Sequence record: MH051918
Length of the DNA stretch: 50,048 bases
Reading direction: 5' to 3' (one strand)
DNA from: Escherichia phage vB_EcoS_IME347
In this document: piece by piece, positions 1 through 50,048 of the stretch
Layout: every line of letters starts with the position of its first letter
Position numbering within the stretch: the stretch's first letter is position 1
The notes under the pieces: generated by a model
The model's database searches: none
What the model saw: only the letters and a program-made list of their open reading frames with translations
Told to the model about the DNA's origin: nothing
Made by a program: the position numbers and the translations under genes

Positions 1-450
1 CCTACCGACTTTTCCGTTTTTAGCAAAAAGTGCTATCGTGACAAGATTACATTGACTCGCTGTATATCACTGTCTACAATTTCCCGGATTTGTCGGCGTG
101 ACAAAATTACACCTCGCGCCCCTGAGAGTGAGATTACATAACTCTATGATATATATAATAATAATAGTTAAATTTTATCTTTTATATACATAAAATATTG
201 TATTGTCATTGTGGCGTATAGGGTGTACACAATGTATATCTCAGATTTCGTGAAAATGATAATTCATGGACATTTATACAGTACTCTATTTGCATATGCT
301 TATATAGGGAAAACACAGTGACATTGTATACAGTGTGTACACCGCAAAAAAATGCGCCGCGAGCCATTGTAAACGCTGGATTCTTATGTCAACATAGCCA
401 CTTATTGACGCCCCGATACGGGCATAGACACTGTAACTAAGGAGCACGTT
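1..450. promoter_or_regulatory. AT-rich divergent early control region A with operator-like inverted repeats
   Basis: No long ORF; AT-rich; copies of a GTGAC-N10-GTCAC-like 20-bp element at 37-56 and 95-113; a 40-bp block at 313-355 is nearly repeated in region B (31423-31465); lies immediately upstream of the first early ORF. Confidence 0.5.
17..37 (-). promoter_or_regulatory. intergenic motif copy (reverse variant) at the window start
   Basis: TTTTAGCAAAAAGTGCTATC; reverse complement matches the AATAGCACTTTTTGCTAAAA variant. Confidence 0.4.
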
Positions 451-972
451 ATGAGCAATACCAATCAGCAACCACAAATCACCGACATGATTCGCCTTGC
501 CTGTCAAAATCACTACGCCGCAGGTGAAGCCATGTTCAGCTTCGACGCGCAACAAATGGCCTTCCACACCGTCAAGAAGTATGCGGAGCAATCCGGGATG
601 GATATCACCGACGAGCAGATCGACGAGGAAGCCGCTCGTTGGGTGGGGCAGAATACCGAGAACATTGCGAAGCGGTTCAAGCCGTCATTTGCGCAGCCGA
701 TCATTAAGCGATTCTTTGCTCACATCGGAAAGGCCGTCGTGGTGAATACCGGGCGCAACGATGCCAACGAACCGATGATTACCGTGACCATTACGGACGA
801 GGAAGTCGTGAAGCCGCAGCGCAAGAGCCGGGCGAAGAAAAAGCAATCCATCGGGGACATTCTGGATTCGTTCGTCGTGGACGTGTCGAAGCTCGGGGAT
901 TCGGAGTTGATGGTTCGCGATGTGAATGAAATCGTTCGGCAAATGAAGGAGCACATCCTGAAAGGTGAATAG
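451..972 (+). CDS. hypothetical early protein (173 aa)
   Basis: ATG preceded by AAGGAG at 439-444; long ORF; stop TAG embedded in the downstream intergenic motif; no recognisable domain. Confidence 0.6.
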   Translation: MSNTNQQPQITDMIRLACQNHYAAGEAMFSFDAQQMAFHTVKKYAEQSGMDITDEQIDEEAARWVGQNTENIAKRFKPSFAQPIIKRFFAHIGKAVVVNTGRNDANEPMITVTITDEEVVKPQRKSRAKKKQSIGDILDSFVVDVSKLGDSELMVRDVNEIVRQMKEHILKGE

Positions 973-1012
973 CACGAATTGCTAAAACAGGCGGAAGGGA
1001 ATCCGCTATTAT
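968..1012 (+). promoter_or_regulatory. intergenic module: AATAGCACGAATTGCTAAAA motif + hairpin + TATTAT
   Basis: Motif at 968-987 overlaps the stop codon of the upstream ORF; inverted repeat gcgga..tccgc at 991-1006; -10-like hexamer at 1007-1012; followed by RBS and ATG at 1049. Confidence 0.55.
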
Positions 1013-1048
1013 ACATCCATCGAAACGAAACACGGAAAGGGCAGCGAA

Positions 1049-1234
1049 ATGAAAATCATCAAAGTGGGTTATGACATCGTTAACGGCAAAAACTTTGCAT
1101 ACGGCGAAAACTTCCAGTTTGAAATCACCGAAGCGGATCGCATTAATTGGAACTTCGACCTGCTCAACGGCTTTGATCTTGAAATCACTCGTGAAGATTT
1201 CGACGCGCTGACTTGCGAGAAATACGAATACTAA
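1049..1234 (+). CDS. small acidic hypothetical protein (61 aa)
   Basis: RBS GGAAAGG upstream; 13 Asp/Glu versus 6 Lys/Arg; flanked on both sides by the intergenic motif. Confidence 0.5.
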   Translation: MKIIKVGYDIVNGKNFAYGENFQFEITEADRINWNFDLLNGFDLEITREDFDALTCEKYEY

Positions 1235-1277
1235 TAGCACGAATTGCTAAAGCCCGGTCAATCGGATCGGGTATAGT
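1234..1277 (+). promoter_or_regulatory. intergenic motif module (AATAGCACGAATTGCTAAA + hairpin + TATAGT)
   Basis: Motif at 1234-1252 overlapping stop TAA at 1232-1234; inverted repeat at 1253-1271; TATAGT at 1272-1277. Confidence 0.55.
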
Positions 1278-1307
1278 AACCACATCGACAACAAAGAGGG
1301 TAGAGAA

Positions 1308-1556
1308 ATGAAAAAGGTCACGGTTAAGCTGTTAAATCACGGCGGGTATGACGGATTAAAGGGCGTTGAATTCCCGCAGGTAGTGGAAGGATTCGAACAT
1401 CCGACGCTGGATTACATTGACGTTCCGTTTGAGGAGTTGGAGCGCATCGGGTACGACAAGGCGAAAGGTCGCTGCTGTGGAAACCTGCCGGACTGCGCTG
1501 AAGGTAGCCCGTGCCTGACATTCTTCAAGTTTAGCGAAGCGGAGGTGATCGCATGA
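1308..1556 (+). CDS. hypothetical early protein (82 aa)
   Basis: RBS AGAGGG then ATG; ORF in six-frame track. Confidence 0.5.
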   Translation: MKKVTVKLLNHGGYDGLKGVEFPQVVEGFEHPTLDYIDVPFEELERIGYDKAKGRCCGNLPDCAEGSPCLTFFKFSEAEVIA

Positions 1557-1753
1557 AAAAGGTTCCAATGTTCATCGCTGGCGGCATCGCCAAATATTAC
1601 GCCGTAATTGGCAATAAATTCTATTACTGGAGCGAATTCCAAAAGTGCTGGTGTGGCTCAGTTAACGATCCGGGGCAAAATGAGCGACGCCTCGAAAGGG
1701 CGATCCGTGAGGGTAAAGTTTTCCTAGCCACCATCAAGGGGGAAATCCTATGA
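1553..1753 (+). CDS. hypothetical early protein (66 aa)
   Basis: ATGA start/stop overlap with the upstream ORF, suggesting translational coupling. Confidence 0.5.
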   Translation: MKKVPMFIAGGIAKYYAVIGNKFYYWSEFQKCWCGSVNDPGQNERRLERAIREGKVFLATIKGEIL

Positions 1754-1860
1754 ATCCACTCGCTTTCGGCACGGCGATTTTCTTTCTGGCGACGGGGCAT
1801 TTTTGGCTGTTCATCGTCACCATGATCTTAATTGGCGCGGGAGCCTTTGACGATGATTAA
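1750..1860 (+). CDS. small hydrophobic peptide (36 aa), putative membrane peptide
   Basis: ATG overlaps upstream TGA (ATGA); translation is strongly hydrophobic (MNPLAFGTAIFFLATGHFWLFIVTMILIGAGAFDDD); below the track size cutoff. Confidence 0.3.
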   Translation: MNPLAFGTAIFFLATGHFWLFIVTMILIGAGAFDDD

Positions 1861-2053
1861 GATGAAATGTGTGCGGTCAACCTACGCGCTGTTTTCGGCT
1901 GGTGAGGTTTACGACTTCAAACGGGCTGGTGAGGCCGGGCGCTTCACGGTGTACGAGTACGAGCGCGAGGGCGCACTGTATCGCTTCGGTCTTGATGATG
2001 CCGGAGCTAACGAAACTGACGGTAATTTTATGCAATTCGAAGAGGTGAAATAA
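1853..2053 (+). CDS. hypothetical early protein (about 66 aa)
   Basis: ORF in track (1832..2053); first in-frame ATG at 1853. Confidence 0.4.
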   Translation: MIKMKCVRSTYALFSAGEVYDFKRAGEAGRFTVYEYEREGALYRFGLDDAGANETDGNFMQFEEVK

Positions 2054-2250
2054 TGTACATTTTAACTGCTGTTCTGGTTCTGGTGATTCTGGTTCTGTAT
2101 GTGTGCGGCTGCTTCCTCATGCGGGCTTTCCTGCGGACGAATGACACAACCGATCAGGATAAGTGGAAGCCTGTCCTTACGTGGCCTGTCATCATGATTG
2201 ATGTTATTTGGGATTGTGCAATCAAAAACCACAAGAAATTTGAGTGGTAA
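2053..2250 (+). CDS. small membrane protein (65 aa)
   Basis: TAATG overlap with upstream ORF; N-terminal hydrophobic helix (ILTAVLVLVILVLYVCGCFLM). Confidence 0.5.
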   Translation: MYILTAVLVLVILVLYVCGCFLMRAFLRTNDTTDQDKWKPVLTWPVIMIDVIWDCAIKNHKKFEW

Positions 2251-2294
2251 ATAGCACGAATAGCTAAACATGCCGGGCGGCAATCCGGCATAAT
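2250..2294 (+). promoter_or_regulatory. intergenic motif module (AATAGCACGAATAGCTAAA + hairpin + CATAAT)
   Basis: Motif directly after stop TAA at 2248-2250; inverted repeat gccgg..ccggc; CATAAT at 2289-2294. Confidence 0.5.
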
Positions 2295-2326
2295 GCAACC
2301 ACACCAAACGAAACGAGGAAAACGAA

Positions 2327-2584
2327 ATGACTCTCAACGAAGTGATCGAAATCATCTGTGGCTATGGCCTCCGCGCAAAACGCGAACTGCTGACTTGCGG
2401 CGCAACGCACGTAGCGATTGACGATAACGGCTCAATCTTCGCCTACAAAGGCGAGCCGCGCAACGACGACCCGGACGGTCAAGAGTGGTTGCCGGGACAC
2501 GGAGAGGGTGATCGCACTGTGATGTACTGCGGCGTGACCGAATATCCGGGCAACTGGAAAAGCTGCGTCTGGAAACTCCCGTAA
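2327..2584 (+). CDS. hypothetical early protein (85 aa)
   Basis: RBS GAGGAA; ORF in track. Confidence 0.5.
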   Translation: MTLNEVIEIICGYGLRAKRELLTCGATHVAIDDNGSIFAYKGEPRNDDPDGQEWLPGHGEGDRTVMYCGVTEYPGNWKSCVWKLP

Positions 2585-2634
2585 ATAGCACTTTTTGTTA
2601 AAACTGAATCTCGGGGCTGCGATATAGTAGCCCT
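2584..2634 (+). promoter_or_regulatory. intergenic motif module (variant AATAGCACTTTTTGTTAAAA + hairpin + TATAGT)
   Basis: Variant motif at 2584-2603 after stop TAA; inverted repeat ggggctgc..gtagccc around TATAGT at 2623-2628. Confidence 0.5.
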
Positions 2635-2658
2635 ACACCAAACGAAGAGGGTAACACA

Positions 2659-2961
2659 ATGAAATTAGCACGTAGCGCAGTATTCGCAGTCGGCACGCAG
2701 GGCAATAAAAGCACTGCATTCCTGTACATTAACAGCAAGGGTGAAATCTCCCCGTTCTGGCGTAGCGAGTATCATGCGGACGGATGGAGCAAGCACGGCG
2801 AGCTTGACCTGATTTGCGGACAAAAGCCTATCAATCACGATCACTGGTACGGCATCGAACTTGACGGGGTGGAACGTGACATTACCATGATTCAATCGCA
2901 CGTTACCCGCGCTGAAGGTGTGGACTTTAAGCGAGCGCTGAAGTTCATCGGAAAGCACTAA
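2659..2961 (+). CDS. hypothetical early protein (100 aa)
   Basis: RBS AGAGGG; ORF in track. Confidence 0.5.
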   Translation: MKLARSAVFAVGTQGNKSTAFLYINSKGEISPFWRSEYHADGWSKHGELDLICGQKPINHDHWYGIELDGVERDITMIQSHVTRAEGVDFKRALKFIGKH

Positions 2962-3027
2962 TTGTTAAAAGGGGGATTCATCCTGACTGGTATAATCCCC
3001 ACATCAACCAAGCGAGAGGAAAGCAGA

Positions 3028-3492
3028 ATGTTACGCAAAGAAGATATCACCTACCCAATCAGCTTCGTTAGCTTCGGAGTTGGCACCTTTACATTCACCA
3101 ACGAGAAAGGCGGCCACATGGTGTGCGCCAATGGCTACGAGCAACGCGAAATCGAATGCAGGGTGGGGGAATTTATAGAAAAAGCGAACAAGCACAACCC
3201 GGACAACGATCCTAAGCGTGACTACAACTACACGATGCCGGGCGCGGCGGCTGAGGTTAAGTCTGGTGAGTGCAGGGCTGAGTATATGCCAATCGGATCA
3301 ACTCTAACGGGCGTCCGCATGGATGATGGAGATTGGGCTGAACTGAGAATCACTCCTCGCCGGATTGAGGTTGATTCCGAGGTGATTACCTTCCTGCTGC
3401 ATGCGCACTACAGCACCAACACCAAGCAGTCACGTTTTGCCGGGGAAGTGAGCATGAAGCGCGATGCGATTGTTCGTTGGGAGAAGGCATAA
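3028..3492 (+). CDS. hypothetical early protein (154 aa)
   Basis: In-frame ATG at 3028 preceded by GAGAGGAAAG; the track ORF begins further upstream but without an ATG. Confidence 0.5.
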   Translation: MLRKEDITYPISFVSFGVGTFTFTNEKGGHMVCANGYEQREIECRVGEFIEKANKHNPDNDPKRDYNYTMPGAAAEVKSGECRAEYMPIGSTLTGVRMDDGDWAELRITPRRIEVDSEVITFLLHAHYSTNTKQSRFAGEVSMKRDAIVRWEKA

Positions 3493-3644
3493 TGGCAACT
3501 TGGTACTTAATCGCGATCACCTATTACGCCGGGGTTCAGCCGATCCCGTTCGACTCGCACAAGGCTTGCATTGATGCGCGAGAGGTAATCAAGAGAAACA
3601 ACCCGACAACCGCAAGCTTGCAGGTTGTATGCGTTAAGAAATAG
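3492..3644 (+). CDS. small hydrophobic protein (50 aa)
   Basis: ATG overlaps upstream stop (TAATG); hydrophobic N-terminus (MATWYLIAITYYAGV); stop TAG lies inside the following motif; below track cutoff. Confidence 0.3.
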   Translation: MATWYLIAITYYAGVQPIPFDSHKACIDAREVIKRNNPTTASLQVVCVKK

Positions 3645-3690
3645 CACGAATTGCTAAACCTTCCGCAAGGCCATTTGATATAGTGGCCTT
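3640..3690 (+). promoter_or_regulatory. intergenic motif module (AATAGCACGAATTGCTAAA + hairpin carrying TGATATAGT)
   Basis: Motif at 3640-3658; inverted repeat aaggcca..tggcctt at 3667-3690 enclosing the extended -10-like TGATATAGT at 3676-3684. Confidence 0.55.
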
Positions 3691-3724
3691 ATTGAAGCAG
3701 AGCAACCAATCAGAGGCAATGACC

Positions 3725-3937
3725 ATGAAATTTTATCAAACGAGCCGTAACGCTGTTCTGAAATACTGGATTGAAAACGGCGTTGTGATGTGCAGCGGAA
3801 TGGCGGGCGAGCCGTTTAAGTCAGCAATGACCGTCGAAGATGTGGAATGGGCTGTCAGTCGCGGAATGATGGTTCCGGTTCAGAGCAACCCGTTCGACTA
3901 CTGGAATAAACTGAAGTCAGGGGATCTGTTTAAGTGA
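3725..3937 (+). CDS. hypothetical early protein (about 70 aa)
   Basis: ATG at 3725 with RBS CAGAGG about 7 nt upstream. Confidence 0.45.
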   Translation: MKFYQTSRNAVLKYWIENGVVMCSGMAGEPFKSAMTVEDVEWAVSRGMMVPVQSNPFDYWNKLKSGDLFK

Positions 3938-4167
3938 TTATCGTCAACACCGAAACGGGCGAGGTCATGGATAACTGCATCGTTATCGACGACAAGCCCA
4001 AGCCGAAGAGCAAGGCAGGAACTTACGTTAGGACGGTCTGCAAGGCTCCCGGATGCGGGAATATTTACGAGGCGAAAGCCTCAGACCTGAAGCGCGGTTG
4101 GGGATTGACCTGCTGTAAGTCATGCGCAGCCGTGGTTCGCGAACTTAAAAAGAAAGGGCGTTGGTAA
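3934..4167 (+). CDS. small Cys-rich, putative zinc-ribbon protein (77 aa)
   Basis: ATGA overlap; cysteine pattern CKAPGCG ... CCKSC. Confidence 0.5.
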   Translation: MIIVNTETGEVMDNCIVIDDKPKPKSKAGTYVRTVCKAPGCGNIYEAKASDLKRGWGLTCCKSCAAVVRELKKKGRW

Positions 4168-4355
4168 TGGAGCGTTTAAGCTACTGGCAGATACTGGATA
4201 AGGCCGGGCGACTGCGCGAGCAGCTTCGCGGGCTACCGGATAATGACCGAATGGAAATAATCGGTCGGGCGTTGCTGGATCTGGTTCACGGCGACGTGAC
4301 CTATCACTCATGCGGCAACGCACAATGGAACCTGACCTTTGAGGTGAAGAAATGA
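4161..4355 (+). CDS. hypothetical early protein (64 aa)
   Basis: Overlapping start; ORF in track. Confidence 0.45.
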   Translation: MVMERLSYWQILDKAGRLREQLRGLPDNDRMEIIGRALLDLVHGDVTYHSCGNAQWNLTFEVKK

Positions 4356-4654
4356 ACAACTTGCACGAACTGAAGATTTTCCCGCGCCACTTCTACGGCG
4401 TGAAGATGGGGCAGAAGAAAGCAGAATTCAGGGTTGACGATCGCGGATTCAAAACTGGCGACACGCTCCGCCTTCGCGAATGGCACGAGGGCGACTTTAC
4501 CGGGCGGGAAATCAGCGTTGTGGTGACTGACGTAACCGACGTGACCGAGTTCATCAATCGGGCGAACGCCGAACTGTACAACGGGAACCGCTTCGTAATG
4601 CTGTCGTTCTTCGTGGTTCACGCGAGCCTTTGCGATATCCCGTACATCCGATAG
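4352..4654 (+). CDS. ASCH-like (DUF3850-type) small protein (100 aa)
   Basis: N-terminal pattern HELKIFP..F..V..G.K..E.R..DR.F..GD.L.L.E...TGRE resembles the DUF3850/ASCH fold; judged by eye only. Confidence 0.45.
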   Translation: MNNLHELKIFPRHFYGVKMGQKKAEFRVDDRGFKTGDTLRLREWHEGDFTGREISVVVTDVTDVTEFINRANAELYNGNRFVMLSFFVVHASLCDIPYIR

Positions 4655-4702
4655 CACGAATTGCTAAAACAATAATCCGGGGCTATGCCATAATAGCCCC
4701 AC
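4650..4702 (+). promoter_or_regulatory. intergenic motif module (GATAGCACGAATTGCTAAAA + hairpin + CATAAT)
   Basis: Motif overlaps stop TAG; inverted repeat ggggctatg..catagcccc with TGCCATAAT-like element inside. Confidence 0.5.
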
Positions 4703-4725
4703 ACCAAACGAAAGAGGAAGTAGAT

Positions 4726-5106
4726 ATGAAATTCAAATGCACAACCGACACAACGAAGAAATTCACTCCGGGCAAAGTCTACGAGACTTCGGCGAGCAAC
4801 GCACTTCACAACGTGGCTATCCGTGACGACTCCGGGCGGACTCGCGTATTTCGTGTAACTCATAACGGCGAAGGTATTCGCTGGAATGTCGGCGGCAATA
4901 AGTCTGCGGTTATGAAAAAGCTTCATCCTACCTTCCGCATCGACGAGTTGGGTACTGTCCATATCAGCGACGGCGAAGTAACCCGAGTCAAGATCGGCGG
5001 TTGGTGCGAGACTGCGGAATCTAAGCGCGAACGAATCACGAAAATCGCTATCGCGGCAACTCTGGTGCTGGTGAGTGTGGCTGTATTCGTGGCGAATCAC
5101 TTCTGA
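4726..5106 (+). CDS. hypothetical protein with C-terminal transmembrane helix (126 aa)
   Basis: RBS AGAGGAAG then ATG at 4726; C-terminal hydrophobic segment IAIAATLVLVSVAVFVANHF; N-terminal MKFKCT...FTPGKVYE motif is shared with three other small ORFs. Confidence 0.5.
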   Translation: MKFKCTTDTTKKFTPGKVYETSASNALHNVAIRDDSGRTRVFRVTHNGEGIRWNVGGNKSAVMKKLHPTFRIDELGTVHISDGEVTRVKIGGWCETAESKRERITKIAIAATLVLVSVAVFVANHF

Positions 5107-5154
5107 TTTAAAAGGGGAATCTCTCTGAGCGGTTCCCCATAACAAGGAATTCAA

Positions 5155-5280
5155 ATGGTAGACGTGAATCACTGGAATGAACCGCCAAAGCATGACGTTC
5201 TGTTTTGGTTTCTCGGGTTGCTGATAACGCTCGTTATCATCTTGAAAGGCGTGATGGTGGCGGAATGGATTCTGACCTGA
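5155..5280 (+). CDS. possible small membrane peptide (41 aa)
   Basis: AAGGAA RBS about 7 nt before ATG at 5155; hydrophobic core; overlaps the start of the next ORF in another frame; speculative. Confidence 0.2.
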   Translation: MVDVNHWNEPPKHDVLFWFLGLLITLVIILKGVMVAEWILT

Positions 5281-5474
5281 TTAACTACGAAGATGCAGCG
5301 CGTGACGCTATCGATGGTATGCTGCCAAATTCGAAGCGTGTGGCTCACTATCGCGGTTTTAAGGGTTCACCTGTTAAACTGTATTGCGAGATTTTGAAGC
5401 TCTCAGAAGTCGATACAGCGCGTTTAGAGGCATACGATTTTAAGCGTTTTTCGATAACCATCGAAACCAAATAG
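5265..5474 (+). CDS. hypothetical early protein (69 aa)
   Basis: In-frame ATG at 5265 within track ORF 5205..5474. Confidence 0.4.
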   Translation: MDSDLINYEDAARDAIDGMLPNSKRVAHYRGFKGSPVKLYCEILKLSEVDTARLEAYDFKRFSITIETK

Positions 5475-5520
5475 CACGAATTGCTAAAAACCTATCAGGG
5501 GAATGCGCTATGATTCCCCT
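5470..5520 (+). promoter_or_regulatory. intergenic motif module (AATAGCACGAATTGCTAAAA + hairpin + TATGAT)
   Basis: Motif overlaps stop TAG; inverted repeat ggggaatgcgc..gattcccc. Confidence 0.5.
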
Positions 5521-5544
5521 ACACCAACAAGCGAGGACGACAAA

Positions 5545-5976
5545 ATGAAACATCTGGTATGCATTGTAGAAGGTTGCGGCCTGGAAGGAATCGGCGGTGA
5601 ACTCGGTCACTACATGATCGCGAAGAATGACCAAGACCGAAGCGGCGACGTTGAGATAACCTCCCGCCACGCACTCCCTTACATCATGGAGACTCTCGGT
5701 GATGGAATGTATCAGGGTTATGGCTCCAGCGCTATTTACAAGCAATACCCGATCCGCAAGCGTCTGGTTCGCGCATTCTTTAAGTACGCGCATCACGATT
5801 GCAAGCTTTCACGCAATGCGGCGAAAAGTTGGGCGCGAGCTATGGCTGACGGATATTTCTTCCGTGATGGTCAGGCGATCAGCGAAATGATTCAGACAAT
5901 CATGATCGACTATGACGGCGATTTCGGTCAAGAGTCATTCGATAGCTACGTTGCCGACGAGATCTCTTACTGGTAA
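5545..5976 (+). CDS. hypothetical early protein (143 aa)
   Basis: ATG at 5545 after GAGGACGA; ORF in track. Confidence 0.5.
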   Translation: MKHLVCIVEGCGLEGIGGELGHYMIAKNDQDRSGDVEITSRHALPYIMETLGDGMYQGYGSSAIYKQYPIRKRLVRAFFKYAHHDCKLSRNAAKSWARAMADGYFFRDGQAISEMIQTIMIDYDGDFGQESFDSYVADEISYW

Positions 5977-6026
5977 ATAGCACGAATTGCTAAAACTTGC
6001 TCAGGGGCATTTGTTATAGTGTCCCT
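5976..6026 (+). promoter_or_regulatory. intergenic motif module (AATAGCACGAATTGCTAAAA + hairpin with TGTTATAGT)
   Basis: Motif after stop TAA; inverted repeat ggggca..gtccc around TGTTATAGT. Confidence 0.5.
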
Positions 6027-6059
6027 CGTTGAGTTAAGCAACCAATAAAGGAAAAAGCG

Positions 6060-6590
6060 ATGATTATCAACGCATACGGTAAAGAGTTTCACACAAACGC
6101 GCCTTCCGGCCTTGTCTGTATTTTCGACTACGACGGGACGCTTTCGGACGGTTCGCACCGACTTCACCTCCTGCCGAAGAAGGATTTACACCTCACTGAA
6201 AGCTGGAGCGAATTCAACCTTGCATCGGTGGACGACGCCCCGATCGAATCAACTATCAAGGTAATGAATGCGATGTATGCAGCCGGGCATTGTGTCATTA
6301 TTTTGACCGGACGCAGCGATGAAGTTGAAGCGGAATCCCGAGTTTGGTTAGATCGTCACGGCGCGAAGTATGACTTCATGATCATGCGTCGCCACGACGA
6401 CAACCGCAAAGACACGGTTATCAAAGAGGAAGTTCTCCGCGAGATCGGGTTGGAGCGAATCCTCGCGGCTTGGGACGATAGCCCTTCAGTTATTCCACAC
6501 TTTAGGAATATTGGAATAACTACATATGCCGTAACTGACTACGGCGACAACGTTCACGATCACCTTAAATCACACGGAGTAGAAAAATAA
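6060..6590 (+). CDS. HAD-superfamily phosphatase-like protein (176 aa)
   Basis: HAD motif I DxDGT present as FDYDGTLSDGS near the N-terminus; the start of the next ORF overlaps its stop. Confidence 0.55.
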   Translation: MIINAYGKEFHTNAPSGLVCIFDYDGTLSDGSHRLHLLPKKDLHLTESWSEFNLASVDDAPIESTIKVMNAMYAAGHCVIILTGRSDEVEAESRVWLDRHGAKYDFMIMRRHDDNRKDTVIKEEVLREIGLERILAAWDDSPSVIPHFRNIGITTYAVTDYGDNVHDHLKSHGVEK

Positions 6591-7174
6591 TGAGCAAAGT
6601 AATCATTCTCAACGCGCCGCCAGCATGTGGCAAAGACACGATAGGTTCAATCATCGCGGATATGAATCAGATTTATGGCGTTCGCATGTTGAGCTTCAAA
6701 GCGCCGATGTTCGAGATCGCCCGAGCTATCCTCGGTGATGCGAACTTTGATTATTTCATGTTCCTTTATAACGATCGGCTCCATAAGGAAAAGCCCGATT
6801 CCATTCTGAACGGTAAAAGCCCGCGCGAGTTCATGATCTGGATTAGCGAGGCAATCATTAAGCCAGAATTCGGCAATGATTATTTCGGGCGTCGAATGGT
6901 TGAGGCTGTCAAGTCAGGCACTGCCCCGGCGATTATCACGGACGGCGGATTCACTGAAGAGACAATCGCACTAATTGAAGCTGGTATTCAGGTTCACGTC
7001 TGCCGACTGCACCGCGACGGATTCACGTTTGAAGGCGACTCGCGAAACTATCTTCACCTGCCTGTGGGCTGGCAAGGCGTAAACGGCTACACCGAAGAAG
7101 ATTTCCAGTTACGTGACGGTGATCCTGATTACACTGCCAGCGTGATTACCGGGAAATACCTGCGTCACTTCTAA
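6590..7174 (+). CDS. P-loop kinase, deoxynucleoside-monophosphate-kinase-like (194 aa)
   Basis: N-terminal IILNAPPACGKDT resembles the GKDT P-loop of phage dNMP kinases (T4 gp1 type); identified by eye, not by search. Confidence 0.5.
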   Translation: MSKVIILNAPPACGKDTIGSIIADMNQIYGVRMLSFKAPMFEIARAILGDANFDYFMFLYNDRLHKEKPDSILNGKSPREFMIWISEAIIKPEFGNDYFGRRMVEAVKSGTAPAIITDGGFTEETIALIEAGIQVHVCRLHRDGFTFEGDSRNYLHLPVGWQGVNGYTEEDFQLRDGDPDYTASVITGKYLRHF

Positions 7175-7224
7175 TAGCACGAATTGCTAAAAACTCGGCG
7201 GGGTAAGCTGTTATAGTTACCCCA
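7174..7224 (+). promoter_or_regulatory. intergenic motif module (AATAGCACGAATTGCTAAAA + hairpin with TGTTATAGT)
   Basis: Motif overlaps stop TAA at 7172-7174; inverted repeat ggggtaagctg..agttacccc. Confidence 0.5.
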
Positions 7225-7253
7225 TCGAAAACAACCAATCAGAGGAAACGCGA

Positions 7254-7439
7254 ATGATGCAAGTCACCAGCTACACCCAATCGACAGCCGAAGCAATCAG
7301 CGAACTTCGAAAGGTTGCCGACGCGCTGGAGAAAGGCGAGGCTATGCTTTATAGCGGATCAGTTACCAACACCAAGCGTTACGGCGAAGCCCGTGAATAC
7401 GCTATCGAAATCACAGTAGTCACCGATAAGGAGATGTAA
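7254..7439 (+). CDS. hypothetical early protein (61 aa)
   Basis: RBS CAGAGGAAA; ORF in track. Confidence 0.45.
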   Translation: MMQVTSYTQSTAEAISELRKVADALEKGEAMLYSGSVTNTKRYGEAREYAIEITVVTDKEM

Positions 7440-7441
7440 AA

Positions 7442-7645
7442 ATGAGCAACACAATCAAACTTCGCACGACTCACGCCGATTGCCCTTGGATTACTCCGGG
7501 CAAGATTTACGAGGCCGAATTGGTTGCGAAAGATGGATTTGACGGACTGTATCGGCTGAAGAATCCAGACTTCGGAGAGGTGCTCACTGCAATTGAGAAC
7601 TCCTGTCATTTGGGCGGGGAAAGTTGGGAAGTAGTCACCGAATAG
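7442..7645 (+). CDS. hypothetical early protein (67 aa)
   Basis: Closely follows the previous ORF; contains the ITPGKIYE motif shared with ORF 4726. Confidence 0.45.
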   Translation: MSNTIKLRTTHADCPWITPGKIYEAELVAKDGFDGLYRLKNPDFGEVLTAIENSCHLGGESWEVVTE

Positions 7646-7692
7646 CACGAATTGCTAAAAGTTCCGCAAGGGCATTTGATAGAATGCCCTTA
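7641..7692 (+). promoter_or_regulatory. intergenic motif module (AATAGCACGAATTGCTAAAA + hairpin with TGATAGAAT)
   Basis: Motif overlaps stop TAG; inverted repeat caagggca..tgccctt enclosing TGATAGAAT. Confidence 0.5.
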
Positions 7693-7718
7693 TTGAAACG
7701 AAGCAAAGGAAAATAGAA

Positions 7719-7928
7719 ATGAAACCAGCAATTTTCGAAGCACGTCGCACTTATGGCGCAATCCTCTCCGGGATTCAGTACGAAGTAATGAGCAGTGAGG
7801 ATGGTTACTATATTCAGGTGGACGACGACGGCACTTGCTACGAGGTTATTTTCGACAAGTACGATCCCGATGTTTGCATGTTGAAACATGCGCAGTTAAT
7901 CCGATTCGATCGAGTGGAGGAAGCATAA
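7719..7928 (+). CDS. hypothetical early protein (69 aa)
   Basis: RBS AAAGGAAA; ORF in track. Confidence 0.45.
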   Translation: MKPAIFEARRTYGAILSGIQYEVMSSEDGYYIQVDDDGTCYEVIFDKYDPDVCMLKHAQLIRFDRVEEA

Positions 7929-8260
7929 TGTTACAGGTCAACCTTTCAGAGAAACAGGCTCGCGAGTTTTACGACTTCTGCTTGCGCGTCGCTGGTGTGC
8001 AGGACAATCCAGTAATCCGGGAAATGTTCAGCGTTATTGAACGCCAGATCCTGCCGGACTCAACCAACAAGGCGGAGTTCGCAGCGTGGAGGAGCAAGCG
8101 AATCACTCCGGCAATTGTCGAAGCGTGGAAGCGCAAGAACGGATCGCCTCGCATCGTGTTTGCGAACGGTGAACCTCGTCGAAATATGGGTTGCGTCGTT
8201 CTCGGTGAATATGCTGATCTGGCAACCGGGCGAATGGTAACGGTGATGCATCATGATTAA
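7928..8260 (+). CDS. hypothetical early protein (110 aa)
   Basis: ATG at 7928 overlapping the upstream stop (TAATG), in frame with track ORF 7835..8260. Confidence 0.5.
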   Translation: MLQVNLSEKQAREFYDFCLRVAGVQDNPVIREMFSVIERQILPDSTNKAEFAAWRSKRITPAIVEAWKRKNGSPRIVFANGEPRRNMGCVVLGEYADLATGRMVTVMHHD

Positions 8261-8408
8261 GTTTATCCACACTTTCAAAGTGTCGTCCGGCAAAGAGCGG
8301 AAAGAGATCGTGAAGGTTTACGGGAGTCCGGTTAAGGCAAAAGAGCAATTGCGTTTGCTTGGTGGTCGGATTGATGTTGTTAAACATGTTGAATTCTGGA
8401 GTAAGTAA
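8253..8408 (+). CDS. small basic hypothetical protein (51 aa)
   Basis: ATG overlaps the end of the upstream ORF; the next ORF starts 2 nt after its stop; below track cutoff. Confidence 0.3.
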   Translation: MIKFIHTFKVSSGKERKEIVKVYGSPVKAKEQLRLLGGRIDVVKHVEFWSK

Positions 8409-8409
8409 G

Positions 8410-8640
8410 ATGTTTGGTTTAAGTGAAGCGCATTACAATATTGTCAAACGTGCGGCGCGCGGTCTGAACGACGCAATCAGCGAACTACCGAAGGCCGATC
8501 GAAAGAAGGAGCAAATCGTCATTAAGGTGATCGATAAGCATTACGAACCAGTTGCGACACTGATTAACCGGATGCGCTTCGTTTGGGTGGCGGGCTATCT
8601 CGCCGGGCGCGTAGGAAACAAAAATGGGGACTACGAATAA
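8410..8640 (+). CDS. hypothetical early protein (76 aa)
   Basis: In-frame ATG at 8410 within track ORF. Confidence 0.45.
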   Translation: MFGLSEAHYNIVKRAARGLNDAISELPKADRKKEQIVIKVIDKHYEPVATLINRMRFVWVAGYLAGRVGNKNGDYE

Positions 8641-8834
8641 TGATCGGGAAAGTGGATTGGGTGAAGTGCGAACGGGCATATCACGAAAGCGGGTTCACGG
8701 CGGGTTGCGAATATCAGGTTCTGAAGTTCGATTCCCGGCTCGGAGTCATGACGATCCAGAATGAGCGCGGCGAGCGTTGCTTGGTGAGTCACCCTCACGA
8801 CATAAATTACGGAGAGTTTCGAATTATCGATTGA
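8640..8834 (+). CDS. hypothetical early protein (64 aa)
   Basis: TAATG overlap with the upstream ORF. Confidence 0.45.
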   Translation: MIGKVDWVKCERAYHESGFTAGCEYQVLKFDSRLGVMTIQNERGERCLVSHPHDINYGEFRIID

Positions 8835-8990
8835 CTCGAATCTCTGAACGGTGATATCATTCTTTCCGTAGACAAAAGAGGCGCTTAGGCGCAACGCGCA
8901 TCGCGATAGATGCATAACCTTTGTAGTATCGGGGCGTAGTGGTAAGCCCGCCGCAGACCCGTAAGCGGCTCAAATTCACAGGAGCTTTAC

Positions 8991-9152
8991 ATGAAGCAAG
9001 ATATCAAAATCGAAATCAAAGTAACCCGAAACGGCGAAATCACTCGCTACAAAAAATCACTCAAGCCGGGCGAGGCTGTAATCGGTCGAATCGCTGGTGT
9101 GATGCTGAAGGCGCAGGAAGATGAAGCGATTCACGGTAAAGCTAACGATTAA
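8991..9152 (+). CDS. small hypothetical protein (53 aa)
   Basis: AGGAG 7 nt upstream of ATG 8991; partially overlaps the alternative track ORF 9121..9306, so only one of the two may be real. Confidence 0.3.
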   Translation: MKQDIKIEIKVTRNGEITRYKKSLKPGEAVIGRIAGVMLKAQEDEAIHGKAND

Positions 9153-9308
9153 GCGAATGGGGCGCAGGTGCTCAACCTGCCGCCAAAACTTCGAAACCGA
9201 AGTAAAAGCGAGTTCCGCAGAAGAAGCCGTAGCAAAGGCTAAACTCCAGTCAGGAGCCAATGCGGACACTCACCAGTTTTCAATCAACCTTGTAAGGGAA
9301 ATTTAACC

Positions 9309-9533
9309 ATGACAACTTTTTTATTCATTCTCGCCTTTATCGCTGTTTTCGTGCTTGGTATCGCGTCTGCTCTTCTGCTTATCGCCTTTATCGTGAAGCA
9401 CGACGCCGAAACTGACGAAGGCGTGTGGCTGACGTACAATCGCAGTGAGGATGTTTGGAAGTGCTTCGGTGATTTGCCAGCAGTCTACGCGAAGGCTCAA
9501 ACTCACAAAAAGCCGATACAAAAAATCTGCTAA
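9309..9533 (+). CDS. small membrane protein (74 aa)
   Basis: N-terminal transmembrane helix FLFILAFIAVFVLGIASALLLIAFIV; last ORF before the early-region terminator. Confidence 0.5.
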   Translation: MTTFLFILAFIAVFVLGIASALLLIAFIVKHDAETDEGVWLTYNRSEDVWKCFGDLPAVYAKAQTHKKPIQKIC

Positions 9534-9537
9534 AACT

Positions 9538-9561
9538 AAACCCGCCTCGGCGGGTTTTTTT
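9538..9561 (+). terminator. intrinsic terminator ending the early gene array
   Basis: GC stem cccgcc-tcg-gcggg followed by a T7 run. Confidence 0.7.
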
Positions 9562-9579
9562 ACGTCTGGAGTATGATAA

Positions 9580-9598
9580 AATAGCACGAAATGTTAAA
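9580..9598 (+). promoter_or_regulatory. intergenic motif copy (AATAGCACGAAATGTTAAA) upstream of terS
   Basis: Motif variant between the terminator and the RBS GGAGG at 9604-9608. Confidence 0.45.
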
Positions 9599-9614
9599 CA
9601 TCGGAGGACGTTTT

Positions 9615-10139
9615 ATGGAACGGAAAGAGAAAGCGCCCGTAGTGCAGGGCGGTAATTTTAAGGAGCTATACCGAAAGAAATTCGGAACGATTATCGGAAA
9701 ATCAGCCAGCTTCACGCCTGAACAGGTTTTCGATCTGGCGGTGAAGTATTTCACGTGGGCGGAGGACAACGCAATTAAAGCCTCTGAGACAGCGAGTTTT
9801 CAGGGTGAAGTGGAGGAGTCACTCGTTCATAAACCGCGCGTGTTTACTCACAACGGCTTCCGCCTGTTCCTTGGGATCAGCGAGTCGGCGGTCACGAAGT
9901 GGCGGCGACAGGAAGATTTCGCAGAGGTGATGGAGTTCGTTGATACGGTAATCAGCGAGCAGAAATTCCAGCTTGCAGCTAACGGCGTGATTAATGCCTC
10001 GTTCATCGGGAAAGACTTGGGGATCGACAAGCCAGCGACAATCAACATCGACAACCAAGCGAACGCCACGGCGGGCGCGATCGCCTCCACTGAGTCCGCG
10101 ATGCGCGATGCGGTAGAGAGTATTCTGGATAACCTTTAA
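9615..10139 (+). CDS. terS: terminase small subunit (putative)
   Basis: ATG at 9615 with GGAGG RBS; lies immediately upstream of the large terminase gene; HTH-like segment. Confidence 0.55.
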   Translation: MERKEKAPVVQGGNFKELYRKKFGTIIGKSASFTPEQVFDLAVKYFTWAEDNAIKASETASFQGEVEESLVHKPRVFTHNGFRLFLGISESAVTKWRRQEDFAEVMEFVDTVISEQKFQLAANGVINASFIGKDLGIDKPATINIDNQANATAGAIASTESAMRDAVESILDNL

Positions 10140-10172
10140 TCTTCGGGCGGTTCGCCGCCCTTTGGAGTTTTC

Positions 10173-11744
10173 ATGTTAGTGTGGGAAGAACTGGACGCAA
10201 CGCAAAAGCTTGCGATCAAGAAAATGAGCGAGGCAAGTTTCGAAAAGATGATTCGGATCTGGTTTCAGCTTATTCAGGCGCAGCAATTTAAACCTAACTG
10301 GCATCACCTTTACCTTTGTCACGAGGTGGAGGAAATCATCGCCGGGCGGCGCGGGAATACGATCTTCAACGTAACGCCGGGTTCCGGTAAAACCGAAGTG
10401 TTTTCGATTCACCTCCCTGTGTACGCGATGCTTCGCGTGAACAAGATCCGAAACCTGAACGTGTCGTTTGCCGATAGTCTCGTCAAGCGTAACAGCAAGC
10501 GAGTGCGAGAAATCATCGCATCGAAAGAGTTCCAAGAGTTATGGCCTTGCGGGTTCGCCACGTCCAAAGATGATGAAATTCAGGTTCTCAATCAGGCTGG
10601 CAAGGTGTGGTTCGAACTGATATCCAAGGCGGCTGGCGGACAAATTACGGGTTCTCGTGGTGGCTACATGAGCGACGGATTCTCCGGGATGGTGATGCTT
10701 GACGATATCGACAAGCCGGACGATATGTTTTCCAAGGTCAAGCGAGAGCGTACACACACGCTCCTGAAGAATACAATCCGAAGCCGAAGGATGCACAACG
10801 AAACGCCGATTATCGCCATACAGCAGCGCCTACACGCGCAGGATTCGACGTGGTTCATGATGTCGGGCGGAATGGGGATAGACTTCGAACAGATCTCAAT
10901 CCCGGCTCTCGTTACTGAGGAATACGGGCAATCGCTTCCTGAATGGTTACGCCCTCACTTCGAGAAGGATGTTCTCTCGTCCGAGTATGTGATGATAGAC
11001 GGAGTGAAGCATTACAGCTTCTGGCCTGACAAGGAATCTGTTCACGATCTGATTGCATTGCGAGAGGCAGACCAGTACACGTTCGACTCGCAGTACCAGC
11101 AGCGCCCGATCGCGCTTGGTGGCTCCGTGTTTAACTCGGAGTGGTGGACGTACTACGGAAACAGCCTTGAGGCTGACGAACCAGATCCCGGCAAGTTTGA
11201 CTATCGTTTCATTACGGCTGATACCGCTCAGAAAACAGGTGAGCTTAATGACTACACTGTATTCTGTCTTTGGGGTAAGAAAAACGATAAGGTGTACTTT
11301 ATCGACGGGGTTCGCGGAAAGTGGAAAGCGCCGGAAATGGAGACTCAGTTTAAATCATTCGTTAGCACGGCATGGCGTCACAATAAGTCGATGGGCGTAC
11401 TCAGAAAAATCTACGTGGAGGATAAAGCGAGCGGGACGGGCTTGATTCAGAATCTGGAGAAGAAAACTCCCGTCCCGATCACGCCATTGCAGCGAAATAA
11501 GGATAAGGTTACTCGCGCGATGGATGCGCAGCCAGTAATCAAGGCCGGGCGCGTTGTTCTGCCTGAATCGCATCCTATGCTTTCCGAAATCATCACGGAG
11601 CATAGCGCATTCACATACGACGACACGCACCCTCACGACGATATTGTCGATAACTTCATGGATGCGGCAAACATCGAACTTCTGACGATAGACGATCCTA
11701 TCGAACGAATGAAACGCCTTGCGGGAATGGCAAAGCGCAAGTAA
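10173..11744 (+). CDS. terL: terminase large subunit
   Basis: Walker A TPGSGKTE and acidic Walker B-like LDDIDKPDD in the N-terminal half, with a C-terminal nuclease-like half; 523 aa. Confidence 0.85.
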   Translation: MLVWEELDATQKLAIKKMSEASFEKMIRIWFQLIQAQQFKPNWHHLYLCHEVEEIIAGRRGNTIFNVTPGSGKTEVFSIHLPVYAMLRVNKIRNLNVSFADSLVKRNSKRVREIIASKEFQELWPCGFATSKDDEIQVLNQAGKVWFELISKAAGGQITGSRGGYMSDGFSGMVMLDDIDKPDDMFSKVKRERTHTLLKNTIRSRRMHNETPIIAIQQRLHAQDSTWFMMSGGMGIDFEQISIPALVTEEYGQSLPEWLRPHFEKDVLSSEYVMIDGVKHYSFWPDKESVHDLIALREADQYTFDSQYQQRPIALGGSVFNSEWWTYYGNSLEADEPDPGKFDYRFITADTAQKTGELNDYTVFCLWGKKNDKVYFIDGVRGKWKAPEMETQFKSFVSTAWRHNKSMGVLRKIYVEDKASGTGLIQNLEKKTPVPITPLQRNKDKVTRAMDAQPVIKAGRVVLPESHPMLSEIITEHSAFTYDDTHPHDDIVDNFMDAANIELLTIDDPIERMKRLAGMAKRK

Positions 11745-11750
11745 ACGAGG

Positions 11751-11797
11751 TATAATCAGGGCTGGATTTTTCCAGCCCTTTTTTATTGGAGGTAGTA
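11751..11797 (+). promoter_or_regulatory. late leader module: TATAAT + hairpin + UUUUUUAUU + GGAGG
   Basis: TATAAT at 11751-11756; stem cagggctgg..ccagccc; T-rich run then GGAGG immediately before the portal ATG; same architecture at 15474-15522 and 17154-17205. Confidence 0.5.
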
Positions 11798-13111
11798 ATG
11801 AAAATTGTTAAGCAAGATGGGTACAACGAGATCTTTAACGGCGGTGCTGAAGGCGCTCCAAAACCTTTCTACGTAAGCAATCCGCTTGCTTACGGGTTGG
11901 GTTATCTTTACGAGAATAACGGTCTTGCTCGTCGAATCATCGACGTTGTACCGGAAGAAATGGTAGCGCCCGGATTCAAGGTTTCTGGTGTGCAGGATGA
12001 AGCGGCCTTTCGCTCCTCGTGGGATGAACTGGAAATTGAAGGTCATATCGTTGATGCGCTTGCGTGGCGTCGCCTGTATGGTGGTTCAGCTATCGTGGCG
12101 ATCATCAATGACGGTCGGAAGCTAACCTCTCCGGCAAAACCCGAGGGTGTGCTGGAAGGCGTCCGAGTGTACGATCGGGATCAGGTTCAAGTGGAGAAGA
12201 AAGAAACCAACGCGCGAAACATTCGCTACGGCGAGCCTGTTTTGTACAAGATTTCCCCCGGCGACGGGCTGACCCCTTATCTTGTTCACCACACCCGAAT
12301 CAAGATTCTGGACGGCGAACGCCTTCCCCTTCAGCAGCGAAAGATGAATGACGGATGGGGCGCTTCAGTCCTGAATAAGTCTCTGATTGAAGCGATTTAC
12401 GATTACGAGTATTGCGAGGAGCTTGCGACTCAATTACTACGCCGTAAGCAGCAAGCAGTTTGGAAGGTTAAAGGGTTGGCGGAAATGTGTGACGACGACG
12501 AAGCGCAATTCGCTGCACGAATCCGATTGGCTCAGGTGGATGATAATTCCGGTGTCGGTAAGGCGGTTGGTATCGATGCGGAAACGGAGGAATACGAGAT
12601 CCTAAACTCCGACGTTAACGGTGTGTCTGAATTCCTTCAGGGCAAATTCGATCGCATCGTGTCGCTATCCGGGATTCACGAAATCATCCTGAAGAATAAG
12701 AACGTCGGCGGCGTAAGCGCAAGCCAGAATACGGCGCTTGAGACTTTCTATAAGTTGATTGACCGCCAGCGCGCGGAGCATTACCTCCCGATTCTGGAAT
12801 TTCTGCTCCCGTACATGCTGCACGAAAATGAATGGTCTGTGGAGTTCGAACCGCTCTCCATGCCTTCGGAAAAGGAAGCGTCGGAAACAACGAAGAATCA
12901 CGTTGAGGCTATTCGCGGTGCTCTGGAAGATCAGATGATTGACTTAGAAGAGGCTCGCGATACATTGCAATCCGTTGCGCCAATGTTTAAGCTGAAAGAC
13001 CTGAACCACAAAGAGCTTGAGAGCCGTATGCAGGAACAACAGCAGCAAGAGCAGGAACCGGGCGTTAGCGAAGTAATCAGCGAATCGGAGGGAGAAGAGG
13101 GTGAAGATTAA
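11798..13111 (+). CDS. portal protein
   Basis: 437-aa ORF directly downstream of terL; acidic C-terminal tail; position conserved in siphovirus head modules. Confidence 0.75.
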   Translation: MKIVKQDGYNEIFNGGAEGAPKPFYVSNPLAYGLGYLYENNGLARRIIDVVPEEMVAPGFKVSGVQDEAAFRSSWDELEIEGHIVDALAWRRLYGGSAIVAIINDGRKLTSPAKPEGVLEGVRVYDRDQVQVEKKETNARNIRYGEPVLYKISPGDGLTPYLVHHTRIKILDGERLPLQQRKMNDGWGASVLNKSLIEAIYDYEYCEELATQLLRRKQQAVWKVKGLAEMCDDDEAQFAARIRLAQVDDNSGVGKAVGIDAETEEYEILNSDVNGVSEFLQGKFDRIVSLSGIHEIILKNKNVGGVSASQNTALETFYKLIDRQRAEHYLPILEFLLPYMLHENEWSVEFEPLSMPSEKEASETTKNHVEAIRGALEDQMIDLEEARDTLQSVAPMFKLKDLNHKELESRMQEQQQQEQEPGVSEVISESEGEEGED

Positions 13112-13865
13112 CGGGATCGCTAAGAAATGGCGCTTTCCTGAATCCAGCGAGCGGCAACTGAGCCGCTCAATGGAGCAATTTACGGGCGCGATCGTCGCCC
13201 GTATGCAGGAGAGTTTTAAGCCGATGAAGTGGGATGCTGACGAAGAGCAGATCGATCAGACTGAACGTGACTTGCTGGATTATGCTGAAGAGCTAATCGC
13301 CGCTCTGTTCGTATCTCTCCCGGCGTTGGCGTACACCATCTACAAGTTCAACTCAAAGCAGTTTTTGAAGGTGGCGCGTAGTGCTGGAGGGGGAAAGAAC
13401 GAGTCCGTAATGTTGCTTGCTCTGATTGGTGCAAACGGCTCCGAGCCGTGGTATTCGCCTCAGTACAAACTGTGGGAGTCTCAGGCCAAAACATCGATCA
13501 GGAAGTTCGCTGCGAATGCGATTACTGACTTCACGGACAGGCTTCGCAATGCTGCGGCTAACGGGTACGATCGCGAACGTGCTTACGAGGAAACCAATCA
13601 GAGATATAAGGTTTATTCATCTTGGGCGCGTAACCGTGCATCAGGGATCGTGACCACTTGGAACAGCAGAATGATGCGCCAACGTCTGAAGGATGCTCAA
13701 GTTACGCATTACTTTTGGCGTGGAATGATGGATTTACGCGAACGCGAGAAACATGTAAGATGGGAGGGAAAACGCATCCCTATCGACAGTAATCACATAT
13801 TCCCCGGCGAGGAATACAACTGCCGTTGTTGGGCTGTCCCTGACTTCTCAAAAATTGGAGATTAA
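13101..13865 (+). CDS. head morphogenesis protein (minor head protein, putative)
   Basis: Synteny between portal and scaffold; probable GTG start after GGAGAAGAGG; start and product uncertain. Confidence 0.5.
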   Translation: MKINGIAKKWRFPESSERQLSRSMEQFTGAIVARMQESFKPMKWDADEEQIDQTERDLLDYAEELIAALFVSLPALAYTIYKFNSKQFLKVARSAGGGKNESVMLLALIGANGSEPWYSPQYKLWESQAKTSIRKFAANAITDFTDRLRNAAANGYDRERAYEETNQRYKVYSSWARNRASGIVTTWNSRMMRQRLKDAQVTHYFWRGMMDLREREKHVRWEGKRIPIDSNHIFPGEEYNCRCWAVPDFSKIGD

Positions 13866-13868
13866 ATA

Positions 13869-14975
13869 ATGAAGGCAAAGCAAAGGTTCGACAGTGTAAA
13901 AATCAAGGCGCACTTTGATGAACATGGTTTCTTGGTTGACCGTCCGATCGTGGCGCGAATCGGCGCTCAAACGTACCGCACCCCGCATGGGGATCGAGTT
14001 GAGTTCCGCCCGGCCTCGGAGGTTTTCAAGGCTGAATCTCTGGAGACTTATGCGGGCAAGCCCGTAACTATCGGTCACGTAACCGTAAATCCAGACAATG
14101 CGGAAAGCGTGGTTGTGGGATCTTGCGCTGGCTCTGGAATCCCGTCCGGGATCGGGGTTGAGGTTCCAATGTCAATCTACAGCCAGCGAGCGATCGACAA
14201 AGCGAAGTCGAAGGCGGCGGCGGAAATCTCCGTGGGCTACACGTCCGAAGATATCGAAAAGCCGGGTTGGGGTTCCAATGAAACTGGCGAATACATCTTC
14301 GAAGAGGATATGAAGCAGGACGAAGCGCCCCCGGCTGGATGGGTTCACTTTGACGCCCTGCAAACGAACATCAAAGTTAATCACGTCGCGCTTGTGTTTA
14401 AAGGCCGTGCGGGAATCGCTAAATTGAACCTTGATAGCGAGCAGGAATTCCCGTATGATAACGACGTTGACACAAACAAAGAGGATAATGAAATGACTGT
14501 AAAAATTAAGATCGACTCCGCAGAAGTGGAAGTGACCAAGGATGTTGCCGCACACATCGAAAAGCTGAATGCTGAAATCGCAACTGTTCAGGGCAAGGCC
14601 GATGGTCTGGAAGCTGAACGCGATAACCTGAAAGAGAAGGTTGACGGCATCCCGGCGCAAATCGAAGCGGCTGTAGCTCAGGCGAAAGCTGACGCTGAAG
14701 CAATGACCGCGCTTATCGCTCTCGCCTCCGAAGCTGGCGTGAAGTGTGACGGTCTGGACGCTAAAGGAATCAAGGTAGCATTCATCAAAGAAACTACCGG
14801 GAAAGATGTTTCCACCAAATCAGACGCCTATATCGAAACAGCTTTCGACTTTGCGAAAGATTGTGATAACATGGCCTCACAGCGTCAAAGCATTAAAGGC
14901 GATGCCGCGAAAGAAAAAGAGGACGAAAAGCCGGAACTGACTCCGAACTCTCGCCTCGCTAAACTCAACAAGTAA
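13869..14975 (+). CDS. head scaffolding / prohead-protease-like protein (putative)
   Basis: Globular N-terminal domain followed by a long Ala/Glu/Lys-rich predicted coiled-coil C-terminal half; position between portal/morphogenesis genes and capsid genes. Confidence 0.45.
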   Translation: MKAKQRFDSVKIKAHFDEHGFLVDRPIVARIGAQTYRTPHGDRVEFRPASEVFKAESLETYAGKPVTIGHVTVNPDNAESVVVGSCAGSGIPSGIGVEVPMSIYSQRAIDKAKSKAAAEISVGYTSEDIEKPGWGSNETGEYIFEEDMKQDEAPPAGWVHFDALQTNIKVNHVALVFKGRAGIAKLNLDSEQEFPYDNDVDTNKEDNEMTVKIKIDSAEVEVTKDVAAHIEKLNAEIATVQGKADGLEAERDNLKEKVDGIPAQIEAAVAQAKADAEAMTALIALASEAGVKCDGLDAKGIKVAFIKETTGKDVSTKSDAYIETAFDFAKDCDNMASQRQSIKGDAAKEKEDEKPELTPNSRLAKLNK

Positions 14976-14987
14976 GGAGAAGAAATT

Positions 14988-15464
14988 ATGGCAATTGCAG
15001 CAAGCTATCAGAAAGATATGTCTATCGCCGTTCCGGGTATGGTGGCAGACACCTCCCGTTACAACATCGACGGCGCTTGCGTACTGAGCGGTGACGTTGA
15101 TATCCTCGTCGGCGTTGCGGTTCAGGTTGACAACGTTCAGGCCGTTGACGGTCACAAAGTCATGAAGCCTATGGCATCCGGCGGCAAGGCTTATGGTGTG
15201 GCGATTCGCTCCCACTTCCAGACTAAAGGCAAAGATGGTCAGATGTACTATGAAGCGGGCGGCGGCATTAACGTAATGACCTCCGGGCGCGTTTGGGTTA
15301 TCTCCAAAGATTCCACCGCTCCGGCGTTTGGTGAAACTGTCAACTTTGACGTTGACGGACAGCAGAAAGCAGACGGCGCGATCGAAACCGCATGGACTTA
15401 TGCGGGCGGCTTCACTACCTATCAGGATTTGAAGCTGGTTGAAATCCAATTGCATCAACTGTAA
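14988..15464 (+). CDS. capsid-associated protein, paralog 1 (decoration/cement-like, putative)
   Basis: RBS AAGGAG; shares YNIDGACV..GVAVQV..YGV..RS..GRVWV motifs with the next ORF. Confidence 0.5.
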   Translation: MAIAASYQKDMSIAVPGMVADTSRYNIDGACVLSGDVDILVGVAVQVDNVQAVDGHKVMKPMASGGKAYGVAIRSHFQTKGKDGQMYYEAGGGINVMTSGRVWVISKDSTAPAFGETVNFDVDGQQKADGAIETAWTYAGGFTTYQDLKLVEIQLHQL

Positions 15465-15473
15465 TAAGTAGCT

Positions 15474-15522
15474 AATATAGGGATTACCTTTTGGTAGTCC
15501 CTTTTTTATTGGAGGTAATAAA
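15474..15522 (+). promoter_or_regulatory. late leader module: TAATATAG + hairpin + UUUUUUAUU + GGAGG
   Basis: Hairpin gggattacc..ggtagtccc at 15480-15502, T run at 15503-15510, GGAGG at 15511-15515. Confidence 0.5.
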
Positions 15523-16017
15523 ATGTCTGATTATGGTAATTTGTCTTTGGGGGTTAGCTGTCCCGGCCTCCTGTCCGATACGTCGGACTATAATATCGAC
15601 GGCGCTTGTGTGGCTCGTGGGGAAATTCCTTTTGGTGTCGCTGTTCAGGTTGTCGAGATCGTGGATGGTGTCAAGGTTGTCTCCGCGCTGAGTGACGGCA
15701 AGCCGTATGGTGTGTCGATGCGATCGCAATACGAAAACTTGTCGGGCGTGGTTCAGGACGGCGAACCTGTGAGCGTTATCTCTCATGGTCGAGTTTGGGT
15801 TCGCACCTCTCTGGAGGATTCGCCCGCTTTCGGTGAGAAGTTATCCTTCGAATCTGGCGGAGAAGTATCTGAGGCCGGGGAGGCTGGCTGGCCTTTCGCT
15901 GGAGGTTTCGTTAAGTTTGGTGAGGGCTGGATTGTAGAGGTTCAGGTTTTGCAAAACCGATACTACATCCCACCTGAGCCGGAACCTGAACCAGAACAAG
16001 ACCCGGAAGAGCCGTAG
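15523..16017 (+). CDS. capsid-associated protein, paralog 2, with Pro/Glu-rich C-terminus ending at an amber codon
   Basis: Paralogous to 14988..15464; the C-terminal PEPEPEPEQDPEEP is followed by TAG and then 20 further in-frame Pro/Glu-rich codons up to TAA at 16078-16080. Confidence 0.5.
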   Translation: MSDYGNLSLGVSCPGLLSDTSDYNIDGACVARGEIPFGVAVQVVEIVDGVKVVSALSDGKPYGVSMRSQYENLSGVVQDGEPVSVISHGRVWVRTSLEDSPAFGEKLSFESGGEVSEAGEAGWPFAGGFVKFGEGWIVEVQVLQNRYYIPPEPEPEPEQDPEEP

Positions 16018-16100
16018 CCGGAAGATCCTGAACCGGAAGAGGGAGGCGAAACTGACCCGGAAGAAGGTTCAGAGGGTTAACACAAAAACAGTTTGACGCT

Positions 16101-16118
16101 TTAACAAAAAGTGCTATC
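16101..16118 (-). promoter_or_regulatory. intergenic motif copy (TTAACAAAAAGTGCTATC, reverse variant) upstream of the capsid gene
   Basis: Reverse complement matches the AATAGCACTTTTTGTTAA variant; followed by a hairpin plus T run at 16121-16147. Confidence 0.4.
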
Positions 16119-16167
16119 ATAAAGCCGTTATCACTTAACGGCTTTTTTCACAAAAGAGGATGTAAAC

Positions 16168-17145
16168 ATGACTAAGAAATATGACGAATTCGAAGCAACC
16201 GTAGTTGGCTCCCACCTGAAGATGCGCGGTGAAAAAGCCGATGCTGATACTCTCGGTATCTGGACTGCTCAGGAGCTTCACAAGCTGAAAAATCAGTCTT
16301 ACGAAAAAGACTATCCGGCAGGTTCCGCTCTGCGAGTATTCCCGGTAACTAACGATCTGTCCCCGGTTGATAAGACCTTCGAATATCAGACCTTTGATAA
16401 GGTTGGTATCGCGCAGATTATCACCGACTACACCGATGATCTTCCTCTGGTTGATGCTATGTCGTCCAGCGAGTTTGGCAAAGTTTTCCGCCTCGGTAAC
16501 GCATACCTGATTTCAATTGACGAAATCAAAGCAGGTCAAGCAACTGGCAAGTCGCTGTCTAATCGCAAGGTTAACGCCGCGCAACTGGCACACGATCAGT
16601 TAGTCAACCGCCTGGTGTTTAAAGGTTCTGTTCCTCACAAAATTGTGAGCGTGTTTAATCACCCGAACATTACCAAGATCACCTCCAAAGGCTGGACGTC
16701 AACCGCTGGTAGCGTAGTAACCAAAAACCCGGAAACCGCAGAAGAAGAACTGACGGCGGCTATTGAGTCGATCCAGACTCTGACGATGGGCGCACACCGT
16801 GCAACGCACATCCTGATCCCGCCGTCAATGCGCAAGGTTCTGACTGTTCGTATGCCTGACTCCACTGAAAGCTATCTGGATTACTTCATGAAGCAGAACG
16901 GCGGAATCACCATCGAATCAATCGCGGAACTGGAGGATATCGACGGCGCTGGCACGAAGGGTGCTCTGGTTTACGAGTACGACCCGATGAATATGTCCAT
17001 CGAAATTCCTGAAGCGTTCAACATGCTTCCTGCGCAGCCGAAAGACCTGCACTTCAAAGTGCCTTGCACCTCTAAGTGTACTGGTCTTACGATTTACCGC
17101 CCACTAACGATTGTCCTGATTACAGGACTTGCAGTAAGCGAGTAA
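16168..17145 (+). CDS. major capsid protein
   Basis: 325-aa ORF with AAGAGGA RBS in the canonical position after scaffold and accessory capsid genes. Confidence 0.7.
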   Translation: MTKKYDEFEATVVGSHLKMRGEKADADTLGIWTAQELHKLKNQSYEKDYPAGSALRVFPVTNDLSPVDKTFEYQTFDKVGIAQIITDYTDDLPLVDAMSSSEFGKVFRLGNAYLISIDEIKAGQATGKSLSNRKVNAAQLAHDQLVNRLVFKGSVPHKIVSVFNHPNITKITSKGWTSTAGSVVTKNPETAEEELTAAIESIQTLTMGAHRATHILIPPSMRKVLTVRMPDSTESYLDYFMKQNGGITIESIAELEDIDGAGTKGALVYEYDPMNMSIEIPEAFNMLPAQPKDLHFKVPCTSKCTGLTIYRPLTIVLITGLAVSE

Positions 17146-17153
17146 ATTGATTA

Positions 17154-17205
17154 CTATAGGGACTCATTAATTTGAGTCCCTTTTTTATTATCTGGAGAAA
17201 CCAAA
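17154..17205 (+). promoter_or_regulatory. late leader module: TACTATAG + hairpin + UUUUUUAUU + GGAG
   Basis: Hairpin gggactcattaatttgagtccc at 17158-17180 followed by a T run and RBS. Confidence 0.5.
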
Positions 17206-17499
17206 ATGGCTAAAGAACAAAAAACCAAAGCAACCGAAGAGCGCGTAGCGATTGTGAACGTCGGAACGGCGCTGATTTTCATCAACGGTGAAAAGCTGAT
17301 GCCGGATCAGGAAATTGAAATTGATGTGGCTCAACTGAAAACCTCCGGCGTTGAATACCTGTTCGGGCAGGGCGTGGTTATTGTCAAAGATAACTCCGCA
17401 TTAACCAATGAAGTGCGAGCACGAATTGAAGCGCGTCGCAAAGAAGATCCTACCGCTGGCAAGTCCCAAAAAGAACTTGAGGACGGCGGCGAGTTCTAA
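17206..17499 (+). CDS. hypothetical head-associated protein (97 aa)
   Basis: ORF directly after the capsid gene. Confidence 0.45.
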   Translation: MAKEQKTKATEERVAIVNVGTALIFINGEKLMPDQEIEIDVAQLKTSGVEYLFGQGVVIVKDNSALTNEVRARIEARRKEDPTAGKSQKELEDGGEF

Positions 17500-17546
17500 A
17501 ACCGGGGCGCTATATGCGCCCTTAATTGTATCTGGAGGAAAGCAAA

Positions 17547-17960
17547 ATGACTGAGCAGGAAACCCAAGAAACTTACAACATCCTCGTTGCACTGGCTCCG
17601 CCTATGCAGAATCTAAACCCCGAGCAGATTAAGATCTGGATTGATTTAGCTAGCGACTACGTTTGCAAGAAGAAGTTCAAAAGTAAATACCTGAAGGCGG
17701 TTGCTCTGTACGCTCTTCACCTGATGGTGCTTGATGGTGCAATGAAGCAATCAACGGAAAGTGTAGAGTCAATGGGGCGGCGTGTAACGTCATTCTCTCT
17801 GAGCGGTGAATTCTCTCAGACGTTCGGTGATGTGTCGAAAACAACCTCCGCTGACGTTTTGGAGCAAACACCTTGGGGCAAGATGTATCGCGCATTGCTT
17901 CGCAAGAGTGGCGGCGGGATGGGTTTATTAACTGGATATCGTGCGGGGTGCAGACGATGA
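17547..17960 (+). CDS. head-tail connector/adaptor protein (putative)
   Basis: ATG at 17547 after GGAGGA; position between capsid and tail genes. Confidence 0.4.
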
Positions 17961-18334
17961 ATTACGATTCTGTGAGAAAGCTGGCAAAGGACGGGATTGA
18001 TTTCTTTGCCGATCCTATGCTGGGTGGTGGCGATTGTACGCTTATTCGCGGCGGCGGCGTGAAGATGGTTAACGGGGTTGAGGTTGTTCAGCCTCATGAA
18101 ACCTTCGTCATTCGCGGGGTTATTCGTGATGTAAATTCCCGTGACGTTAACGGCGACACTATCCGGGCTGAAGATAAGCGAGGGATTTTCACCTATCAGG
18201 TAGATATCGCCAAGGGGAACTGGATGCTTATCGAAGGCGTGAAATATGAAGTTGTCGATCCTCGCCCTATAAAACCTTGCGGTGCGGTTGTCGCCTATCG
18301 CCCAATCCTTCGGAGGGTTGCAGTCTATGGCTAA
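17957..18334 (+). CDS. head-tail joining protein (putative)
   Basis: Overlapping ATGA start; synteny. Confidence 0.4.
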
Positions 18335-18767
18335 CTACGTGATCAGACAATTTCACGGTTCGATTGACGCATGGATAAAGGCCGCACAAAGCGGCCTAGA
18401 AGATGCTGTAGAAATGATGTTGATGGATGTACACAAGGCGTTAGTTATGGGCTCCCCGGTTGATACAGGGCGCTTCCGTGCCAACTGGCAGATAACATTT
18501 AACACCTACCCACTTCATTCACTCAATGCATATGACAAGCAGGGGCAGGACACAATCGCAGAAGGTCAGGCGAAAATCTCCGGGATGTTCCGGCGTGGTG
18601 GCGCTATAACTTCCGTCCACTTCTCCAACCTGTTAATATATGCCAATGCGCTGGAGTACGGGCATTCAAAACAGGCTCCGGCTGGCGTGGTTGGTATTGT
18701 GGCGGTTAGGTTGCGTTCCTTTATGGCTGACGCGATCAGGAAAGCGAGGGCTAAAAATGCACTATGA
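18327..18767 (+). CDS. neck/tail completion protein (putative)
   Basis: Overlapping start; synteny. Confidence 0.4.
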   Translation: MANYVIRQFHGSIDAWIKAAQSGLEDAVEMMLMDVHKALVMGSPVDTGRFRANWQITFNTYPLHSLNAYDKQGQDTIAEGQAKISGMFRRGGAITSVHFSNLLIYANALEYGHSKQAPAGVVGIVAVRLRSFMADAIRKARAKNAL

Positions 18768-19170
18768 ATTATCAGTGGCGGCGCGAGCCGCCCTTGGGGA
18801 ATGGCTGGAGATCCCCGGAAACGAATATCCAGTGGCTTACGAGAGCGTTCCTTTTGAGCCTCCTTCGGACGGTTCCAGTTGGTTAAAATTCGACTACGTG
18901 GAGGCGGAAACCGTTCGAGTCGGACTGTCCCGCAAGTGCTCGTATTATGTGGGGATGGTTCAGGTTGGCATACACTTTGCGCCGGGGTTAGGTATGGACT
19001 CAACCCGGCTACTCGCGAAAAACCTTGCTGATTTTTTCGCAGATGGTAAAATGCTGATTAACGGTTGTTATATCGTGGAGGGTGGAGAGGTTCGCCCTGT
19101 TCAAAAATCTGTGGGCGGATGGTTCTATCCTGTTCGCTTTTATGTTCGTTATGACTCAAAGGGAGTATAA
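18757..19170 (+). CDS. tail terminator-like protein (putative)
   Basis: ATG at 18757 after GCGAGGG; immediately upstream of the major tail gene. Confidence 0.4.
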   Translation: MHYELSVAARAALGEWLEIPGNEYPVAYESVPFEPPSDGSSWLKFDYVEAETVRVGLSRKCSYYVGMVQVGIHFAPGLGMDSTRLLAKNLADFFADGKMLINGCYIVEGGEVRPVQKSVGGWFYPVRFYVRYDSKGV

Positions 19171-19173
19171 ATT

Positions 19174-19836
19174 ATGCATTTACCTAACGGTTCTCAAATT
19201 TTCATCGGCTCCACCGTCGCTAATGCTGTAGATGTAACCAACGTTAGCAACGCTGTCGATCCGGTTTTCTCAATGGCTGACACCTCCGGCTTTTCCGAAA
19301 ATGACTACGTTATCGTAACGTCTGCCGCTTGGGGCAAACTTCAGGATCGAGTCCTGCGCGTTAAGTCCGTAGCTGAGGGCGTAAGCGTAACTCTGGAGGG
19401 TATCGATACAACCGATACTAACGTTTTCCCAACTGGCACCAACCCGGCGAAGATTGCGAAGATTACCGCATGGACTGAAATCCCTTGCGTTCAAGATCTT
19501 TCTCAGGACGGCGGCGAGCAGCAGTTTTACACGTATCAGTGTCTGTCCGACGATCAGGAGCAGCAGTTACCGACGTTTAAGTCTGCCGTGTCTCTGACTT
19601 ACACCTTTGCGCACGAATTTGATAACGCGATTTATCCGATCCTGCGCAAACTGGACGAGTCCGGCGACGTTACCCCGCTGCGAATGTTCATCCCTAAAGC
19701 GCGAGAAATGCGCCTGTGGGCTGGTATCTTGTCTTTCAACGAGATTCCGCAGACCAGCGTTAACGAAATGGAAACTGTTTCTTTGTCCGTTTCCCTGAAA
19801 GGTAAATTCACCTTCCTTTCTTCCGAAACTGAATAA
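19174..19836 (+). CDS. major tail protein (putative, V-like position)
   Basis: 220-aa ORF directly upstream of the chaperone/tape-measure block; followed by an intrinsic terminator. Confidence 0.6.
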   Translation: MHLPNGSQIFIGSTVANAVDVTNVSNAVDPVFSMADTSGFSENDYVIVTSAAWGKLQDRVLRVKSVAEGVSVTLEGIDTTDTNVFPTGTNPAKIAKITAWTEIPCVQDLSQDGGEQQFYTYQCLSDDQEQQLPTFKSAVSLTYTFAHEFDNAIYPILRKLDESGDVTPLRMFIPKAREMRLWAGILSFNEIPQTSVNEMETVSLSVSLKGKFTFLSSETE

Positions 19837-19843
19837 TCCCAAT

Positions 19844-19868
19844 GGGGGCGCTTGCGCTCCCTTTTTTG
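19844..19868 (+). terminator. intrinsic terminator after the major tail gene
   Basis: GC stem gggggcgc-ttgc-gcgctccc followed by a T6 run; an extended -10-like TGTAGAAT lies just downstream. Confidence 0.6.
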
Positions 19869-19948
19869 TTTCTGTAGAATCACTGTATCAAATCAATACG
19901 GCGCTGTTTTAACAAAAAGTGCTATCACACCAATCAGGAGAAATGACA

Positions 19949-20263
19949 ATGGCTAAATTCAAGTTCACTCTGGGCGCACTGCCTGACTTCAAACTTCCAG
20001 TATCGTTCAACATGCCGAACGGCGAAGAAGGTCGAATCGTGTTTACCGTTAAGCACAAGACCGCCGCAGAGATTCAGGAGTTATTCCAGAAAGGTGCGGG
20101 CGATAAAGATTTCGTGATGGAATTGGCTGTGGGTTGGGATATCGCGGACGACGAGTTTAACGAAGAGAACGTAGAGCGACTGATCAACTATTACCCCGGC
20201 TCAATGCTCGCACTGACTCAGGCATACATGAAGGCTCTTGCAGGTCAGCGCGTAAAAAACTAA
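19949..20263 (+). CDS. tail assembly chaperone (G-like)
   Basis: ATG 8 nt after CAGGAG; 104 aa; located between the major tail and tape-measure genes; ends at a slippery A AAA AAC site. Confidence 0.6.
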   Translation: MAKFKFTLGALPDFKLPVSFNMPNGEEGRIVFTVKHKTAAEIQELFQKGAGDKDFVMELAVGWDIADDEFNEENVERLINYYPGSMLALTQAYMKALAGQRVKN

Positions 20264-20580
20264 AACGGGCGGTTTATCTGATGTATCAGAAGCCGCCCAC
20301 GGATGAAGAATTACGATCGGCTGGCTTATCCAGATCTGACTATGAAGGCGAGGAGCCGGAAGAGGTTATCGGCTCCGAAGATATGCTGAAGTCATGGGAC
20401 GTGTTTTGCGCTATGCAAACACAGTGGAGAAGCGCGGGAGCCGGGGCTTATGGCCTTGATTACAATGTCTTGCCGATGCTGTTCAAAATCTATAAAATAG
20501 ACGATGAAGAGCTAACGTTAAATGACGTGCGAGTTATGGAACAGAAAGCATTAGAAATGATGCACCATAACGCAAAATAA
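19949..20580 (+). CDS. tail assembly chaperone G-T fusion via putative -1 frameshift near 20254-20260
   Basis: Heptamer A AAA AAC at 20254-20260 in the G frame; the -1 frame is open from there through ORF 20281..20580; lambda G/GT paradigm. Confidence 0.45.
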
Positions 20581-20584
20581 CAAG

Positions 20585-20606
20585 CCGCCTTCGGGCGGTT
20601 TTTTTG
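20585..20606 (+). terminator. intrinsic terminator-like hairpin before the tape-measure gene
   Basis: gccgcc-ttc-gggcgg followed by a T7 run, then GGAGGA RBS. Confidence 0.5.
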
Positions 20607-20623
20607 TATCTGGAGGAATAATT

Positions 20624-23533
20624 ATGGTCGATAAAGTAGCGGGCTTGTCGCTTGATGTTGACGTGTCGCAAGTCGATCGCGCGGTGAAGTCCCTGAATCA
20701 ATTCGCCACGGCGAACGATAAGGCTGCGGACGCAACCCACGAGTTTTTGAACCAGACCGAGATTGCGAAGCAGAAGGCGAAGGCACACGCAAGCGAGCTT
20801 GCGAAACAGTCTCGCGAGTATGCATCAATCCAAAAGGCGATTGACCCGACGATCAGCAAAATGAACCAGCTTCGTGATACAGCGAAGTCCCTTGATTCTC
20901 TGTGGCAAAAGGGATTCATCCCGGACGATGAATTTTTCCGGCTGAGTGCAATCCTTGAGCAGCAGGAAAACGCGCTGAATAAGAATAAGCTTGCACTGAC
21001 TGAAGAGGGCAGGGCGGCGATCGAAGAGGGGAAGGCTAAAGACCGTGCGGCGGCGGCTGGCGACAAGTTCATAAAACAGTTGCAGGAGCAGGCTGCGGCG
21101 GCTGGCAAAACCTCAACGGAAATGCTGGAGCTAAAAGCGGCTCAGTTGGGCGTGTCCCAACAAGCAGCGCCATTCATCGCGCAGCTTAACGCTCAGTCAA
21201 AAGGGATGAAGCTTGCCGGGTTGTCTGCGGGGCAATACTCGCAAGCGATGCGAATGCTTCCGGCTCAGATTACGGACGTGGTGACTTCCCTTGCATCCGG
21301 TATGCCTGTTTGGTTGGTTGCAATCCAGCAGGGCGGGCAGATTAAGGACTCATTCGGCGGGATCGGTAATACGTTCAAGGTTCTGACTTCGTACATTACA
21401 CCGATGCGAATTGCTCTTGCTGGCACGGTTGGAGTTCTGCTCGGACTCGGTAAAGCGGCGTGGGATTCCTACGAGGCGAACAAGGCTCTGTCCGATTCGC
21501 TTATCCTGACTGGTAATTACGCCGGGAAAACTACAGGGGAGATTCGGGAAATGTCTGAGGCGATCGCGGACGGCACTAGCGCTACCGTTTCAACCGTTCG
21601 ACAGATTGCAACCGATTTGGTTAAGTCCGGGAAGTACACTGGCGATCAGATTAAAATCATCACGGCGGCAACTGCTCAGTGGTCTACGGTTACGGGTGAA
21701 TCCGCTGAGGAAGTGACGGGCTATTTCAAGAAGATTGCAGATGATCCGGTTCAAGGTCTTGCGAAGCTTAACGAACAGTTTAACTTCCTTGAAAAAGGTC
21801 AGTTAACCTACATTTCCGGTCTTGAAAAGACTCAAGGGACGACGGCGGCTGTTACTGCGGCGACGAAGCTTTTCGCTGACACGATGGAAACTCGGTTACA
21901 GAAGATTGCGGACTCCGCAACGCCTCTTGAAAAGATGTGGGCGAACATCAAGAAGTGGGCTTCCGACGCTTGGGGTTGGGTTGGAGATCACACTCGTGGC
22001 GCGTTGAACTTGATCATTGACGTTGTAGCCGGGACGGTTGAGCAGGTTCAGCTAATCCTGAACAAAGGCGACATTGTAATCGGTCAATTCATCGTTAGCG
22101 CTACGAAGGCGATGCAGAAAATTCCGGGGATGGGTGATGTTGGCAACGACATTATCAAGAATCAGGAAAAAGTGATTAACGACGCGATCGCCAACAACAA
22201 GGAGCTTGAGAAGTCCATCATTGAGCGTGACAAGCGGATTCGTCAAGGCGAAATGGGTTACATCAACTCCGAAGGGAAGGAAAACTTAGGCAAGAAGTAC
22301 GCCGATGAAACCAAGGAAGCCGTAGAGAAAGAGGCCGAAGCGCTCAAGAAGAAAGGGAAGGCTCAGAAGGTCATTGTAGATCAGGGCGACAAGATCACGG
22401 AGCAGTACAACGCCGATATCATCGCGCTACAGTCTCAGTTGGAAGTCCTGAAAGAGCACAAGACGATTAACGACTCAATTAGCCAGCAGCGCAAGACGCT
22501 ATGGAACGAGCAAGCGAAAGTTAAGGTTCTGGAGGAGGCTGCAACTCAGCGTGTACTGACGAAGGAAGAGAAATCCTATCTCGCCAACAAGGATAAAATC
22601 CTCGCGCTGGCTGAACAGAAAGCAATTCTCGGTGATCAGATTGTTGCTCAGCAGAAGCTTAACGCCCTGCAAGACGAGTCAACAAAGTACGTACTGAAGA
22701 TGGAGGCGCAGTCGAAATCAATTCGCGAAACGTCCGGCCTCGGTGATATCGCTGCGAAGCGACAAAGGGAACTGGATGAACTGAAGGCGTCATGGCAGGG
22801 CAAAGGCGGAAGTGAAGATGATCCGGCATTGCAGAAGATGATTGAAGCCCGGCAGAAAGTCTACGCCGATGAAGATGCGCAGCGTCAAGATTGGCTGGCT
22901 GGAGCGGAGGCGGCGTTTAACAACTACGGCGAAGCGGCAACCAACATGTATGACAATGTTGGTCAGGTTGCAAGCGAGGCGTTAAACGGAATGTCCACGA
23001 TGATGGCAGATTTTCTCATGACCGGGAAGGCCAACTTCGGAGACTTCGCGAAGAGCATTATCAGCATGATCATTAACATGATCACGAAGATGGTTCTGTT
23101 TAACTCAATCGCTGGCCTGATGGGTGGAAATACGTGGAGTTTTGCAGGTGGCATGGGTGGATTCGCTAACGGCGGTTACACTGGCGACGGCGGGAAGTAC
23201 GAACCTAAAGGCGTTGTTCACGGCGGTGAATTCGTATTCACCAAAGAGGCGACGAGCCGGATCGGGGTTGGAAACCTGACTAAGCTGATGCGCGGCTACG
23301 CTAACGGCGGCTCGGTTGGTAATGCCTCTCGCGGCACGGGGTTAACCCTTTCATCTTCATCCGGTCAGGGAACCTACGTCGATGTTAGCGGGATGAAGGT
23401 TGACGTTAATAACGGAAATGACCCTCGCGGCATGGAGCATGGGATCCGAATGATTTTCAACGAAATGATTAACGACGCTTGCTCTCAGGGTGGTAAAGTG
23501 TACAACTATATCAATGAGAAAACGGGAGGTTAA
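20624..23533 (+). CDS. tail tape measure protein
   Basis: 969-aa ORF, largely Ala/Lys/Glu/Gln-rich predicted coiled coil, with a Gly-rich C-terminal region (GGMGGFANGGYTGDGG). Confidence 0.85.
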   Translation: MVDKVAGLSLDVDVSQVDRAVKSLNQFATANDKAADATHEFLNQTEIAKQKAKAHASELAKQSREYASIQKAIDPTISKMNQLRDTAKSLDSLWQKGFIPDDEFFRLSAILEQQENALNKNKLALTEEGRAAIEEGKAKDRAAAAGDKFIKQLQEQAAAAGKTSTEMLELKAAQLGVSQQAAPFIAQLNAQSKGMKLAGLSAGQYSQAMRMLPAQITDVVTSLASGMPVWLVAIQQGGQIKDSFGGIGNTFKVLTSYITPMRIALAGTVGVLLGLGKAAWDSYEANKALSDSLILTGNYAGKTTGEIREMSEAIADGTSATVSTVRQIATDLVKSGKYTGDQIKIITAATAQWSTVTGESAEEVTGYFKKIADDPVQGLAKLNEQFNFLEKGQLTYISGLEKTQGTTAAVTAATKLFADTMETRLQKIADSATPLEKMWANIKKWASDAWGWVGDHTRGALNLIIDVVAGTVEQVQLILNKGDIVIGQFIVSATKAMQKIPGMGDVGNDIIKNQEKVINDAIANNKELEKSIIERDKRIRQGEMGYINSEGKENLGKKYADETKEAVEKEAEALKKKGKAQKVIVDQGDKITEQYNADIIALQSQLEVLKEHKTINDSISQQRKTLWNEQAKVKVLEEAATQRVLTKEEKSYLANKDKILALAEQKAILGDQIVAQQKLNALQDESTKYVLKMEAQSKSIRETSGLGDIAAKRQRELDELKASWQGKGGSEDDPALQKMIEARQKVYADEDAQRQDWLAGAEAAFNNYGEAATNMYDNVGQVASEALNGMSTMMADFLMTGKANFGDFAKSIISMIINMITKMVLFNSIAGLMGGNTWSFAGGMGGFANGGYTGDGGKYEPKGVVHGGEFVFTKEATSRIGVGNLTKLMRGYANGGSVGNASRGTGLTLSSSSGQGTYVDVSGMKVDVNNGNDPRGMEHGIRMIFNEMINDACSQGGKVYNYINEKTGG

Positions 23534-23536
23534 GTA

Positions 23537-23890
23537 ATGGCAATTGTCGATCGCTTTACGTGGTGTACTCAGGTACAAAGCAACGGCGGCGCAATGACGA
23601 CGGAGAATAACGATCGTGAAGTTGTATTCGGGAACGGCTACCGACAGGTAGCCTCTTCCGGGTTCAATACGGAGCGGAGAATTTTCACCATCGTGTACGT
23701 CGGGGAGGATTGGAAGGACGTGAAAGAGTTTTTGACCGGGCATCGCCTGAAGCCGTTTATCTGGCTCCCTCCAGATGGTGAACTAGGGTTGTTCCTCACT
23801 AAAACCAACACGGTTGCAACCAAGCCGATCGCGCCGGGAGTGCAGGAAGTCACCGCCACTATAACGGAGCAGTTTACATCAATGCAGTAA
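23537..23890 (+). CDS. minor tail protein (lambda M-like)
   Basis: 117-aa ORF immediately after the tape measure; lambda-like gene order. Confidence 0.65.
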   Translation: MAIVDRFTWCTQVQSNGGAMTTENNDREVVFGNGYRQVASSGFNTERRIFTIVYVGEDWKDVKEFLTGHRLKPFIWLPPDGELGLFLTKTNTVATKPIAPGVQEVTATITEQFTSMQ

Positions 23891-23893
23891 CCA

Positions 23894-23920
23894 AAAGCCC
23901 GCCTTGCGCGGGTTTTTTTA
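23894..23920 (+). terminator. intrinsic terminator (cccgccttgcgcggg + T run), twin of 26029-26053
   Basis: GC hairpin followed by a T8 run; the same 22-bp sequence recurs at 26029; an extended -10-like CTGTAGAAT follows. Confidence 0.6.
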
Positions 23921-23962
23921 TAGCTGTAGAATAGATGAACATTTATAGAGGAGGTCAGGAAA

Positions 23963-24715
23963 ATGGCTACAGGAAAAGAGAAGTTTGATAACTGTCTGCA
24001 ATCGCTTTATCCCGGCGAGATTATCACGCTGGTAGAAATTGACGGAACGAAATTCGGGGCGCAGGTCTACCGATTCCATGCGGAGAATATCGCATACTCC
24101 CCGGCTGAATTGCTTCAGGCTGCGGAAACTGGAGTTCTCCCTCCGAAGGAAATCACGTTTCAGGGTGAACAGTACGGCGCTCGCCCGTTCGGGATTTCCG
24201 GGATCTCGTTCACCAGTAACGGCAAGGCCGGGAAACCAAAACTCAGCCTGTCTAACCTTGATTCTCAGGTTTCCGCGCTAATCCGATCCTACAACGGCAT
24301 GATGCAAGCGAAGGTTACAATTTGGGTTGCACCAAAAGACCTGATGGACGACGACGGCAATATTGAGGACGGAGCGTTTCGCAAGCTGGTATACTACATC
24401 GAAAGGCCGGACTATGCAGATCGTAACGTCGCCCGATTCGACTTGACCTCTCCATATGATATGGATGGGTTGATGATTCCGCCGCGCACTTCTCAGAGTG
24501 TTTGCTATTGGGCGCAACGTGGTTGGTATCGTTCCGGCAAGGGTTGCTCGTACAACGGGAGTAACTATTTCGATAAGGACAATAACCCGGTTTCCGATCC
24601 GTCATTGGACGTTTGCGCAGGTACTGTCACGGCCTGTAAACTTCGATTCGGACCCGATGCCCCGCTTGATTTTGGTGGCTGCGCGGTTGCTTCACTACAG
24701 AGGAAATATCAATGA
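23963..24715 (+). CDS. minor tail protein (lambda L-like)
   Basis: 250 aa; C-terminal cysteine cluster (CYWAQ ... GCSYNG ... CAGTVTAC); synteny. Confidence 0.65.
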   Translation: MATGKEKFDNCLQSLYPGEIITLVEIDGTKFGAQVYRFHAENIAYSPAELLQAAETGVLPPKEITFQGEQYGARPFGISGISFTSNGKAGKPKLSLSNLDSQVSALIRSYNGMMQAKVTIWVAPKDLMDDDGNIEDGAFRKLVYYIERPDYADRNVARFDLTSPYDMDGLMIPPRTSQSVCYWAQRGWYRSGKGCSYNGSNYFDKDNNPVSDPSLDVCAGTVTACKLRFGPDAPLDFGGCAVASLQRKYQ

Positions 24716-25425
24716 TTCAGGCAAAGATTAAGATCGAAATCATGAGACACGCGCGGGATGTTTATCCCGCTGAATGCTGCGGCATTGTCACGCAAAAGAG
24801 CCGGGTTCAGCGTTATCACCGGATCGATAACGTCCACAAGGAGCCGGAGAAGCATTTCGAAATGGATGCACAACAATATGCCGATGCTCTGGAGGCTGGC
24901 GAACTGGTGAGTGTGGTTCACTCCCATACGGGCGATGGAGCTACTACTCTTCCTTCGGCGCATGATACTTGTGTCTGTAACGAAATGGGCGTGATGTGGA
25001 CAATCGTTAGTTTGCCGGAGGGTGATATGAGATTCGTTGAGCCGTCGCAGCTTCCTCTGATTGGTCGCCCTTGGTCGCTCGGTTCGTTCGATTGTTGGGG
25101 GCTTGTCATGTCGTGGCATAAGGAGCATGGGATCGAGCTTAACGATTTCCGCAAGCCTTACGAGTGGTGGAAGCCGGAATTCGGGGAGAATCTTTATCAG
25201 GAAAACTATCTGATCGAGGGATTCGTTCCAACCAATCAGGAGCCGAAGCCGGGAGACATGATTATCATGCAATTGCAGTCTCCAGTTTGGAACCACGCCG
25301 GAATCTACGTCGGAGACAATCAAATTCTACATCACGCATTCGGCAAGTTATCGCGCAACGATATCTATTCTGGATGGTATCGGGATCATACCGTAATGGT
25401 GTGCAGACATAAGGAGCTTAAATAA
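24712..25425 (+). CDS. tail assembly protein (lambda K-like; JAMM/MPN + NlpC/P60 domains)
   Basis: JAMM-like HSHTGDG...SAHD motif and NlpC/P60-like Cys/His (DCWGLV ... H); ATGA overlap with the upstream gene. Confidence 0.75.
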   Translation: MIQAKIKIEIMRHARDVYPAECCGIVTQKSRVQRYHRIDNVHKEPEKHFEMDAQQYADALEAGELVSVVHSHTGDGATTLPSAHDTCVCNEMGVMWTIVSLPEGDMRFVEPSQLPLIGRPWSLGSFDCWGLVMSWHKEHGIELNDFRKPYEWWKPEFGENLYQENYLIEGFVPTNQEPKPGDMIIMQLQSPVWNHAGIYVGDNQILHHAFGKLSRNDIYSGWYRDHTVMVCRHKELK

Positions 25426-26024
25426 TGAGCGAGTTAAAAAAAATCAAGCTGTCCGGCTCTCTCGGGAAACGCTTCGGCGTTTTCCATTACCTTGCGGTTG
25501 ACAGTTACCCGGAAGCTATCCGGGCGCTGTCCTCGCAGGTGGAGGGGTTTAAGGACTACATGCAAAGCGAGGTTGGCTCGCGAATGAAGTACGCTGTATT
25601 TGTGGACGGGAAGAACATTGGACACAATAATGAGAAGGCTTTCCAGTGTGCGGACGAGGTTCGAATCCTCCCGATCCCAACTGGCTCAAAATCTGGTGGG
25701 TTGTTTCAGGTTGTCCTCGGTGCAGCAATTATGGCTACTGCATTCTTTACGGGCGGTGCTTCTCTCGCTGCAATGGGCGCTCTCGCATCCTCCGCTTTTA
25801 TGATGGGCGGCGCGATGGTTCTCGGTGGAGTAATGCAGATGATTTCACCGCAGCAGGGCGGGCAAAACTTCGAGGTTCAGTCGAGCAAAAATAAACCGTC
25901 GTATGCTTTCGGCGGCGCAGTGAATACCACGGCGGCAGGATATCCGATCCCGCTCCCGTATGGTGAAAGAACGTGCGGCGGAGCGACATTCTCCGCAGGT
26001 TCCTACGCTGAAGATATGGCATAA
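25425..26024 (+). CDS. tail assembly protein (lambda I-like)
   Basis: 199 aa with Gly/Ala-rich hydrophobic C-terminal part; position between the K-like and J-like genes. Confidence 0.65.
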   Translation: MSELKKIKLSGSLGKRFGVFHYLAVDSYPEAIRALSSQVEGFKDYMQSEVGSRMKYAVFVDGKNIGHNNEKAFQCADEVRILPIPTGSKSGGLFQVVLGAAIMATAFFTGGASLAAMGALASSAFMMGGAMVLGGVMQMISPQQGGQNFEVQSSKNKPSYAFGGAVNTTAAGYPIPLPYGERTCGGATFSAGSYAEDMA

Positions 26025-26028
26025 ATAA

Positions 26029-26053
26029 GACCCGCCTTGCGCGGGTTTTTTTT
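26029..26053 (+). terminator. intrinsic terminator (twin of 23894-23920) followed by TGTATAAT
   Basis: Identical cccgccttgcgcggg hairpin plus T run; extended -10-like TGTATAAT at 26058-26065; motif copy at 26079-26099. Confidence 0.6.
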
Positions 26054-26101
26054 CGCCTGTATAATGGCATCACCGATAAATAGCACAAAAGGTTAAACAT
26101 C

Positions 26102-29100
26102 ATGAATCAAAAAGTGATAAGCGGCTCAAAGGGTGGCGGCGGAAGTCCGCACAAGCCCGTTGAAATGGAAGATAACCTGATCTCCATCAACAAAATCAGA
26201 GTTCTACTCGCTGTGTCTGACGGTGAAGTAGATCCCGATTTCGATATGTCCATGTTGTACTTGGACAACGTTCCAGTGATGAACAAAGACGGAACTTACA
26301 ACTACGAAGGAATCAAGGCGGAGTTCCGCCCCGGCACTCAGACGCAGGATTACATTCAGGGGTTCACCGACAGCGCAAGCGAAGTCACTATGAACCGGGT
26401 AATCAAAACTGACACCCCGTTTAGCATCAACGTTACGAACCGGAACCTTTCGGCAATCCGAATCAAGATGTTCATGGCTCGCGGCGTAAAGGTTGAGAGC
26501 AACGGCGACAAGAACGGCGTTCGCGTTGAATACAAGGTTGAAATGGCTGTGGATGGTGGAGCTTTCGAACCTGCACTCACTGACGTGATTGACGGAAAAA
26601 CAATGTCAGGATATGACCGTAGCCGCCGCATTAATCTGCCCTCGTTCAACTCTCAGGTGATCTTGCGAGTGTCTCGCGTAACGCCGGACTCCGACGATTC
26701 CAACCTGATTGACGAGATCCAGTTGCGCAGCTATGCGGAGGTTATTGACGCGAAGTTTCGTTATCCGCTGACCGGGCTACTGTTCGTTGAGTTCGATTCG
26801 CAGATGTTCCCGAACCAGATCCCGAACATTTCAATCAAAAAGAAATGGAAGGTTGTCAATGTACCGACGAACTACAACCCGGTAACTCGTGATTACTCTG
26901 GCACTTGGGACGGAACGTTTAAAAAGGCGTGGACGAACAACCCGGCTTGGGTTCTGTACGACATTATCACCAACCAACGTTACGGGCTTGACCAACGCGA
27001 GCTTGGGATTGATGTTGATAAGTGGTCGCTTTACGACGCCGGGCGCTATTGTGATCAGATGGTTCCAGACGGAAAGGGCGGAACCGAGCCGCGATATCTA
27101 TGCGACGTGGTTATTCAATCGCAGGTTGAGGCGTTTAAACTGGTGCGCGATATCTGCTCAATCTTCCGGGGTATGAGCTTTTGGAACGGCGAAAGCCTGT
27201 CTATTGTGATCGACAAGCCGCGCGAGCCGTCTTACATCTTCACGAACGAGAACGTTGTGAACGGTAATTTCTCATACGCTTTCGCGAGTGAGAAAAGCAT
27301 GTATACGGTGTGCAATGTCCAGTTTGATGATGAAGAGAACCTTTATCAACAGGACGTGGAGCCTGTTTTCGATACTGATGCGGCTCGCAGATTCGGCAAC
27401 AACCCGACGAGCATTACAGCGATCGGATGTACCCGGCGCAGTGAGGCTAATCGCCGGGGGCGCTGGATTCTCAGAACCAATTTACGAAGCACTACGATCA
27501 GTTTTGCTACCGGATTGGAAGGAATGATTCCGCAGATTGGCGATGTTATCGCGGTGGCGGATAACTCATTCTCAAGCAACCTCACGCTTAACCTTTCTGG
27601 TCGCGTGATGGAAGTTTCGGGATTGCAGGTTTTCACCGCCTTTAAGGTTGACGCTCGCGCAGGTGATTTTATTGTCGTAAATAAGCCGGATGGGAAGCCC
27701 GAGAAGAGGACTATCGCATCGGTATCGCCTGACGGCAAGACTATACAGTTAAACGTCGCATTCAGCTTCTCTGTGGCTCCTAACACTATCTTTGCAATTG
27801 ACCGCACGGACGTAGCGTTACAGCAATTCGTTGTTACGGATATTTCCAAGGGCGACAATGAAGAAGAGTTTGTGTTTAGCATTACTGCGGTTGAGTATGA
27901 CCCGAACAAGTACGACGCGATCGACTACGGAGTAAACGTTGACGAAAGGCCTACAAGCATTGTCGATCCTGACAAGCTTCCTCAGCCGCAAAACGTGCAG
28001 ATTGAGTCCTTCTCTCGTGTGGTTCAGGGCGTAAGCGTTGAAACGATGGTTATCAGTTGGGATAAGGTTCAGTATGCGGCTCAGTACGAAATCCAATGGC
28101 GAAAGGGTAATGGCAACTGGATTAACACGACACCAACGGCGAACAATGAAACGTTTATCGAAGGCATTTACGCCGGGCAATACTTCGTTCGGGTTCGCGC
28201 TGTATCGTCGGCGGGCAATGCTTCAATGTGGTCTGAAGTTGTCAGCGCATCACTGACGGGTAAAGTCGGAGAGCCGGGTTCGCCAATTAACTTCACGGCG
28301 TCCGATGATGTTGTTTTTGGCATTCGCCTGAAATGGGGCATGCCGGAAGGGACTGAAGATACCGCATATATTGAGGTTCAGCAGTCACCAAACAACAGCA
28401 TTGAAAATGCATCACTGCTAACGCTCGTTCCATACCCTCAACATGAGTATTTCCATACTCCACTTGAGGCCGGGAAGATGATCTTCTACCGCATTCGTGC
28501 GATAGACAGGATCGGAAATGTGTCCGGGTGGACTGACCTGATTCCGGGGATTGCCTCAACTGACGTTGAGAGCATTATCGGGGAAATCAAGGTTGATATC
28601 GAAAACTCCGAGGGGTTCAAGTGGTTGCAGGAAAATGCGGTAGATGCAAACTCGAAGATTCACGGGGCGGCTGAAGCGATAATCGAAACCACGCTGGCTA
28701 ACGATCGTGATGTTCGTATTCAGCGCAAGCGGAACGGGAAGTTCACTGCTCAGTTTAAGCAGTCATTCCAGTTAATCGCAGATGAAACGCAAGCAAGAGT
28801 TGAGCAGTATCAGGAGTTACAGGCCGACTTTGACGGAAAGATAACCGCAACTTCAACTCAGCTTAACCAGGCGATCGCTAACGAAAGGGAGGCGAGAACA
28901 ACTCAGGTAAACCAGATTAGCGCAACGTTCGGCGGAAACCTTGACGATCTTAGCGATAGGGTTGATGGTGATATCGGGGATCTTAATGGAAGGGTTGATG
29001 GTGAGGTTCGGGCTCGTCAAGCTGCGATCTCAAACGTAAACCAAGCCATTGCGAACGAAACCGAGGCGCGAGTTCAGGCTATCAATGATTTGAAAGCGCA

Positions 29101-29683
29101 GGTTGGCAGCGACATTCAAGGCCAGCTAACGCAGTTGAATCAGGCGATCGCCAATGAGACTTCGGCGCGAGTTTCGGCTGATACGGCTCTTAGCACAAGG
29201 ATCGGGAATAACACTGCGGCTCTGAACCAGAAACTTGATTCATGGGCTAACGCAACATCGGTTGGCGCTATGTACGGCGTCAAGCTTGGGTTGAGGTATA
29301 ACGGGGTTGACTACTCCGCAGGGTTGGCAATGTCTCTGGTTGGATCTGGTAATACTGTCAAGTCTCAGCTTTTGCTACAGGCCGACAGGTTCGCAGTTTT
29401 CAACGGGGCAAACAACCAATACCGATATCCGTTCGTTGTTGAGGGCGGGCAGGTTATACTCAGCAGCACGGTTATTAAGGACGGTTTCATTACGAACGCG
29501 ATGATCGGGAACGAGATCAAGTCAAACAACTATGTTGCAGGTCAGACAGGATGGAGGATTGATAAGAACGGTAACTTTGAGATTAACGGCAAGACGGGAA
29601 CCGGAAGGTTGACCATCAACAATAACACTGTGAGCGTTTACGACGCGAACAACCGCCTACGCGTTCGCATGGGCTTGTGGTAA
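26102..29683 (+). CDS. central tail fiber / host specificity protein (lambda J-like)
   Basis: 1193-aa ORF at the end of the lambda-like tail cluster; C-terminal region contains degenerate QLNQAIANE-type repeats. Confidence 0.85.
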   Translation: MNQKVISGSKGGGGSPHKPVEMEDNLISINKIRVLLAVSDGEVDPDFDMSMLYLDNVPVMNKDGTYNYEGIKAEFRPGTQTQDYIQGFTDSASEVTMNRVIKTDTPFSINVTNRNLSAIRIKMFMARGVKVESNGDKNGVRVEYKVEMAVDGGAFEPALTDVIDGKTMSGYDRSRRINLPSFNSQVILRVSRVTPDSDDSNLIDEIQLRSYAEVIDAKFRYPLTGLLFVEFDSQMFPNQIPNISIKKKWKVVNVPTNYNPVTRDYSGTWDGTFKKAWTNNPAWVLYDIITNQRYGLDQRELGIDVDKWSLYDAGRYCDQMVPDGKGGTEPRYLCDVVIQSQVEAFKLVRDICSIFRGMSFWNGESLSIVIDKPREPSYIFTNENVVNGNFSYAFASEKSMYTVCNVQFDDEENLYQQDVEPVFDTDAARRFGNNPTSITAIGCTRRSEANRRGRWILRTNLRSTTISFATGLEGMIPQIGDVIAVADNSFSSNLTLNLSGRVMEVSGLQVFTAFKVDARAGDFIVVNKPDGKPEKRTIASVSPDGKTIQLNVAFSFSVAPNTIFAIDRTDVALQQFVVTDISKGDNEEEFVFSITAVEYDPNKYDAIDYGVNVDERPTSIVDPDKLPQPQNVQIESFSRVVQGVSVETMVISWDKVQYAAQYEIQWRKGNGNWINTTPTANNETFIEGIYAGQYFVRVRAVSSAGNASMWSEVVSASLTGKVGEPGSPINFTASDDVVFGIRLKWGMPEGTEDTAYIEVQQSPNNSIENASLLTLVPYPQHEYFHTPLEAGKMIFYRIRAIDRIGNVSGWTDLIPGIASTDVESIIGEIKVDIENSEGFKWLQENAVDANSKIHGAAEAIIETTLANDRDVRIQRKRNGKFTAQFKQSFQLIADETQARVEQYQELQADFDGKITATSTQLNQAIANEREARTTQVNQISATFGGNLDDLSDRVDGDIGDLNGRVDGEVRARQAAISNVNQAIANETEARVQAINDLKAQVGSDIQGQLTQLNQAIANETSARVSADTALSTRIGNNTAALNQKLDSWANATSVGAMYGVKLGLRYNGVDYSAGLAMSLVGSGNTVKSQLLLQADRFAVFNGANNQYRYPFVVEGGQVILSSTVIKDGFITNAMIGNEIKSNNYVAGQTGWRIDKNGNFEINGKTGTGRLTINNNTVSVYDANNRLRVRMGLW

Positions 29684-29684
29684 T

Positions 29685-29716
29685 AAAAAAGGCTCCTTAT
29701 TGGAGCCTTTTCTTTT
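29685..29716. terminator. bidirectional intrinsic terminator
   Basis: aaaaaaggctcc-ttat-tggagcctttt hairpin flanked by A and T runs, between convergent genes. Confidence 0.65.
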
Positions 29717-30053
29717 ACATGATGGTTACTTTGTTGTCGTCTTTCATTTTTCGTGAAGTCTGTGTAGCGATCAGGTCGTCATATCCCATCTTTCCTTTGT
29801 TCCAGTGAAAGACGGTATTGTAGACGCCGGAATCTTTATAGCACATTACATGTACGTTCTTACGCAGGTGCTTGTCGAAAATCACGTTGTCTGATTGGTT
29901 GATCGTCACGGTCTTTTCGGCGCAGTTGATTGTAGCATGAGTCGAACCGTTCAGAGAGAGGCGGCTGGCGTCAACCGGATATCCGATATTTGCATTGAAT
30001 GCCATAGCGTTAAAAGAAGCTGTGAACATGATAGCGGCGATGATTTTTTTCAT
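29715..30053 (-). CDS. secreted hypothetical protein (112 aa) with cleavable signal peptide
   Basis: N-terminus MKKIIAAIMFTASFNAMA-F is typical of a Sec signal peptide with an AXA site and no lipobox Cys; has its own upstream motif module at 30076-30129. Confidence 0.5.
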   Translation of the reverse strand: MKKIIAAIMFTASFNAMAFNANIGYPVDASRLSLNGSTHATINCAEKTVTINQSDNVIFDKHLRKNVHVMCYKDSGVYNTVFHWNKGKMGYDDLIATQTSRKMKDDNKVTIM

Positions 30054-30109
30054 TGGTGTTTCCTCGTTTCGTTTTGATGAATGCAGTATAGCCCCGTTTC
30101 CGGGGCTTG

Positions 30110-30129
30110 TTTTAGCAATTCGTGCTGTC
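30110..30129 (-). promoter_or_regulatory. intergenic motif copy (reverse orientation) with hairpin and TATACT
   Basis: Reverse complement reads TGACAGCACGAATTGCTAAAA and includes the stop codon of the 216-aa gene, followed on the - strand by hairpin ccccggaaacgggg and TATACT. Confidence 0.5.
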
Positions 30130-30778
30130 AGTTGTAACCTTGGAATCTGGCATAAGGAATCTTGAGCCGTCCACGGCCTGAGAATATCTCAGCGAAAGAC
30201 TTCTGGTTATTCCTTATCCATGTTGTTTGCAACTGCGATCCCGTCCATCTCATTAGGTTCCCCGAGTAGCCAACGGCGAAACCGTCGTCACTCCACTGCC
30301 CGAAGCAGTTATTCCATAGGAAAAACGGGTTGAATCCCGGCGTCACCGACACGACCCGACCCTCAAGGTTTACGTTTCCGGCAACGTCAAGGAATCCCAT
30401 AATTCGAGGCATTGTCGCAGCGCTCGCGGCAGACCAGACAAGATTCCCGCTGGCGTCGAAAACGTCCAAGTAGCCCGACACGTTGGGCTTGTTTCTTGAC
30501 GTCCTAATTACCCTGATCGAGTTCGGAACGAACAGGTTCGCGCCGGGATATCCCCAACCGTTATTGGCGGTGAACTGAATCCAGTATAGATAACCATCCT
30601 CCCGCTTGAAATTGTAGTTCAGATAAGCGAGGGAGCTTACATTTCCAAATGGAGTTGACACGTTGTAATCGCCTGTATTCAACATTCCGGGCGTAACGAT
30701 GGAATCGAAAATCGTGTGTTTCTGATCGGAGTTGATCAGGACTACCCCGGCGTCATTCAAAACCTCAAAACCTGACAT
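30128..30778 (-). CDS. hypothetical beta-rich protein (216 aa), paralog of the 30788..31096 product
   Basis: Shares DASGNLV and N-terminal G-hydrophobic-x-hydrophobic-(W/L)-(N)DA motifs with the adjacent ORF; Gly/Asn/Ser/Val-rich. Confidence 0.5.
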   Translation of the reverse strand: MSGFEVLNDAGVVLINSDQKHTIFDSIVTPGMLNTGDYNVSTPFGNVSSLAYLNYNFKREDGYLYWIQFTANNGWGYPGANLFVPNSIRVIRTSRNKPNVSGYLDVFDASGNLVWSAASAATMPRIMGFLDVAGNVNLEGRVVSVTPGFNPFFLWNNCFGQWSDDGFAVGYSGNLMRWTGSQLQTTWIRNNQKSFAEIFSGRGRLKIPYARFQGYN

Positions 30779-30787
30779 AATTCCCCC

Positions 30788-31096
30788 TTAGTTGAACATG
30801 TAGACTTCTACGTATAGCGTGAGATCCACCGATGGATTTCTCCCCGGAACGTAGATGATATCAATGCCTCCCGATCTGCACACGGGGGCGTAATCGGTAA
30901 CGTATGTCGCTCCGAGGTTCGCACCCATCACGGAGGCGAACGAATTCGAATCCGTCACTCCCGCGATATTTAGCTGAACCCTGTCAACCGATCGCGGAAA
31001 GCTGACATTATACCGCCCGACAAATCGGGTGCTGTAATCACCGAGATCGACAACGAGATTTCCCGAAGCGTCCCAACATTGCAAGCCAGCCGCCAT
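30788..31096 (-). CDS. hypothetical protein (102 aa), paralog of the N-terminal part of the 216-aa protein
   Basis: MAAGLQCWDASGNLVVDLGDY motif; first gene leftward of control region B. Confidence 0.5.
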   Translation of the reverse strand: MAAGLQCWDASGNLVVDLGDYSTRFVGRYNVSFPRSVDRVQLNIAGVTDSNSFASVMGANLGATYVTDYAPVCRSGGIDIIYVPGRNPSVDLTLYVEVYMFN

Positions 31097-31609
31097 AGCA
31101 TTTTCCTCCCAAAATTAATGAATACACATATTAGCTTTTTGCCCTCGGGGAGTCAAAGTTACAGATTTTGCGGTGTAACATCTGTCTACTTTTGTAACCA
31201 AAATGAGGCGTGACAAAATTCGCTCATTTTTTAATCAGCATGACGCACCTTAAGATATAGAAAACTCCTTATAATATATATAGATAGATATAAATTGTTA
31301 TTTTACCTTTTATATATAAATTAGAGGTGTAACCGTTGTATATATTGTCACGGTGTATTTTGTGATGCGCTCAATTTTCTACATCATAATCATGTGAATT
31401 CTGTATTGCGGTATTTTTCTATAAACACAGTTACATTGTATACAGTGGTTACGCCGCAATAAAACACGCCTCAAACGCTTGATATTTATGGACTCGCATT
31501 GTCACGGGTAATTTTGTGACGCCCGAATACACTCATTGACATCGTTACAGGTTGACTAAATGCCGGGAATGGTTATACTGTCCACATCATCAACGAAGGA
31601 GATAAACGA
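31097..31609. promoter_or_regulatory. AT-rich divergent control region B with operator-like inverted repeats
   Basis: 513-bp non-coding region; GTCAC-N10-GTGAC-type elements at 31207-31223, 31345-31370 and 31498-31524; conserved block at 31423-31465 shared with region A. Confidence 0.5.
31552..31579 (+). promoter_or_regulatory. sigma70-like promoter (TTGACT-N16-TATACT) for the recombination operon
   Basis: TTGACT at 31552-31557 and TATACT at 31574-31579, 16-nt spacer, about 30 nt upstream of the RBS of ORF 31610. Confidence 0.5.
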
Positions 31610-32686
31610 ATGTTCAAGGTATTCACGAATGACCAGCTTTCTAACGACGCATATCACGATCCTGAAGGTTGGGCGGCGGAGTACGTAAGCGGCTCAAGCC
31701 TCGCAGAAATCTTCAATACCTGCCCTGCGAACTGGCGGTTCAAGAAGAACGAGATCACAAAGGCTCTTGAGTTCGGTACTCAGTCACATACGAACTTCGA
31801 AAGCAAGGCTCTGTTTGAGGCGTCATATAAGCGCTGCCCTCACCCGAAAGAGTTTAAGGATCTGATTACGTCACAGTCGGCTCTCGCTGCGAAATTAAAA
31901 TCATTCGGCCTGAAAGGTACGAGCGGCAAGCAATATCCCGATCTGATTCGCATGATGGTTGATTGCGGTGAAATGCTCAACGTGCAATGGCTAATTGAAA
32001 TGATCGCGGAAGCGGAAGCGCGAGCGGAAGGAAAGAAACTTGTGGACGCCGAAGCATACGACGCTTGCGTAACAATGCGCCAAGTTCTGGAGAACATCCC
32101 CGAGCACAACGCTTGCATTAACAGCCCAACGGCGATGCATGAGGTTTCAATCTTCGGGGTGATTTCAGGAGTCAAAGTCAAGGTTCGCTTAGACCATCTG
32201 GATTTCGCGGAGAACGTTCAGGCGCGTGTCCTGACTGGTTTCAACAACGAAGGCGAACCAGAATACGAAGATGTGATTTACCCTGAAGCTCTCGTGATTA
32301 CCGATTTCAAGACAACCCAAAGCGCTAACCCGATGGAGTTCCCGAGGCTCGCGTTCAACCACGGCTACTACCTGAAAATGTCACTACAACATGACCTGCT
32401 CAAGCGAGCGATTCAGGCCGGAGCGTTCGAAGGGGTGAGCAAGGACATTCCTATTATCGTTCGCCTACTCGCTCAGGAGAAGAAAGAGCCTTATCTGCCT
32501 CTTGCGTACCGCATGACGATGGAGCAGATCAGGATCGGGCGTCAACAATATATCAGCGTTGTCCACACGTTTAAAGAGTGCTTGGAGTCAGACGTTTGGC
32601 CTTCATACGCTAACGGAGCGGCAGAGGTTGAACTGGAAACTCCGAAGTTCGTTCGCTACCAGTATGATTCACGTTGCAGCATGTAA
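31610..32686 (+). CDS. recombination exonuclease (PD-(D/E)XK-type, putative)
   Basis: 358 aa; D...(I)TDFKT-like PD-(D/E)XK signature; located upstream of the annealing-protein and SSB genes. Confidence 0.55.
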   Translation: MFKVFTNDQLSNDAYHDPEGWAAEYVSGSSLAEIFNTCPANWRFKKNEITKALEFGTQSHTNFESKALFEASYKRCPHPKEFKDLITSQSALAAKLKSFGLKGTSGKQYPDLIRMMVDCGEMLNVQWLIEMIAEAEARAEGKKLVDAEAYDACVTMRQVLENIPEHNACINSPTAMHEVSIFGVISGVKVKVRLDHLDFAENVQARVLTGFNNEGEPEYEDVIYPEALVITDFKTTQSANPMEFPRLAFNHGYYLKMSLQHDLLKRAIQAGAFEGVSKDIPIIVRLLAQEKKEPYLPLAYRMTMEQIRIGRQQYISVVHTFKECLESDVWPSYANGAAEVELETPKFVRYQYDSRCSM

Positions 32687-32767
32687 ACAGCACAAATAGC
32701 TAAACATGTAATTCTCGGGGTGTTATAATGCACCCCGTAGACAAGAAACCAATCAGGAGATAACGAA

Positions 32768-33421
32768 ATGATTCTTTCCCCACAGTCTGACCAAATCCTC
32801 CCGGCTCTGTTCAAGGCTCGCGGTAAATTCGTGAAGGCGAAGAAAGACCGACAAAACACCCACCTGAAAAACAAGTATGCAACGCTTGATTCCATGATGG
32901 ACGCCGTTACCCCGGCACTTACGGAAAACGGTATTATGATCATGCAATCCATGCTCGACACGAGCACGGACACAACCTTCCATCTGGAAACGATGCTGAT
33001 TCATGCGGAGAGCGGACAGTTTGCCCGGTTCTTTATGTCAATGCCGATCGCGAAGCGTGACCCTCAAGGCGTAGGCTCCGCAATGACTTATGCACGGCGA
33101 TACGGGTTGGCGGCGGCTCTCGGTATCAGTCAGGCGGACGACGACGCGCAGCTTGCCGTTAAGTCAGCGTCGGACTGGAAAAAGGATCTCGACGATTGCG
33201 AAACGTTCGACGAACTGAAAGACGTTTGGGCGAATGCCTTCCGCCAGTGTGACGCAGCGAACAGAACCATCGTTCAAGATCACTACAACCAACTGAAGGC
33301 GAAATTCGAAGTCGGCAAGGCTCGTCCGTTCGCCCCGGCGCAAAAGCCGAAGGTTGAAAAACAGGTTGAACCTGAGCAGCGCAAGCCTGTACAATCTCAA
33401 TCAATCGAAGGTTTCGAATAA
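32768..33421 (+). CDS. single-strand annealing protein (Erf-like, putative)
   Basis: 217 aa; YARRYGL-type motif; position between the exonuclease and SSB genes. Confidence 0.55.
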   Translation: MILSPQSDQILPALFKARGKFVKAKKDRQNTHLKNKYATLDSMMDAVTPALTENGIMIMQSMLDTSTDTTFHLETMLIHAESGQFARFFMSMPIAKRDPQGVGSAMTYARRYGLAAALGISQADDDAQLAVKSASDWKKDLDDCETFDELKDVWANAFRQCDAANRTIVQDHYNQLKAKFEVGKARPFAPAQKPKVEKQVEPEQRKPVQSQSIEGFE

Positions 33422-33468
33422 TATCAACCGGGCGGGTAACACCGCCCTTTATCATGAGGTGAAAAAAT

Positions 33469-33885
33469 ATGCACGTTATCACAGGCGAGATCCGAAAAGC
33501 TCCATTCGTAAAGCAGCAACCAAACGGAAATCTGTATATCATCGAACTGTCCGAGCGATACAAGCCGGGACGCGATGCGGCTGCGGAGTACACGAACTAT
33601 AAGTTCTTCTTCAATGACGGCGGCAGACAAGCGATCGCAGATTGGTACGCCGAAGCATTCCAGCAGGGCAAGGTTATTTCAGTGTCGTGTGAAGTCCTGA
33701 AAGCCGAAGTTCGCGATCACGAAGGCAAGACCTACGTTACCCTTATGCCGGGCGACTTCCCGAAATTGCTCTTCAGTCAGCGAGGCGGTAGCGCTCCGCA
33801 GCAATCACAACAACGCCAGCAGTCGCAGCCTCAGCAACGACAGCCGCAGCAACAACAAAACTTCGACGACGATATCCCGTTCTAA
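33469..33885 (+). CDS. ssb: single-stranded DNA-binding protein
   Basis: 138 aa with Gln/Pro-rich linker and the canonical acidic C-terminal tail DDDIPF. Confidence 0.75.
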   Translation: MHVITGEIRKAPFVKQQPNGNLYIIELSERYKPGRDAAAEYTNYKFFFNDGGRQAIADWYAEAFQQGKVISVSCEVLKAEVRDHEGKTYVTLMPGDFPKLLFSQRGGSAPQQSQQRQQSQPQQRQPQQQQNFDDDIPF

Positions 33886-33886
33886 T

Positions 33887-33914
33887 AAAAAAGCCCCCAA
33901 TCGGGGGCTTTCTG
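33887..33914. terminator. bidirectional intrinsic terminator
   Basis: aaaaaagccccc-aatc-gggggcttt hairpin flanked by A and T runs, between convergent ssb and tail-fiber genes. Confidence 0.65.
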
Positions 33915-35780
33915 CTATCTCGCCTTCAGTAAGTCAGCGACAAGTGTTTTAAGATCCTCAACCTCACTTTCAAGCTTGCTGATTCTCTCCTTGTTTTCAA
34001 CGTCACGCGCACGAAGCGCCTTGATTGCAGCCATGCTATCAGTTACTAACGGGTTGAGATCTAAGCACATCATCCCAGGCGTGTTACCGTTAATGTGAAC
34101 ATATTCTTTATCGATCTTCATTACCTGCTGTGCGATAACACCTCTACGGGCAGACCTTTCAGGCGAATCAAAGGTGTATTTGAACAGCTTGAAATCCATG
34201 CGATTGATATTGTCAAGCGCCGACTCAATGTTCATACTGCCTTTGATATCCTTGACTCGCTCGTCAGAAGTTCCCGCTATCTGAAGCTGATTCCAAGGAA
34301 CTTGTGATTTTGGGGTTTGCGGGTTTCCAGTTTGCAGCCAACGACAATATGCGTTCCCCGATGGGTTTACCATAAATTGCGCCAATCTTGCAGGATCATA
34401 ACATGCTTGAAATCCAGCACCATTTGACGCAGCCCACAAAGTCCCGCCGTCATTCTCGGAAAAGAAGGAGTTTGCTGAAACGGTCGGCCTCGCGGCGTAC
34501 TGATATCCAACTCCATAATCCCCCTCAATTACCGATTTATTCCAATTACCCCACCCTAAACTAGGCGTGTAGAATCTAGCAACCCACCTGCCGTTATCGT
34601 CAAGCTGAGCCTGATAAACATCATTAACTCGCCTCATTACAATTCCGGGAGCATACGGCCTTGCATAGTTAACTCCGGGTATGCCAGCACCAGCGAAAAA
34701 TCCGTTTCTTTGAAGGTCGTTTGCGTTGTTTGGCGCGATCACTCCAGTGGTATTCAATCCGAATTCGTCTAATTTGTTGCTGATTCGATTGTCGACTTGA
34801 TTTGATGATTCAAATTTAACCCACGAAGTCCAGTTTACAGTAGAGCCTGACGGCATGCCTCGCCGCTTGTAAAATTCATCGGCGTTGTACGGGTGATAAA
34901 TTTGCGTCGCCTCATTCGCCCCGTTCGCGCCACTATAAAGCACAACGAGAACACCAGCCGCTTGCACTGGATAGTTATTCGCTGGAGTGGCGTTAGCCGT
35001 TGCCGCATTCAAGTGAAACCCTACGTTAGCATAACCAACTTTTGTGTTTAGATTTTCGCTTGCCGTCAGACTTTCGCGCGGCACGAATGGCACTTCAAGG
35101 TTATACCTTGCCGTAACCTTATTTAGCAGATCTGCAAGGTTCTGATCCTTCTTCATGAACGTGTTTGGCTGAAGTGAGTCAGCGTAACCTTTCGCGCGAT
35201 TGGCCTCGTTAGTTGCAGCCGTCGCCTTCTGGCTCGCCGTTGTCGCACTTCCAGATGCAGCCTGCGCTGATGATGCTGCGGCTTGCTGTGCAGATTGAGC
35301 CTGATTCCTTGCTGTTTCCGCACCTGTCTTTGCGTTGTTCGCTGCCGTTGCGCTTGATGCGGCGTTGTTCTTAAAGCCTTCCGCATCGTTTCGGAATTTC
35401 TGAGTCTGATTTTTCAGATCGATTAATTGCTGAAGATCGAAGTTTTCAAAGAATTCCAAAGCCTCTTCGATCTGTGTTTCTTTGCCCTGATAGTAACGCA
35501 AGGTTTCCGCAACGTCCTGCGCCATTCCGTCAACCGTCAGCGAATCACTGAGCAGGATCACATAATTCCCGTTCGGAACCGCCGAGCCGTCAGTTGAAAT
35601 AGCCGTCATTGAAGTGTCGCTTACGATCGTGTTAATCACCGCCAGCTTAATTGGACTCGTAAGGAATACGATCGTTGCACCAGTGCGAATCAAGGAAAGA
35701 GGCTCTTTCCACTTCGTCCCGGTGCCTGTAATGTTGCCTTGAGCGTCCATCGACGCCGTTCCATTTCTGTATAAAGCCAT
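33915..35780 (-). CDS. lateral tail fiber protein with C-terminal intramolecular chaperone (S74-like) domain
   Basis: 621 aa; C-terminal segment ...[11 protein letters not shown]... carries the SDxRxK signature of auto-cleaving chaperone domains of tail fibers/endosialidases; ends in a coiled-coil-like tail. Confidence 0.75.
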
Positions 35781-35797
35781 GGTAAATCCTCCAAGTA

Positions 35798-35817
35798 AAT
35801 AGCACTAATTGCTAAGC
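35798..35817. promoter_or_regulatory. intergenic motif copy (AAATAGCACTAATTGCTAAG) upstream of the tail fiber gene
   Basis: Palindromic motif variant between the primase terminator and the tail-fiber start. Confidence 0.4.
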
Positions 35818-35857
35818 ACCGATTTTATCATTGTGGTATGCGCCCGGCAATAGGGCA

Positions 35858-35881
35858 ATAAAAAACCCGCCGAAGCGGGTT
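35858..35881 (-). terminator. intrinsic terminator (- strand) after the primase gene
   Basis: Reverse complement gives aacccgc-ttcg-gcgggtt followed by a T run. Confidence 0.55.
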
Positions 35882-36824
35882 AGATTAAATCCGATGCCTG
35901 ATAAAGCTTGCGTTCCATTCCTGACCGGAAACCTCCCGGATTCGGGATTATCACCTTCAACTCCCGATCGTCCGCCATATACAGAGCTTCCTTATCATCC
36001 GGCGAACATGCAACGCGCAACTCCCTTCCTCCTCTGTACCTGTATGCAACCATTTCCAGATTGGCAGGGGTGAAGCACGTCCACACCTCCTGCCCCGTCG
36101 CAAGGTGTACTCGCTGCGAGTCAATCCAATCAACGCAAAGGTAAATCGCCTTCTCAGTAGAACCTGTCACGGCAACCGATCCGGCAGTGTGCTTCCTTGC
36201 ATAGAACGACTGCTCCCCCTCCTCATTAATGAATAGGATATTGCAAAACTCGTCGTCCAATTCATCTTCATGAACAAGGTGGCATGGAATGGCATGAATT
36301 ACCGATTCTCCGCCATTCTCCAGCGACTTCACGCCTACGGAGTACATCTTATCATCTGGTAGGAAGATCCCCTCATACGTGCTCAGTGGCGTCGTAGGGC
36401 GTAGTTCTGTCCTTTCCATTACAGCCGCGCAAGCCTCATGCTCTGCGATCGCAGCATTCACTACGGCAACCGGAGTGCGGCGAGCCTTTTTATTCGCCTT
36501 GACAATATACTCCTGCGGAACTTTACCCAAGAATCTCCCGGCAATATTGATTGCTTCGCTGTAGTCAGACCCGGAGAGTTTCATTAGCCAGCCGATACCC
36601 GTGTCGTTACCGCACGAGTTGCACACCGCGCCGCCGTCGCCCGGCTCATTTAGTTTATCAGTCCAGCGAAATCGATCTTTACCTCCGCAGTTTGGGCAAG
36701 GCTGGTGTTTCTTGTTAAAAACGTCGTTAGGTAGTCCGCAAACACTCTGCAAGATCTCACGCCACAGCCCTTTCATGTACGGAAGAACATCTTCTTTCTG
36801 GTACTGCATAAAGTTCTCGTTCAC
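35880..36824 (-). CDS. DNA primase (zinc-ribbon + TOPRIM-like)
   Basis: N-terminal zinc ribbon CPNCGG...CNSCGN and downstream acidic TOPRIM-like motifs; 314 aa. Confidence 0.7.
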   Translation of the reverse strand: MNENFMQYQKEDVLPYMKGLWREILQSVCGLPNDVFNKKHQPCPNCGGKDRFRWTDKLNEPGDGGAVCNSCGNDTGIGWLMKLSGSDYSEAINIAGRFLGKVPQEYIVKANKKARRTPVAVVNAAIAEHEACAAVMERTELRPTTPLSTYEGIFLPDDKMYSVGVKSLENGGESVIHAIPCHLVHEDELDDEFCNILFINEEGEQSFYARKHTAGSVAVTGSTEKAIYLCVDWIDSQRVHLATGQEVWTCFTPANLEMVAYRYRGGRELRVACSPDDKEALYMADDRELKVIIPNPGGFRSGMERKLYQASDLI

Positions 36825-36845
36825 TGAATTATCTCCAATAAAAAA

Positions 36846-36900
36846 CGCGTAACAGGAGTTTACCCGCTACGCGCTTTTGTGTTTTAGCTATTTGTGCTCT
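36846..36900 (-). promoter_or_regulatory. hairpin plus reverse-orientation motif copy at the end of the HTH gene
   Basis: On the - strand: motif GAGCACAAATAGCTAAAA (36883-36900, overlapping the stop of gene 36884..37327) followed by stem cgcgta..tacgcg and a T run. Confidence 0.45.
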
Positions 36901-37327
36901 CGACTTCATCCTTTCGAACTACGCGCATGAACTTGCGGTTCTTGCATCGTTTTTCAAGGCACTTTCCGTTAGAGTCGAACTTGAGATCGAATCGCAGCCA
37001 GCTTGCGCGATACCCGGTACAACCCTGACGACGATACGCGCGATGCGCCGCCTCCGCTCCCTGCCAAGAAATCATGCCGCGAACTTTCCATTCGTTCACA
37101 TTCTGATTTGTTACCTTCAGGGCTTTCGCCGTGGCGGAGGGGGAGCCGTAGAATTCGATCAGGGCGTCAAGTCTGGCGCGTAGTCCGGCGCGAACCTCAT
37201 CTTTCAGGATGTAGAATCCGCATCGCTTGCGAGGCTTTACATCTTTGCCCCGTCGTGTACCATTGTTCCCGTTCAGGTGACGACGATCGATTTCCCCGGT
37301 TGATTCTGCAATACGCTTGATTGTCAT
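36884..37327 (-). CDS. HTH-domain protein (YdaS/Cro-like), putative regulator
   Basis: Central segment GSPSATAKALKVTNQNVNEWKVRGMIS resembles a YdaS/Cro-type helix-turn-helix; divergent from the helicase gene. Confidence 0.4.
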   Translation of the reverse strand: MTIKRIAESTGEIDRRHLNGNNGTRRGKDVKPRKRCGFYILKDEVRAGLRARLDALIEFYGSPSATAKALKVTNQNVNEWKVRGMISWQGAEAAHRAYRRQGCTGYRASWLRFDLKFDSNGKCLEKRCKNRKFMRVVRKDEVESTNS

Positions 37328-37339
37328 AATAAATTCCTC

Positions 37340-37359
37340 AATAGCACTTTTTGTTAAAA
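37340..37359 (+). promoter_or_regulatory. intergenic motif copy (AATAGCACTTTTTGTTAAAA) upstream of the helicase gene
   Basis: Variant motif followed by inverted repeat gcgtg..cacgc enclosing TATTATAC. Confidence 0.45.
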
Positions 37360-37420
37360 CTAACTAATCGATGCGTGTATTATACAGTCAACGCACGAGT
37401 AACGCAAAGGATTAAGAACA

Positions 37421-39472
37421 GTGAAAATCACCCAAGAGACACGAGAGTATTTCCGCACTCAAAACATTAAAAAACAGATCGCAATGCTCGGGGAGGATTA
37501 CATCCGACGCACTCAGGAGCGCTTCCGGGTTGGCGATATCACCCCTTACGAATATCAGGTTGCGGCATACTTTGAGATCGCGAAGCGACTCGGGAAAGAG
37601 TACGAACATCCATTTTACGTAAAAGCCTCAGTATCTGCGGGCAAGACGATTATCTTCGCGATGGTGGCGAAACAATGTCAGGCGATGGGGCTGAAAATGC
37701 TCGTTCTCGCTCGTCAAGGTGAGATTGTGGATCAGGACAGTGAGGAGATTGACAACTTCGGAGTTCCGAATTCCATCTTCTCCGCATCGCTCGGAATCAA
37801 GTCCTGCCACTTCCCGATCGTGGTTGGCTCCGAAGGTACTGTAGGCAATGGCCTGTTCAATGAGTTATCCGATTTTGTCCCGCACGTAATCGGGATCGAT
37901 GAATGTCACCAAGTCGATTGGGAGGACGTGGCGAAGGCGATCGAAGGCAAAGAGTCCTATGCGCAAATGACCACGGATAAGGGATCTATCGTAATGGACG
38001 GCGATATTCCTCTGATTGGTGATGATGGATTGCCAGTTACCGGAACGAAGCGTTCTCAGTACACCGTAATCATCGTCGAAATGATGCGCCGTTGCCGGGA
38101 GAGATACGGGCATGAGTTGCGCGTGTTTGGCATGACGGGATCGGAGTATCGCGGCGTCGTTCCAATTCTCGTTGAGAACAAAAAGCTCGTTGGCTTCTGG
38201 CGTGAGCAGGTGACGAACATTGACACGAACTACCTGATTGAGTTCGGCTCAGTTGTCCCAACCGTGTTTGGCTCAACCGAGGGGGTTCATTACGATCTCG
38301 ACAAGTTCAAGGCGAGCGCCGAAGATGGTGTGTCGGACTTCTCAGAGAAAGAAATGAAGGCGATGGAGGCCGAAATCGTCAAGGATAAATCCTTGACCGA
38401 GAAGATTATGAAGATGGTTGCGAAGGAGGCGGAGAAGCGCAACGCCGTGCTTATCACCTGCGCCGGGCAGCGCCATTGCAAAGAAGCTGCGGCGGCATTG
38501 CCGCCGGGAAGCACTTACGCGATCATTACGGACAAGACAAGCCCGAAAGCACGACAGAAGATTTTGGACGACGTTCGCGCCGGGAAAATCAAGTACACCT
38601 TTCAGGTAATGGCGTTAACGACGGGCGTAAACGTTCCGAATTGGGACTTCTCCGTTATCCTACGCAAGATCGGCTCGCTGACATTGCTGATTCAGCTTTT
38701 AGGGCGCGGAATGCGACTGCTGAAGAAATGGCAAATTGAGCAGGGAATGGTTAAGACTGACCATCTTGTATGGGACTTCGCCGGAACTATGGACGAGTTG
38801 GGGCAGCTTTATTTCGATCCAATTTTGGAACAAGCTCAATATCAGCGCCGTTTCGAAAACGGGAAAGACCCGAAGAAATGCGAATTATGCGGTCACGAAA
38901 ACAGCTTCTATGCGCGTCGTTGCGTGAACGTTATCAACGGCCAGCGCTGTGAGCACTTCTGGACATATCAGACCTGTGAAGATCAGGTAGACGAGAAAAC
39001 AAACAAGGTTCTCGTTAAGGGCTGCGGGGCGAAAAACGACGTGGTAGCGCGTGTTTGCCGTTGCTGTGACGTATCGCTTGTCGATCCTAACCTGAAGTTA
39101 TCCGGCAAGGCGTACACGAAAAACGATTGGTACGACGTGAAACACTTCGAAGTTAAGTTGACGAAAAACCAAAAGGGGATAATATTCCATTACGTCCTTG
39201 ATAATGGCGAGGGTGAATTTAATGCATACGAAAAATTCTTCCCGGAGTCCGATGCGAAAGTGTGCGGGACGCTGTGGAAAACGAAAGGTGTATTGCCGCA
39301 CGTATTCGATCCGAAGATGCGCAAATACTTCATTGGGATGAAGAAAGCAATCAAGATCCTGCAATACGCACACCACATTAAAGCGCCTGTTAGAGTCACT
39401 CACCGCCGCAACGCGAAGAAAGAGGACTTAATCAGCCGCAAAGATTTCGGAATGGAGGAAATTCCAGAATGA
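37421..39472 (+). CDS. superfamily II DNA helicase (DExH-box)
   Basis: Walker A VSAGKTIIF and DExH motif GIDECHQ; C-terminal Cys-rich zinc-finger-like region; GTG start as in the track. Confidence 0.75.
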   Translation: MKITQETREYFRTQNIKKQIAMLGEDYIRRTQERFRVGDITPYEYQVAAYFEIAKRLGKEYEHPFYVKASVSAGKTIIFAMVAKQCQAMGLKMLVLARQGEIVDQDSEEIDNFGVPNSIFSASLGIKSCHFPIVVGSEGTVGNGLFNELSDFVPHVIGIDECHQVDWEDVAKAIEGKESYAQMTTDKGSIVMDGDIPLIGDDGLPVTGTKRSQYTVIIVEMMRRCRERYGHELRVFGMTGSEYRGVVPILVENKKLVGFWREQVTNIDTNYLIEFGSVVPTVFGSTEGVHYDLDKFKASAEDGVSDFSEKEMKAMEAEIVKDKSLTEKIMKMVAKEAEKRNAVLITCAGQRHCKEAAAALPPGSTYAIITDKTSPKARQKILDDVRAGKIKYTFQVMALTTGVNVPNWDFSVILRKIGSLTLLIQLLGRGMRLLKKWQIEQGMVKTDHLVWDFAGTMDELGQLYFDPILEQAQYQRRFENGKDPKKCELCGHENSFYARRCVNVINGQRCEHFWTYQTCEDQVDEKTNKVLVKGCGAKNDVVARVCRCCDVSLVDPNLKLSGKAYTKNDWYDVKHFEVKLTKNQKGIIFHYVLDNGEGEFNAYEKFFPESDAKVCGTLWKTKGVLPHVFDPKMRKYFIGMKKAIKILQYAHHIKAPVRVTHRRNAKKEDLISRKDFGMEEIPE

Positions 39473-39894
39473 TTACAGATAAGGGCGATTATTTAGAGTT
39501 TTACGAGCGCGACCCGAGCGACACGAGAAAGGAGGTAGTTCACCAAATTGAGAGCACTTCCTTTTTGAAAGTTCGACACCCTGACTTGCTGTTTTGGCAT
39601 AGTGTCAACGAGAACGAGAAGAGCAAGGCGACCGCAATGATTGATCAGCAATCCGGCTTATTGAAGGGAGTTAGTGACTTCGTTTTCCTGATTGGTTTCA
39701 ATCACCGATACCCGTTCGCCGCAATCGAACTTAAGCGCGTGAATAAGTCCGGCAAAGGCAAGGCGTCACCCGTAAGCGATGAACAGAAAGCCTTCTTGCG
39801 GAAGGTCAGGGAGCGAGGCGGGTTCGCCGCAGTAGCCTACGGGGTGGAGCAGTTAAAACTCGCAGTAGCTGAAATGCTCAAACAGCACGAATAG
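39469..39894 (+). CDS. VRR-NUC domain nuclease
   Basis: 141 aa; GVSDFV...AIELKRVN...EQKAF pattern typical of VRR-NUC; ATGA overlap with the helicase gene. Confidence 0.6.
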   Translation: MITDKGDYLEFYERDPSDTRKEVVHQIESTSFLKVRHPDLLFWHSVNENEKSKATAMIDQQSGLLKGVSDFVFLIGFNHRYPFAAIELKRVNKSGKGKASPVSDEQKAFLRKVRERGGFAAVAYGVEQLKLAVAEMLKQHE

Positions 39895-39954
39895 CTAAAA
39901 CAGCCGGAAAGGAATCCGGCATAATCACCACATCGAAACAACGGAGAGAAACAA

Positions 39955-40668
39955 ATGAAAGATATCGAAGATATTTCAACGATCGACTTTGCGGAAACTG
40001 GATGTTCATTTACTCGCGAAGCGCTGGCGGTTTCCGGGTATTATTCAGCGGTTAAAACTCCAACCTGCAAAGAAATCTCAGGCCGCAGATACAAGGGAAC
40101 CAATACGCCGGACGCCGTTCGCGATCTGTGGAGCACTTCTCGCGAGGTCATTGCGTACATGGAAGGCAGATATGGGAAATATGATCTTGACGCTGCGGCG
40201 AGCGAAGATAATAAGGTCTGTGAGAAATTCTACTCACAGGAAACTAACTGCCTAAAAAGATGGTGGGGCAAGAACAAGCACGTTTGGCTGAATCCGCCAT
40301 ACAGCCGCCCGGACGCCTTCGTTAAAAAGGCTATTGAGCAAATGGAGCACGGAAACCAAATTGACATGCTTCTGCCCGCCGATAATTCTACGGCATGGTT
40401 TACTGAGGCTCGCCGTAACGCTGCGGAAATCATCTGGATTGAAGGCGATCTTTATCAGGATCTTGACGGTACGGAATACTCCCGTTCAGGACGTTTGGCC
40501 TTCATTTCTGGTGAAACCGGAAAGCCAGTTGACGGCAACAATAAAGGCTCTGTTATCTTTATCATGCGCCAACTCGCGGAAGGTGAGAAGCAGAAAACCC
40601 ACTATGTCAGCATTGCGGATATTTGCCCGTCCGTTAAAAACAAACGCGCAAGAGCGAGGAATATCTAA
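39955..40668 (+). CDS. dam: DNA N6-adenine methyltransferase (phage Dam-type)
   Basis: Catalytic NPPY motif (WLNPPYS); 237 aa; follows replication genes as in T1-like phages. Confidence 0.75.
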   Translation: MKDIEDISTIDFAETGCSFTREALAVSGYYSAVKTPTCKEISGRRYKGTNTPDAVRDLWSTSREVIAYMEGRYGKYDLDAAASEDNKVCEKFYSQETNCLKRWWGKNKHVWLNPPYSRPDAFVKKAIEQMEHGNQIDMLLPADNSTAWFTEARRNAAEIIWIEGDLYQDLDGTEYSRSGRLAFISGETGKPVDGNNKGSVIFIMRQLAEGEKQKTHYVSIADICPSVKNKRARARNI

Positions 40669-40910
40669 TGAATGAGAAAACTGTTTGCCTGAATGAATTT
40701 GGTCAATGGATGCTGTTCCGTGGGCTGGCGTGTTATGCGCTGGAGCGTCACGGCTTGACGGAAAAGGAATTGGGTTGCTCCCTTTGGGAATTCACGGAGT
40801 CGCTTGATATGTCATTCGAGGAAATTCGAAGTCTTGATTTGGCTCAGTGGGCTACAAAAGTAATGGCGGACGCCGAAGAGCTTAGAAACGAGATCGTGAA
40901 AAAGCACTAA
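40668..40910 (+). CDS. hypothetical protein (80 aa)
   Basis: ATGA overlap with dam; stop adjacent to a motif copy at 40901-40918. Confidence 0.45.
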   Translation: MNEKTVCLNEFGQWMLFRGLACYALERHGLTEKELGCSLWEFTESLDMSFEEIRSLDLAQWATKVMADAEELRNEIVKKH

Positions 40911-40975
40911 TTGCTAAACGTACCCGGCGCAAGTCGGGTATTATTGTTTTATTGAAACGAAACGGAGAATCACAA

Positions 40976-41173
40976 ATGACTCGCATCAATGAAGCTTTCT
41001 TTAAAATGGCTCAGTCCTCCGCTAAGACGGCGACGGAATTAACCTCGTATCACGCCGGGCAATTTGATTGGGCTATCGCAATGGACTTCCTGAAAATGGC
41101 TTACTACCGTTGCACCGTTGAGGATATGGAAGGTTTCATTCGTGACGTTGAGAAGGTACTGAATAGTGATTAA
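40976..41173 (+). CDS. hypothetical protein (65 aa)
   Basis: ATG at 40976 after ACGGAGAA; in frame with track ORF 40952..41173. Confidence 0.4.
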   Translation: MTRINEAFFKMAQSSAKTATELTSYHAGQFDWAIAMDFLKMAYYRCTVEDMEGFIRDVEKVLNSD

Positions 41174-41438
41174 AGAATCTGGAAGGCAAGCCGTTTGGAG
41201 TCACGCAAAAGAAACGGGGCTGGCGGACGGGATCGCACTAATTGCTAAATACTTCGATATAAAAGACGTTAGTATTATCGGCAACGGGAAGATAACCTTC
41301 ATCGAAGAGCTTCCCCGGAAGTGCCACCGAGTCCCGGCAACTCCCGGACTTGAGTTTTACCGGGAGGAGGGTAAGCGAATCATGCAAGAATTTAAGGCGA
41401 GCAAAAATGACAAGAGAACTTCCCGGCTTAAACGGTAA
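41166..41438 (+). CDS. hypothetical protein (90 aa)
   Basis: Overlapping start; ORF in track. Confidence 0.4.
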   Translation: MIKESGRQAVWSHAKETGLADGIALIAKYFDIKDVSIIGNGKITFIEELPRKCHRVPATPGLEFYREEGKRIMQEFKASKNDKRTSRLKR

Positions 41439-41737
41439 CTTTGACGGCTACCCGATCGTTGAGTTCGAAGGGGAGAAATATCGGGAGATTCCATTCTCTG
41501 ATTGGTTGCCTTCGGATTTCGAAACAGTTCCATGCAGCAGGGGGGGCGGTCTTATCCCGATGTGGTATAGCCCGGCTCGAAACCTTATGGTGTTTGATAA
41601 CGGCTGCGGAATGAAACCCTCCGATCTCAAAGTCTGGTTGAGGAAACTGTAGAATGTTCGGTTACTTTGGTGTAGTATTCACCCCCGTAATAGCTTTCAC
41701 TCTCATTTATTTAATTGTAATGTAAGGAATTAGAAAT

Positions 41738-42877
41738 ATGTCAATGTCAAAAATCACAACCGAACAGCTTATCGAAGAGCGCGAAAACGGCCTGACCCTT
41801 CGCGAGATCGCGGAGAAGTACGGGATGCATATCCGCACGGTTGAGGCTCGACACGCGAAGCTTGCAAAGGAAGGTCACTTCCACGGCAACAAGCACGTAG
41901 CCGCCAACGTTCCGACCGGGTTCGCCGTAAAAGGTACGTCCGTCATGATTGACGCCGAAGGCAACGAAAAGGTTCGCTGGGTTAAGACCGATCAGGACAA
42001 AGAGAAGATTTACCAACTCATGCAAGCGGCGCAGGTTGCATTTTGCGAAGAGTTGCCGCGCGAAGCCCCAACCCCGATCGAAATAAACAAGCGATTCGAC
42101 GAGGATTCGCTGGCGCTTTACCCGGTATTCGATCTTCATATCGGCGCACTGGCGCACAAGCACGAGTCCGGCGAGAACTACTCCACCGATATCGCGGAAG
42201 ATGTTCTGAACAAGTATTTCGGCTATGCAGTCGGCAAGGCTCCTAACGCACAAAAAGCCGTCCTGTTAATCGGCGGTGACTTCCTGCACTCTGACGGCCT
42301 TGACGCTGTTACCCCGGCAAGCGGTCATGTTCTGGATCAGGACTCGCGTTATGCCAAACTGGTTTACGTCGCAATCCGCGCTACTCGCCGGGCGATCGCT
42401 AAGATGCTGGAGAAACATGCTGAGGTTGAGGTTCAGATTATCGAAGGCAACCACGATCAGGCAGGTATGATTTGGCTACGCGCTGCAATGGCGGCATACT
42501 ACGAGGACGAGCCGCGCGTGAACGTTGACGTTAGCCCGATGATTCTGCACAAAACCCGTTGGGGCAAAACGCTGTTAGGCTACACTCACGGTCACACGAT
42601 GAAGAAAGCGGACACTCGCCTTGCAGCAATGGCGGCAGACTTCCGCGATGATTTCGGCGCGAGCAAGTACGTTTACACTCACAGCGGTCATTGGCATCAC
42701 CAGACGATCACCGAGCATACGTTGGGTATCGACGAGGTTCACGGTCAACTCGGGGCGAAGGATGCTTATGCGGCTCGCGGCGGCTGGCGAGCGTACCGTC
42801 AAGCGGCTGTTATCGTGTACTCAAAAGAGTTTGGCGAGATCGGGCGCTTTATCTACCGTCCAGAAATGACGGCGTAA
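41738..42877 (+). CDS. HTH-fused calcineurin-like metallophosphoesterase
   Basis: N-terminal HTH-like LTLREIAEKYGMHIRTV; phosphoesterase motifs DLHIG, GGDFLHSD, GNHD, GHTH/GHWH in canonical order; RBS AAGGAA. Confidence 0.65.
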   Translation: MSMSKITTEQLIEERENGLTLREIAEKYGMHIRTVEARHAKLAKEGHFHGNKHVAANVPTGFAVKGTSVMIDAEGNEKVRWVKTDQDKEKIYQLMQAAQVAFCEELPREAPTPIEINKRFDEDSLALYPVFDLHIGALAHKHESGENYSTDIAEDVLNKYFGYAVGKAPNAQKAVLLIGGDFLHSDGLDAVTPASGHVLDQDSRYAKLVYVAIRATRRAIAKMLEKHAEVEVQIIEGNHDQAGMIWLRAAMAAYYEDEPRVNVDVSPMILHKTRWGKTLLGYTHGHTMKKADTRLAAMAADFRDDFGASKYVYTHSGHWHHQTITEHTLGIDEVHGQLGAKDAYAARGGWRAYRQAAVIVYSKEFGEIGRFIYRPEMTA

Positions 42878-42896
42878 ATAGCACAAATAGCTAAAG
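42876..42896 (+). promoter_or_regulatory. intergenic motif copy (AAATAGCACAAATAGCTAAAG) with hairpin + TTATAGT
   Basis: Motif overlaps stop TAA; followed by inverted repeat ggggtaacg..gttacccc. Confidence 0.45.
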
Positions 42897-42951
42897 ACAA
42901 ATCAGGGGTAACGAGTTATAGTTACCCCACACAAACAAAGGAGATTTAGCA

Positions 42952-43059
42952 ATGAAAGAGTTCATCTTGAAAACTGTAATCCCATTCGTTGCCGGAGCAG
43001 CAGTAACGGGCTTCTTTATTTGGGTTTTGTCTTTGGCTGGAGACTTCAACGGTTTCTGA
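42952..43059 (+). CDS. small membrane peptide (35 aa)
   Basis: AAGGAG RBS; hydrophobic translation MKEFILKTVIPFVAGAAVTGFFIWVLSLAGDFNGF; below track cutoff. Confidence 0.25.
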   Translation: MKEFILKTVIPFVAGAAVTGFFIWVLSLAGDFNGF

Positions 43060-43069
43060 GGAAAAATAA

Positions 43070-43246
43070 ATGACTCGTGTAAAGTGCATTCGCAATGATT
43101 CCAAATCGCTCCCGTTCCAAGTGAACCAGATCTACTCTGTGGGCTACCATCACGGCGGCGGGATTTACGAGATCTACGACGGGCAAGGCTCTGCAATCCA
43201 AGCGCCTCTGAACGGATTCTATCTCGAATTCATTGCCGTAAAATAA
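43070..43246 (+). CDS. small hypothetical protein (58 aa)
   Basis: ATG at 43070; followed by an intrinsic terminator; N-terminal motif related to ORF 4726 and 7442. Confidence 0.3.
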   Translation: MTRVKCIRNDSKSLPFQVNQIYSVGYHHGGGIYEIYDGQGSAIQAPLNGFYLEFIAVK

Positions 43247-43271
43247 ACCATGCAAATCAATCAAATAACCT

Positions 43272-43297
43272 AAAGGGGGCTTTATGCCTCCTTTTTG
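43272..43297 (+). terminator. intrinsic terminator upstream of the lysis cassette
   Basis: gggggc-ttta-tgcctcc hairpin followed by a T5 run. Confidence 0.5.
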
Positions 43298-43367
43298 TGC
43301 TGTTCCTTTTCTGACCCCCTTCCTATATTATATCCCCACTACATTTTTTAACTTTGGGGAATAATCC

Positions 43368-43583
43368 ATGAAAGACTTTATTAACGCTGCAATGTCCGGC
43401 ACGGGCGGAGCAACCCTCACGAGTGCGGCAACCGGGCAGTTGATGATCGCCGCGCTGACCTTCGTTTTCTTTATGTCCTTTGGTGTTTGGGGCGCTTACT
43501 GGAAGTACCGAGACAGCAAAGCGATCCGGGAAGCTATCGACGCCGGGGATCTGAAAACAGCAATCTCAATCAGGAATAAATAA
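43368..43583 (+). CDS. holin (pinholin-like, two predicted TMDs)
   Basis: 71 aa; weakly hydrophobic Gly/Ala/Thr-rich TMD1 and hydrophobic TMD2, charged C-terminus; immediately upstream of the endolysin. Confidence 0.55.
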
Positions 43584-43585
43584 TT

Positions 43586-44083
43586 ATGGGCGCAATCAAA
43601 AATACATTGGTTGCGGCTGGCGTTTCTTCTGCGCTTGTCCTCATGCCGCAACTGATCGAGAAGTACGAGGATGTGAAGTTTGAAGTCTACTACGATATCG
43701 CGGGCGTCCCAACTGTATGCGCTGGCATTACCGGGAAAGACGTGATTATCGGCAAGAAGTACACGAAGCGGGAGTGTGACGCTCTGCTCATTAAGCATAT
43801 CAATTATGCTGCGTCGCAGGTTGATAAAGCCGTCACCTATCCGATCCCGGTAACGATGCGGGCGGCGATGTACAGCTTCGCCTACAATGCCGGAACCGGA
43901 GCGTTTCGCAAATCAACCATGCTCAAACTGATTAATAAGGGTGAGCTTAAAGCGGCCTGTAACGAGCTATGGAAGTGGACTTACTTCTATAACCCCAAGA
44001 CAGGCAAGAAAGAGAAATCGCGCGGCCTGAAGAACCGCAGGGCTTCAGAATTTGAATATTGCATGAAGGAGTTGCCGAAATGA
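43586..44083 (+). CDS. SAR-type endolysin (GH24 lysozyme, phage 21 R / P1 Lyz-like)
   Basis: N-terminal signal-anchor-release-like segment; catalytic region [25 protein letters not shown] and downstream [16 protein letters not shown]...WTY resemble SAR lysozymes. Confidence 0.8.
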
Positions 44084-44463
44084 AAAGAACAATCTTAGCT
44101 TGCTGCATTGCATTCGCTATCAGCACAATGACGGGCTGCGCTTTAAATCCGCTGGATGCGCTGACAGGTAAACCCGAAGTATCTGCGCAGGTTGGCGCGG
44201 AGAACGTAAAGCAGGGGATCGGCGTCACAGCAAAGAACGAGCAGAAGAGCGAAACCAACGTGAAGGATTCGCAGATCGGGAAGGTTGACTCCTCCACCAA
44301 GAAAACGGAGAGCATTAAGGCGGGAACCATTCAGGCCGAACGCATCGAAGTAAACAATGGTGGCGGTTGGGACTATTTCGGATTCGGCTTTATCGTGGCG
44401 TGGGTACTGGCGGCGCTGTTAGTGTGGGCTGTGGAATACCGGAAAAAACACAAGGAGGCTTAG
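44080..44463 (+). CDS. unimolecular spanin (lipoprotein signal + C-terminal TMD)
   Basis: ATGA overlap with the endolysin; lipobox-like MTGC near the N-terminus and C-terminal [23 protein letters not shown], as in the T1 gp11-type u-spanin. Confidence 0.6.
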
Positions 44464-44478
44464 GCCTCCTTTTTTTAT
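44445..44478. terminator. bidirectional intrinsic terminator
   Basis: aaaaaacacaaggaggc-ttag-gcctcc followed by a T7 run, between the lysis cassette and the - strand array. Confidence 0.65.
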
Positions 44479-44598
44479 TCGTACCGGGTAGCGCTCAGAA
44501 TGCAAATTCCGTCGTCGTCTGCGAGGTTGTGACACTTCGCGCCTGATGCCCGCATAGACGACAGGAGGAGCGAAAGTATCGCTGTATTAAACTCCTCC

Positions 44599-44994
44599 TC
44601 ACTGAGCTTGTGCCTTGCGCACAATTCTACGTTCGAATCTATCAACATTTCTATTCTTGCCGAAGAGTTCTTCATCACTCAATTCCTCAATATGCATCAT
44701 TTCCCACGTATAGCGATTGCGATATCCCTCAAGGCAAGCGAATTGCATCATCACCGGGCGCTTACGCTTCCCTTTGCAGAAGTATTCCTGACCAACCCGA
44801 TCCAGATACCCCTCAGTCATGCAGCGAGCGCAAAACTCCTTTGACAACGCACTCGTGAAAGTGCGCTTATCAAGATCTGCATTTCGTGCCATACGCTCAG
44901 TTTCTGGATGCCCGTAAATGAACCGGGCAATATGCTGACGTGTGTACTTGTCGTAACCCTCACAGAATTTGAACAGGTCAAGCAGAATCATCAC
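44599..44994 (-). CDS. hypothetical Cys-containing protein (131 aa)
   Basis: ORF in track directly downstream of the ATPase gene; the alternative overlapping ORF 44475..44678 (-) cannot be excluded. Confidence 0.4.
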   Translation of the reverse strand: MMILLDLFKFCEGYDKYTRQHIARFIYGHPETERMARNADLDKRTFTSALSKEFCARCMTEGYLDRVGQEYFCKGKRKRPVMMQFACLEGYRNRYTWEMMHIEELSDEELFGKNRNVDRFERRIVRKAQAQ

Positions 44995-45003
44995 TTCATC
45001 ACC

Positions 45004-46566
45004 TTACATTAAGCGCGGATTGATATAAATGTTGTCGTCCACACGGCAAACGTAATTCATGCTTTCCAGCGTTTCCAGCAACGTTTCGATACGCTCCGCA
45101 ACCTTTTGCTGCCCGTTAAACGGAGTGACGTTCCGGCACTTCGCGATCACGCTCTGAATCTGCGCCCGGCCTTTGTTCTTTTTGGCGATCTCACTAACCA
45201 CGTCGATAAGCTTGCGTGATTCAGCTTCATCACCTGCGAAACCTGCGGCGTTTGCAGACGAGAGATAAGTTTTTGACAACTCGTTAAACGTCATGATCGC
45301 TTCCTGCATTGTGTCCAAGTCGATCTCACGATTCGCCCGGTTCGGCTTCTCACCAGCCCAATTCTTGATCGTGTGAATCACGGACGCGATACGAATTACG
45401 TGTTTATCGAATTTCCCCAAGTGACCGCGCAACATGGAGTGTGAGTATTTCCCGCCCGCCGCGAAGCTGGCTTCCATATCCTGACGAGCAAGGTTCAGCG
45501 CTCGGGTTGCGTGAAGGCTCAGGCTGAAAACTACCTTCTCTTCGTTCATGACGTTATGAACGAGGCGGTAATATTTGCTCACGAGCGCCTTGTCAACTGG
45601 CTTGTAAACTGCGTCGCCGTTCTCGTCACACAATACGCGAGTACCCAAACGAGGCTCTTCGCGAACCAGTAAGAAACGCTCGGAAACACCGATACCGCGC
45701 TGACCTGCATCCATGATGCCCTTGATTGTTTCGTCCTGCGCGATTACGCAAATTGCACCAACCGGACGTAAAGAAAGGTTGTTGTCCTGATTGGATCGAG
45801 CTACTTCCATATGGTTCATATCCCAAGCCTTCAGGATTAGCTCGCTGTTCGACTTCTTATCAGTCCCGCCATACGTCAAACCGAGAAGTGTATTGATTGC
45901 CGTCGCTTCGTCCGAGATAACGGAGAAGTTACCCTGAATCGCCGCAACCTTAGCCAAACCCTCTGGAGTAGGATCGGAAACCGCAAACACAACGTTAGCA
46001 GCCTTTTTGAGCTTCTCTTCGATTTTCTCCTTCTCTTCGTACAGGGCAACCATTGAGTTTCCTTTTACGTCGTTCTTGATCTCCTTTTCGATCTTGCGGA
46101 GTTCCCCGGCGAGGCGTGAACGTTCGGCCTTACGCTTCTCGTTGATGCGGTCAATCTCTGCTCGCATCGGGTTAATGGCTGCGGAGTTGATCGCAGATTT
46201 ACCCGTTGACGGCGGCTGGCTGATTACCATGTAAAGTGCGGTTGGCTGCTCTTCACCGTGATAGTCAACCCAAAAGCGACCGAGCATCGCGGCGGACATA
46301 CATCCGATAAAGTGAGCGTATGCGGACGAAACCGGGAATTGCACTGATTCAGCTTTAGCCTTTGCGTATTCGTAAACGAGGTTATCGCCACCGAGGGAAA
46401 TCAACGGAAAACGATCGTTGCCGCTGTTAATCTCTTCGGGCTTATCCCAAAAAGCAAATGAATCCGAGAAGCCGTTTTCGCGAATAGCGATCGCCACCGG
46501 ATTTACTCCAGTAGCTGCGGCGATTTCTTGGATCTGATTGATGGAAAGTTTATTTTGGAAGAACAT
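45004..46566 (-). CDS. P-loop ATPase, putative replicative helicase/primase-associated (DUF3987-like)
   Basis: Walker A ISQPPSTGKSA and Walker B-like VISDEAT; 520 aa; preceded by a motif module at 46585-46637. Confidence 0.55.
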   Translation of the reverse strand: MFFQNKLSINQIQEIAAATGVNPVAIAIRENGFSDSFAFWDKPEEINSGNDRFPLISLGGDNLVYEYAKAKAESVQFPVSSAYAHFIGCMSAAMLGRFWVDYHGEEQPTALYMVISQPPSTGKSAINSAAINPMRAEIDRINEKRKAERSRLAGELRKIEKEIKNDVKGNSMVALYEEKEKIEEKLKKAANVVFAVSDPTPEGLAKVAAIQGNFSVISDEATAINTLLGLTYGGTDKKSNSELILKAWDMNHMEVARSNQDNNLSLRPVGAICVIAQDETIKGIMDAGQRGIGVSERFLLVREEPRLGTRVLCDENGDAVYKPVDKALVSKYYRLVHNVMNEEKVVFSLSLHATRALNLARQDMEASFAAGGKYSHSMLRGHLGKFDKHVIRIASVIHTIKNWAGEKPNRANREIDLDTMQEAIMTFNELSKTYLSSANAAGFAGDEAESRKLIDVVSEIAKKNKGRAQIQSVIAKCRNVTPFNGQQKVAERIETLLETLESMNYVCRVDDNIYINPRLM

Positions 46567-46619
46567 CGTTTTAACTCCTTATTGGACGGGGTAAATTATA
46601 CCCCGCCCATACTACACGC

Positions 46620-46637
46620 TTTTAGCTATTTGTGCCA
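46620..46637 (-). promoter_or_regulatory. intergenic motif copy (reverse) with hairpin carrying TATAAT
   Basis: On the - strand: TGGCACAAATAGCTAAAA overlapping stop of gene 46642..47058, then stem ggggtataatttacccc. Confidence 0.5.
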
Positions 46638-46641
46638 TTCG

Positions 46642-47058
46642 TTACAAGTATTTCGCTTCGAACGTTGTCCCGTCCGCGATGGAGAATCCCACCTCTTCGC
46701 GGAACAGAGTCCAGCGACATCCTTCGCTATCGAAGATGTACCCGGCGACGCCACCGAGCGCCCGACCACTTTCAACCTGATAGCGCTTGCCTACTTTGAA
46801 GGACTTCTTCATCGGATTCTTGTGATCAAGCCCGGTACACTTCAGGGTTTTCGTTTTCAACTCGGTGAACTTCGCAAAGTGTATTTCATCGACGTTGTGG
46901 ATCTGGAATTCGTCATGCTTTCCGAGCGGGTAAAACTTTCCGTCAGGGTGCTTTACTTCTCGCGTACCGTCGTCATGCTCGCGGCCTTTATACAGGTTGT
47001 TTGTTGTGAATCCGGTAACTGATTCCGCTGAAGTGCATTTCAGTTTGATAGTTTTCAT
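46642..47058 (-). CDS. hypothetical protein (138 aa)
   Basis: RBS AGAAGGAA on the - strand; N-terminal MKTIKLKCT...FTTNNLYKG motif is related to ORF 4726/7442/43070. Confidence 0.5.
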   Translation of the reverse strand: MKTIKLKCTSAESVTGFTTNNLYKGREHDDGTREVKHPDGKFYPLGKHDEFQIHNVDEIHFAKFTELKTKTLKCTGLDHKNPMKKSFKVGKRYQVESGRALGGVAGYIFDSEGCRWTLFREEVGFSIADGTTFEAKYL

Positions 47059-47124
47059 CGATTCATTCCTTCTGATTGGTTATCTTGAATAAGGCCACTA
47101 TATCAAATGGCCTTACGGCAATAT

Positions 47125-47143
47125 TAACAAATCGTGCTATTTA
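47125..47143 (-). promoter_or_regulatory. intergenic motif copy (reverse) with hairpin carrying TGATATAGT
   Basis: On the - strand: AAATAGCACGATTTGTTAA overlapping the stop of gene 47141..47386, followed by aaggcca..tggcctt around TGATATAGT, nearly identical to the module at 3640-3690. Confidence 0.5.
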
Positions 47144-47386
47144 CCAAGGAATATAATCCTTTCCCGGCTCCGAATCATCTTCGGCGGTCATAACGAAATT
47201 TGGATCGAATTCGCTTTCTGCATCCATATCCATTTCACCAAGAGCCTGTTCCAAGGTTAAATCCTGATACGCAACTTTGATACAATATTCGCGATTCAGT
47301 CCGGCATCCTGCGCAGTTAAAAAACGATGCCAGAAGTTATCATCATTATTTTTGCAAGGTGCATTGGTCATTTCGATTAACTCCAC
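47141..47386 (-). CDS. hypothetical acidic protein (81 aa)
   Basis: ORF in track; overlapping start of the downstream gene. Confidence 0.45.
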   Translation of the reverse strand: MELIEMTNAPCKNNDDNFWHRFLTAQDAGLNREYCIKVAYQDLTLEQALGEMDMDAESEFDPNFVMTAEDDSEPGKDYIPW

Positions 47387-47601
47387 GCATTGATGTAGAT
47401 TGAGTTTTCGACAAGCATCGCGCGGATATCCGGCATTGATGCATTTACCAGCTTTCCGCCCGGAATGGTCCCGACGATGTTATTTCCACGGGAACCTTTC
47501 GTTACGGTAATAACATTAAAGCCTGAAGCGCGATCCAGTTTGATGGTCACTTTGCCTTTTGCTTCGTAGTGCTTGATAATGCTATTTGCTTTAGAGTTCA
47601 T
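47377..47601 (-). CDS. hypothetical protein (74 aa)
   Basis: ORF in track preceded on the - strand by a motif module (47640-47687). Confidence 0.45.
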   Translation of the reverse strand: MNSKANSIIKHYEAKGKVTIKLDRASGFNVITVTKGSRGNNIVGTIPGGKLVNASMPDIRAMLVENSIYINAWS

Positions 47602-47666
47602 CTTTATTTCCTTGTTTTGTCGTTTCGTTTCGATGGGGTGATAATATCAAATCACCCCGAGGTTGT

Positions 47667-47686
47667 TTTAGCAATTCGTGCTATTT
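47667..47686 (-). promoter_or_regulatory. intergenic motif copy (reverse; AAAATAGCACGAATTGCTAAAA on - strand)
   Basis: Exact consensus in reverse orientation, followed on the - strand by hairpin ggggtgat..atcacccc. Confidence 0.5.
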
Positions 47687-47827
47687 TGAAATGCGATATT
47701 GCATTCCGCTCAAGTCCTCAGGCGACACCGAATAACACGGCTCCCAAGTTCCGTTGACCTTATTGTATTTGCGCACACCTCCAGCGATGCGATACATGCC
47801 GCCGTTATTGTCGTAATAAGTAATCAT
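47681..47827 (-). CDS. small hypothetical protein (48 aa)
   Basis: ATGA overlap with the stop of gene 47824..48147; stop TAG inside the motif copy; below track cutoff. Confidence 0.3.
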   Translation of the reverse strand: MITYYDNNGGMYRIAGGVRKYNKVNGTWEPCYSVSPEDLSGMQYRISK

Positions 47828-48147
47828 TGCTTTCCGTCCCACGTCGTGTACATGGTGGACAATCGAACCTTATTCCGTTTCTTCATGTCCTCGTAGCCGT
47901 TGCTCTGCATTTCACGGAATCGAATGATTTCCTCTTTCGTTTCACGATCCGCAATTACGCGAGAGCTTGCACCATTCAGGAAAGCAACCCGGCTTAAATA
48001 GTCGGATCCGTACTTACGAACGCAAGCGGCAACGGTTCTCTCCATGATGTGGACTTGCAGATCCTTCGCGGCCTTCTCTACAGTATCCCCGATACTGCCG
48101 CCCCAGTGAACATCATGATTGACGCGCAACTCATAAACCTTGCTCAT
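47824..48147 (-). CDS. hypothetical protein (107 aa)
   Basis: ORF in track; overlapping start/stop with neighbours. Confidence 0.45.
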   Translation of the reverse strand: MSKVYELRVNHDVHWGGSIGDTVEKAAKDLQVHIMERTVAACVRKYGSDYLSRVAFLNGASSRVIADRETKEEIIRFREMQSNGYEDMKKRNKVRLSTMYTTWDGKQ

Positions 48148-48368
48148 AATTTAACCTCATTGAATTCGATGAAATCTTGGACATAGGCGCATTCTTTCGC
48201 GTCCTCTTGCCCGGTTAACACTTCACACCCGCCATTGAAGAGCAAGCAACCCGAGCACAAATTGCCGGGGAAATGCTCCTCAACAATCGCAATCCCGGTA
48301 CAACGTCCGCCGCCGAAACGGTGCGGGAAGTCATACGCGCGACAATTGCAGGTTACTTGCTTTCGCAT
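48144..48368 (-). CDS. small Cys-rich protein (74 aa), possible metal-binding
   Basis: Eight cysteines including CNC, CSGC and GGC clusters; ORF in track. Confidence 0.45.
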   Translation of the reverse strand: MRKQVTCNCRAYDFPHRFGGGRCTGIAIVEEHFPGNLCSGCLLFNGGCEVLTGQEDAKECAYVQDFIEFNEVKL

Positions 48369-48556
48369 TATTCCGCCTCAGACACAATCACAGGCTCCAG
48401 CTTTTCAAGGCGAACCCGAAAGCTTTCCATGAAAGACTTGCGCTTGATTAAATCTTCGAAAGTCTCAACGGCGATTGATGCGCGATCTCCGCAATAACAG
48501 ACATTCTCTTTCCCGCTTTCTTTGCTGCGGGCAACTACCCGGTAAATTTTGCTCAC
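48368..48556 (-). CDS. small hypothetical protein (about 62 aa)
   Basis: Track ORF 48368..48604 would overlap the upstream gene; a GTG at 48556 overlapping that gene's TGA gives a non-overlapping start; uncertain. Confidence 0.3.
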   Translation of the reverse strand: MSKIYRVVARSKESGKENVCYCGDRASIAVETFEDLIKRKSFMESFRVRLEKLEPVIVSEAE

Positions 48557-48798
48557 TGCACTGGCTCCCCGTCTAACAAGATGAATACCGCTTCGATGAT
48601 GCATTGCGCTTTGGTCAGTGGCTGAACATCACGCCCGGCAATCTGCCACTTTTTGCCAGCGACGTGATTCACGGTTAAGCTTTTCCCGCCCCTGCACACG
48701 ATGAAATACTTCTGCTCCATCATGCCTTTGGTGTTTACCTCACCGACGACAACGCCATTATCCGTTGCGAAGTCGATCGCGTCAGTTACCTTGTTCAT
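48553..48798 (-). CDS. hypothetical protein (81 aa)
   Basis: ORF in track preceded on the - strand by a motif module (48858-48879). Confidence 0.45.
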   Translation of the reverse strand: MNKVTDAIDFATDNGVVVGEVNTKGMMEQKYFIVCRGGKSLTVNHVAGKKWQIAGRDVQPLTKAQCIIEAVFILLDGEPVQ

Positions 48799-48857
48799 TG
48801 CCTTAATCTCCGTGATTCGTTTCGATGGGGTAATTATGCCAAACTACCCCGATCGCG

Positions 48858-48879
48858 TTTTAACAAAAAGTGCTATTTA
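48858..48879 (-). promoter_or_regulatory. intergenic motif copy (reverse variant) with hairpin
   Basis: On the - strand: AAATAGCACTTTTTGTTAAAA overlapping stop of gene 48877..49194, followed by ggggtagtttggcataattacccc. Confidence 0.5.
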
Positions 48880-49194
48880 GAGCGACTCTTCCAGAATTTG
48901 ACGGATGCGGTTGATTGCCTGTAACTTCATGAGATCCCACGAGTGAGATCCGGCGTTCGGTAATTCGTCAAACAGGTTGCTCACCATATCCGTGACCTGC
49001 TCAATACCGGCCTCTTTTGCAGCCTGTTCCAGTGTCGGCTCGGTGACGTCAATCCAGATACCGTCCTTAATGAATTTCGCGACAGGCGGACGATAGGCCA
49101 GTTCCATTTCGATCCCGTCCGCGCCCATAAGGAAGAAAGTCCCGTTGCGTTCGATGAAGTACATTTTCAGTTTGGTGTGGAAATACTTTTTCAT
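48877..49194 (-). CDS. hypothetical protein (105 aa)
   Basis: ORF in track. Confidence 0.45.
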   Translation of the reverse strand: MKKYFHTKLKMYFIERNGTFFLMGADGIEMELAYRPPVAKFIKDGIWIDVTEPTLEQAAKEAGIEQVTDMVSNLFDELPNAGSHSWDLMKLQAINRIRQILEESL

Positions 49195-49206
49195 GGTTAT
49201 TATTCC

Positions 49207-49437
49207 TTATGCAATGATGAATTTGAAAAGGTCTGCGCCGTAAGCCGTGCGAACAACACAACTCCACGCTGCGCGGCCTTCATGTCCGGAGTCAAGATTA
49301 ACCTGAATCTTAAAGCCAATGCGATCGGTCACGAATACTTTTCCGTCCTCGCGGGTTGCGGTGTACTGATTGCCGGAAACGAAAGCGGCATCACCGAGGG
49401 AGTTAGAAGCAAACACACAAATCATTTTCTTGGTCAT
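49207..49437 (-). CDS. hypothetical protein (76 aa)
   Basis: ORF in track; RBS on the - strand. Confidence 0.45.
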   Translation of the reverse strand: MTKKMICVFASNSLGDAAFVSGNQYTATREDGKVFVTDRIGFKIQVNLDSGHEGRAAWSCVVRTAYGADLFKFIIA

Positions 49438-49497
49438 TTTTGGGAAATCTCTCTGATTGGTTGATGTGTTAAGTATGCCCCGAATCCGATCAGGGCG

Positions 49498-49515
49498 TTT
49501 AGCAATTCGTGCGGT
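49498..49515 (-). promoter_or_regulatory. intergenic motif copy (reverse) with hairpin
   Basis: On the - strand: CCGCACGAATTGCTAAAC immediately after the stop of gene 49516..49794, followed by hairpin gccctgatcggattcggggc. Confidence 0.45.
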
Positions 49516-49794
49516 TTAGATAGATTTCTTCGCAACCTTGTATGCTTCCTTGAAAGCCGGAACATCTTCGATTTCAATCCAGAAGCCGGAGCCATAACCA
49601 TCCTCATAGCAAGGGCACTGATCGCAATAGTCGCCCCAAGTTTTCTCAACGCCACCGATAGAAAACCCTGTGGACATTTCGCAAAGCGCTTCCTCTACAG
49701 CTTCGATCTTGTCGGCGTCGTTGTCCATGATTACAAAGTTCCACTTGCCGTTGTATTCAGTACCGAGTTTGATAGATTCGCGCTTGAGTTTCAT
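49516..49794 (-). CDS. hypothetical acidic protein (92 aa)
   Basis: ORF in track; first gene of the leftward array. Confidence 0.45.
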   Translation of the reverse strand: MKLKRESIKLGTEYNGKWNFVIMDNDADKIEAVEEALCEMSTGFSIGGVEKTWGDYCDQCPCYEDGYGSGFWIEIEDVPAFKEAYKVAKKSI

Positions 49795-49860
49795 GAGTTG
49801 CTCCGTTGTTTTGTGTGCTTCGTTTCGATGAGTGTATTATGCCAAACCAAGCCGATCGAT

Positions 49861-49880
49861 GTTTAGCAAAAAGTGCTATT
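49861..49880 (-). promoter_or_regulatory. intergenic motif copy (reverse variant) at the head of the leftward array
   Basis: On the - strand: AATAGCACTTTTTGCTAAAC, upstream of gene 49516..49794. Confidence 0.45.
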
Positions 49881-50048
49881 CCTGAAATTGTCGATTATTC
49901 CACCGATTCTGGAATAACTGGAATACTTGATGATTACTCATGATTGCAAATGACAAGTTGTGATTATTGCGTGATGTGGAATGATTGCTGTGATTGTTGC
50001 TTGTAATGCAATGAATGTGGAGGGGAGATTATTATGATGCGCTCCTCG

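What the first reader, a model, noticed from the sequence alone, without database searches (positions are those of the whole stretch)
14988..16017. Tandem paralogous capsid-associated genes upstream of the major capsid gene
Proteins from 14988..15464 and 15523..16017 share colinear motifs (YNIDGACV, GVAVQV, YGV..RS, GRVWV), indicating a tandem duplication. The second copy has acquired an acidic Pro/Glu-repeat tail. Two diverged copies next to the capsid gene suggest sub-functionalised decoration or cement proteins.
Basis: seen in the sequence. Interest (0 to 1): 0.45.

Follow-up and report, generated by a model that had tools for sequence, protein, structure and literature searches.

The report
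Two paralogous capsid cement proteins
These two neighbouring genes are this T1-like phage's versions of the two related capsid "cement" proteins whose structure on the phage T1 head was solved in 2025, so the pair is ordinary; the only unusual point is that the second protein carries a short acidic tail, cut by an early stop codon, where T1 has an antibody-like surface domain.

Summary

Both proteins belong to Pfam Phage_cement (PF22758). ORF1 is the orthologue of phage T1 gp49 and ORF2 of T1 gp48. Cryo-EM of T1 and FCWL1 (PDB 9KZJ, 9KMG, 9KMH; PMC11945409) shows 80 gp49 homotrimers and 60 gp48:gp49x2 heterotrimers on the T=7 capsid.

The duplication is ancient, not local. Copy-1 and copy-2 proteins separate with 100% bootstrap across Drexlerviridae subfamilies.

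What differs here:
- ORF2 has no C-terminal Big_2 (Ig-like) domain, only a disordered acidic Pro/Glu tail.
- Its TAG stop lies inside that tail. Twenty more acidic codons follow in frame, up to a TAA that aligns with the stop codon of the closest relatives.
- ORF2 is a mosaic cassette: about 46% identical to Sertoctavirus copy 2, while the flanking genes are about 90% identical.
- A terminator hairpin between the copies is conserved in structure, and a promoter-like site follows ORF2. This fits the 6:1 stoichiometry seen in T1.

The ORF2 core is under purifying selection (dN/dS 0.05). Interest is low.

The parts
14974..14979 (+). Shine-Dalgarno-like AAGGAG for ORF1, overlapping the TAA stop of the prohead protease gene
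   Evidence: Read directly from the sequence. The protease ORF 13869-14975 is PHROG head maturation protease, E=1e-106.
14988..15464 (+). ORF1, 158 aa: major cement protein, orthologue of T1 gp49 / FCWL1 'cement protein II'
   Evidence: Pfam PF22758 at 100 bits. PDB 9KMG_a E=1.8e-66 over residues 3-158. 66.5% identical to T1 gp49 and about 90% to Sertoctavirus copy 1. Falls in the copy-1 clade with 100% bootstrap.
15479..15508 (+). Intrinsic-terminator-like hairpin (10-bp stem, 4-nt loop) plus T-run, between the two paralogues
   Evidence: Flagged by the terminator scan. RNA fold -18.9 kcal/mol, z=-3.3. A hairpin at this position is present in T1, BrunoManser, L005, Stevie and SECphi27 with different stem sequences. 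It is annotated as a rho-independent terminator in T1 AY216660 and in Stevie.
15511..15515 (+). Shine-Dalgarno-like GGAGG for ORF2
   Evidence: Read directly from the sequence; conserved in relatives.
15523..15960 (+). ORF2 cement (beta-tulip) domain, residues 1-146: orthologue of the N-terminal domain of T1 gp48 / FCWL1 gp29
   Evidence: Pfam PF22758 at 83 bits. PDB 9KZJ_H E=7.7e-58. AF2 model pLDDT 86, and the Foldseek top hits are 9KZJ_H and 9KMH_ak with TM 0.80-0.90. dN/dS 0.047 against relative L005.
15961..16014 (+). ORF2 C-terminal tail, residues 147-164 (YYIPPEPEPEPEQDPEEP): acidic Pro/Glu low-complexity segment in place of the linker and Big_2 domain of T1 gp48
   Evidence: Translation. 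Short tandem repeats of period 12 and 15. AF2 pLDDT 62-69 with no secondary structure. Relatives P0001, P0002 and P0017 have similar short acidic tails.
16015..16017 (+). In-frame TAG stop inside the acidic tail, premature relative to the stop of the relatives
   Evidence: Alignment A1 places the relatives' stop at window 16078-16080. TAG is otherwise an ordinary stop in this genome (9 of 66 crude ORFs), and the window has no tRNA gene.
16018..16080 (+). Twenty further in-frame acidic codons (PEDPEPEEGGETDPEEGSEG) plus TAA: the now untranslated, or read-through-only, end of the tail
   Evidence: Translation. The TAA and the sequence after it align with the stop codon and downstream region of L003, L004 and L005, where the downstream columns are identical in all four.
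16093..16120 (+). Sigma-70-like promoter (TTGACG, 16 nt, TG-n-TATCAT) between ORF2 and the major capsid gene
   Evidence: Promoter scan, 10 of 12 matches with an extended -10 TG. Invariant in relatives L003-L005. A promoter is annotated at the equivalent place in T1.
16122..16150 (+). Hairpin (9-bp stem) plus U-run immediately downstream of the promoter and upstream of the capsid-gene ribosome-binding site
   Evidence: RNA fold -13.4 kcal/mol, z=-4.1. Invariant in relatives. Annotated as a terminator in T1.
16168..17145 (+). Major capsid protein (HK97 fold family), the binding partner of the cement trimers
   Evidence: Pfam PF09950 E=5e-57. PHROG major head protein E=3e-100. 79% identical to T1 gp47.

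Best explanation
The window is a T1-like siphophage (Drexlerviridae; nearest named genus Sertoctavirus). ORF1 and ORF2 are its orthologues of the two capsid cement proteins of phage T1, gp49 and gp48. By homology with the solved T1 and FCWL1 capsids, the model is as follows. ORF1 forms beta-tulip homotrimers that clamp the three-fold and quasi-three-fold junctions between capsomers of the T=7 shell (80 trimers). At the remaining 60 quasi-three-fold sites, one ORF2 subunit replaces one ORF1 subunit to give a 1:2 heterotrimer. From T=7 geometry I infer that these 60 sites are the penton-adjacent ones. That makes about 360 copies of ORF1 and 60 of ORF2 per head. ORF2's C-terminus points outwards and serves across the family as a platform for a variable display module: none, one or two Big_2 Ig-like domains, or other domains. 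In this phage the module is reduced to a disordered, strongly acidic Pro/Glu tail, itself shortened by an in-frame amber codon that is most simply a recent GAG-to-TAG change. The gene layout fits the 6:1 stoichiometry: a conserved intrinsic-terminator hairpin after ORF1 would lower transcription into ORF2, and a promoter after ORF2 would restore high expression of the capsid gene. Shown here: homology, orthology, fold, domain content, selection, mosaicism and the conserved hairpin. Inferred: capsid positions, heterotrimer formation, what the regulatory elements do, and what the tail does.
For: Paralogy: 40% identity, E=3e-33. Family: both hit PF22758 Phage_cement at 100 and 83 bits against a cut-off of 27. 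Orthology to solved chains: ORF1 against 9KMG E=1.8e-66, ORF2 against 9KZJ/9KMH E about 1e-57, with cross-matches of only 1e-23 to 1e-27. Fold: the AF2 model (pLDDT 86) has T1 gp48 and FCWL1 gp29 as best Foldseek hits at TM 0.80-0.90, then gp49-type chains, then Pam3, XM1 and the phi29 head-fibre base. Published architecture: 80 gp49 homotrimers and 60 gp48:gp49x2 heterotrimers, with the gp48 C-terminus protruding (PMC11945409). Synteny: portal, MuF-like, protease, copy 1, terminator, copy 2, promoter, MCP, as annotated in T1. Ancient duplication: copy-1 and copy-2 proteins separate with 100% bootstrap across Tunavirinae and Tempevirinae. ORF2 is functional: core dN/dS is 0.047, similar to MCP at 0.045. 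Domain-less copy 2 also occurs in relatives L003-L005 and in Tlsvirus Stevie at 146 aa. The C-terminal module varies among homologues. The terminator hairpin is kept in structure with divergent sequence.
Against: No virion data exist for this phage. Capsid location, heterotrimer formation and copy numbers are carried over from T1, whose copy 2 is 64% identical. Terminator and promoter are consensus or energy predictions only; a hairpin with a U-run directly after the promoter (16122-16150) complicates the simple attenuation and re-initiation model. All three genes have strong Shine-Dalgarno sites, so translation may also set the ratios. The T1 paper does not state in words that the heterotrimers are penton-adjacent; that is my inference from 60 sites, from two of six trimers per hexon, and from five gp29 chains in the portal-vertex model 9KMH. 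The GAG-to-TAG origin of the amber codon rests on an internal repeat alignment that is not significant (127 of 2000 codon shuffles score as well).
Confidence: 0.85

Rival explanations
1. ORF2 is a decaying remnant. After losing its Big_2 domain and then gaining a premature stop, it is on the way to becoming a pseudogene, and ORF1 alone cements the capsid, as in single-copy Drexlerviridae such as Webervirus and Guelphvirus.
For: The Big_2 domain is missing and no Big_2 homologue exists elsewhere in the window. The in-frame TAG lies 21 codons before the ancestral stop. Single-copy relatives exist.
Against: The core of ORF2 shows strong purifying selection against relative L005 (dN/dS 0.047, dS 1.1). 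It keeps an intact start codon and a strong ribosome-binding site. The domain-less form is kept in at least three independent contigs and in Tlsvirus. The stop removes only disordered tail, beyond the part of T1 gp48 that was modelled on the capsid (residues 2-153).
Confidence: 0.07
2. The TAG at 16015 is a leaky or suppressible stop. Read-through, favoured by a Pro-UAG-C context or by amber-suppressor hosts, yields a minor 185-aa isoform with a longer acidic tail, so each capsid carries two tail lengths.
For: The 20 codons after TAG stay in frame, keep the same Pro/Glu/Asp composition and end exactly at the relatives' stop codon. From my own knowledge, not tested here: a C-terminal proline and a C after UAG are poor termination contexts in E. 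coli.
Against: No relative has the TAG or the 60-nt tail expansion, so conservation cannot be shown. An open 20-codon stretch is expected by chance about 38% of the time. The window encodes no suppressor tRNA. TAG is an ordinary stop for about 14% of ORFs. A recent point mutation or an assembly error explains the data more simply.
Confidence: 0.06
3. The pair arose by a recent tandem duplication within this genome, or ORF2 is a scaffolding protein, as some GenBank records label its homologues.
For: The genes are adjacent and share 40% identity. Homologues of copy 2 are labelled 'scaffolding protein' in SECphi27 and PHB07.
Against: Each copy has a closer orthologue in T1 (66% and 64%) than its own paralogue (about 43%), and the tree separates the copies with 100% bootstrap. 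T1 gp48 is seen on the mature capsid. The scaffold function is assigned to the C-terminal half of the protease/scaffold protein upstream (PHROG 530).
Confidence: 0.02

Closest known systems
Phage T1 cement proteins gp49 and gp48 (CPTT1_029 / CPTT1_030; PDB 9KZJ; PMC11945409)
   Same: Same position between protease and major capsid gene, same order, and a terminator hairpin between the two genes with a promoter after the second. ORF1 is 66.5% identical to gp49 and both are 158 aa. The ORF2 core is 63.8% identical to gp48 residues 1-152. The beta-tulip fold is recovered by AF2 and Foldseek.
   Different: T1 gp48 is 255 aa, with a poly-Pro linker and a Big_2 Ig-like domain that protrudes from the capsid. 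ORF2 is 164 aa with an acidic Pro/Glu tail and no Big_2. The ORF2 tail contains an in-frame amber codon.
Phage FCWL1 'cement protein II' and 'decoration protein gp29' (PDB 9KMG, 9KMH)
   Same: Best sequence match for ORF1 (E=1.8e-66) and near-best for ORF2 (E=4.7e-56). Best rmsd for the ORF2 model: 2.1 A, TM 0.83/0.90.
   Different: FCWL1 gp29 is 255 aa. The table does not say which domain its C-terminal ~100 residues form; the 255-aa T1 counterpart 9KZJ_H is the chain deposited as 'BIG2 domain-containing protein'.
Tlsvirus pair (Citrobacter phage Stevie gp06/gp07; TLS Gp34 decoration protein, PMC11447400)
   Same: Two adjacent paralogues with an annotated terminator between them, and copy 2 has no C-terminal domain (146 aa). 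This shows that a domain-less copy 2 is a normal state in the family.
   Different: Only about 35% identical to ORF2. It has no acidic tail at all and ends right after the cement domain.
Sertoctavirus (SRT8, BrunoManser, IME-JL8), the nearest named phages
   Same: About 78-80% nucleotide identity over the structural module. Copy 1 is about 90% and MCP about 91% identical at protein level.
   Different: Their copy 2 is 260 aa with insertions in the cement domain and a Big_2 domain. It is only 46-48% identical to ORF2, less than T1's copy 2 is. Nucleotide identity falls to about 50% across 15600-16030.
Pfam PF22758 Phage_cement (E217 gp24 / Pam3 gp6) and PF23982 (XM1 gp53 minor capsid protein); phi29 head-fibre gp8.5 base
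   Same: Both ORFs score above the gathering threshold for both Pfam families. The ORF2 model matches Pam3 8HDT_G, XM1 7KMX_a and phi29 6QYY at TM 0.5-0.6. The phi29 gp8.5 base also carries an outward fibre.
   Different: Sequence identity is only 12-23%. These are single-gene systems in unrelated myo- and podophages.

Membership tests
Pfam PF22758 Phage_cement (E217 gp24 / Pam3 gp6) | Whole-protein HMM score above the curated gathering threshold (27 bits), covering the profile | tested here: met
   ORF1 scores 100 bits over profile positions 3-145 of 146. ORF2 scores 82.9 bits over positions 9-144 of 146.
Drexlerviridae two-cement system (T1 gp49 + gp48) | Two adjacent paralogous cement genes between the prohead protease and the major capsid gene | tested here: met
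   Gene order is protease 13869-14975, ORF1, ORF2, MCP 16168-17145. T1 has the same order.
Drexlerviridae two-cement system (T1 gp49 + gp48) | Copy 1 orthologous to gp49 and copy 2 orthologous to gp48 (reciprocal best relationships) | tested here: met
   PDB searches give E=1.8e-66 and 7.7e-58 for orthologues, against 1e-23 to 1e-27 for cross-paralogues. The NJ tree split has 100% bootstrap.
Drexlerviridae two-cement system (T1 gp49 + gp48) | Beta-tulip fold of the cement domain | tested here: met
   The AF2 model of ORF2 (pLDDT 86, pTM 0.80) superposes on 9KZJ_H and 9KMH_ak at TM 0.80-0.90. ORF1 was not modelled, but aligns without large gaps to the solved chain 9KMG_a.
Drexlerviridae two-cement system (T1 gp49 + gp48) | C-terminal Big_2 (Ig-like) domain on copy 2, as in T1 gp48 and FCWL1 gp29 | tested here: not met
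   ORF2 has no PF02368 hit. There is no space for such a domain before the MCP gene, and tblastn finds no Big_2 homologue anywhere in the window. The feature is not universal in the family: Stevie copy 2 (146 aa) lacks it too.
Drexlerviridae two-cement system (T1 gp49 + gp48) | Assembly as 80 copy-1 homotrimers and 60 (copy 2):(copy 1)x2 heterotrimers on a T=7 capsid | not testable with these tools
   Known only from cryo-EM of T1. It would need virion cryo-EM or mass spectrometry, or at least multimer modelling, for this phage.
Drexlerviridae two-cement system (T1 gp49 + gp48) | Intrinsic terminator between the two paralogues and a promoter before the capsid gene (as annotated in T1) | tested here: inconclusive
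   A hairpin plus T-run and a sigma-70-like site are present and conserved. These are sequence predictions; their activity was not measured.
Lambda gpD / TW1 gp56 type trimeric beta-tulip decoration proteins | Direct structural similarity to gpD or gp56 | not tested
   The T1 paper calls the folds analogous. Neither protein appears among the 50 Foldseek hits listed, and I ran no dedicated comparison.

The most novel reading that the evidence does not exclude
Copy 2 is a swappable capsid-surface display cassette, bounded by a conserved terminator hairpin with the first ~20 codons on one side and a conserved promoter on the other. In this phage the allele is an acidic Pro/Glu 'bristle' whose length is set by a leaky or suppressor-dependent amber codon. 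Capsids would then carry a charge-based surface module, in two lengths, in place of the usual Ig-like adhesion domain at 60 sites that I infer to be penton-adjacent.
Probability: 0.07. Interest if true: 0.45.

Novelty: new member of a known kind. Interest (0 to 1): 0.17.

Why it matters
It matters little for discovery. The two-paralogue cement system of T1-like phages has been structurally described since 2025, and this window contains another example of it.

It has modest value in three ways:
- It allows annotation to be corrected. Most GenBank homologues are labelled 'hypothetical protein', 'scaffolding protein' or worse.
- It shows that the copy-2 subunit tolerates complete loss of its Ig-like display domain while its core stays under strong selection. 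The structural role and the display role are therefore separable.
- It shows that copy 2 is a mosaic, fast-exchanging cassette with a free outward C-terminus. That makes it a candidate site for phage-display or capsid engineering at about 60 copies per head.

Tried and rejected
1. Searching public collections for the tail DNA (GAAGAGCCGNAGCCGGAAGA) to find a relative with a sense codon at the TAG. The pattern was too low in complexity: 22 viral and at least 120 metagenome hits. A tblastn check of the 142 fetched loci found a cement gene only in the window's own contig.

2. A viral-contig scan with the ORF2 protein returned only the window itself (IMGVR_UViG_2974601010_000001) and SRT8.

3. Internal duplication of the tail, aligning the pre-TAG unit with the post-TAG unit so that GAG matches TAG. 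The alignment looks suggestive, but 127 of 2000 codon shuffles score as well, so it is not significant.

4. Amber reassignment or a phage-encoded suppressor. Rejected: the window has no tRNA genes, and TAG ends 9 of 66 crude ORFs.

5. Big_2 domain relocated elsewhere in the genome. Rejected: no significant tblastn hit.

6. Antisense ORFs overlapping the locus (14877-15458, 15484-15786 and 15911-16120, minus strand). None has a PHROG match, and I treat them as spurious.

7. Recent local duplication. Rejected by the tree and by the identity pattern.

Full report
**Checking the observation.** The window has two + strand ORFs at exactly the stated coordinates: 14988-15464 (158 aa) and 15523-16017 (164 aa). 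Each is preceded by a strong Shine-Dalgarno-like sequence. BLASTP of the two products gives 40% identity over 150 columns with E=3e-33. The motifs YNIDGACV, GVAVQV, YGV..RS and GRVWV occur in the same order in both. The window holds no third copy. ORF2 ends in PPEPEPEPEQDPEEP.

**Genomic context.**
- The window is the 50,048-bp contig IMGVR_UViG_2974601010_000001.
- It carries a T1-like (Drexlerviridae) structural module: portal (PF06381), Mu-F-like head protein, prohead protease/scaffold (PHROG 530), ORF1, ORF2, major capsid protein (PF09950) and DUF7444.
- The nearest named phages are Sertoctavirus SRT8, BrunoManser and IME-JL8, at about 78-80% nucleotide identity over just over half of the first 25 kb.
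- Closer unnamed relatives exist in Logan assemblies, loci L003-L005.

**What the two proteins are.**
- Both score well above threshold for Pfam PF22758 'Structural cement protein (E217 gp24/Pam3 gp6)' and for PF23982.
- ORF1 matches the 158-aa 'Decoration protein / cement protein II' chain of PDB 9KMG, 9KMH and 9KZJ at E=1.8e-66.
- ORF2 matches the 255-aa 'BIG2 domain-containing protein' (9KZJ_H, phage T1) and 'Decoration protein gp29' (9KMH, phage FCWL1) at E about 1e-57. The match covers ORF2 residues 4-155.
- Cross-paralogue matches are much weaker, 1e-23 to 1e-27.
- An AlphaFold2 model of ORF2 built on a 38-sequence alignment has pLDDT 86 and pTM 0.80. Its last ~20 residues have low confidence and no secondary structure.
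- Foldseek against the PDB returns T1 9KZJ_H and FCWL1 9KMH_ak first (TM 0.80-0.90, 63% identity). The gp49-type chains follow, then Pam3, XM1, Borrelia BB1, HFTV1 and the phi29 head-fibre base.

**What is already published.** The T1 cryo-EM paper (PMC11945409) reports:
- 415 copies of MCP gp47 in a T=7 shell.
- 80 gp49 homotrimers and 60 heterotrimers of one gp48 and two gp49, on the three-fold and quasi-three-fold axes.
- Both proteins have the beta-tulip fold.
- The extended N-terminus of gp49 inserts into the inner surface of the shell, whereas gp48 only sits on the outside.
- The gp48 C-terminal part (residues 154-255) gives weak protruding density. The authors suggest it helps adsorption.

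The re-annotated T1 record AY216660 already names the genes 'capsid decoration protein' and 'IgG-domain-containing decoration protein'. It places a rho-independent terminator between them and a promoter plus terminator before the capsid gene.

**Age of the duplication.**
- ORF1 is 66.5% identical to T1 gp49, and ORF2 is 63.8% identical to T1 gp48. The two paralogues within any one phage are only 38-46% identical.
- I built a neighbour-joining tree of cement domains from the window, L005, BrunoManser, T1, Stevie (Tlsvirus), SECphi27 (Warwickvirus), Motto, and the single-copy phages ACG-M12 (Guelphvirus) and KP1801 (Webervirus).
- All copy-1 and single-copy proteins fall on one side of a split with 100% bootstrap, and all copy-2 proteins on the other.
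- The duplication therefore predates the Tunavirinae/Tempevirinae divergence. It is not an event in this genome.
- Copy-2 branches are much longer than copy-1 branches.

**What differs in this window.**

*1. No Big_2 domain.*
- ORF2 has no PF02368 hit.
- Only 150 nt separate its stop from the capsid gene.
- tblastn with the T1 and BrunoManser C-terminal domains finds nothing significant anywhere in the window.
- In T1 the sequence after the cement domain reads QNAFIVPPPPPPVVLVE..., followed by the Big_2 domain (per Pfam). Here it reads QNRYYIPPEPEPEPEQDPEEP.
- The acidic tail thus begins where the homologous Pro-rich linker begins.
- Big_2-bearing homologues also end in short Pro/Glu-rich segments: T1 ...VPTPEVDV, SRT8 ...TEAPPEP, SECphi27 ...VDPEPGP.
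- I infer, without a test, that an in-frame deletion between the two Pro-rich segments flanking the Ig domain would produce such a tail.

*2. The C-terminal module is variable across the family.* Among homologues found in 1.8 billion representative proteins, copy-2-type proteins carry:
- no extra domain (146-171 aa, including Stevie gp07/P0038);
- short acidic tails (P0001, P0002, P0017);
- one Big_2 domain (about 255-270 aa);
- two Big_2 domains (P0023, P0027);
- a cadherin/Big_9-like domain (P0035);
- an unassigned ~170-aa domain (P0055).

The window's allele is one state in a known range.

*3. The TAG is premature.*
- Alignment with L003-L005 shows that their stop codon, and the conserved promoter region that follows it, align with the window's TAA at 16078-16080.
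- The window has about 60 extra nucleotides of tail, and the TAG at 16015-16017 lies within them.
- The 20 codons after the TAG stay in frame and stay acidic and Pro-rich.
- TAG is an ordinary stop codon here, ending 9 of 66 crude ORFs, and the window encodes no tRNA.
- The simplest reading is a recent nonsense mutation, or a sequencing error, in a dispensable disordered tail. Leaky read-through cannot be excluded but has no positive support.

*4. ORF2 is not a pseudogene.* Against L005 its core has dN/dS 0.047 at dS 1.1. This compares with copy 1 at 0.07, MCP at 0.045 and the protease at 0.052.

*5. ORF2 is a mosaic cassette.*
- Copy 1 and MCP are about 90% identical to Sertoctavirus, but ORF2 is only 46-48% identical to Sertoctavirus copy 2 and 64% to T1 copy 2.
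- The trees disagree. For copy 1 the grouping is (window, L005, BrunoManser) against T1. For copy 2 it is (window, L005, T1) against BrunoManser. Each has 100% bootstrap.
- Sliding nucleotide identity to BrunoManser is about 85% through ORF1, falls to about 50% between about 15600 and 16030, and returns to 86% at the promoter.

**Regulatory layout.**
- Between the paralogues lies a 10-bp hairpin followed by a T-run (15479-15508). It folds at -18.9 kcal/mol with z=-3.3.
- A hairpin occupies the same position in T1, BrunoManser, L005, Stevie and SECphi27, with different stem sequences. The structure is conserved rather than the sequence.
- After ORF2 there is a sigma-70-like promoter (16093-16120, 10 of 12 matches with an extended -10). 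Directly after it comes a second hairpin with a U-run (16122-16150). Both are invariant among the close relatives.
- My inference is that partial termination after ORF1 lowers ORF2 expression towards the 6:1 ratio seen in T1, and that the promoter restores high expression of the capsid gene.
- The predicted transcription start would fall inside the 5' arm of the second hairpin. That hairpin could then terminate only transcripts arriving from upstream. None of this is tested.

**Comparison and verdict.**
- The locus passes the membership tests for Pfam Phage_cement and for the T1-type two-cement system on synteny, orthology and fold.
- It fails only the Big_2 criterion, which other family members such as Tlsvirus also lack.
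- Heterotrimer assembly and copy number cannot be tested with these tools.
- The finding is real and correctly interpreted, but it is a new member of a published system with a minor allelic peculiarity. Interest is low.

Noticed in passing
window 16015-16080: The TAG stop of ORF2 lies inside its acidic tail. Twenty more in-frame Pro/Glu/Asp-rich codons follow, up to a TAA that aligns with the stop codon of the closest relatives. This looks like a recent nonsense mutation, an assembly error, or a leaky stop.
   Followed up: partly
window 15479-15508; also L006 1580-1612, L011 1464-1481, L001 ~3181-3206, L012 ~1450-1475: A terminator-like hairpin between the two cement paralogues is kept at the same position across Tunavirinae and Tempevirinae. 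The stem sequences are unrelated, so the structure is conserved rather than the sequence.
   Followed up: partly
window 16093-16150: A strong sigma-70-like promoter is followed directly by a 9-bp hairpin with a U-run, just upstream of the capsid-gene ribosome-binding site. Both are invariant in relatives. The predicted transcription start falls inside the hairpin's 5' arm, so the hairpin might stop only transcripts coming from upstream.
   Followed up: no
window ~15600-16030 compared with L001 (BrunoManser): Nucleotide identity to Sertoctavirus drops from about 85% to about 50% precisely over the body of ORF2 and recovers at the promoter. ORF2 is closer to T1's copy 2 than to Sertoctavirus's, while the flanking genes show the opposite. 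This is a mosaic cassette.
   Followed up: yes
window 17158-17189: The hairpin after the major capsid gene (AGGGACTCA...TGAGTCCCT TTTTTATT) shares its stem ends and T-rich tail with the hairpin after ORF1 (AGGGATTACC...GGTAGTCCCT TTTTTATT). This suggests a reused terminator motif in the late operon.
   Followed up: no
window 17206-17499: A conserved 97-aa gene of unknown function (Pfam DUF7444, PHROG 2716) lies directly after the capsid gene, as in T1 (orf 46) and the other relatives.
   Followed up: no
public records hit: Copy-2 homologues are annotated inconsistently in GenBank: mostly 'hypothetical protein', but also 'scaffolding protein', and copy 1 appears as 'HtjA'. One hit row lists 'putative zonula occludens toxin' next to the Ig-domain protein. 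About 20 records named 'Campylobacter phage' carry this E. coli-type T1-like module.
   Followed up: no
P0011 and P0015: Two T1-type copy-2 homologues look frameshifted or truncated within or after the linker (181 aa ending ...EALNQTMLRSSV; 254 aa with a scrambled C-terminus). Damage to the display domain of copy 2 therefore appears to recur in sequence databases.
   Followed up: no

Follow-up and report, generated by a model that had tools for sequence, protein, structure and literature searches.

The TAG codon that ends the gene HOT14_gp37 of Escherichia phage vB_EcoS_IME347 (positions 16015-16017) is very probably a single recent nonsense mutation, an ordinary tolerated truncation of a capsid cement protein and not a decoding trick. 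The window, that is the whole stretch of 50,048 nucleotides analysed here (sequence record MH051918), carries this codon in a gene whose relatives are read further. In the proposed course of events, the mutation fell in the disordered acidic Pro/Glu tail of a cement protein of the type of phage T1 gp48, and it took 20 C-terminal residues from a low-complexity appendage exposed on the surface while sparing the beta-tulip core that binds the capsid. With this core intact, the phage is fully viable and the allele has spread, and the 60 bases beyond TAG would still look coding because there has been too little time for their decay. By homology to T1 gp48 the tail is presumably dispensable and outward-facing, and its truncation appears to have been neutral or nearly so.

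The gene end and its two stop codons

The ORF of HOT14_gp37 runs on the + strand from ATG at 15523 to TAG at 16015-16017 (164 codons), and these coordinates were confirmed. Its translation ends in ...PPEPEPEPEQDPEEP before the amber codon, and the same frame continues beyond TAG with PEDPEPEEGGETDPEEGSEG, 20 codons long, up to TAA at 16078-16080. The features of the locus are as follows.

15523 to 16017, + strand: gp48-like ORF as now ended, 164 amino acids and TAG (HOT14_gp37, T1 gp48 orthologue)
15523 to 15969, + strand: beta-tulip cement core, about residues 1-149, intact and conserved (alignment to residues 3-156 of T1-like gp48)
15970 to 16014, + strand: kept part of the acidic Pro/Glu tail, PPEPEPEPEQDPEEP, 15 codons, with in-phase short repeats
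16015 to 16017, + strand: derived premature amber TAG, after Glu-Glu-Pro and with C as the next base (window and L012-L018)
16018 to 16077, + strand: stranded remnant of the ancestral C-terminus, 20 codons, PEDPEPEEGGETDPEEGSEG, homologous to translated sequence of L009, L010 and L011
16078 to 16080, + strand: ancestral stop TAA, the first three bases of a conserved intergenic block, aligned with the stop in every relative examined

The earlier note, made from the letters alone, had placed an in-frame amber codon within the Pro/Glu-rich C-terminal tail of a capsid-associated protein, and the coordinates, the frame and the cement homology described below bear this out. Its remark that the similar composition on the two sides of the stop is unlikely by chance also held. 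Among the 20 residues after TAG, 18 (90%) are P, E, D or G, against a proteome frequency of 0.237 (binomial P ~7e-10), and in the window 53 ORFs have an in-frame extension of 8 codons or more, the runner-up of which reached a fraction of 0.33. The likeness of composition across TAG is thus far beyond chance. The 20 open codons alone are not significant, with an expectation of (61/64)^20 ~0.38. Homology of the segment to translated sequence in orthologues, as aligned below, is stronger evidence than its composition.

On the opposite strand, a minus-strand ORF of 69 codons (15911-16120) overlaps the repeat tail and the conserved intergenic block, and the RefSeq annotation of phage SRT8 carries a 38-codon minus-strand 'gp26' across the corresponding block (L002 2867-2983, - strand). 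Both calls lie on low-complexity or regulatory sequence and are probably spurious.

HOT14_gp37 as a gp48-type cement protein

The 164-residue product is an exact match to the protein on record, YP_009800873.1 / AWD92237.1, named 'hypothetical protein HOT14_gp37'. Its residues 9-141 matched the structural cement protein family PF22758 (Phage_cement) with 82.9 bits against a cut-off of 27 (E 3.2e-23), and the protein matched phrog_1989 with an E-value of 3e-49. Among PDB structures, residues 4-155 were aligned with 9KZJ_H (E 7.7e-58) and 9KMH (E 4.7e-56), where the entry is a 255-residue 'decoration protein gp29 / BIG2 domain-containing protein'. The Big_2 Ig-like domain (PF02368) gave no match in HOT14_gp37, and the alignment has the acidic repeat tail in that place. 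The Pro/Glu tail starts at the position of the poly-Pro linker of T1 gp48. The neighbouring head genes are given below.

13869 to 14975, upstream of the cement pair: prohead protease, DUF2213
14988 to 15464, + strand: first of the tandem cement paralogues, 158 amino acids, T1 gp49 orthologue (PF22758, E 1.7e-28; PDB 9KMG-type)
16168 to 17145, + strand: major capsid protein gene, next downstream, 325 amino acids (PF09950, E 5e-57)

The gp49-like protein matched the 158-residue 'cement protein II' (PDB 9KMG), and it is a paralogue of the product of 15523-16017, both belonging to PF22758. The order protease, gp49-like gene, gp48-like gene and major capsid protein gene recurs in SRT8, IME-JL8, BrunoManser and T1. 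The first three of these are the nearest relatives in the GenBank phage collection (genus Sertoctavirus, about 82% nucleotide identity). On these alignments HOT14_gp37 is the orthologue of the T1 cement/decoration protein gp48. As both the core and the synteny agree, the version without an Ig-like domain is best read as a tail variant inside the family and not as a non-member, and an acidic Pro/Glu repeat tail replaces the Ig-like domain in the IME347 lineage.

In T1, gp49 (158 amino acids) forms 80 homotrimers and gp48 (255 amino acids) contributes one subunit to each of 60 heterotrimers, which gives 60 copies per capsid (PMC11945409). The heterotrimers lie at the quasi-threefold axes with gp48 and gp49 in a ratio of 1:2, gp49 supplying two of the three subunits (PMC11945409). 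By cryo-EM, residues 2-153 of gp48 make the beta-tulip core on the capsid surface, and residues 154-255, the Ig-like domain, are outward-protruding, flexible and not resolved (PMC11945409). By analogy, the IME347 tail would project outward from 60 sites per capsid and would not be needed for capsid binding.

In the metagenome relative L018, the DUF2213 prohead protease/scaffold gene (positions 1013-1880, 368 residues) was called as two ORFs of 194 and 90 residues, so that this essential head gene would either carry a frameshift or nonsense change or be misassembled.

TAA as the canonical stop and the conserved intergenic block

Two Logan protein clusters (P0001 and P0002, about 89% identical) hold short-tailed proteins ending in ...EPEPDPDPEPDA and a stop. 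In their DNA the TAA aligns with the second stop of the window at 16078-16080, and the sequence 3' of it is identical to the window until a few bases before the ribosome-binding site. The same TAA, which opens the block TAACAYAAAAACASTTTGACGCTTTAACAAAAAGTGCTAT, is also the stop of the gene in SRT8, BrunoManser, T1 and other T1-like isolates. The C-terminal modules of SRT8, BrunoManser and the T1-like isolates are unrelated to the acidic tail, yet the TAA is common to all. In the T1-like loci that extend far enough upstream, the frame is open from the N-terminal YNIDGAC motif to TAA, the IME347 clade and L011 being alone in having internal stops; none is present in the short-tail clade or in the loci bearing an Ig domain. 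Since the frames of relatives run unbroken to the aligned TAA, TAA at 16078-16080 is the canonical stop of the gp48-like gene and TAG at 16015-16017 is derived.

The intergenic stretch 16081-16167 is nearly invariant from IME347 through SRT8 to T1 while the flanking genes diverge by 12-40%; the anchor pattern selects for part of this conservation. Two elements were delineated in it.

16093 to 16120, + strand: strong sigma-70-like promoter, TTGACG, 16-nt spacer, TATCAT, with a TG extension (TGcTATCAT); a T1 promoter is annotated there
16124 to 16148, + strand: terminator-like hairpin, GCCGTTA-TCACT-TAACGGC followed by T6; a T1 terminator is annotated there

The GenBank annotation of T1 has a predicted promoter and terminator at the equivalent of this block. 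The hairpin adjoins the promoter, sits upstream of the ribosome-binding site of the major capsid gene and differs in the T1 type by a compensatory change of one base pair from T-A to G-C. A promoter firing into a terminator-like hairpin is odd, and the arrangement could act as a 5' stabiliser or an attenuator for the capsid mRNA; the promoter belongs to the setting of the gene end and has no bearing on recoding. Besides, two near-alike terminator-like hairpins (AGGGA...TCCCT followed by TTTTTATT) were seen at 15479-15502, after the gp49-like gene, and at 17158-17181, after the major capsid gene. A hairpin with a T-run therefore follows each of the gp49-like, gp48-like and major capsid genes, as is also predicted in the T1 annotation.

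Orthologues with and without TAG

All the informative relatives came from protein-cluster and contig look-ups and not from the GenBank phage collection, which held no close relative with an acidic tail; there the best nucleotide match was 82% identical (Sertoctavirus) and the best protein match to HOT14_gp37 was 63% identical over the core only. A scan of JGI metagenomes for the pattern GGTTAACACAAAAACAGTTTGACGC gave no match, and a scan of IMG/VR for the intergenic block matched nothing beyond the window and SRT8.

The 90%-identity cluster that holds HOT14_gp37 also contains the longer members P0024 (183 amino acids, from L009 and L010), ending in ...DPEEPEDPEPEDGGETDPEEGSEG and a stop, and P0027 (191 amino acids, from L011), ending in ...DPEEPEPEDPEPEEGDETDPEEGGETDPEEGS. 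Sister lineages about 3% divergent read through the position of TAG and end in ...GGETDPEEGSEG and a stop, the continuous tails of L009/L010 and L011 going on to ...GGETDPEEGS(E)G. At the position of TAG, L011 has GAA (Glu), and L009 and L010 are without the six nucleotides TAG CCG. The sequence that follows TAG in the window is translated in L009, L010 and L011. The orthologue comparison that the earlier note had proposed thus gave a continuous ORF in the sisters and a TAG that is not conserved outside one clade, the reverse of orthologues that all stop at this position before unrelated sequence. Compared with L009, the 60 bases differ by three synonymous changes and one Glu-to-Asp change. 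As these few, conservative differences indicate, the segment was probably coding until recently, and for most of the time since the split.

TAG was carried by eight assemblies in three haplotypes, the window and seven others (L012-L018), out of 17 tail-bearing assemblies recovered. The sources of the seven are as follows.

L012 and L013: SRR5239736 and SRR5239745
L014: ERR11525682
L015 and L018: ERZ28647473 and ERZ28647459
L016: ERR13245686
L017: SRR28368733

Over about 1,450 aligned flanking bases, the tail excluded, the carriers differ among themselves by 0-15 bases (at most 1%). About 40-45 bases (about 3%) separate them from L011, about 47-56 from L009/L010 and about 150-190 (about 12%) from the short-tail clade. 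TAG is not conserved beyond this one clade of at most 1% divergence. As the carriers form one shallow group, TAG appears to have arisen once and recently. It would most simply have come from a Glu codon, in one step from GAG or in two from a GAA such as that of L011. The recent nonsense mutation, one of the explanations the earlier note had listed, is therefore the one favoured by the canonical TAA downstream, the sense codon or missing codon of the sisters and the shallow TAG clade. Sequencing error, another of them, is excluded by an identical TAG in eight assemblies from different runs.

Changes after TAG and lability of the tail

The segment after TAG is in frame and has no further stops in all eight carriers. 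It has nevertheless changed in two haplotypes. L014 carries a charge-reversing Glu-to-Lys change, not significant against about 0.25 substitutions expected. L012 and L013 have lost one 24-nt unit (GGETDPEE, 8 codons) and gained three clustered substitutions that create an Ile, three against about 0.27 expected (nominal P 0.003), possibly as a single complex event. The unit lies at 16042-16065 of the window and is present in two copies in L011, one in the window, L009 and L014 and none in L012 and L013; as it is in phase with the codons, its loss cannot shift the frame. For an acidic tail the changes seen are non-conservative, and they lean to relaxed constraint, in two variant haplotypes only.

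Protein length ranges from 161 to 191 amino acids among relatives that differ by a few percent elsewhere, and the spread comes from the copy number of the 24-nt unit and the number of PE/PD dipeptide repeats. The kept tail has TRF repeat periods of 12 and 15 nt. The tail thus evolves fast by gain and loss of in-phase repeats with periods of 12, 15 and 24 nt. Being rich in GAA and GAG, it is also unusually exposed to G-to-T nonsense changes.

Several further observations were made on gene ends in this family. L011 contains a second, independent amber at 1200-1208 (GGT TCA TAG GGT TAA), where other long-tail relatives have GAG. This TAG cuts two residues only, two codons before TAA, and its source is a single 1.7-kb metagenome contig. 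The tail at 15970-16080 of the window was compared with the gene ends of L023, L021 and L004. Ig-domain-bearing gp48 proteins finish in a short acidic Pro-rich stretch, ...EAVPEPEVDA and a stop (GAT GCA TAA), and the short-tail clade ends in ...DPDPEPDA and a stop (GAC GCA TAA). One possible origin of the acidic tail is loss of the Ig domain, by which the poly-Pro linker would have been fused with the terminal acidic stretch before the repeats expanded. The T1-type gp48 cluster P0011 (181 amino acids, 18 contigs), read by eye, ends in ...TDKEALNQTMLRSSV and a stop. This end is ...TDKESPQPNNVTIQCV read in the +1 frame, as would result if a 1-nt deletion had cut the Ig domain short. P0015, from Shigella phage vB_SsoS_008 (254 amino acids), has an aberrant C-terminal sequence that diverges from the Ig domain. 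Together, P0011 and P0015 suggest that loss of the C-terminal module recurs in the gp48 family.

Termination, suppression and alternative explanations

ARAGORN found no tRNA genes in the 50,048-bp genome, so the phage encodes no suppressor tRNA by this search. TAG ends 9 of the 79 ORFs of the window, and the extensions of the other eight look non-coding. Downstream of TAG, the RNA folded no better than shuffled sequence (z -1.1) and no Rfam family match was found. An origin of the 60 nucleotides by a tandem duplication that included the stop was considered and rejected, as the continuous orthologues carry the segment as coding sequence.

IME347 came from sewage, with BL21(DE3) as the isolation host; its burst size was 145 and its titres exceeded 1e10 (PMC6499177). 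BL21 is a B strain that does not suppress amber codons, and synthesis halts at them (PMC2882348). Growth on this host indicates that the phage thrives with essentially only the predicted 164-residue form. The context Glu-Glu-Pro-UAG-C is a poor one for termination in E. coli. According to the work cited in PMC7246954, products ending in Glu-Pro-stop or Asp-Pro-stop are strongly ssrA-tagged in E. coli, and a C-terminal Pro slows the release of the peptide (Hayes et al. 2002; Pierson et al. 2016). Leaky termination at Glu-Pro-UAG, by stalling, ssrA tagging or near-cognate readthrough, is plausible from this context, and a low level of unprogrammed readthrough at 16015-16017 is possible. Such stalling or readthrough would be a by-product of the place of the mutation in a Pro/Glu repeat and not evidence of design.

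A functional leaky or programmed readthrough would yield mostly 164-residue and a few 185-residue subunits, the mixture being selected as with the Q-beta coat protein and A1. The slow-terminating, highly ssrA-tagged Glu-Pro-stop context documented in the sources cited above speaks for it, and so do the widespread TAG allele and the in-frame, intact extension of all eight carriers. A common allele with a kept frame is also the counterpoint to a simple truncation, as a used extension would show the same. We nonetheless judge this reading very unlikely, because TAG is limited to the shallow clade while the sisters have Glu or no codon, the RNA downstream has neither unusual folding (z -1.1 against shuffles) nor an Rfam match, and the changes after TAG are non-conservative (Glu to Lys; an Ile insertion with 8 codons lost). 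Basal UAG readthrough in sup0 E. coli is low, and at such a rate most virions, at 60 copies per capsid, would have no long subunit at all. The two isoforms by programmed or suppressor-dependent readthrough that the earlier note had entertained are likewise disfavoured by the single shallow clade, the missing suppressor tRNA and RNA structure and the growth on a non-suppressor host. A gene dependent on suppression, in which normal hosts suppress the amber and the full 185-residue protein is made, could appeal to the supE that some laboratory K-12 strains carry, but it is extremely improbable for a sewage isolate propagated on BL21(DE3), whose growth there contradicts it, with the same allele in metagenome assemblies and no phage tRNA. 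Nothing was found in favour of a sequencing or assembly error, or of a genome-wide reassignment of amber, and their likelihood is close to nil. Eight assemblies of separate runs, on three haplotypes, share this TAG, and reassignment was rejected as there is no tRNA gene and just one of the nine TAG-ending ORFs has a coding-like extension, the others being ordinary and non-coding-like.

Adaptive truncation, in which the stop is a nonsense mutation but not a neutral one and was selected since a shorter tail is advantageous, is also unlikely. The cut tail of 15 residues is near the length in the short-tail clade (about 12-20 residues) and the allele was recovered from many samples; however, tail length is continuous among relatives (161-191 amino acids in total) with no sign of an optimum, and frequency among recovered assemblies is no measure of selection. 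A more speculative view, to which we attach a very small probability, takes the tail as a hypermutable contingency appendage whose length is tuned by repeats and by reversible Glu-to-amber changes, the poor Glu-Pro-UAG context yielding a small selected long-tailed fraction per virion. It is compatible with the two independent ambers, in the IME347 clade and in L011, and with the frame-preserving changes after TAG, and if true it would be a DNA-phage analogue of Q-beta coat/A1 that arose de novo. Under the tolerated nonsense mutation that we prefer, the truncation may have been neutral or mildly advantageous.

Implications for annotation and capsid display

The protein family, its capsid role and nonsense truncations as such were already known. 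What is new is the assignment of HOT14_gp37 as a gp48 orthologue, the acidic-tail variant in place of the Ig domain and the recognition of the annotated stop as a derived amber followed by a 20-codon remnant. HOT14_gp37 can accordingly be named a gp48-type cement/decoration protein instead of a 'hypothetical protein', and its annotation can mark the 60 bases that follow the stop as what is left, stranded, of the ancestral C-terminus. The TAG clade would be a natural experiment in which the distal 20 residues of the tail are dispensable for growth of a T1-like phage and, more broadly, the family would offer one in which the whole C-terminal module of gp48-type proteins is dispensable for such growth, which would be useful if this position were considered for capsid display. 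The locus also carries a caution. As a single substitution turns GAA into TAA or GAG into TAG, coding-like composition past a stop is to be expected whenever a low-complexity, Glu-rich tail has recently acquired a nonsense mutation, and it is not in itself evidence of recoding.

Comparison with known systems

The closest known system is T1 gp48 itself (AAP49952.1, 'IgG-domain-containing decoration protein'; 9KZJ, 9KMH), with about 60% identity over the beta-tulip core (E ~1e-58), the same gene order, the TAA in the conserved intergenic block and a Pro-rich linker starting at the matching residue. It differs in its C-terminal Big_2 Ig-like domain of about 100 residues, where IME347 has a short acidic Pro/Glu/Asp tail that is cut further by TAG. 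The Pseudomonas phage proteins E217 gp24 and Pam3 gp6 (PF22758) are distant; the core of HOT14_gp37 scores above the gathering threshold of this family (82.9 bits vs 27), and the profile match stops at residue 141, with nothing in the profile that corresponds to the acidic tail.

Recoded C-terminal extensions of capsid proteins are well known. A1 of Q-beta is a readthrough extension of the coat protein, and the 10A/10B pair of T7 and frameshift-added Ig-like domains belong to the same group. HOT14_gp37 resembles Q-beta A1 and T7 10A/10B as a capsid-surface protein with in-frame coding-like sequence past its stop. In systems of that type, however, the recoding site is conserved in the family and the extension is selected and needed, whereas the IME347 stop is derived and belongs to a single shallow clade, relatives have a sense codon there, and the phage grows on a host that does not suppress amber. 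Classical amber mutations of phages change a sense codon to TAG, shorten the product and leave the downstream frame intact. The IME347 TAG likewise shortens its product and keeps the frame downstream, but unlike the classical ambers it is natural, lies in a tail that would be dispensable, needs no suppressor host and circulates in the environment.

Follow-up and report, generated by a model that had tools for sequence, protein, structure and literature searches.

A 210-amino-acid tail assembly chaperone fusion, GT, is very probably produced by a programmed -1 ribosomal frameshift of the lambda G/GT type at positions 20254-20260 of the studied DNA. The window (the whole analysed stretch of 50,048 bp) comes from a T1-like siphophage of the family Drexlerviridae. 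Its best database relatives at the DNA level are Sertoctavirus SRT8, BrunoManser and Citrobacter phage IME-JL8, and they are only about 77-78% identical to it. The first-pass annotation, made from the letters alone, had proposed a frameshift of the lambda type at this place. The proposal is now supported by the gene order, the protein families, the relation between the two frames, the slippery heptamer and conservation across phages.

The G and T reading frames

The genes are arranged in the order tube gene, G, T and tape-measure gene, with strong family matches. The features of the locus are the following:

19174..19836, plus strand: major tail (tube) protein gene (Pfam Phage_tail_3, E 3.8e-64; phrog_584 major tail protein, E 4e-92)
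19844..19861, plus strand: terminator-like hairpin and T-run in the gap between the tube gene and G (pattern scan; a terminator is annotated there in T1 and Stevie)
19936..19940, plus strand: Shine-Dalgarno (SD) sequence AGGAG of G, with an 8-nt spacer to ATG 19949 (sequence inspection)
19949..20263, plus strand: G-like tail assembly (tape measure) chaperone gene, 104 aa, 0 frame (translation; Pfam Phage_TAC_4)
20254..20260, plus strand: slippery heptamer A_AAA_AAC in X_XXY_YYZ phase (P-site AAA, Lys; A-site AAC, Asn)
20260..20580, plus strand: T segment, -1 frame, 106 aa, beginning LKRAVYLMYQKPPTDEEL... (translation; DUF1799; phrog_17368)
20261..20263, plus strand: 0-frame stop codon TAA directly after the heptamer, overlapping the rare -1-frame Leu codon CTA (20260-20262)
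20267..20298, plus strand: RNA hairpin of 13 bp, 6 nt 3' of the heptamer, a candidate frameshift stimulator
20281..20283, plus strand: first codon (ATG) of the program-called ORF 20281..20580, judged not to be a true start
20582..20601, plus strand: terminator-like hairpin and T-run in the gap between T and the tape-measure gene (pattern scan; annotated in T1 and Stevie)
20624..23533, plus strand: tape-measure protein gene, 969 aa (Pfam TMP_2, E 4.8e-66; Tape_meas_lam_C, E 2.2e-22)

The start of G is most likely ATG 19949; a ribosome-binding site is annotated at the equivalent place in Stevie and U136B. The G protein matches Phage_TAC_4 (PF08748) over its full length (E 1.1e-33; 116.5 bits at a gathering cut-off of 21.1) and is 40-64% identical to the G proteins of 17 relatives. 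The 3' end of the gene reads CGC (20249) GTA AAA AAC TAA (20261-20263), and these 0-frame codons confirm the phase of the heptamer proposed earlier.

The -1 frame is open from 20161 to 20580, between a TAA at 20158-20160 and the closing TAA at 20578-20580, and the overlap of G and T is 100 nt. It is thus open from the heptamer into ORF 20281..20580, as had been noticed before, and this ORF does lie just upstream of the tape-measure gene (T ends at 20580, the next gene starts at 20624). A hairpin with a T-run is found 3' of the T stop codon in nearly all relatives, with varying stem sequence.

T is a conserved protein segment. It matches DUF1799 (PF08809) with E 3.9e-13 and 49.9 bits, the gathering cut-off being 26. 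Its identity to the relatives (42-86%) is higher than that of G, and it has clear codon periodicity. In the 213-position profile of PHROG 17368, G matches positions 1-107 and T positions 117-213; since the profile spans both, this family is one built from fused products. The predicted fusion, join(19949..20260, 20260..20580), consists of G residues 1-104 and T and has 210 aa, the length of roughly 210 aa given in the first-pass annotation. Its junction reads ...ALAGQRVKN-LKRAVYLMYQKPP..., LKRA being invariant in the 13 fusions compared and the next residues V-Y-L invariant or near-invariant.

The AlphaFold2 model of the GT fusion has a pLDDT of 89 and a pTM of 0.77, and in it a single helix (residues 83-113) crosses the junction at 104/105. 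The top structural match of the model in BFVD (TM 0.91) is a 210-aa 'tape measure chaperone' of Klebsiella phage Solomon; further matches are chaperone fusions from unrelated siphophages. No match to the fusion sequence was found among PDB chains at E <= 1, and the Foldseek search of the model against the PDB gave nothing at E <= 0.001.

We propose the following course of events. Most ribosomes would translate G (19949-20263) and terminate at TAA 20261, which would give the 104-aa chaperone. A minority would slip one base back, tRNA-Lys on AAA (20255-57) and tRNA-Asn on AAC (20258-60) re-pairing with AAA AAA (20254-59). CTA (20260-62) would then be read next, and translation would go on in the -1 frame to TAA 20578-80, resulting in the 210-aa fusion. 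By analogy with lambda gpG/gpGT, the shared G part may bind the tape-measure protein and the T part (DUF1799) may recruit the tail tube protein.

The caveat raised earlier, that the last base of the heptamer is C and the efficiency therefore uncertain, is a fair one: A_AAA_AAC is a low-efficiency site in E. coli (PMC4066793, PMC5009743). It is a poor shifter there because tRNA-Asn cannot re-pair cognately on AAA (PMC4066793). Nevertheless, it is among the heptamers most used by IS1 and IS3 elements, behind A_AAA_AAG and A_AAA_AAA (PMC4066793), and it is used for the g-t frameshift of the haloarchaeal virus HCTV-2 (PMC5009743). A weak site suits a product such as GT, since lambda needs gpG and gpGT at about 30:1 (PMC5009743). 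By the same analogy, the low efficiency of A_AAA_AAC would set a G-rich ratio of G to GT. A search for an experimental demonstration of the chaperone frameshift in any T1-like phage found none in the searchable literature; the support presented here is comparative throughout.

Conservation of the junction in related phages

A_AAA_AAC is the sole in-phase X_XXY_YYZ heptamer within the 100-nt overlap. Other slip sites were looked for there and none was found: the remaining in-phase tetramers are CCCC at 20194 and two within the heptamer itself. The probability of an in-phase AAAAAAC in such an overlap by chance is about 0.004 by our own arithmetic (6 plus-strand copies per 50 kb and 33 in-phase positions), and any X_XXY_YYZ is expected by chance in about 1 overlap in 8. 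The motif alone is not beyond chance. Its significance comes from its position, the identities of the proteins and its conservation in relatives.

We collected 84 loci. Annotated phage records supplied 16 of them, and all others came from IMG/VR, where they were retrieved via a peptide pattern in the N-terminus of G; a second search pattern spans the junction and has no possible match in genomic DNA, where this place is shorter by one base. Therefore the search was not biased toward the slip site. The loci yielded 62 distinct 123-nt junction segments, 59 of them usable, and 48 distinct 70-nt junctions were aligned for the assessment of column variability.

Of the 84 loci, 81 show T shifted by -1 from the frame of G, and so do all 59 usable distinct junctions. 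The three exceptions, with an apparent '+1' relation (L063, L065 and L080), are contigs of low quality that were left out, since they contain several frame breaks or a shortened run of A. The -1 relation spans Tunavirinae, Tempevirinae, Braunvirinae, the phiEB49 group, Webervirus, Sauletekiovirus, Kyungwonvirus and Eclunavirus, even though identity between G proteins is as low as 40-64%. The first-pass annotation had left the conservation of an open -1 frame in relatives to be checked, and it proved to be this wide.

The heptamer position is occupied by AAAAAAC in 53 of the 59 usable junctions. The phiEB49 group (5/59) has GCA AAG GTC instead, so the exact heptamer is not indispensable. In one distant relative (1/59) the position is occupied by G_GGA_AAC, in phase and followed by TAA, which is an equally canonical slippery site. 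The last base of the heptamer, C, is invariant in relatives.

Variability of the aligned columns follows the codon positions of one frame and then of the other. On the 5' side of the heptamer, it is the 0-frame third positions 20242, 20245, 20248 and 20251 that vary (1.5-2.0 bits). On the 3' side, it is the -1-frame third positions 20265, 20268, 20271, 20274 and onward. The variable columns change phase right at the heptamer; thus codon selection changes frame there. Position 20254, the four-fold degenerate base of GTA/GCA and the first A of the heptamer, is A in 48/48 junctions.

These data bear on three explanations that do without a ribosomal slip. One is that T is an independent gene translated from ATG 20281. 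The ATG-initiated ORF 20281..20580 is present, and the equivalent ORF is a separate CDS in the records of SRT8 and BrunoManser. However, no more than 3 of the 48 aligned junctions, those with A at column 43, can have an ATG at 20281-83, the relatives having TAT, TTT, CAG, TTA and others at this place. It has no SD sequence upstream and sits at the top of a -20 kcal/mol hairpin. The 21 nt before it encode the invariant or near-invariant LKRAVYL with variation at -1-frame wobble positions, which means that they are translated, and T is in the -1 frame in all 59 usable distinct junctions. Independent initiation is ruled against by the frame switch at the heptamer, the LKRA upstream and the non-conserved ATG, and we regard it as very improbable. 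The ORF reported by the first-pass annotation does exist and lies inside the open -1 frame; its start codon is not a real one, being non-conserved, devoid of an SD sequence and placed in the hairpin. An even weaker case can be made for T as a decaying remnant with no recoding at all and the heptamer as a chance feature. AAAAAAC is indeed unenriched in the window (11 copies observed and 16 expected), but the comparative data contradict this reading: T is conserved beyond G with clear codon periodicity, its predicted fold is confident, and the heptamer does not vary although synonymous sites next to it are saturated. We give this explanation practically no credence.

The other explanation keeps the fusion and moves the event to transcription: RNA polymerase would insert an extra A into the A6 run (20254-20259), which would make the mRNA read ...V K K L K R A.... 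Such slippage is known in some IS elements and phages (PMC5009743), and in our case the homopolymer is present and one inserted A would bring T in frame. Yet the A run is exactly 6 in all 53 AAAAAAC junctions. Productive slippage of bacterial RNA polymerase generally needs runs of about 8-9 or more. The relatives with G_GGA_AAC and A_AAG_GTC have 3-base runs, which supports tRNA re-pairing and not polymerase slippage. The strictly kept flanking C and the in-phase position also fit the X_XXY_YYZ rule rather than a rule of run length. We therefore consider transcriptional slippage unlikely, though less so than the two readings above. The predicted junction residues differ: VKKLK by transcriptional slippage and VKNLK by the ribosomal slip.

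The abutting stop codon and the downstream hairpin

The earlier description of the signal holds for the heptamer; it overlooked two neighbouring elements, the strictly conserved adjacent stop codon and the hairpin at 20267-20298. The stop probably raises or tunes the slip, and in this lineage the hairpin may do so too.

A 0-frame stop codon follows the heptamer position in 59/59 usable junctions (57 TAA and 2 TGA). In the two TGA junctions CTA has become CTG, which leaves the -1-frame Leu unchanged. Among the Leu codons in the long ORFs of the window, CTA is the least used (6.3%), and still it is the -1-frame Leu codon in 46/48 junctions, CTG being the sole replacement. Without the stop codon at 20261, G would be longer by only 5 codons. 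The need to end G thus does not explain the fixed position of the stop, which suggests a role in the shift. Plausibly, the stop codon acts as a slow-to-decode A site that favours the slip of tRNA-Asn from AAC to AAA.

The same product could arise at another step of the elongation cycle. Instead of a simultaneous slip in the P and A sites, a P-site slip could occur after translocation: with tRNA-Asn on AAC and UAA in the empty A site, the slip to AAA would compete with the release factor. Several observations point this way. The stop is kept in all usable junctions, the replacement of TAA by TGA keeps both the stop and the -1-frame Leu, the rare CTA persists in nearly all aligned junctions, and the position of the stop is unexplained by the need to end G. 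In addition, 21 of the 48 junctions have no hairpin, so another stimulator must act in them. On the other side, the A at the four-fold degenerate site 20254 is invariant, as expected if tRNA-Lys re-pairs too in a tandem slip. An E/P-site tandem slip, however, would equally explain the invariant A at 20254. We consider the post-translocation slip possible but doubtful.

An extension of the post-translocation slip, which we put forward tentatively and hold to be rather unlikely, is that the recoding signal of Drexlerviridae is a 10-nt cassette, A_AAA_AAC_UAA. It would combine a poor heptamer, an abutting stop and the rare new-frame codon CUA, with the slip after translocation competing with the release factor. 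If so, the ratio of G to GT would be set by termination kinetics and not by RNA structure, and the hairpin would be a later lineage-specific booster, present in 27/48 junctions. The phiEB49 group would then have swapped the heptamer for a bare A_AAG tetramer, and the family would offer naturally replicated variants of a frameshift signal with the same protein.

The hairpin consists of 8 bp, a 2-nt bulge, 5 bp and a 4-nt loop. Its dG is -20 kcal/mol (z -4.5 relative to dinucleotide shuffles, with 0 of 200 shuffles as stable). None of 3000 synonymous recodings of the same peptide is as stable, the mean of the recodings being -6.0 kcal/mol. Equivalent hairpins (-13 to -20 kcal/mol, recoding p <= 0.013) were found in 27 of the 48 distinct junctions, including those of T1, TLS, Stevie, SRT8, JMPW2 and P-K7R. 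The 21 junctions that lack it include those of Rtp, CEB_EC3a, ES, phiEB49, Sd1, F20, AAS23, ESP2949-1 and Ec_L1. Two hairpin-less relatives (L038 and L040) share the RAVYL...KPP peptide with the hairpin bearers.

Among the hairpin-bearing junctions, the wobble sites of the core stem (20268, 20271, 20280 and 20295) are invariant and other wobble sites have 1.5-1.7 bits, a comparison that is partly circular because the group is defined by folding energy. The stem changes that are tolerated are structure-neutral, such as U-A to U.G at 20292 and changes of the outermost pair. In the family-wide test of hairpin covariation, 67% of cells were paired, and compensatory pairs were no better than in shuffled or slid controls, so the test supports nothing beyond conservation of the sequence. 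On balance, we lean slightly toward the hairpin being a stimulator of frameshifting.

Two other candidate elements were considered and rejected. The arms of the terminator at 20582-20601, AAGCCGCC...GGGCGGTTT, repeat the hairpin arms in swapped order, which could allow long-range pairing; most hairpin-bearing relatives have GCGCC/GGCGC terminators, so the repeat of the arms is a coincidence. As for an upstream SD-like stimulator, there is just AGGT at 20242-20245. The flanking bases vary among relatives (GCAGGT, GCGGGC, GCTGGT, GCCGGA), and positions 20242 and 20245 vary freely (1.9-2.0 bits).

Relation to known systems and consequences for annotation

The locus is an ordinary instance of the conserved tail-chaperone frameshift, and close relatives have already been annotated at the identical site. 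The prototype is the -1 frameshift of lambda gpG/gpGT (Levin, Hendrix & Casjens 1993; Xu, Hendrix & Duda 2004, 2013, 2014; reviewed in PMC5009743). As in lambda, two overlapping ORFs lie between the major tail and tape-measure genes, the second one being in the -1 frame and without its own start, and an X_XXY_YYZ heptamer is located near the end of the first ORF. The short and long isoforms, here predicted, share the N-terminal chaperone domain, and the tape-measure protein and downstream tail genes are lambda-like. The differences concern the signal and the protein families. The heptamer of lambda is G_GGA_AAG, while here it is A_AAA_AAC, the 0-frame stop abuts it, and a strong hairpin follows 6 nt downstream in this lineage. 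The lambda slip site is, to our knowledge, described as needing no downstream structure. The Pfam families of our proteins, Phage_TAC_4 and DUF1799, are different ones, and the search among solved structures gave no sequence match.

The closest known counterparts are the orthologous genes of the T1-like phages TLS (tfmA/tfmS), Stevie (CPT_Stevie15/16) and U136B (U136B_045/046), with G about 61-64% and T about 75% identical to ours. Their signal, CGCGTAAAAAACTAAAACGGGCGGTTTATCTG...AAACCGCC, is identical or nearly identical to that of the window. Joined 210-aa CDSs are already present in GenBank for TLS (tfmS) and for Stevie and U136B ('tape measure chaperone'). In the genome announcements of Stevie and U136B the frameshift is referred to as conserved, with Xu, Hendrix and Duda 2004 as the reference (PMC4319613, PMC8104045). 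Unlike these phages, ours carries a non-conserved ATG in the hairpin loop. In stability, its hairpin exceeds all others of the set; it has one additional G-C pair on the outside, and its inner stem measures 5 bp.

Outside the tail chaperones, the same A_AAA_AAC is used by IS1 insA-insB', likewise in an enterobacterial host, where it has been proven as a low-efficiency site that gives little fusion protein (PMC4066793). There the context is a transposase with no established stimulator (PMC4066793); our locus has a hairpin and an abutting stop. The lysine-codon-rich heptamer and the stable stem-loop about 6 nt downstream resemble E. coli dnaX/IS911-type signals. In contrast to them, the last base of the heptamer is C and not G, and there is no conserved upstream SD-like element; moreover, the frameshift here would extend the protein, and that of dnaX truncates it.

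What our analysis adds is modest: the near-invariant 10-nt core A_AAA_AAC_TAA, the lineage-specific hairpin and the variant sites of the phiEB49 group and of one distant relative. The locus does not challenge the current understanding; what it changes is chiefly the annotation. The genes would correctly be modelled as G (19949..20263) plus GT, join(19949..20260, 20260..20580); a free-standing gene at 20281 would be wrong. T is still a separate or truncated ORF in RefSeq T1, SRT8, BrunoManser and many other public records, and in several T1-like records both G and T bear the name 'tail length tape measure protein'. Taken as a whole, the family contains naturally occurring forms of a single signal within one host group: the hairpin is present or absent, the stop is TAA or TGA, and the slip site is A_AAA_AAC, A_AAG_GTC or G_GGA_AAC. 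These variants of Drexlerviridae would make up a compact test set for studying how weak heptamers may be boosted in bacteria.

Variants of the candidate slip site and the predicted junction

The predicted GT fusion would join the tail assembly chaperone G to the DUF1799 segment T by a -1 slip at A_AAA_AAC, and the related G-T loci collected from phage records and IMG/VR (numbered L0xx) include two variants of this site:

L075-L079 (phiEB49, e4/1c and their relatives), at about 1500-1515 in the loci, corresponding to 20252-20263 in the window: phiEB49-group variant site
L018 (IMGVR_UViG_3300014203_000838), 788-797: in-phase heptamer G_GGA_AAC, followed at once by TAA

In the phiEB49 group, GCA AAG GTC TAA replaces GCA AAA AAC TAA, while LKRAVYL and the -1 frame of T are both retained. 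The slippery part of this site is the tetramer A_AAG only, so the fusion would read ...RAK-G-LKRA. No hairpin was predicted downstream of the site in L075-L079 (dG -0.4 to -4.1). Shigella phage Sd1 (L067), whose G-T is ~93% identical to that of phiEB49, retains AAAAAAC. The pair in L018 is distant (about 42% identical), and its open -1 frame begins only 28 nt upstream. The junctions of L026 and L027 have TGA, not TAA, after AAAAAAC; this single change keeps both the 0-frame stop and the -1-frame Leu (CTA to CTG).

In the AlphaFold2 model of GT, residues 83-113 (window about 20195-20287) form a single long helix that runs across the junction at residues 104/105. On this model the recoding site would lie well inside a structural element, not in a linker.

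G and T in public records

The records of T1, SRT8, BrunoManser, Rtp, JMPW2 and others show T either as an ORF of its own or as a truncated one. Examples of its annotation are:

NC_005833 (T1), 19339-19506
SRT8, gp17
BrunoManser, bas12_0016

In RefSeq and PHROG, G and T are each named "tail length tape measure protein"; for these chaperones the name is wrong.

Several frame breaks lie inside G and T in L063, L065 and L080 (IMG/VR UViGs 2974611450, 2706796530 and 2974632794, respectively), and in L080 there is also a run of 5 A, and T is truncated. These contigs appear to contain homopolymer errors or misassemblies, or to be defective genomes.

The phage-database matches also included "Campylobacter phage A131/A13a/A118" (MG0656xx) and "Streptococcus phage MBBL140" (OR786094). 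Their records carry Campylobacter jejuni or Streptococcus agalactiae as host; their G-T region is typical of enterobacterial T1-like phages (about 69-73% identical). The host labels look doubtful.

Terminator-like hairpins around the G-T pair

Two terminator-like hairpins, each with a T-run, were found in the window:

19844-19861: upstream of G, after the tail tube gene
20582-20601: after T

The arms of the second (AAGCCGCC / GGGCGGTTT) are identical to those of the frameshift hairpin (20267-20298) in swapped order, which makes long-range alternative pairing between the two formally possible. The swapped-arm match was looked for in the relatives and is not conserved there; it is therefore probably a coincidence.

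Nearly all relatives have a terminator-like hairpin after T, whose stem varies in sequence, and the T1 and Stevie records also annotate a terminator at this place. The flanking of G-T by such hairpins, together with the wide occurrence of the one after T, suggests that read-through into the tape-measure gene is regulated.

Follow-up and report, generated by a model that had tools for sequence, protein, structure and literature searches.

Putative terminator-promoter modules at three tail gene junctions of the T1-like phage vB_EcoS_IME347

Late transcription units in T1 and other phages

To our knowledge, T1-like phages depend entirely on the RNA polymerase of the host, and no late-gene regulator has been described for them; likewise, we know of no polymerase or sigma factor encoded by Escherichia phage vB_EcoS_IME347 itself and of no late activator for it. 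The tail genes of this phage are homologous to those of lambda and follow the same order (tube, chaperones, tape measure, M, L, K, I, J). In lambda, Q antitermination allows a single long message from pR' to cover all the tail genes, and we know of no internal terminator-promoter pairs in lambda between M and L or between I and J.

The late region of phage T1 has been described as a series of "transcriptons", units with terminators at their borders and RpoD promoters within (Roberts et al. 2004, summarized in PMC11447400). The T1 GenBank record (NC_005833) annotates rho-independent terminators after the major tail gene (18770-96), the gpM-like gene (22793-22816) and the gpI-like gene (24972-24994), but it annotates no promoters. 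In phage TLS, terminators T42, T46 and T49 are found at the same three junctions (PMC11447400, Supplementary Table S1), and a copy of a 21-nt direct repeat, DR8, stands right behind the I|J terminator (PMC11447400). Only three promoters were identified by the TLS authors in 2024 when at most two mismatches were allowed, and transcriptons were not confirmed (PMC11447400).

Elements that combine termination and initiation have been reported outside this family. According to a preprint, class II terminators of phage T7 also act as E. coli sigma70 promoters (bioRxiv 10.64898/2026.02.12.705533), so that one short DNA element carries both activities; as described there, these terminators lack a hairpin, serve T7 RNA polymerase and have a TGn extended -10. 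Three reports also show that polymerase often remains bound to the template once intrinsic termination has taken place and is able to start again close by (PMC6978380, PMC6978322, PMC11347151). The arrangement in those studies, a terminator close to a promoter, resembles the one described below, but the distances there extend up to about 1 kb.

The phage vB_EcoS_IME347 belongs to the Drexlerviridae (T1-like), and its complete genome of 50,048 nt constitutes the whole stretch analysed here (the window); the nearest records are SRT8 and BrunoManser, at about 78% identity. Sequences at the three annotated T1 terminators align with the window, and the two phages share the same three terminator junctions, the same 22-mer twin and the same transcripton concept. 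The earlier note on this DNA had proposed terminator-promoter couples that reset transcription between tail gene blocks. This layout was largely anticipated by the earlier T1 work and matches the published transcripton idea, and the proposal gains comparative support from the T1 terminators and from a conserved promoter signature at fixed spacing. New relative to the earlier work is the detail: a TTGCGC in the hairpin, 17 nt from the -10, and a putative promoter that overlaps the terminator. A hairpin-embedded -35, a fixed 17-nt spacing and family-wide conservation are not described in the T1 record or in the published summary of the 2004 work.

Three tail-cluster sites and their hairpins

All three sites lie inside the tail cluster, as judged from Pfam assignments. 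Two identical hairpins with T-runs, each followed within 10 nt by CTGTAGAAT or TGTATAAT, and a similar arrangement after the major tail gene had been noticed previously, and all of these observations hold. The 22-mer CCCGCCTTGCGCGGGTTTTTTT occurs exactly twice in the window, both times on the plus strand (23898-23919 and 26031-26052), 3' of the gpM-like and of the gpI-like tail genes; no further copy was found in the window with up to three mismatches allowed, and none was expected from 100 shuffles. Either TGTAGAAT or TGTATAAT begins 5 nt past each copy. At the first of these sites, hereafter module 2, the T-run ends at 23919 and CTGTAGAAT starts at 23924; at the second, module 3, the T-run ends at 26053 and TGTATAAT starts at 26058. 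When positions 23898-23932 and 26031-26065 are compared in register, 30 of the 35 are identical, while the flanks are unrelated. The third site, module 1, is located 3' of the tail tube gene and consists of GGGGGCGCTTGCGCTCCC (19844-19861), a run of six T and CTGTAGAAT (19872-19880).

The genes around the sites are all on the plus strand. Module 1 separates the tail tube (major tail) gene (19174..19836; PF08813 Phage_tail_3, E=3.8e-64) from a tail assembly chaperone gene (19949..20263; PF08748, E=1.7e-33), whose start at 19949 is inferred from the BrunoManser annotation. Module 2 follows a gpM-like minor tail gene (23537..23890; PF05939, E=8.9e-18) and precedes three tail-tip genes, gpL (23963-24715; PF05100), gpK (24712-25425; PF00877 and PF14464) and gpI (25425-26024; PF06805), which form a unit (23963..26024) bounded by the twin hairpins. 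Module 3 lies between gpI and a gpJ-like tail tip/host-specificity gene (26102..29683; PF09327, PF24801 and PF13550).

All three hairpins are encoded on the plus strand, stand right behind stop codons on the coding strand and have stems of five G-C pairs with an A-U extension. In module 1 the hairpin (19844..19861) has the arms GGGGGCG and CGCTCCC around a CTTG loop, and it is supported by a terminator scan, RNA folding and the orthologous T1 terminator. The hairpin of module 2 (23893..23917) has a CTTGC loop, a GC core CCCGC/GCGGG (23898-23902/23908-23912) and an A-U extension; that of module 3 (26027..26049) has the same loop, with its GC core at 26031-26035/26041-26045. Both are exact twins supported by RNA folding and by orthologous T1 terminators, the latter also by TLS terminator T49. 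Directly 3' of the stems are runs of T6 (19862-19867), T7 (23913-23919) and T8 (26046-26053) in modules 1, 2 and 3, respectively. Predicted folding energies are -12.7, -13.7 and -13.1 kcal/mol in the same order, with z-scores against shuffles of -2.2, -3.4 and -3.1. On the basis of sequence, all three hairpins carry every hallmark of intrinsic (Rho-independent) terminators. Among the terminators of the tail cluster they rank with the weakest, together with TAC-T|TMP (-12.8 kcal/mol), the four others reaching -15.7 to -17.7 kcal/mol; termination at the modules may therefore be partial. Minus-strand terminators were rejected, because only poor T-tracts (CTTTTGG, CTTATTT) follow the reverse hairpins and the genes nearby include none on the minus strand. 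An Rfam scan of the whole window returned zero matches, hence no known antiterminator or leader RNA is present in it.

In order to examine conservation we used 94 unique junction sequences, drawn from about 48 related loci at three junctions, for which counts are not phylogenetically independent. Per-sequence folding yields a GC hairpin followed by a U-run in all 94. RNAalifold applied to MAFFT alignments of the three junctions recovered little or no consensus structure, because variable loop lengths misregistered the columns, and it was replaced by per-sequence folding with loop-anchored pair tables. There are 18-23 distinct stems per junction, with several Watson-Crick pair types at each stem position; the stem of module 1, for example, covaries in relatives (GGGGAAGC/GCTTCCCC). 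The number of U residues in the 9 nt past the GC core has a median of 8 in relatives.

These features bear on two other possible roles for the hairpins. Stable stem-loops right behind stop codons, in AU-rich flanks, could be mainly RNA 3'-end stabilizers or processing signals, controlling how long individual segments of one long late transcript persist, a role that is compatible with terminators and often accompanies them. As the main function we consider it very unlikely, since an uninterrupted, conserved U7-8 abutting the stem is a specific mark of intrinsic termination and since the spacing of TTG and TAnAAT at 17 nt, described below, would be left unexplained. The sites could also work at the level of DNA, either as a palindromic operator that overlaps a promoter and is bound by a phage regulator, or as a recombination-linker "boundary sequence" for swaps of tail-tip and host-range genes. 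In favour of such a role, conservation at the I|J junction far exceeds that of the coding DNA on either side: the junction hardly differs between the window and T1, while the N-termini of gpJ are 74% identical. One copy of the 21-nt repeat of the family, probably a site for protein binding, is also present there, in a phage encoding a Cro-like HTH regulator. The stems, however, covary across the family and are not fixed in sequence, which argues for structure and against a sequence-specific operator, and the T-run is one-sided; a DNA-level function is in our estimate highly improbable. The recombination idea is compatible with sites that join a terminator to a promoter, and could be a by-product of them.

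Promoter-like elements overlapping the hairpins

In each module the hexamer TTGCGC, formed by the hairpin loop and 3' arm, is located on the plus strand exactly 17 nt upstream of TAGAAT or TATAAT. The -35-like and -10-like hexamers are found at 19852..19857 and 19875..19880 (TAGAAT) in module 1, where they are captured by a TTG-N20-TANAAT match at 19852-19880, at 23904..23909 and 23927..23932 (TAGAAT) in module 2, and at 26037..26042 and 26060..26065 (TATAAT, the consensus) in module 3. The gpL ATG is 30 nt beyond the -10 of module 2. All three downstream hexamers have T at position 1, A at position 2 and T at position 6. Since TTGCGC is inside the hairpin and 17 nt from the -10, the predicted promoter overlaps the terminator. 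TTGCGC matches TTGACA at three of six positions, TTG being the conserved part, and a standard promoter scan of the window did not call the three module sites. Within the window, TGTAKAAT was observed nine times against 2.06 expected, and TTG-N20-TANAAT seven times against 1.6 expected, three of the seven matches being these modules.

The label "extended -10", given to these elements in the earlier note, is incorrect. The TG dinucleotides (19873-19874, 23925-23926 and 26058-26059) abut TAGAAT or TATAAT and are one base out of register with the canonical TGnTATAAT, and we reject the canonical extended -10 for this window on that ground. Among relatives with the hexamer, TG abuts it in 48 of 83, while canonical TGn is found in 10 of 83. 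A better description of the putative promoter is TTGCGC-17 nt-TA[G/T]AAT, its -35-like hexamer lying within the hairpin. We also considered TTG as part of a stable CUUG tetraloop and rejected this, as the loop is CUUG only at 19851-19854. Other loops are CTTGC, ATTGC, CTTTGT, CGTTGC and ATT, and TTG moves between the loop and the 3' arm; despite this variation, its distance from the hexamer stays at 17 nt.

A TAnnnT hexamer is present no more than 18 nt past the T-run in 83 of the 94 unique junctions. In a profile anchored on the -10 its columns, including those of module 1, are the most conserved, with variation concentrated at positions 3-4, and the adjacent spacer columns are poorly conserved. 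TTG exactly 17 nt upstream of the hexamer is found in 60 of the 83, where shuffles lead one to expect 2.6; with 16-18 nt allowed, the number is 66 of the 83. At exactly 17 nt it is present in 19 of 26 unique relatives with a -10 at the module 1 junction, in 16 of 24 at the module 2 (M|L) junction and in 25 of 33 unique relatives at the module 3 (I|J) junction, where all 33 have TAnnnT. TLS itself (L014/L015) has TTGTGC-17-TATAAT at M|L and TTGCGC-17-TACAAT at I|J, promoter candidates that were missed because the -35 is weak; unlike those of the window, its two hairpins are not identical. As a control, the window's other late terminators that run straight into a ribosome-binding site have neither a loop TTG nor a downstream -10. 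We found 78 matches to the 22-mer, of which 44 are at T1-like junctions, all with TAnAAT at exactly +7, and 34 are in unrelated phages, with no -10 behind the hairpin; in the latter the same 22-mer apparently serves as a plain terminator.

The sites might nonetheless be terminators or attenuators only, tuning protein ratios (much tube, little tail-tip), with TAnAAT an AT-rich feature retained for some other purpose, for instance as a downstream determinant of termination, as a site for RNase E or as context for translation initiation. In four M|L lineages (L032, L033, L040 and L041) the terminator is kept and the -10 is gone, and several other late terminators also lack the hexamer although the genes downstream need expression; in those four lineages a promoter is dispensable and read-through must suffice. 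The weak -35, the failure of the promoter scan to call any of the three sites and the inability of the TLS authors to confirm promoters (PMC11447400) point in the same direction. A role in termination only does not account for several other observations. The hexamer bears a sigma70 signature, nearly invariant at T1, A2 and T6 and free at positions 3-4; it is tied to TTG at one exact distance far more often than expected; the loop TTG is also absent from the four M|L lineages, so that the two elements are lost together; and the same hairpin occurs in unrelated phages without the hexamer. We therefore regard this alternative as unlikely. In our judgement each site is probably a compact bifunctional boundary element of the late operon, in which a host sigma70-type promoter physically overlaps an intrinsic terminator.

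Origin, possible function and surroundings of the modules

Exact identity over 22 nt inside one genome could indicate that the element was duplicated recently, or that a small REP- or MITE-like mobile repeat inserted twice, and the sites had indeed been taken to mark a duplicated regulatory element. That interpretation fits poorly with the comparison to relatives. T1 has the identical 22-mer twin, followed by TGTAGAAT and TGTATAAT, and about 14 T1-type contigs share this twin with T1, in each case at the two corresponding junctions; since T1 carries both the twin and annotated terminators, it is an inherited family feature and not a new duplication. Moreover, the flanks are without similarity, diverged hairpins occupy the same positions in other lineages, neither terminal repeats nor target duplications are present, and the window has only the two copies. 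Recent duplication or mobility is rejected by the orthologous copies in T1, and we give it almost no credence. The identity of the twin reflects old shared ancestry or shared constraint; the pair would have been inherited from before the divergence of this phage and T1, with the same dual constraint acting on both hairpins.

The analysis establishes the sequence, the fold, the position, the orthology to T1 terminators, the covariation of stems and the family-wide conservation of the -10 and of its TTG spacing; that termination and initiation take place, and with what efficiency, is inferred. At the RNA level, the GC hairpin with U7-8 would stop or attenuate transcripts from the upstream block (tube; TMP-gpM; gpL-K-I). 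At the DNA level, the same bases would double as a promoter, with the loop and 3' arm providing the -35-like TTGCGC and with TAGAAT or TATAAT serving as the -10; the 17-nt spacer between them would comprise what remains of the 3' arm, the T-run and some 5 nt more. Because terminator bases double as promoter, transcription could restart 20-60 nt before the chaperone, gpL and gpJ genes, and each gene block would be its own unit, or transcripton, with its level set locally. In contrast to T7 class II elements, the modules would combine a hairpin terminator for the host polymerase with a -35 carried by the loop, and they lack the canonical TGn.

The overlap may itself be functional and not simply compact, in that the predicted RNA-release site falls between the -35 and the -10 of the promoter that follows. 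A host polymerase that terminates there would already be positioned on this promoter, and it could be recycled for another round of initiation. Together with the mirror modules described below, such sites would constitute a family-wide, obligatorily coupled stop-and-restart system, insulating every late gene block and setting its level locally; we put this forward as a tentative and rather doubtful extension. The analysis suggests why late promoters of these phages may have been overlooked: the -35 is weak, and it is concealed by a terminator hairpin. It gives concrete candidate start sites for three tail units; a literature search found no transcript 5' or 3' ends or transcription start sites for Drexlerviridae. 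If the promoters are inactive, the sites would be ordinary internal attenuators. At about 35 bp, the modules would be very small natural parts joining a terminator and a promoter, a combination with practical uses in genetic insulation. They would also be a natural system in which to study how polymerase is recycled once it has terminated.

Several further elements were observed near these sites and elsewhere in the window. Module 1 is faced by a minus-strand element (19882..19927) that resembles a DR-type promoter; it consists of TGaTACAGT (19890-19882), 19 nt from a reversed 21-nt direct repeat (19907-19927), and is conserved in T1, BrunoManser, L006 and L017. On the plus strand, AAATAGCACAAAAGGTTAAAC (26078..26098) is a variant of the 21-nt direct repeat of the family; it corresponds to TLS DR8, lies 12 nt past the -10 of module 3 and 3 nt before the gpJ ATG, and is conserved in most lineages. 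The Cro-like HTH regulator encoded by the phage is small (147 aa; 36884-37327, minus strand). At three head-gene terminators in the window (11727-11779, 15449-15502 and 17128-17181) we observed a mirror geometry, with a putative promoter just upstream of the hairpin and the -10 located 0-3 nt before it; family-wide conservation of this geometry was assessed for the site after the capsid gene. Transcripts from such mirror modules would start within the 5' arm and would escape the terminator that stops upstream transcripts.

Terminator hairpins at three tail gene junctions

The window corresponds to a complete 50,048-bp contig (IMGVR_UViG_2974601010_000001) of a T1-like siphovirus of the Drexlerviridae; among GenBank records it is closest to SRT8, IME-JL8 and BrunoManser, all Sertoctavirus phages, with ~78% identity across the tail region. 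Pfam matches define a tail cluster of the lambda type: the tail tube gene (19174-19836), assembly chaperones, the tape measure gene (20624-23533) and genes for gpM-like (23537-23890), gpL (23963-24715), gpK (24712-25425), gpI (25425-26024) and gpJ (26102-29683) proteins. These positions place the three sites studied here (modules 1, 2 and 3) at the tube/chaperone, M/L and I/J junctions, respectively, with a stop codon a few bases 5' of each.

The identical hairpin and T-run described in the earlier note as twin terminators, CCCGCCTTGCGCGGGTTTTTTT, was found exactly twice, on the plus strand, at 23898-23919 and 26031-26052. No further copy with up to three mismatches is present in the window, and none is expected from shuffles. 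The downstream elements claimed in that note were also recovered, CTGTAGAAT from 23924 and TGTATAAT from 26058, each 5 nt past its T-run. The resulting 35-nt modules (23898-23932 and 26031-26065) are identical in register at 30 positions, and their flanks are unrelated on both sides. The similar third site is likewise present, as GGGGGCGCTTGCGCTCCC at 19844-19861, T6, and CTGTAGAAT at 19872-19880.

Folding energies of the three hairpins are -12.7 to -13.7 kcal/mol, lower than those of shuffles (z -2.2 to -3.4), and 6-8 U follow directly. They rank among the weakest late-region terminators, the other hairpins there reaching -12.8 (TAC-T/TMP), -13.9 (terS) and -15.7 to -17.7 kcal/mol (four more). 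Rho-independent terminators are annotated at the three orthologous junctions in the T1 GenBank record (18770-18796, 22793-22816 and 24972-24994), and the re-annotation of the related phage TLS has terminators at the same junctions (PMC11447400). For comparison we collected 48 loci with a gpL relative (57-100% identity) and added T1, SRT8 and BrunoManser, which gave 94 unique junction sequences; when each was folded separately, a GC hairpin with a U-run after it was found in 94/94. RNAalifold on MAFFT alignments under-called this conservation because variable loop lengths misregister the columns. The stems differ, with 18-23 distinct stems per junction and several Watson-Crick pair types per stem position, so that structure is kept while sequence drifts, as expected of a functional RNA hairpin. 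We give little weight to the sites being a DNA operator or recombination linker, and little, given the U-run, to the hairpins being RNA stabilisers.

A probable promoter overlapping each terminator

In all three window sites, TTGCGC forms the loop and 3' arm of the hairpin and lies exactly 17 nt 5' of TAGAAT or TATAAT. With this geometry the T-run would serve as the promoter spacer, and terminator and promoter would overlap. The window holds seven matches to TTG-N20-TANAAT (1.6 expected), three of which are the modules, and TGTAKAAT is over-represented, with 9 copies against 2.06 expected. A TAnnnT hexamer follows within 18 nt of the T-run in 83 of the 94 unique junctions, and TTG lies exactly 17 nt 5' of it in 60/83 (2.6 expected when the 40 nt upstream are shuffled); a distance of 16-18 nt is found in 66/83. 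The hexamer varies mainly at positions 3-4 (TAGAAT, TATAAT, TACAAT, TAAAAT, TAATAT), and the adjoining spacer columns are poorly conserved. The loops also vary (CTTG, CTTGC, ATTGC, CTTTGT, CGTTGC, ATT), TTG shifting between loop and arm. We considered tetraloop stability as the cause of TTG conservation; the constant spacing despite changing loops and a moving TTG opposes it.

Three controls point the same way as the promoter reading. Window terminators that run directly into a ribosome-binding site lack both the loop TTG and a downstream hexamer. The exact 22-mer occurs in 78 copies among 2.9 million viral contigs; all 44 copies at T1-like M/L or I/J junctions have TAnAAT at +7, and the other 34 have no such hexamer in the same downstream interval. 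Finally, the four M/L lineages without the hexamer lack the loop TTG too. About a dozen of the 34 copies away from these junctions are in unrelated phage contigs (L054, L057, L058, L076, L081, L091, L111, L113-L116, L118), where CCCGCCTTGCGCGGGTTTTTTT stands directly before a conserved ORF starting ATGACGCCTATGTTTCGCGTCGTC with no -10 following, so that this hairpin form arose or spread as a generic terminator.

The label of extended -10 element, applied earlier to the downstream sequences, does not hold. The textbook form is TGnTATAAT; at the three window sites TG directly adjoins the hexamer. Across the 83 junction sequences (window and loci L001-L050), canonical TGn is found in 10, mostly at M/L, and abutting TG (TG-TAnAAT, one base nearer) in 48, with ~5 expected by chance; at the tube/chaperone junction it is found in 22/26. 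We know of no sigma70 rule that explains an abutting TG.

Taken together, the comparative evidence makes it probable that a bifunctional element, a terminator with an overlapping promoter, lies at each of the three junctions; that the sites are attenuators only appears quite improbable.

Relation to T1 transcriptons and age of the twin

Terminator-promoter couples that reset transcription, as proposed in the earlier note, are a published hypothesis for T1, whose late-region units flanked by terminators and holding RpoD promoters are termed transcriptons. The twin is real, conserved and of the T1-type transcripton boundary kind. The T1 hypothesis now gains family-wide comparative support and a specific geometry, from which we infer function. 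Our literature search found no transcript-end data for any Drexlerviridae member. In TLS only three promoters were called, under a rule of at most two mismatches to TTGACA-N15-19-TATAAT, and the authors did not confirm transcriptons (PMC11447400). The TLS junctions in our set read TTGTGC-17-TATAAT and TTGCGC-17-TACAAT and fail that rule because of the -35 alone.

It is a doubtful but conceivable proposal that polymerase release within the next promoter's spacer would promote direct re-initiation. This would be compatible with single-molecule studies in which polymerase often remained on DNA after intrinsic termination and restarted nearby (PMC6978380, PMC6978322, PMC11347151), and with a recent preprint reporting that some terminators double as promoters (bioRxiv 10.64898/2026.02.12.705533).

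The suggestion of a duplicated element is weakly supported, as the twin is orthologous in T1-type contigs and, judged by its distribution, old. It occurs in T1 and in ~14 of these contigs, at the same two junctions ~2.18 kb apart; identity within the pair falls to 18 nt in Sertoctavirus and to fragments in other lineages. We therefore give recent duplication, for which the identity might speak, little weight; the simplest account is a dual constraint common to both sites, which may or may not have originated by duplication.

Other promoter and terminator arrangements

The tail modules are one of two geometries in the window. In mirror modules at 11727-11779 (terL/portal), 15449-15502 and 17128-17181 (after the capsid gene), TTGnnn-17/18-TAnnAT stands directly 5' of a terminator hairpin, 1 nt separating the end of the -10 from the stem, and the T-run of the hairpin leads into the Shine-Dalgarno sequence (TTTTTATTGGAGG). 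The post-capsid module is kept in 39/44 unique relatives, with TTG at 16-18 nt in 39/39; this TTG lies in coding sequence, and its conservation may be partly protein-driven. A start ~7 nt past the -10 would fall within the 5' arm, so that the promoter's own transcript could not form the terminator and upstream transcripts could, which would give the same stop-and-restart logic as in the tail modules. What is new, modestly, is the -35 within the hairpin at a fixed 17-nt spacing, and this mirror geometry elsewhere.

A 21-nt direct repeat of the phage family, AAATAGCACnnnTTGnTAAAA, is present here in 30 copies (0.7 expected), for example at 2583-2603, 5469-5489, 7172-7192 and 7640-7660 (plus strand) and 47666-47686 and 48858-48878 (minus strand). 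A -10-like hexamer follows 18-22 nt past the repeat in 25/30 copies (20 of them with exactly 19 nt), and true TGn is found in 12 of the 25. In 12 copies a covarying inverted repeat (e.g. AGGGGAAT...ATTCCCCT) holds the -10 in its loop or 3' arm; ACACCAAACGAA or ATCGAAACGAA comes next, and after that the SD. The repeat would cover about -52 to -32, with no -35 at 17 nt. The pattern recurs in 19/24 copies in T1, and these elements seem to form the main (early) class of promoters in this phage. In the TLS paper the direct repeat alone is reported, unexplained (PMC11447400).

The copy at 26078-26098 is atypical, lying downstream of the I/J -10 and adjoining the gpJ start; a protein bound at this position would be expected to hinder, not to assist. 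A minus-strand promoter-like element of the direct-repeat type at 19882-19927 (reversed 21-nt repeat and TGaTACAGT 19 nt away) faces the plus-strand TAGAAT of module 1, its direction leading into the hairpin and the 3' end of the tail tube gene; T1, BrunoManser, L006 and L017 keep the element, and TLS-like lineages lack it. A 147-aa protein (36884-37327, minus strand) matches PHROG 2856, 'transcriptional regulator', and has a sub-threshold Cro-like helix-turn-helix. Its gene is divergent from the helicase gene, the intergenic region holding repeat copy 37339-37359 and TTGACTGTATAAT, and the protein is a candidate binder of the repeat.

A family-conserved capsid-gene promoter at 16093-16150 consists of TTGACG, a 16-nt spacer that is the reversed 21-nt repeat, and TGcTATCAT. 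Directly after it, in the 5' leader, 17 nt before the capsid ATG, a hairpin with T6 (AAGCCGTTAtcactTAACGGCTTTTTT) resembles a leader attenuator. A fourth terminator-then-promoter couple, differing in geometry from the tail modules, precedes the small terminase gene (9538-9599): after hairpin CCCGCCtcgGCGGG and T7 comes an extended -10 of canonical form, TGaTAAAAT (9574-9582), which overlaps repeat copy 9579-9599, and the arrangement is the same in T1.

Follow-up and report, generated by a model that had tools for sequence, protein, structure and literature searches.

A 33-residue repeat in the J-like protein of the T1-like phage vB_EcoS_IME347 as a likely building block of the central tail fibre shaft

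Introduction

The gene for the J-like central tail fibre protein of Escherichia phage vB_EcoS_IME347 (sequence record MH051918) carries a family of degenerate repeats in its distal part, and the question raised by this locus is whether they vary the contact of the phage with its host or build a part of the fibre. An earlier note on this DNA allowed for both possibilities, i.e., recombinational variation of receptor-binding regions or a repetitive coiled structural element. The window analyzed here, 50,048 nt in length, represents a T1-like (Drexlerviridae) phage.

Overall, the repeats are an ordinary structural feature belonging to the fibre shaft. Very likely, four 33-residue modules together with a 25-residue insert build most of a trimeric helical shaft (approximately aa 840–1035) of a T1-like central fibre, the same modules also coding, as their homology with pyocins suggests, for beta-hairpins; the trimeric state and the fold switch are putative features taken from the homologs. 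What the analysis itself shows is the repeat with its period, the occurrence of conserved units in relatives, a helical prediction, the homology and the register of a published strand motif.

The J-Like Protein and the Place of the Repeats in It

The J-like protein belongs to the lambda J/T1 gp33 type of central tail fibre proteins, defined by the presence of a hub, FNIII and Phage_Tail_Tip (PF09327/DUF1983) in one protein of ~1100–1200 aa and by the gene position after the tail assembly genes. Its Pfam domains include FNIII-A_GpJ (aa 92–217), Phage-tail_3 (341–488), fn3 (642–715) and Phage_Tail_Tip (1041–1175), with the curated cut-offs exceeded by FNIII-A_GpJ, Phage-tail_3 and Phage_Tail_Tip. 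The protein is assigned to PHROG 31 (‘central tail fiber J’), matches T1 gp33 (PDB 9l9p) over its full length and shows strong matches to the F2 pyocin and lambda J as well; the gene order is syntenic with that in T1, SRT8 and others. An overlapping gene in another frame or on the other strand, considered as a source of the repeat, was rejected, the repeat region being overlapped only by two short minus-strand ORFs (55 and 47 aa, both with TTG starts). The region also yields weak Pfam matches to SF-assemblin, Apolipoprotein and AAA_13, rejected as a reflection of generic coiled-coil composition: SF-assemblin was barely over its curated cut-off (33.8 vs. 30.6 bits), the others well under theirs.

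Since the repeat units are situated between the FNIII domains and Phage_Tail_Tip, they form part of the fibre shaft rather than of a receptor-binding domain. The distal tip following them is a beta structure, with the AlphaFold2 strands beginning at aa 1039. In a Foldseek search against PDB, this distal region was the only part matched, to the tail tip fibre of phage SU10 and the central fibre of lambda gpJ, with no F-pyocin entry among the matches listed. In Drexlerviridae, separate proteins encoded downstream of J are thought to read the receptor (PMC8594841). The receptor choice of IME347 probably lies in three small downstream genes, which by similarity are of the YncD type.

Organization of the Repeat Units

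The three repeats that had been reported in the distal J gene are real and lie within a few bases of the positions first assigned to them. A repeat search of the gene revealed a single family of three 43-nt copies (28855–28897, 29029–29071 and 29128–29170), encoding the peptides TQLNQAIANEREAR, SNVNQAIANETEAR and TQLNQAIANETSAR, respectively; copies 2 and 3 are 67% and 72% identical to copy 1. The best 14-aa self-match of the protein scored 56 BLOSUM62 units vs. 28.3 ± 3.2 (maximum 39) in 300 residue shuffles, and the best 43-nt identity within the gene was 31/43 vs. 25.5 ± 1.0 (maximum 28) in 200 codon shuffles.

The true unit comprises 33 codons (99 nt), and the 43-nt repeats are its conserved cores. 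Copies 2 and 3 are spaced by exactly 99 nt, and a lag of 33 residues is the top self-similarity lag of the protein, whereas the spacing of copies 1 and 2 is widened to 174 nt by an intervening insert of 25 codons. Upstream of these three units, in register with them, there is a fourth, more degenerate one (unit 0, FQLIADETQARV), absent from the list in the earlier note (Table 1). At the end of each unit, there is a Gly-containing motif (DFDGK, FGGNL, VGSDI and IGNNT), an unusual feature in stable coiled coils. Tandem Repeats Finder reported nothing for the J-like gene, since the units are only 44–55% identical in nucleotide sequence across the full 99 nt.

Table 1. Coordinates of the J-like gene, its repeat units and the adjoining features in the window.
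Feature	Position (nt)	Strand	Residues (aa)	Encoded peptide	Basis or remark
J-like central tail fibre (tip attachment) gene	26102–29683	+	1193 aa		ORF
Unit 0, degenerate copy	28745–28843	+	882–914	TAQFKQSFQLIADETQARVEQYQELQADFDGKI	BLOSUM self-match, lag 91, to unit 2
Unit 1	28844–28942	+	915–947	TATSTQLNQAIANEREARTTQVNQISATFGGNL	Holds copy 1 of the earlier note
Acidic insert, 25 aa	28943–29017	+	948–972	DDLSDRVDGDIGDLNGRVDGEVRAR	Two 33-nt tandem copies
Unit 2	29018–29116	+	973–1005	QAAISNVNQAIANETEARVQAINDLKAQVGSDI	Holds copy 2 of the earlier note
Unit 3	29117–29215	+	1006–1038	QGQLTQLNQAIANETSARVSADTALSTRIGNNT	Holds copy 3 of the earlier note
Distal beta-structured tip (Phage_Tail_Tip/DUF1983)	29216–29680	+	1039–1193		Pfam PF09327, E = 1.4e-43

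The insert separating units 1 and 2 was absent from all 73 aligned relatives. Its two 33-nt tandem copies are identical at 25 of 33 positions when the register is set to begin with nt 28946. The core spacing is maintained throughout the insert (L950, V954, I958, L961, V965, V969 and R972), and AlphaFold2 predicts it to be helical with a block-mean pLDDT of 93–96.

Conservation and Copy Number in Relatives

The comparison of J with itself and with its relatives, suggested at the outset as a check, has borne out the repeat: along with the lag of 33 residues in IME347, the 33-aa unit was also recovered from 53 of 244 related proteins. Individual proteins carry between one and at least 15 units, with a modal spacing of 33 aa; thus, two units were found in ACG-M12 and SF_KL25 each, three in SRT8, four in T1, at least six in K50 and 15 in P0101. 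That the copy number evolves by duplication is seen in T1, where two tandem units share 98 of their 99 nt. The relatives differ by insertions and deletions of whole units, which keep the phase of the repeat; SRT8 lacks exactly 58 aa in comparison with IME347.

In IME347, the longest exact run shared by any two of the units is 11 nt, which is too short for efficient recombination now, and identical codons encode only 3–7 of the 11–15 amino acids shared between units, which points to old copies kept by selection at the protein level. The near-identical long nucleotide copies expected of a recombination-driven variable array are not present in the IME347 gene; T1 has them for one pair of units. 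No relative with more than 56% amino acid identity was found in IMG/VR, phage records or protein databases (IMG/VR returned IME347 itself and sequences of at most 56%), so polymorphism at the population level is not visible.

The proposed recombinational variation of receptor-binding regions thus stands in one respect only, i.e., the gain and loss of units over evolutionary time. The rest of it is at variance with the location of the units in the shaft upstream of Phage_Tail_Tip, with the receptor being read, as is thought, by proteins encoded downstream of J and with the short exact runs; the variation concerns the shaft length, not the receptor specificity.

Helical Periodicity and Structure Prediction

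The second proposal, that of a repetitive coiled element, has fared better. Hydrophobic residues in the repeat region recur with a period of 3.64 residues (power 98–109 vs. ~32 ± 12 in shuffles, reached in 0 of 500), with a power of only ~1–2 at 3.50 residues; in the relatives, the peaks fall at 3.57–3.69. The region displays a clean hendecad-like 3-4-4 core spacing (I976, V979, I983, T987, R990, I994, K998, V1001, I1005, L1009, L1012, I1016, T1020 and R1023). Structure prediction of the C-terminal region likewise returned a long helix: AlphaFold2 placed one at aa 837–1000 and a second one at aa 1005–1034, ending inside unit 3, with a block-mean pLDDT of 92–96 for aa 920–969 in the run with the alignment. 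Hence, an amphipathic helical periodicity (3.5–3.67) is sustained over the long helix predicted for the shaft.

The trimeric coiled coil is suggested for IME347 by homology to the shaft of the F2 pyocin PA0641, whose residues 907–1084 form a solved trimeric coiled coil (10.64898/2026.02.24.707460), and by the trimeric state of T1 gp33 (PMC11945409). At the same time, the F2 pyocin shaft is described as heptad-based with a stutter (10.64898/2026.02.24.707460), in contrast to the periodicity of 3.6–3.7 found in IME347.

Pyocin Homology and the Fold-Switch Motif

The C-terminal 333 aa of the J-like protein match the F2 pyocin PA0641 (25vf_A) with E = 6.9e-16, query residues 972–1170 corresponding to 1000–1197 of the pyocin and unit 2 to its residues 1000–1034. 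This match agrees with a hallmark of the fold-switching central fibre proteins (He et al. 2026), in which the last ~400 residues are homologous to the F-pyocin central fibre. In the F7 pyocin, the shaft turns from a coiled coil into a beta-prism after contact with the cell, opening the tail tip (PMC12874032). Of 24 phage central fibres, 21 were predicted to switch folds, and the aligned beta-prism predictions include the T1-like TLS and Shfl1 (PMC12874032). According to the authors, lambda does not show the extensive switch, and neither does T5 (He et al. 2026; PMC12874032). Two 2026 preprints on pyocins form the basis for the fold switch.

The published switch motif, SxSxxMxxLxS, whose residue classes represent our own reading of the percentages in the paper, gave 12 full matches in aa 860–1060 vs. 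2.57 ± 1.60 in composition-preserving shuffles (reached in 0 of 2000). Its reverse and forward matches alternate at 979, 994, 1012, 1027, 1044 and 1054. The F7 strand centers 1007, 1022 and 1039 align to 979, 994 and 1012 of IME347; these centers are fitted by the published F7 anchors, with V1010 and A1017 in S positions, E1039 in an M position and A1011 exposed. The shaft would therefore contain predicted alternating SxSxxMxxLxS and SxLxxMxxSxS strands in register with those of F7, and the enrichment of the motif in the pyocin register suggests that each unit maps either to three hendecads or to one beta-hairpin. In a profile of 103 distinct units collected from relatives, each of the six predicted S positions is occupied predominantly by small residues, and positions 4 and 25 predominantly by hydrophobic ones; positions such as E14 and R18 are biased in this profile because the units were pooled with an HMM built from the four units of IME347. 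A second periodicity of ~2.06–2.1 residues is superimposed on the helical one, reached by 6 of 500 shuffles for aa 973–1052, 11 for 882–1052 and 29 for 882–947.

Both AlphaFold2 runs (one with an alignment of 74 sequences, the other from the single sequence) were monomeric and yielded the helical state only, although deep and shallow inputs were compared for the beta and alpha states as in CF-random, and the published protocol uses trimer predictions; thus, the beta-prism alternative was not reproduced.

Weighing the Alternatives

A chance resemblance or a low-complexity effect of composition could be suspected in a region with so much A, Q, N, E and T, which attracts spurious coiled-coil matches in Pfam. 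Its probability is close to nil: the shuffles never came near the observed self-matches of protein or DNA, the spacing is exactly 33 aa, and the recurrence of the unit in related proteins completes the refutation. An active diversification device, in which ongoing homologous recombination or slippage varies the distal fibre in length or sequence within phage populations, is improbable as well. It accords with the recent duplication in T1, the in-phase indels exemplified by SRT8, the wide span of unit numbers and the origin of the insert itself as a 33-nt tandem duplication, but the IME347 units are too divergent for it, with short exact runs and codons typical of old, selected copies. Tandem Repeats Finder discerned no array, the searches of IMG/VR, phage records and protein databases provided no close relative, and the region is the shaft instead of the receptor-binding part.

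A rather unlikely, though more serious, alternative is a static coiled-coil spacer, which would merely keep the distal receptor-binding complex at a set distance from the tail tip, perhaps anchoring side fibres, and would undergo no fold change; the motif enrichment would then be a by-product of the Ala-rich composition and the pyocin ancestry. Such a spacer agrees with the exclusively helical monomer predictions, with the situation in lambda and T5 and with the role of the F2 and F7 pyocin shafts as docking platforms for side fibres, and the 3.64 periodicity would suffice for the conservation of I, E, R and L. Against it stand the small residues dominating all six predicted corner positions, which, on the F7 structure (He et al.), would be solvent-exposed in a coiled coil, a motif enrichment unmatched by shuffles preserving composition and the Gly-containing end of every unit. 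The coexistence of the ~2-residue and helical periodicities and the switch predicted for 21 of the 24 fibres, with TLS and Shfl1 among the aligned beta-prism predictions, also argue against it.

The preferred reading, a modular helical shaft with beta-hairpin coding, can be outlined as follows. Each module comprises three hendecads with a 3-4-4 core, i.e., nine helical turns or roughly 5 nm of the shaft. Ile11 and Arg18 (numbered within the unit) fall on the face defined by the hydrophobic moment, and Glu14 adjoins it; Glu14 and Arg18 make an i/i+4 pair. By homology with the F-type pyocin central fibres, the same module would also encode one beta-hairpin of a triangular beta-prism, with a short N-E-T-E turn leading from the reverse strand, SxLxxMxxSxS, into the forward one, SxSxxMxxLxS. 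The core QAIANE(T)EAR would mix coiled-coil residues (I, E, R) with small prism-corner residues (A, A, A, V), and it is presumably conserved because both kinds are interleaved in it; the predicted corner alanines are A982, A984, A989, A1015, A1017 and A1022. Over evolution, in-phase duplication and deletion shift the unit number and thereby the shaft length. By analogy with the recent pyocin work, refolding of the shaft may help to pierce the host cell.

A more far-reaching version is possible, but we give it somewhat less than an even chance. In this version, the 33-residue repeat would be the modular quantum of a bistable shaft, each unit coding for three hendecads of the coiled coil and for one hairpin of the post-trigger beta-prism, with the residues for both folds interleaved in QAIANExEAR. 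Phages would tune the shaft length and the stored conformational energy by whole units (from 1 to at least 15), and the insert, stemming from the duplication of one hendecad, could provide the shaft with a kink or docking site specific to this lineage.

For annotation, two labels that easily suggest themselves, hypervariable receptor-binding region and recombination hot spot, would be mistaken, as the repeats are the shaft of the central fibre. Should T1-like phages share the fold switch of the pyocins, the gene offers a clean modular system with four recognizable units and clear candidate corner alanines. Because its natural relatives bear from 2 to at least 15 units, the effect of the shaft length and unit number on adsorption and DNA ejection is testable in a non-contractile tail.

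Comparison with Known Systems

In lambda, LamB is bound directly by the C-terminal domain of gpJ itself. The lambda protein (PDB 8iyk, 8xcj/8xck) is homologous to that of IME347 in the N-terminal hub and FNIII (E = 1.6e-115) and, by both sequence (query aa 1036–1134) and fold, in the distal beta-prism. No lambda chain aligned to query aa 882–1035, so lambda appears to be devoid of a long repeat-built shaft.

T1 gp33 (PDB 9l9p; PMC11945409) is a full-length homolog (residues 1–1191 to 1–1166) with the same domain order. Like IME347, it possesses four 33-aa units, located at aa 882–1012, with a core such as IREAIANETEAR; unlike those of IME347, two of them are a near-identical recent duplicate. 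Its residues 821–1172 were too flexible to resolve (PMC11945409), and since these C-terminal 352 residues comprise the repeats, there is no experimental structure for the repeats, nor does a structure of the repeat region exist for any T1-like phage. The N-terminal anchor of the T1 lateral fibre is ~70% identical to that of IME347, but T1 lacks the 25-aa acidic insert, which weakens the candidate role of the insert as a side-fibre docking site (cf. D950–D961 of F7). The downstream receptor-binding module of T1 differs from that of IME347 in type and orientation.

The F-type pyocins (F2 PA0641, PDB 25vf; F7 CFP) are bacteriocins, whereas IME347 is a phage. The shaft of the pyocins has an acidic gap where the side fibres dock; an equivalent of it in IME347 is putative at most. 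The pyocin shaft units are not recognized as sequence repeats by the unit HMM built from IME347, and the identity over the aligned shaft, judged by eye, is low. Still, the homology extends over 820 aa at the N-terminus and 200 aa at the C-terminus, and in both systems a long helical shaft directly precedes the seed of the beta-prism. The hairpin period of the pyocin, 32 aa, is close to that of IME347, 33 aa, and the SxSxxMxxLxS strands of the two shafts co-register at all three aligned centers.

Repeats in the central tail fibre gene

The phage is T1-like and belongs to Drexlerviridae; the window corresponds to the whole of IMG/VR contig IMGVR_UViG_2974601010_000001. Among sequenced phages, those closest to it (SRT8, IME-JL8 and BrunoManser) show only ~78% nucleotide identity, suggesting that it probably represents an undescribed species of this family. 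The ORF harboring the repeats encodes a J-like central tail fibre protein, which is labelled 'central tail fiber J' in PHROGs, carries the Pfam domains FNIII-A_GpJ, Phage-tail_3, fn3 and Phage_Tail_Tip (aa 1041-1175), and matches T1 gp33 (PDB 9l9p) over its full length, with strong alignments also to the F2 pyocin protein PA0641 and lambda J. The repeats fill the stretch from the last FNIII-like domain to the distal beta domain, i.e., the fibre shaft; the distal beta part is grouped by Foldseek with the SU10 tail tip fibre and lambda gpJ. Residues 821-1172 of T1 gp33 were too flexible to resolve, and an AF3 model depicts them as an alpha/beta-helical extension of ~370 Å (PMC11945409).

A repeat search returned one family of three 43-nt direct repeats, the second and third copies being 67% and 72% identical to the first. 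Since their positions and translations match, the coordinates and peptide of the three repeats described in an earlier note are correct. The likeness is far above chance: the top 14-residue self-match scored 56 vs 28.3 ± 3.2 (maximum 39) in residue shuffles, and the top 43-nt identity was 31/43 vs 25.5 ± 1.0 (maximum 28) in codon shuffles.

Features of the shaft region and related loci
Feature	Position (nt)	Strand	Residues or product
J-like central tail fibre ORF	26102-29683	+	1193 aa
43-nt repeat, first copy	28855-28897		TQLNQAIANEREAR
43-nt repeat, second copy	29029-29071		SNVNQAIANETEAR
43-nt repeat, third copy	29128-29170		TQLNQAIANETSAR
Unit 0 (degenerate)	28745-28843	+	aa 882-914
Unit 1	28844-28942	+	aa 915-947
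Acidic insert, between units 1 and 2	28943-29017		25 residues, DDLSDRVDGDIGDLNGRVDGEVRAR
Unit 2	29018-29116	+	aa 973-1005
Unit 3	29117-29215	+	aa 1006-1038
Antisense ORF	28853-29020	-	55 aa, TTG start
Antisense ORF	29140-29283	-	47 aa, TTG start
Three small genes downstream of J	29715-31096	-	102 aa (phrog_7961), 216 aa (phrog_4524), 112 aa (phrog_25729)
Lateral tail fibre gene	33915-35780	-	621 aa

The 33-codon unit and the acidic insert

The spacing of the second and third copies is exactly 99 nt, or 33 codons; the likeness between copies extends past the 14-residue core on both sides, and 33 is the top self-similarity lag of the region. A fourth, more degenerate copy (FQLIADETQARV) is located immediately upstream of the first. 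The units are 44-55% identical over the full 99 nt, with a longest common exact run of 11 nt, and amino acids shared between them are encoded by identical codons at just 3-7 of 11-15 positions; Tandem Repeats Finder detected no array in the gene. Such divergence suggests old copies that selection on the encoded protein has kept alike. The two antisense ORFs overlying the region are most likely mechanical.

The insert, with 8 Asp/Glu among its 25 residues, consists of two 33-nt tandem copies (25/33 identical) and arose via tandem duplication of a segment encoding one hendecad. It is absent from every other sequence in a 74-sequence alignment of relatives. Its composition is like that of the acidic gap at which side fibres dock on the F7 pyocin shaft, but T1 lacks the insert although its side-fibre anchor is similar, which weakens a docking role. 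The N-terminal anchor of the lateral tail fibre (aa 1-~115) is ~70% identical to T1 gp26 and also resembles the N-terminal parts of depolymerases from Klebsiella phages (PDB 7vyv, 7lzj); beyond the anchor this fibre has diverged, and it ends in a Peptidase_S74 intramolecular chaperone domain.

A probable coiled-coil shaft

Across aa 860-1052 the hydrophobic periodicity is strongest at 3.64 residues, where the power is 98 vs 33 ± 12 in shuffles (reached by 0/500), and is practically nil at 3.50 residues; in relatives the peaks fall at 3.57-3.69. The hydrophobic-moment face follows 3-4-4 spacing (I976, V979, I983, T987, R990, I994, K998, V1001, I1005, L1009, L1012, I1016, T1020, R1023 onward), giving nine core positions, or three hendecads, per 33 residues, and the pattern is retained in the insert (L950, V954, I958, L961, V965, V969, R972). 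The AlphaFold2 monomer built with the 74-sequence alignment shows helices at aa 837-1000 and 1005-1034, interrupted at VGSD, and beta strands from 1039, with block-mean pLDDT of 92-96 over aa 920-969 (unit 1 plus the greater part of the insert); a single-sequence run was also helical. The repeats are likely the modules from which a hendecad-like, trimeric coiled-coil shaft is built.

Unit gain and loss among relatives

An HMM built from the four units found two units each in ACG-M12 and SF_KL25, three in SRT8, four each in T1, LF82-19 and aaroes, and at least six in K50, with a modal spacing of 33 residues (also 32, 36, 40 and 44). The 1922-aa metagenomic J-like protein P0101 harbors at least 15 (aa ~1050-1770), which implies a very long predicted shaft; its units are spaced by 33, 36, 40 and longer intervals. 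Length differences in the 74-sequence alignment are in phase with the units, SRT8 being shorter by exactly 58 residues. In T1 gp33 (25043-28561), the adjacent units at aa 922-954 and 955-987 are identical at 98/99 nt, indicative of a recent tandem duplication, which may be the counterpart of the 33-residue helical insertion mentioned by He et al. for the T1-like phage Shfl1. With units recurring in relatives and a 3.64-residue periodicity, the earlier proposal of a repetitive coiled structural element is supported.

The same note viewed the repeats as receptor-proximal and as possible drivers of recombinational variation in a receptor-binding region. The former is true in the spatial sense only, since in Drexlerviridae the terminal receptor is believed to be recognised by small proteins that attach non-covalently to J and whose genes come immediately after it (PMC8594841). 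The latter survives only as evolutionary gain and loss of units changing shaft length; today's copies differ too much to recombine efficiently, and the shaft is not the receptor reader. J is followed directly by three small genes in the opposite orientation, whose products have no Pfam match. BASEL phage IsaakIselin (Bas10), whose terminal receptor is YncD, has a counterpart of the 216-aa protein with 74% identity, so the locus looks like a YncD-type receptor-binding locus. The arrangement in LF82-19 is the same; T1, SRT8 and aaroes possess a different module on the plus strand and cor.

Possible relation to the fold switch of pyocins

Two 2026 preprints describe structures of the homologous region in F-type pyocins. 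Residues 907-1084 of PA0641 form a trimeric coiled-coil shaft bearing side fibres (10.64898/2026.02.24.707460). In the F7 pyocin, the shaft turns into a beta-prism once the cell has been contacted; each prism strand carries the motif SxSxxMxxLxS (S marking prism corners), Ala-to-Gln changes at the corners abolish killing with assembly unaffected, and the switch was predicted in 21/24 phage central fibres, T1-like TLS and Shfl1 being among the aligned beta-prism predictions (PMC12874032).

Residues 972-1170 of the window protein align with 1000-1197 of PA0641 (E=7e-16). Scored in both orientations, the motif has 12 full matches in aa 860-1060 vs 2.57 ± 1.60 in shuffles (0/2000), with orientation alternating at centres 979, 994, 1012, 1027, 1044 and 1054. 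The published pyocin anchors (V1010 and A1017, corner; E1039, M; A1011, exposed) agree with strands centred at 1007, 1022 and 1039, which align exactly to 979, 994 and 1012. Because the strands alternate in register with those of the pyocin, one unit would map to one beta-hairpin: reverse strand, short turn (N-E-T-E), forward strand and Gly-containing turn. Among 103 distinct units from relatives, small residues dominate all six predicted corner positions and Ile/Leu-type residues the two 'L' positions; strong conservation is likewise seen for Ile at position 11, Glu at 14 and Arg at 18, which go with the coiled-coil reading. Such dual demands could account for QAIANExEAR being the most strongly conserved stretch of every unit. 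Near 2.06-2.1 residues a second periodicity also stands out from shuffles, its level being reached in 6/500 (aa 973-1052), 11/500 (aa 882-1052) and 29/500 (aa 882-947). Both monomeric AlphaFold2 runs gave helix only. That this shaft also switches to a pyocin-type beta-prism is conceivable, at slightly below an even chance, on the basis of homology and motif register.

Both the coiled-coil shaft and its possible change of fold are already on record for J-like central fibres, and the present gene is a further example. In neither pyocin preprint is the shaft treated as an array of sequence repeats: He et al. (PMC12874032) do not use the words 'repeat', 'hendecad' or 'heptad', and in the F2 paper (10.64898/2026.02.24.707460) 'repeat' appears a single time, in reference to the heptad register. 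The additions made here are modest and descriptive, i.e., the mapping of 33 residues to three hendecads and one hairpin, the range of copy number and the unique insert formed by hendecad duplication. The hairpin period is 32 residues in the pyocin and 33 in this phage.
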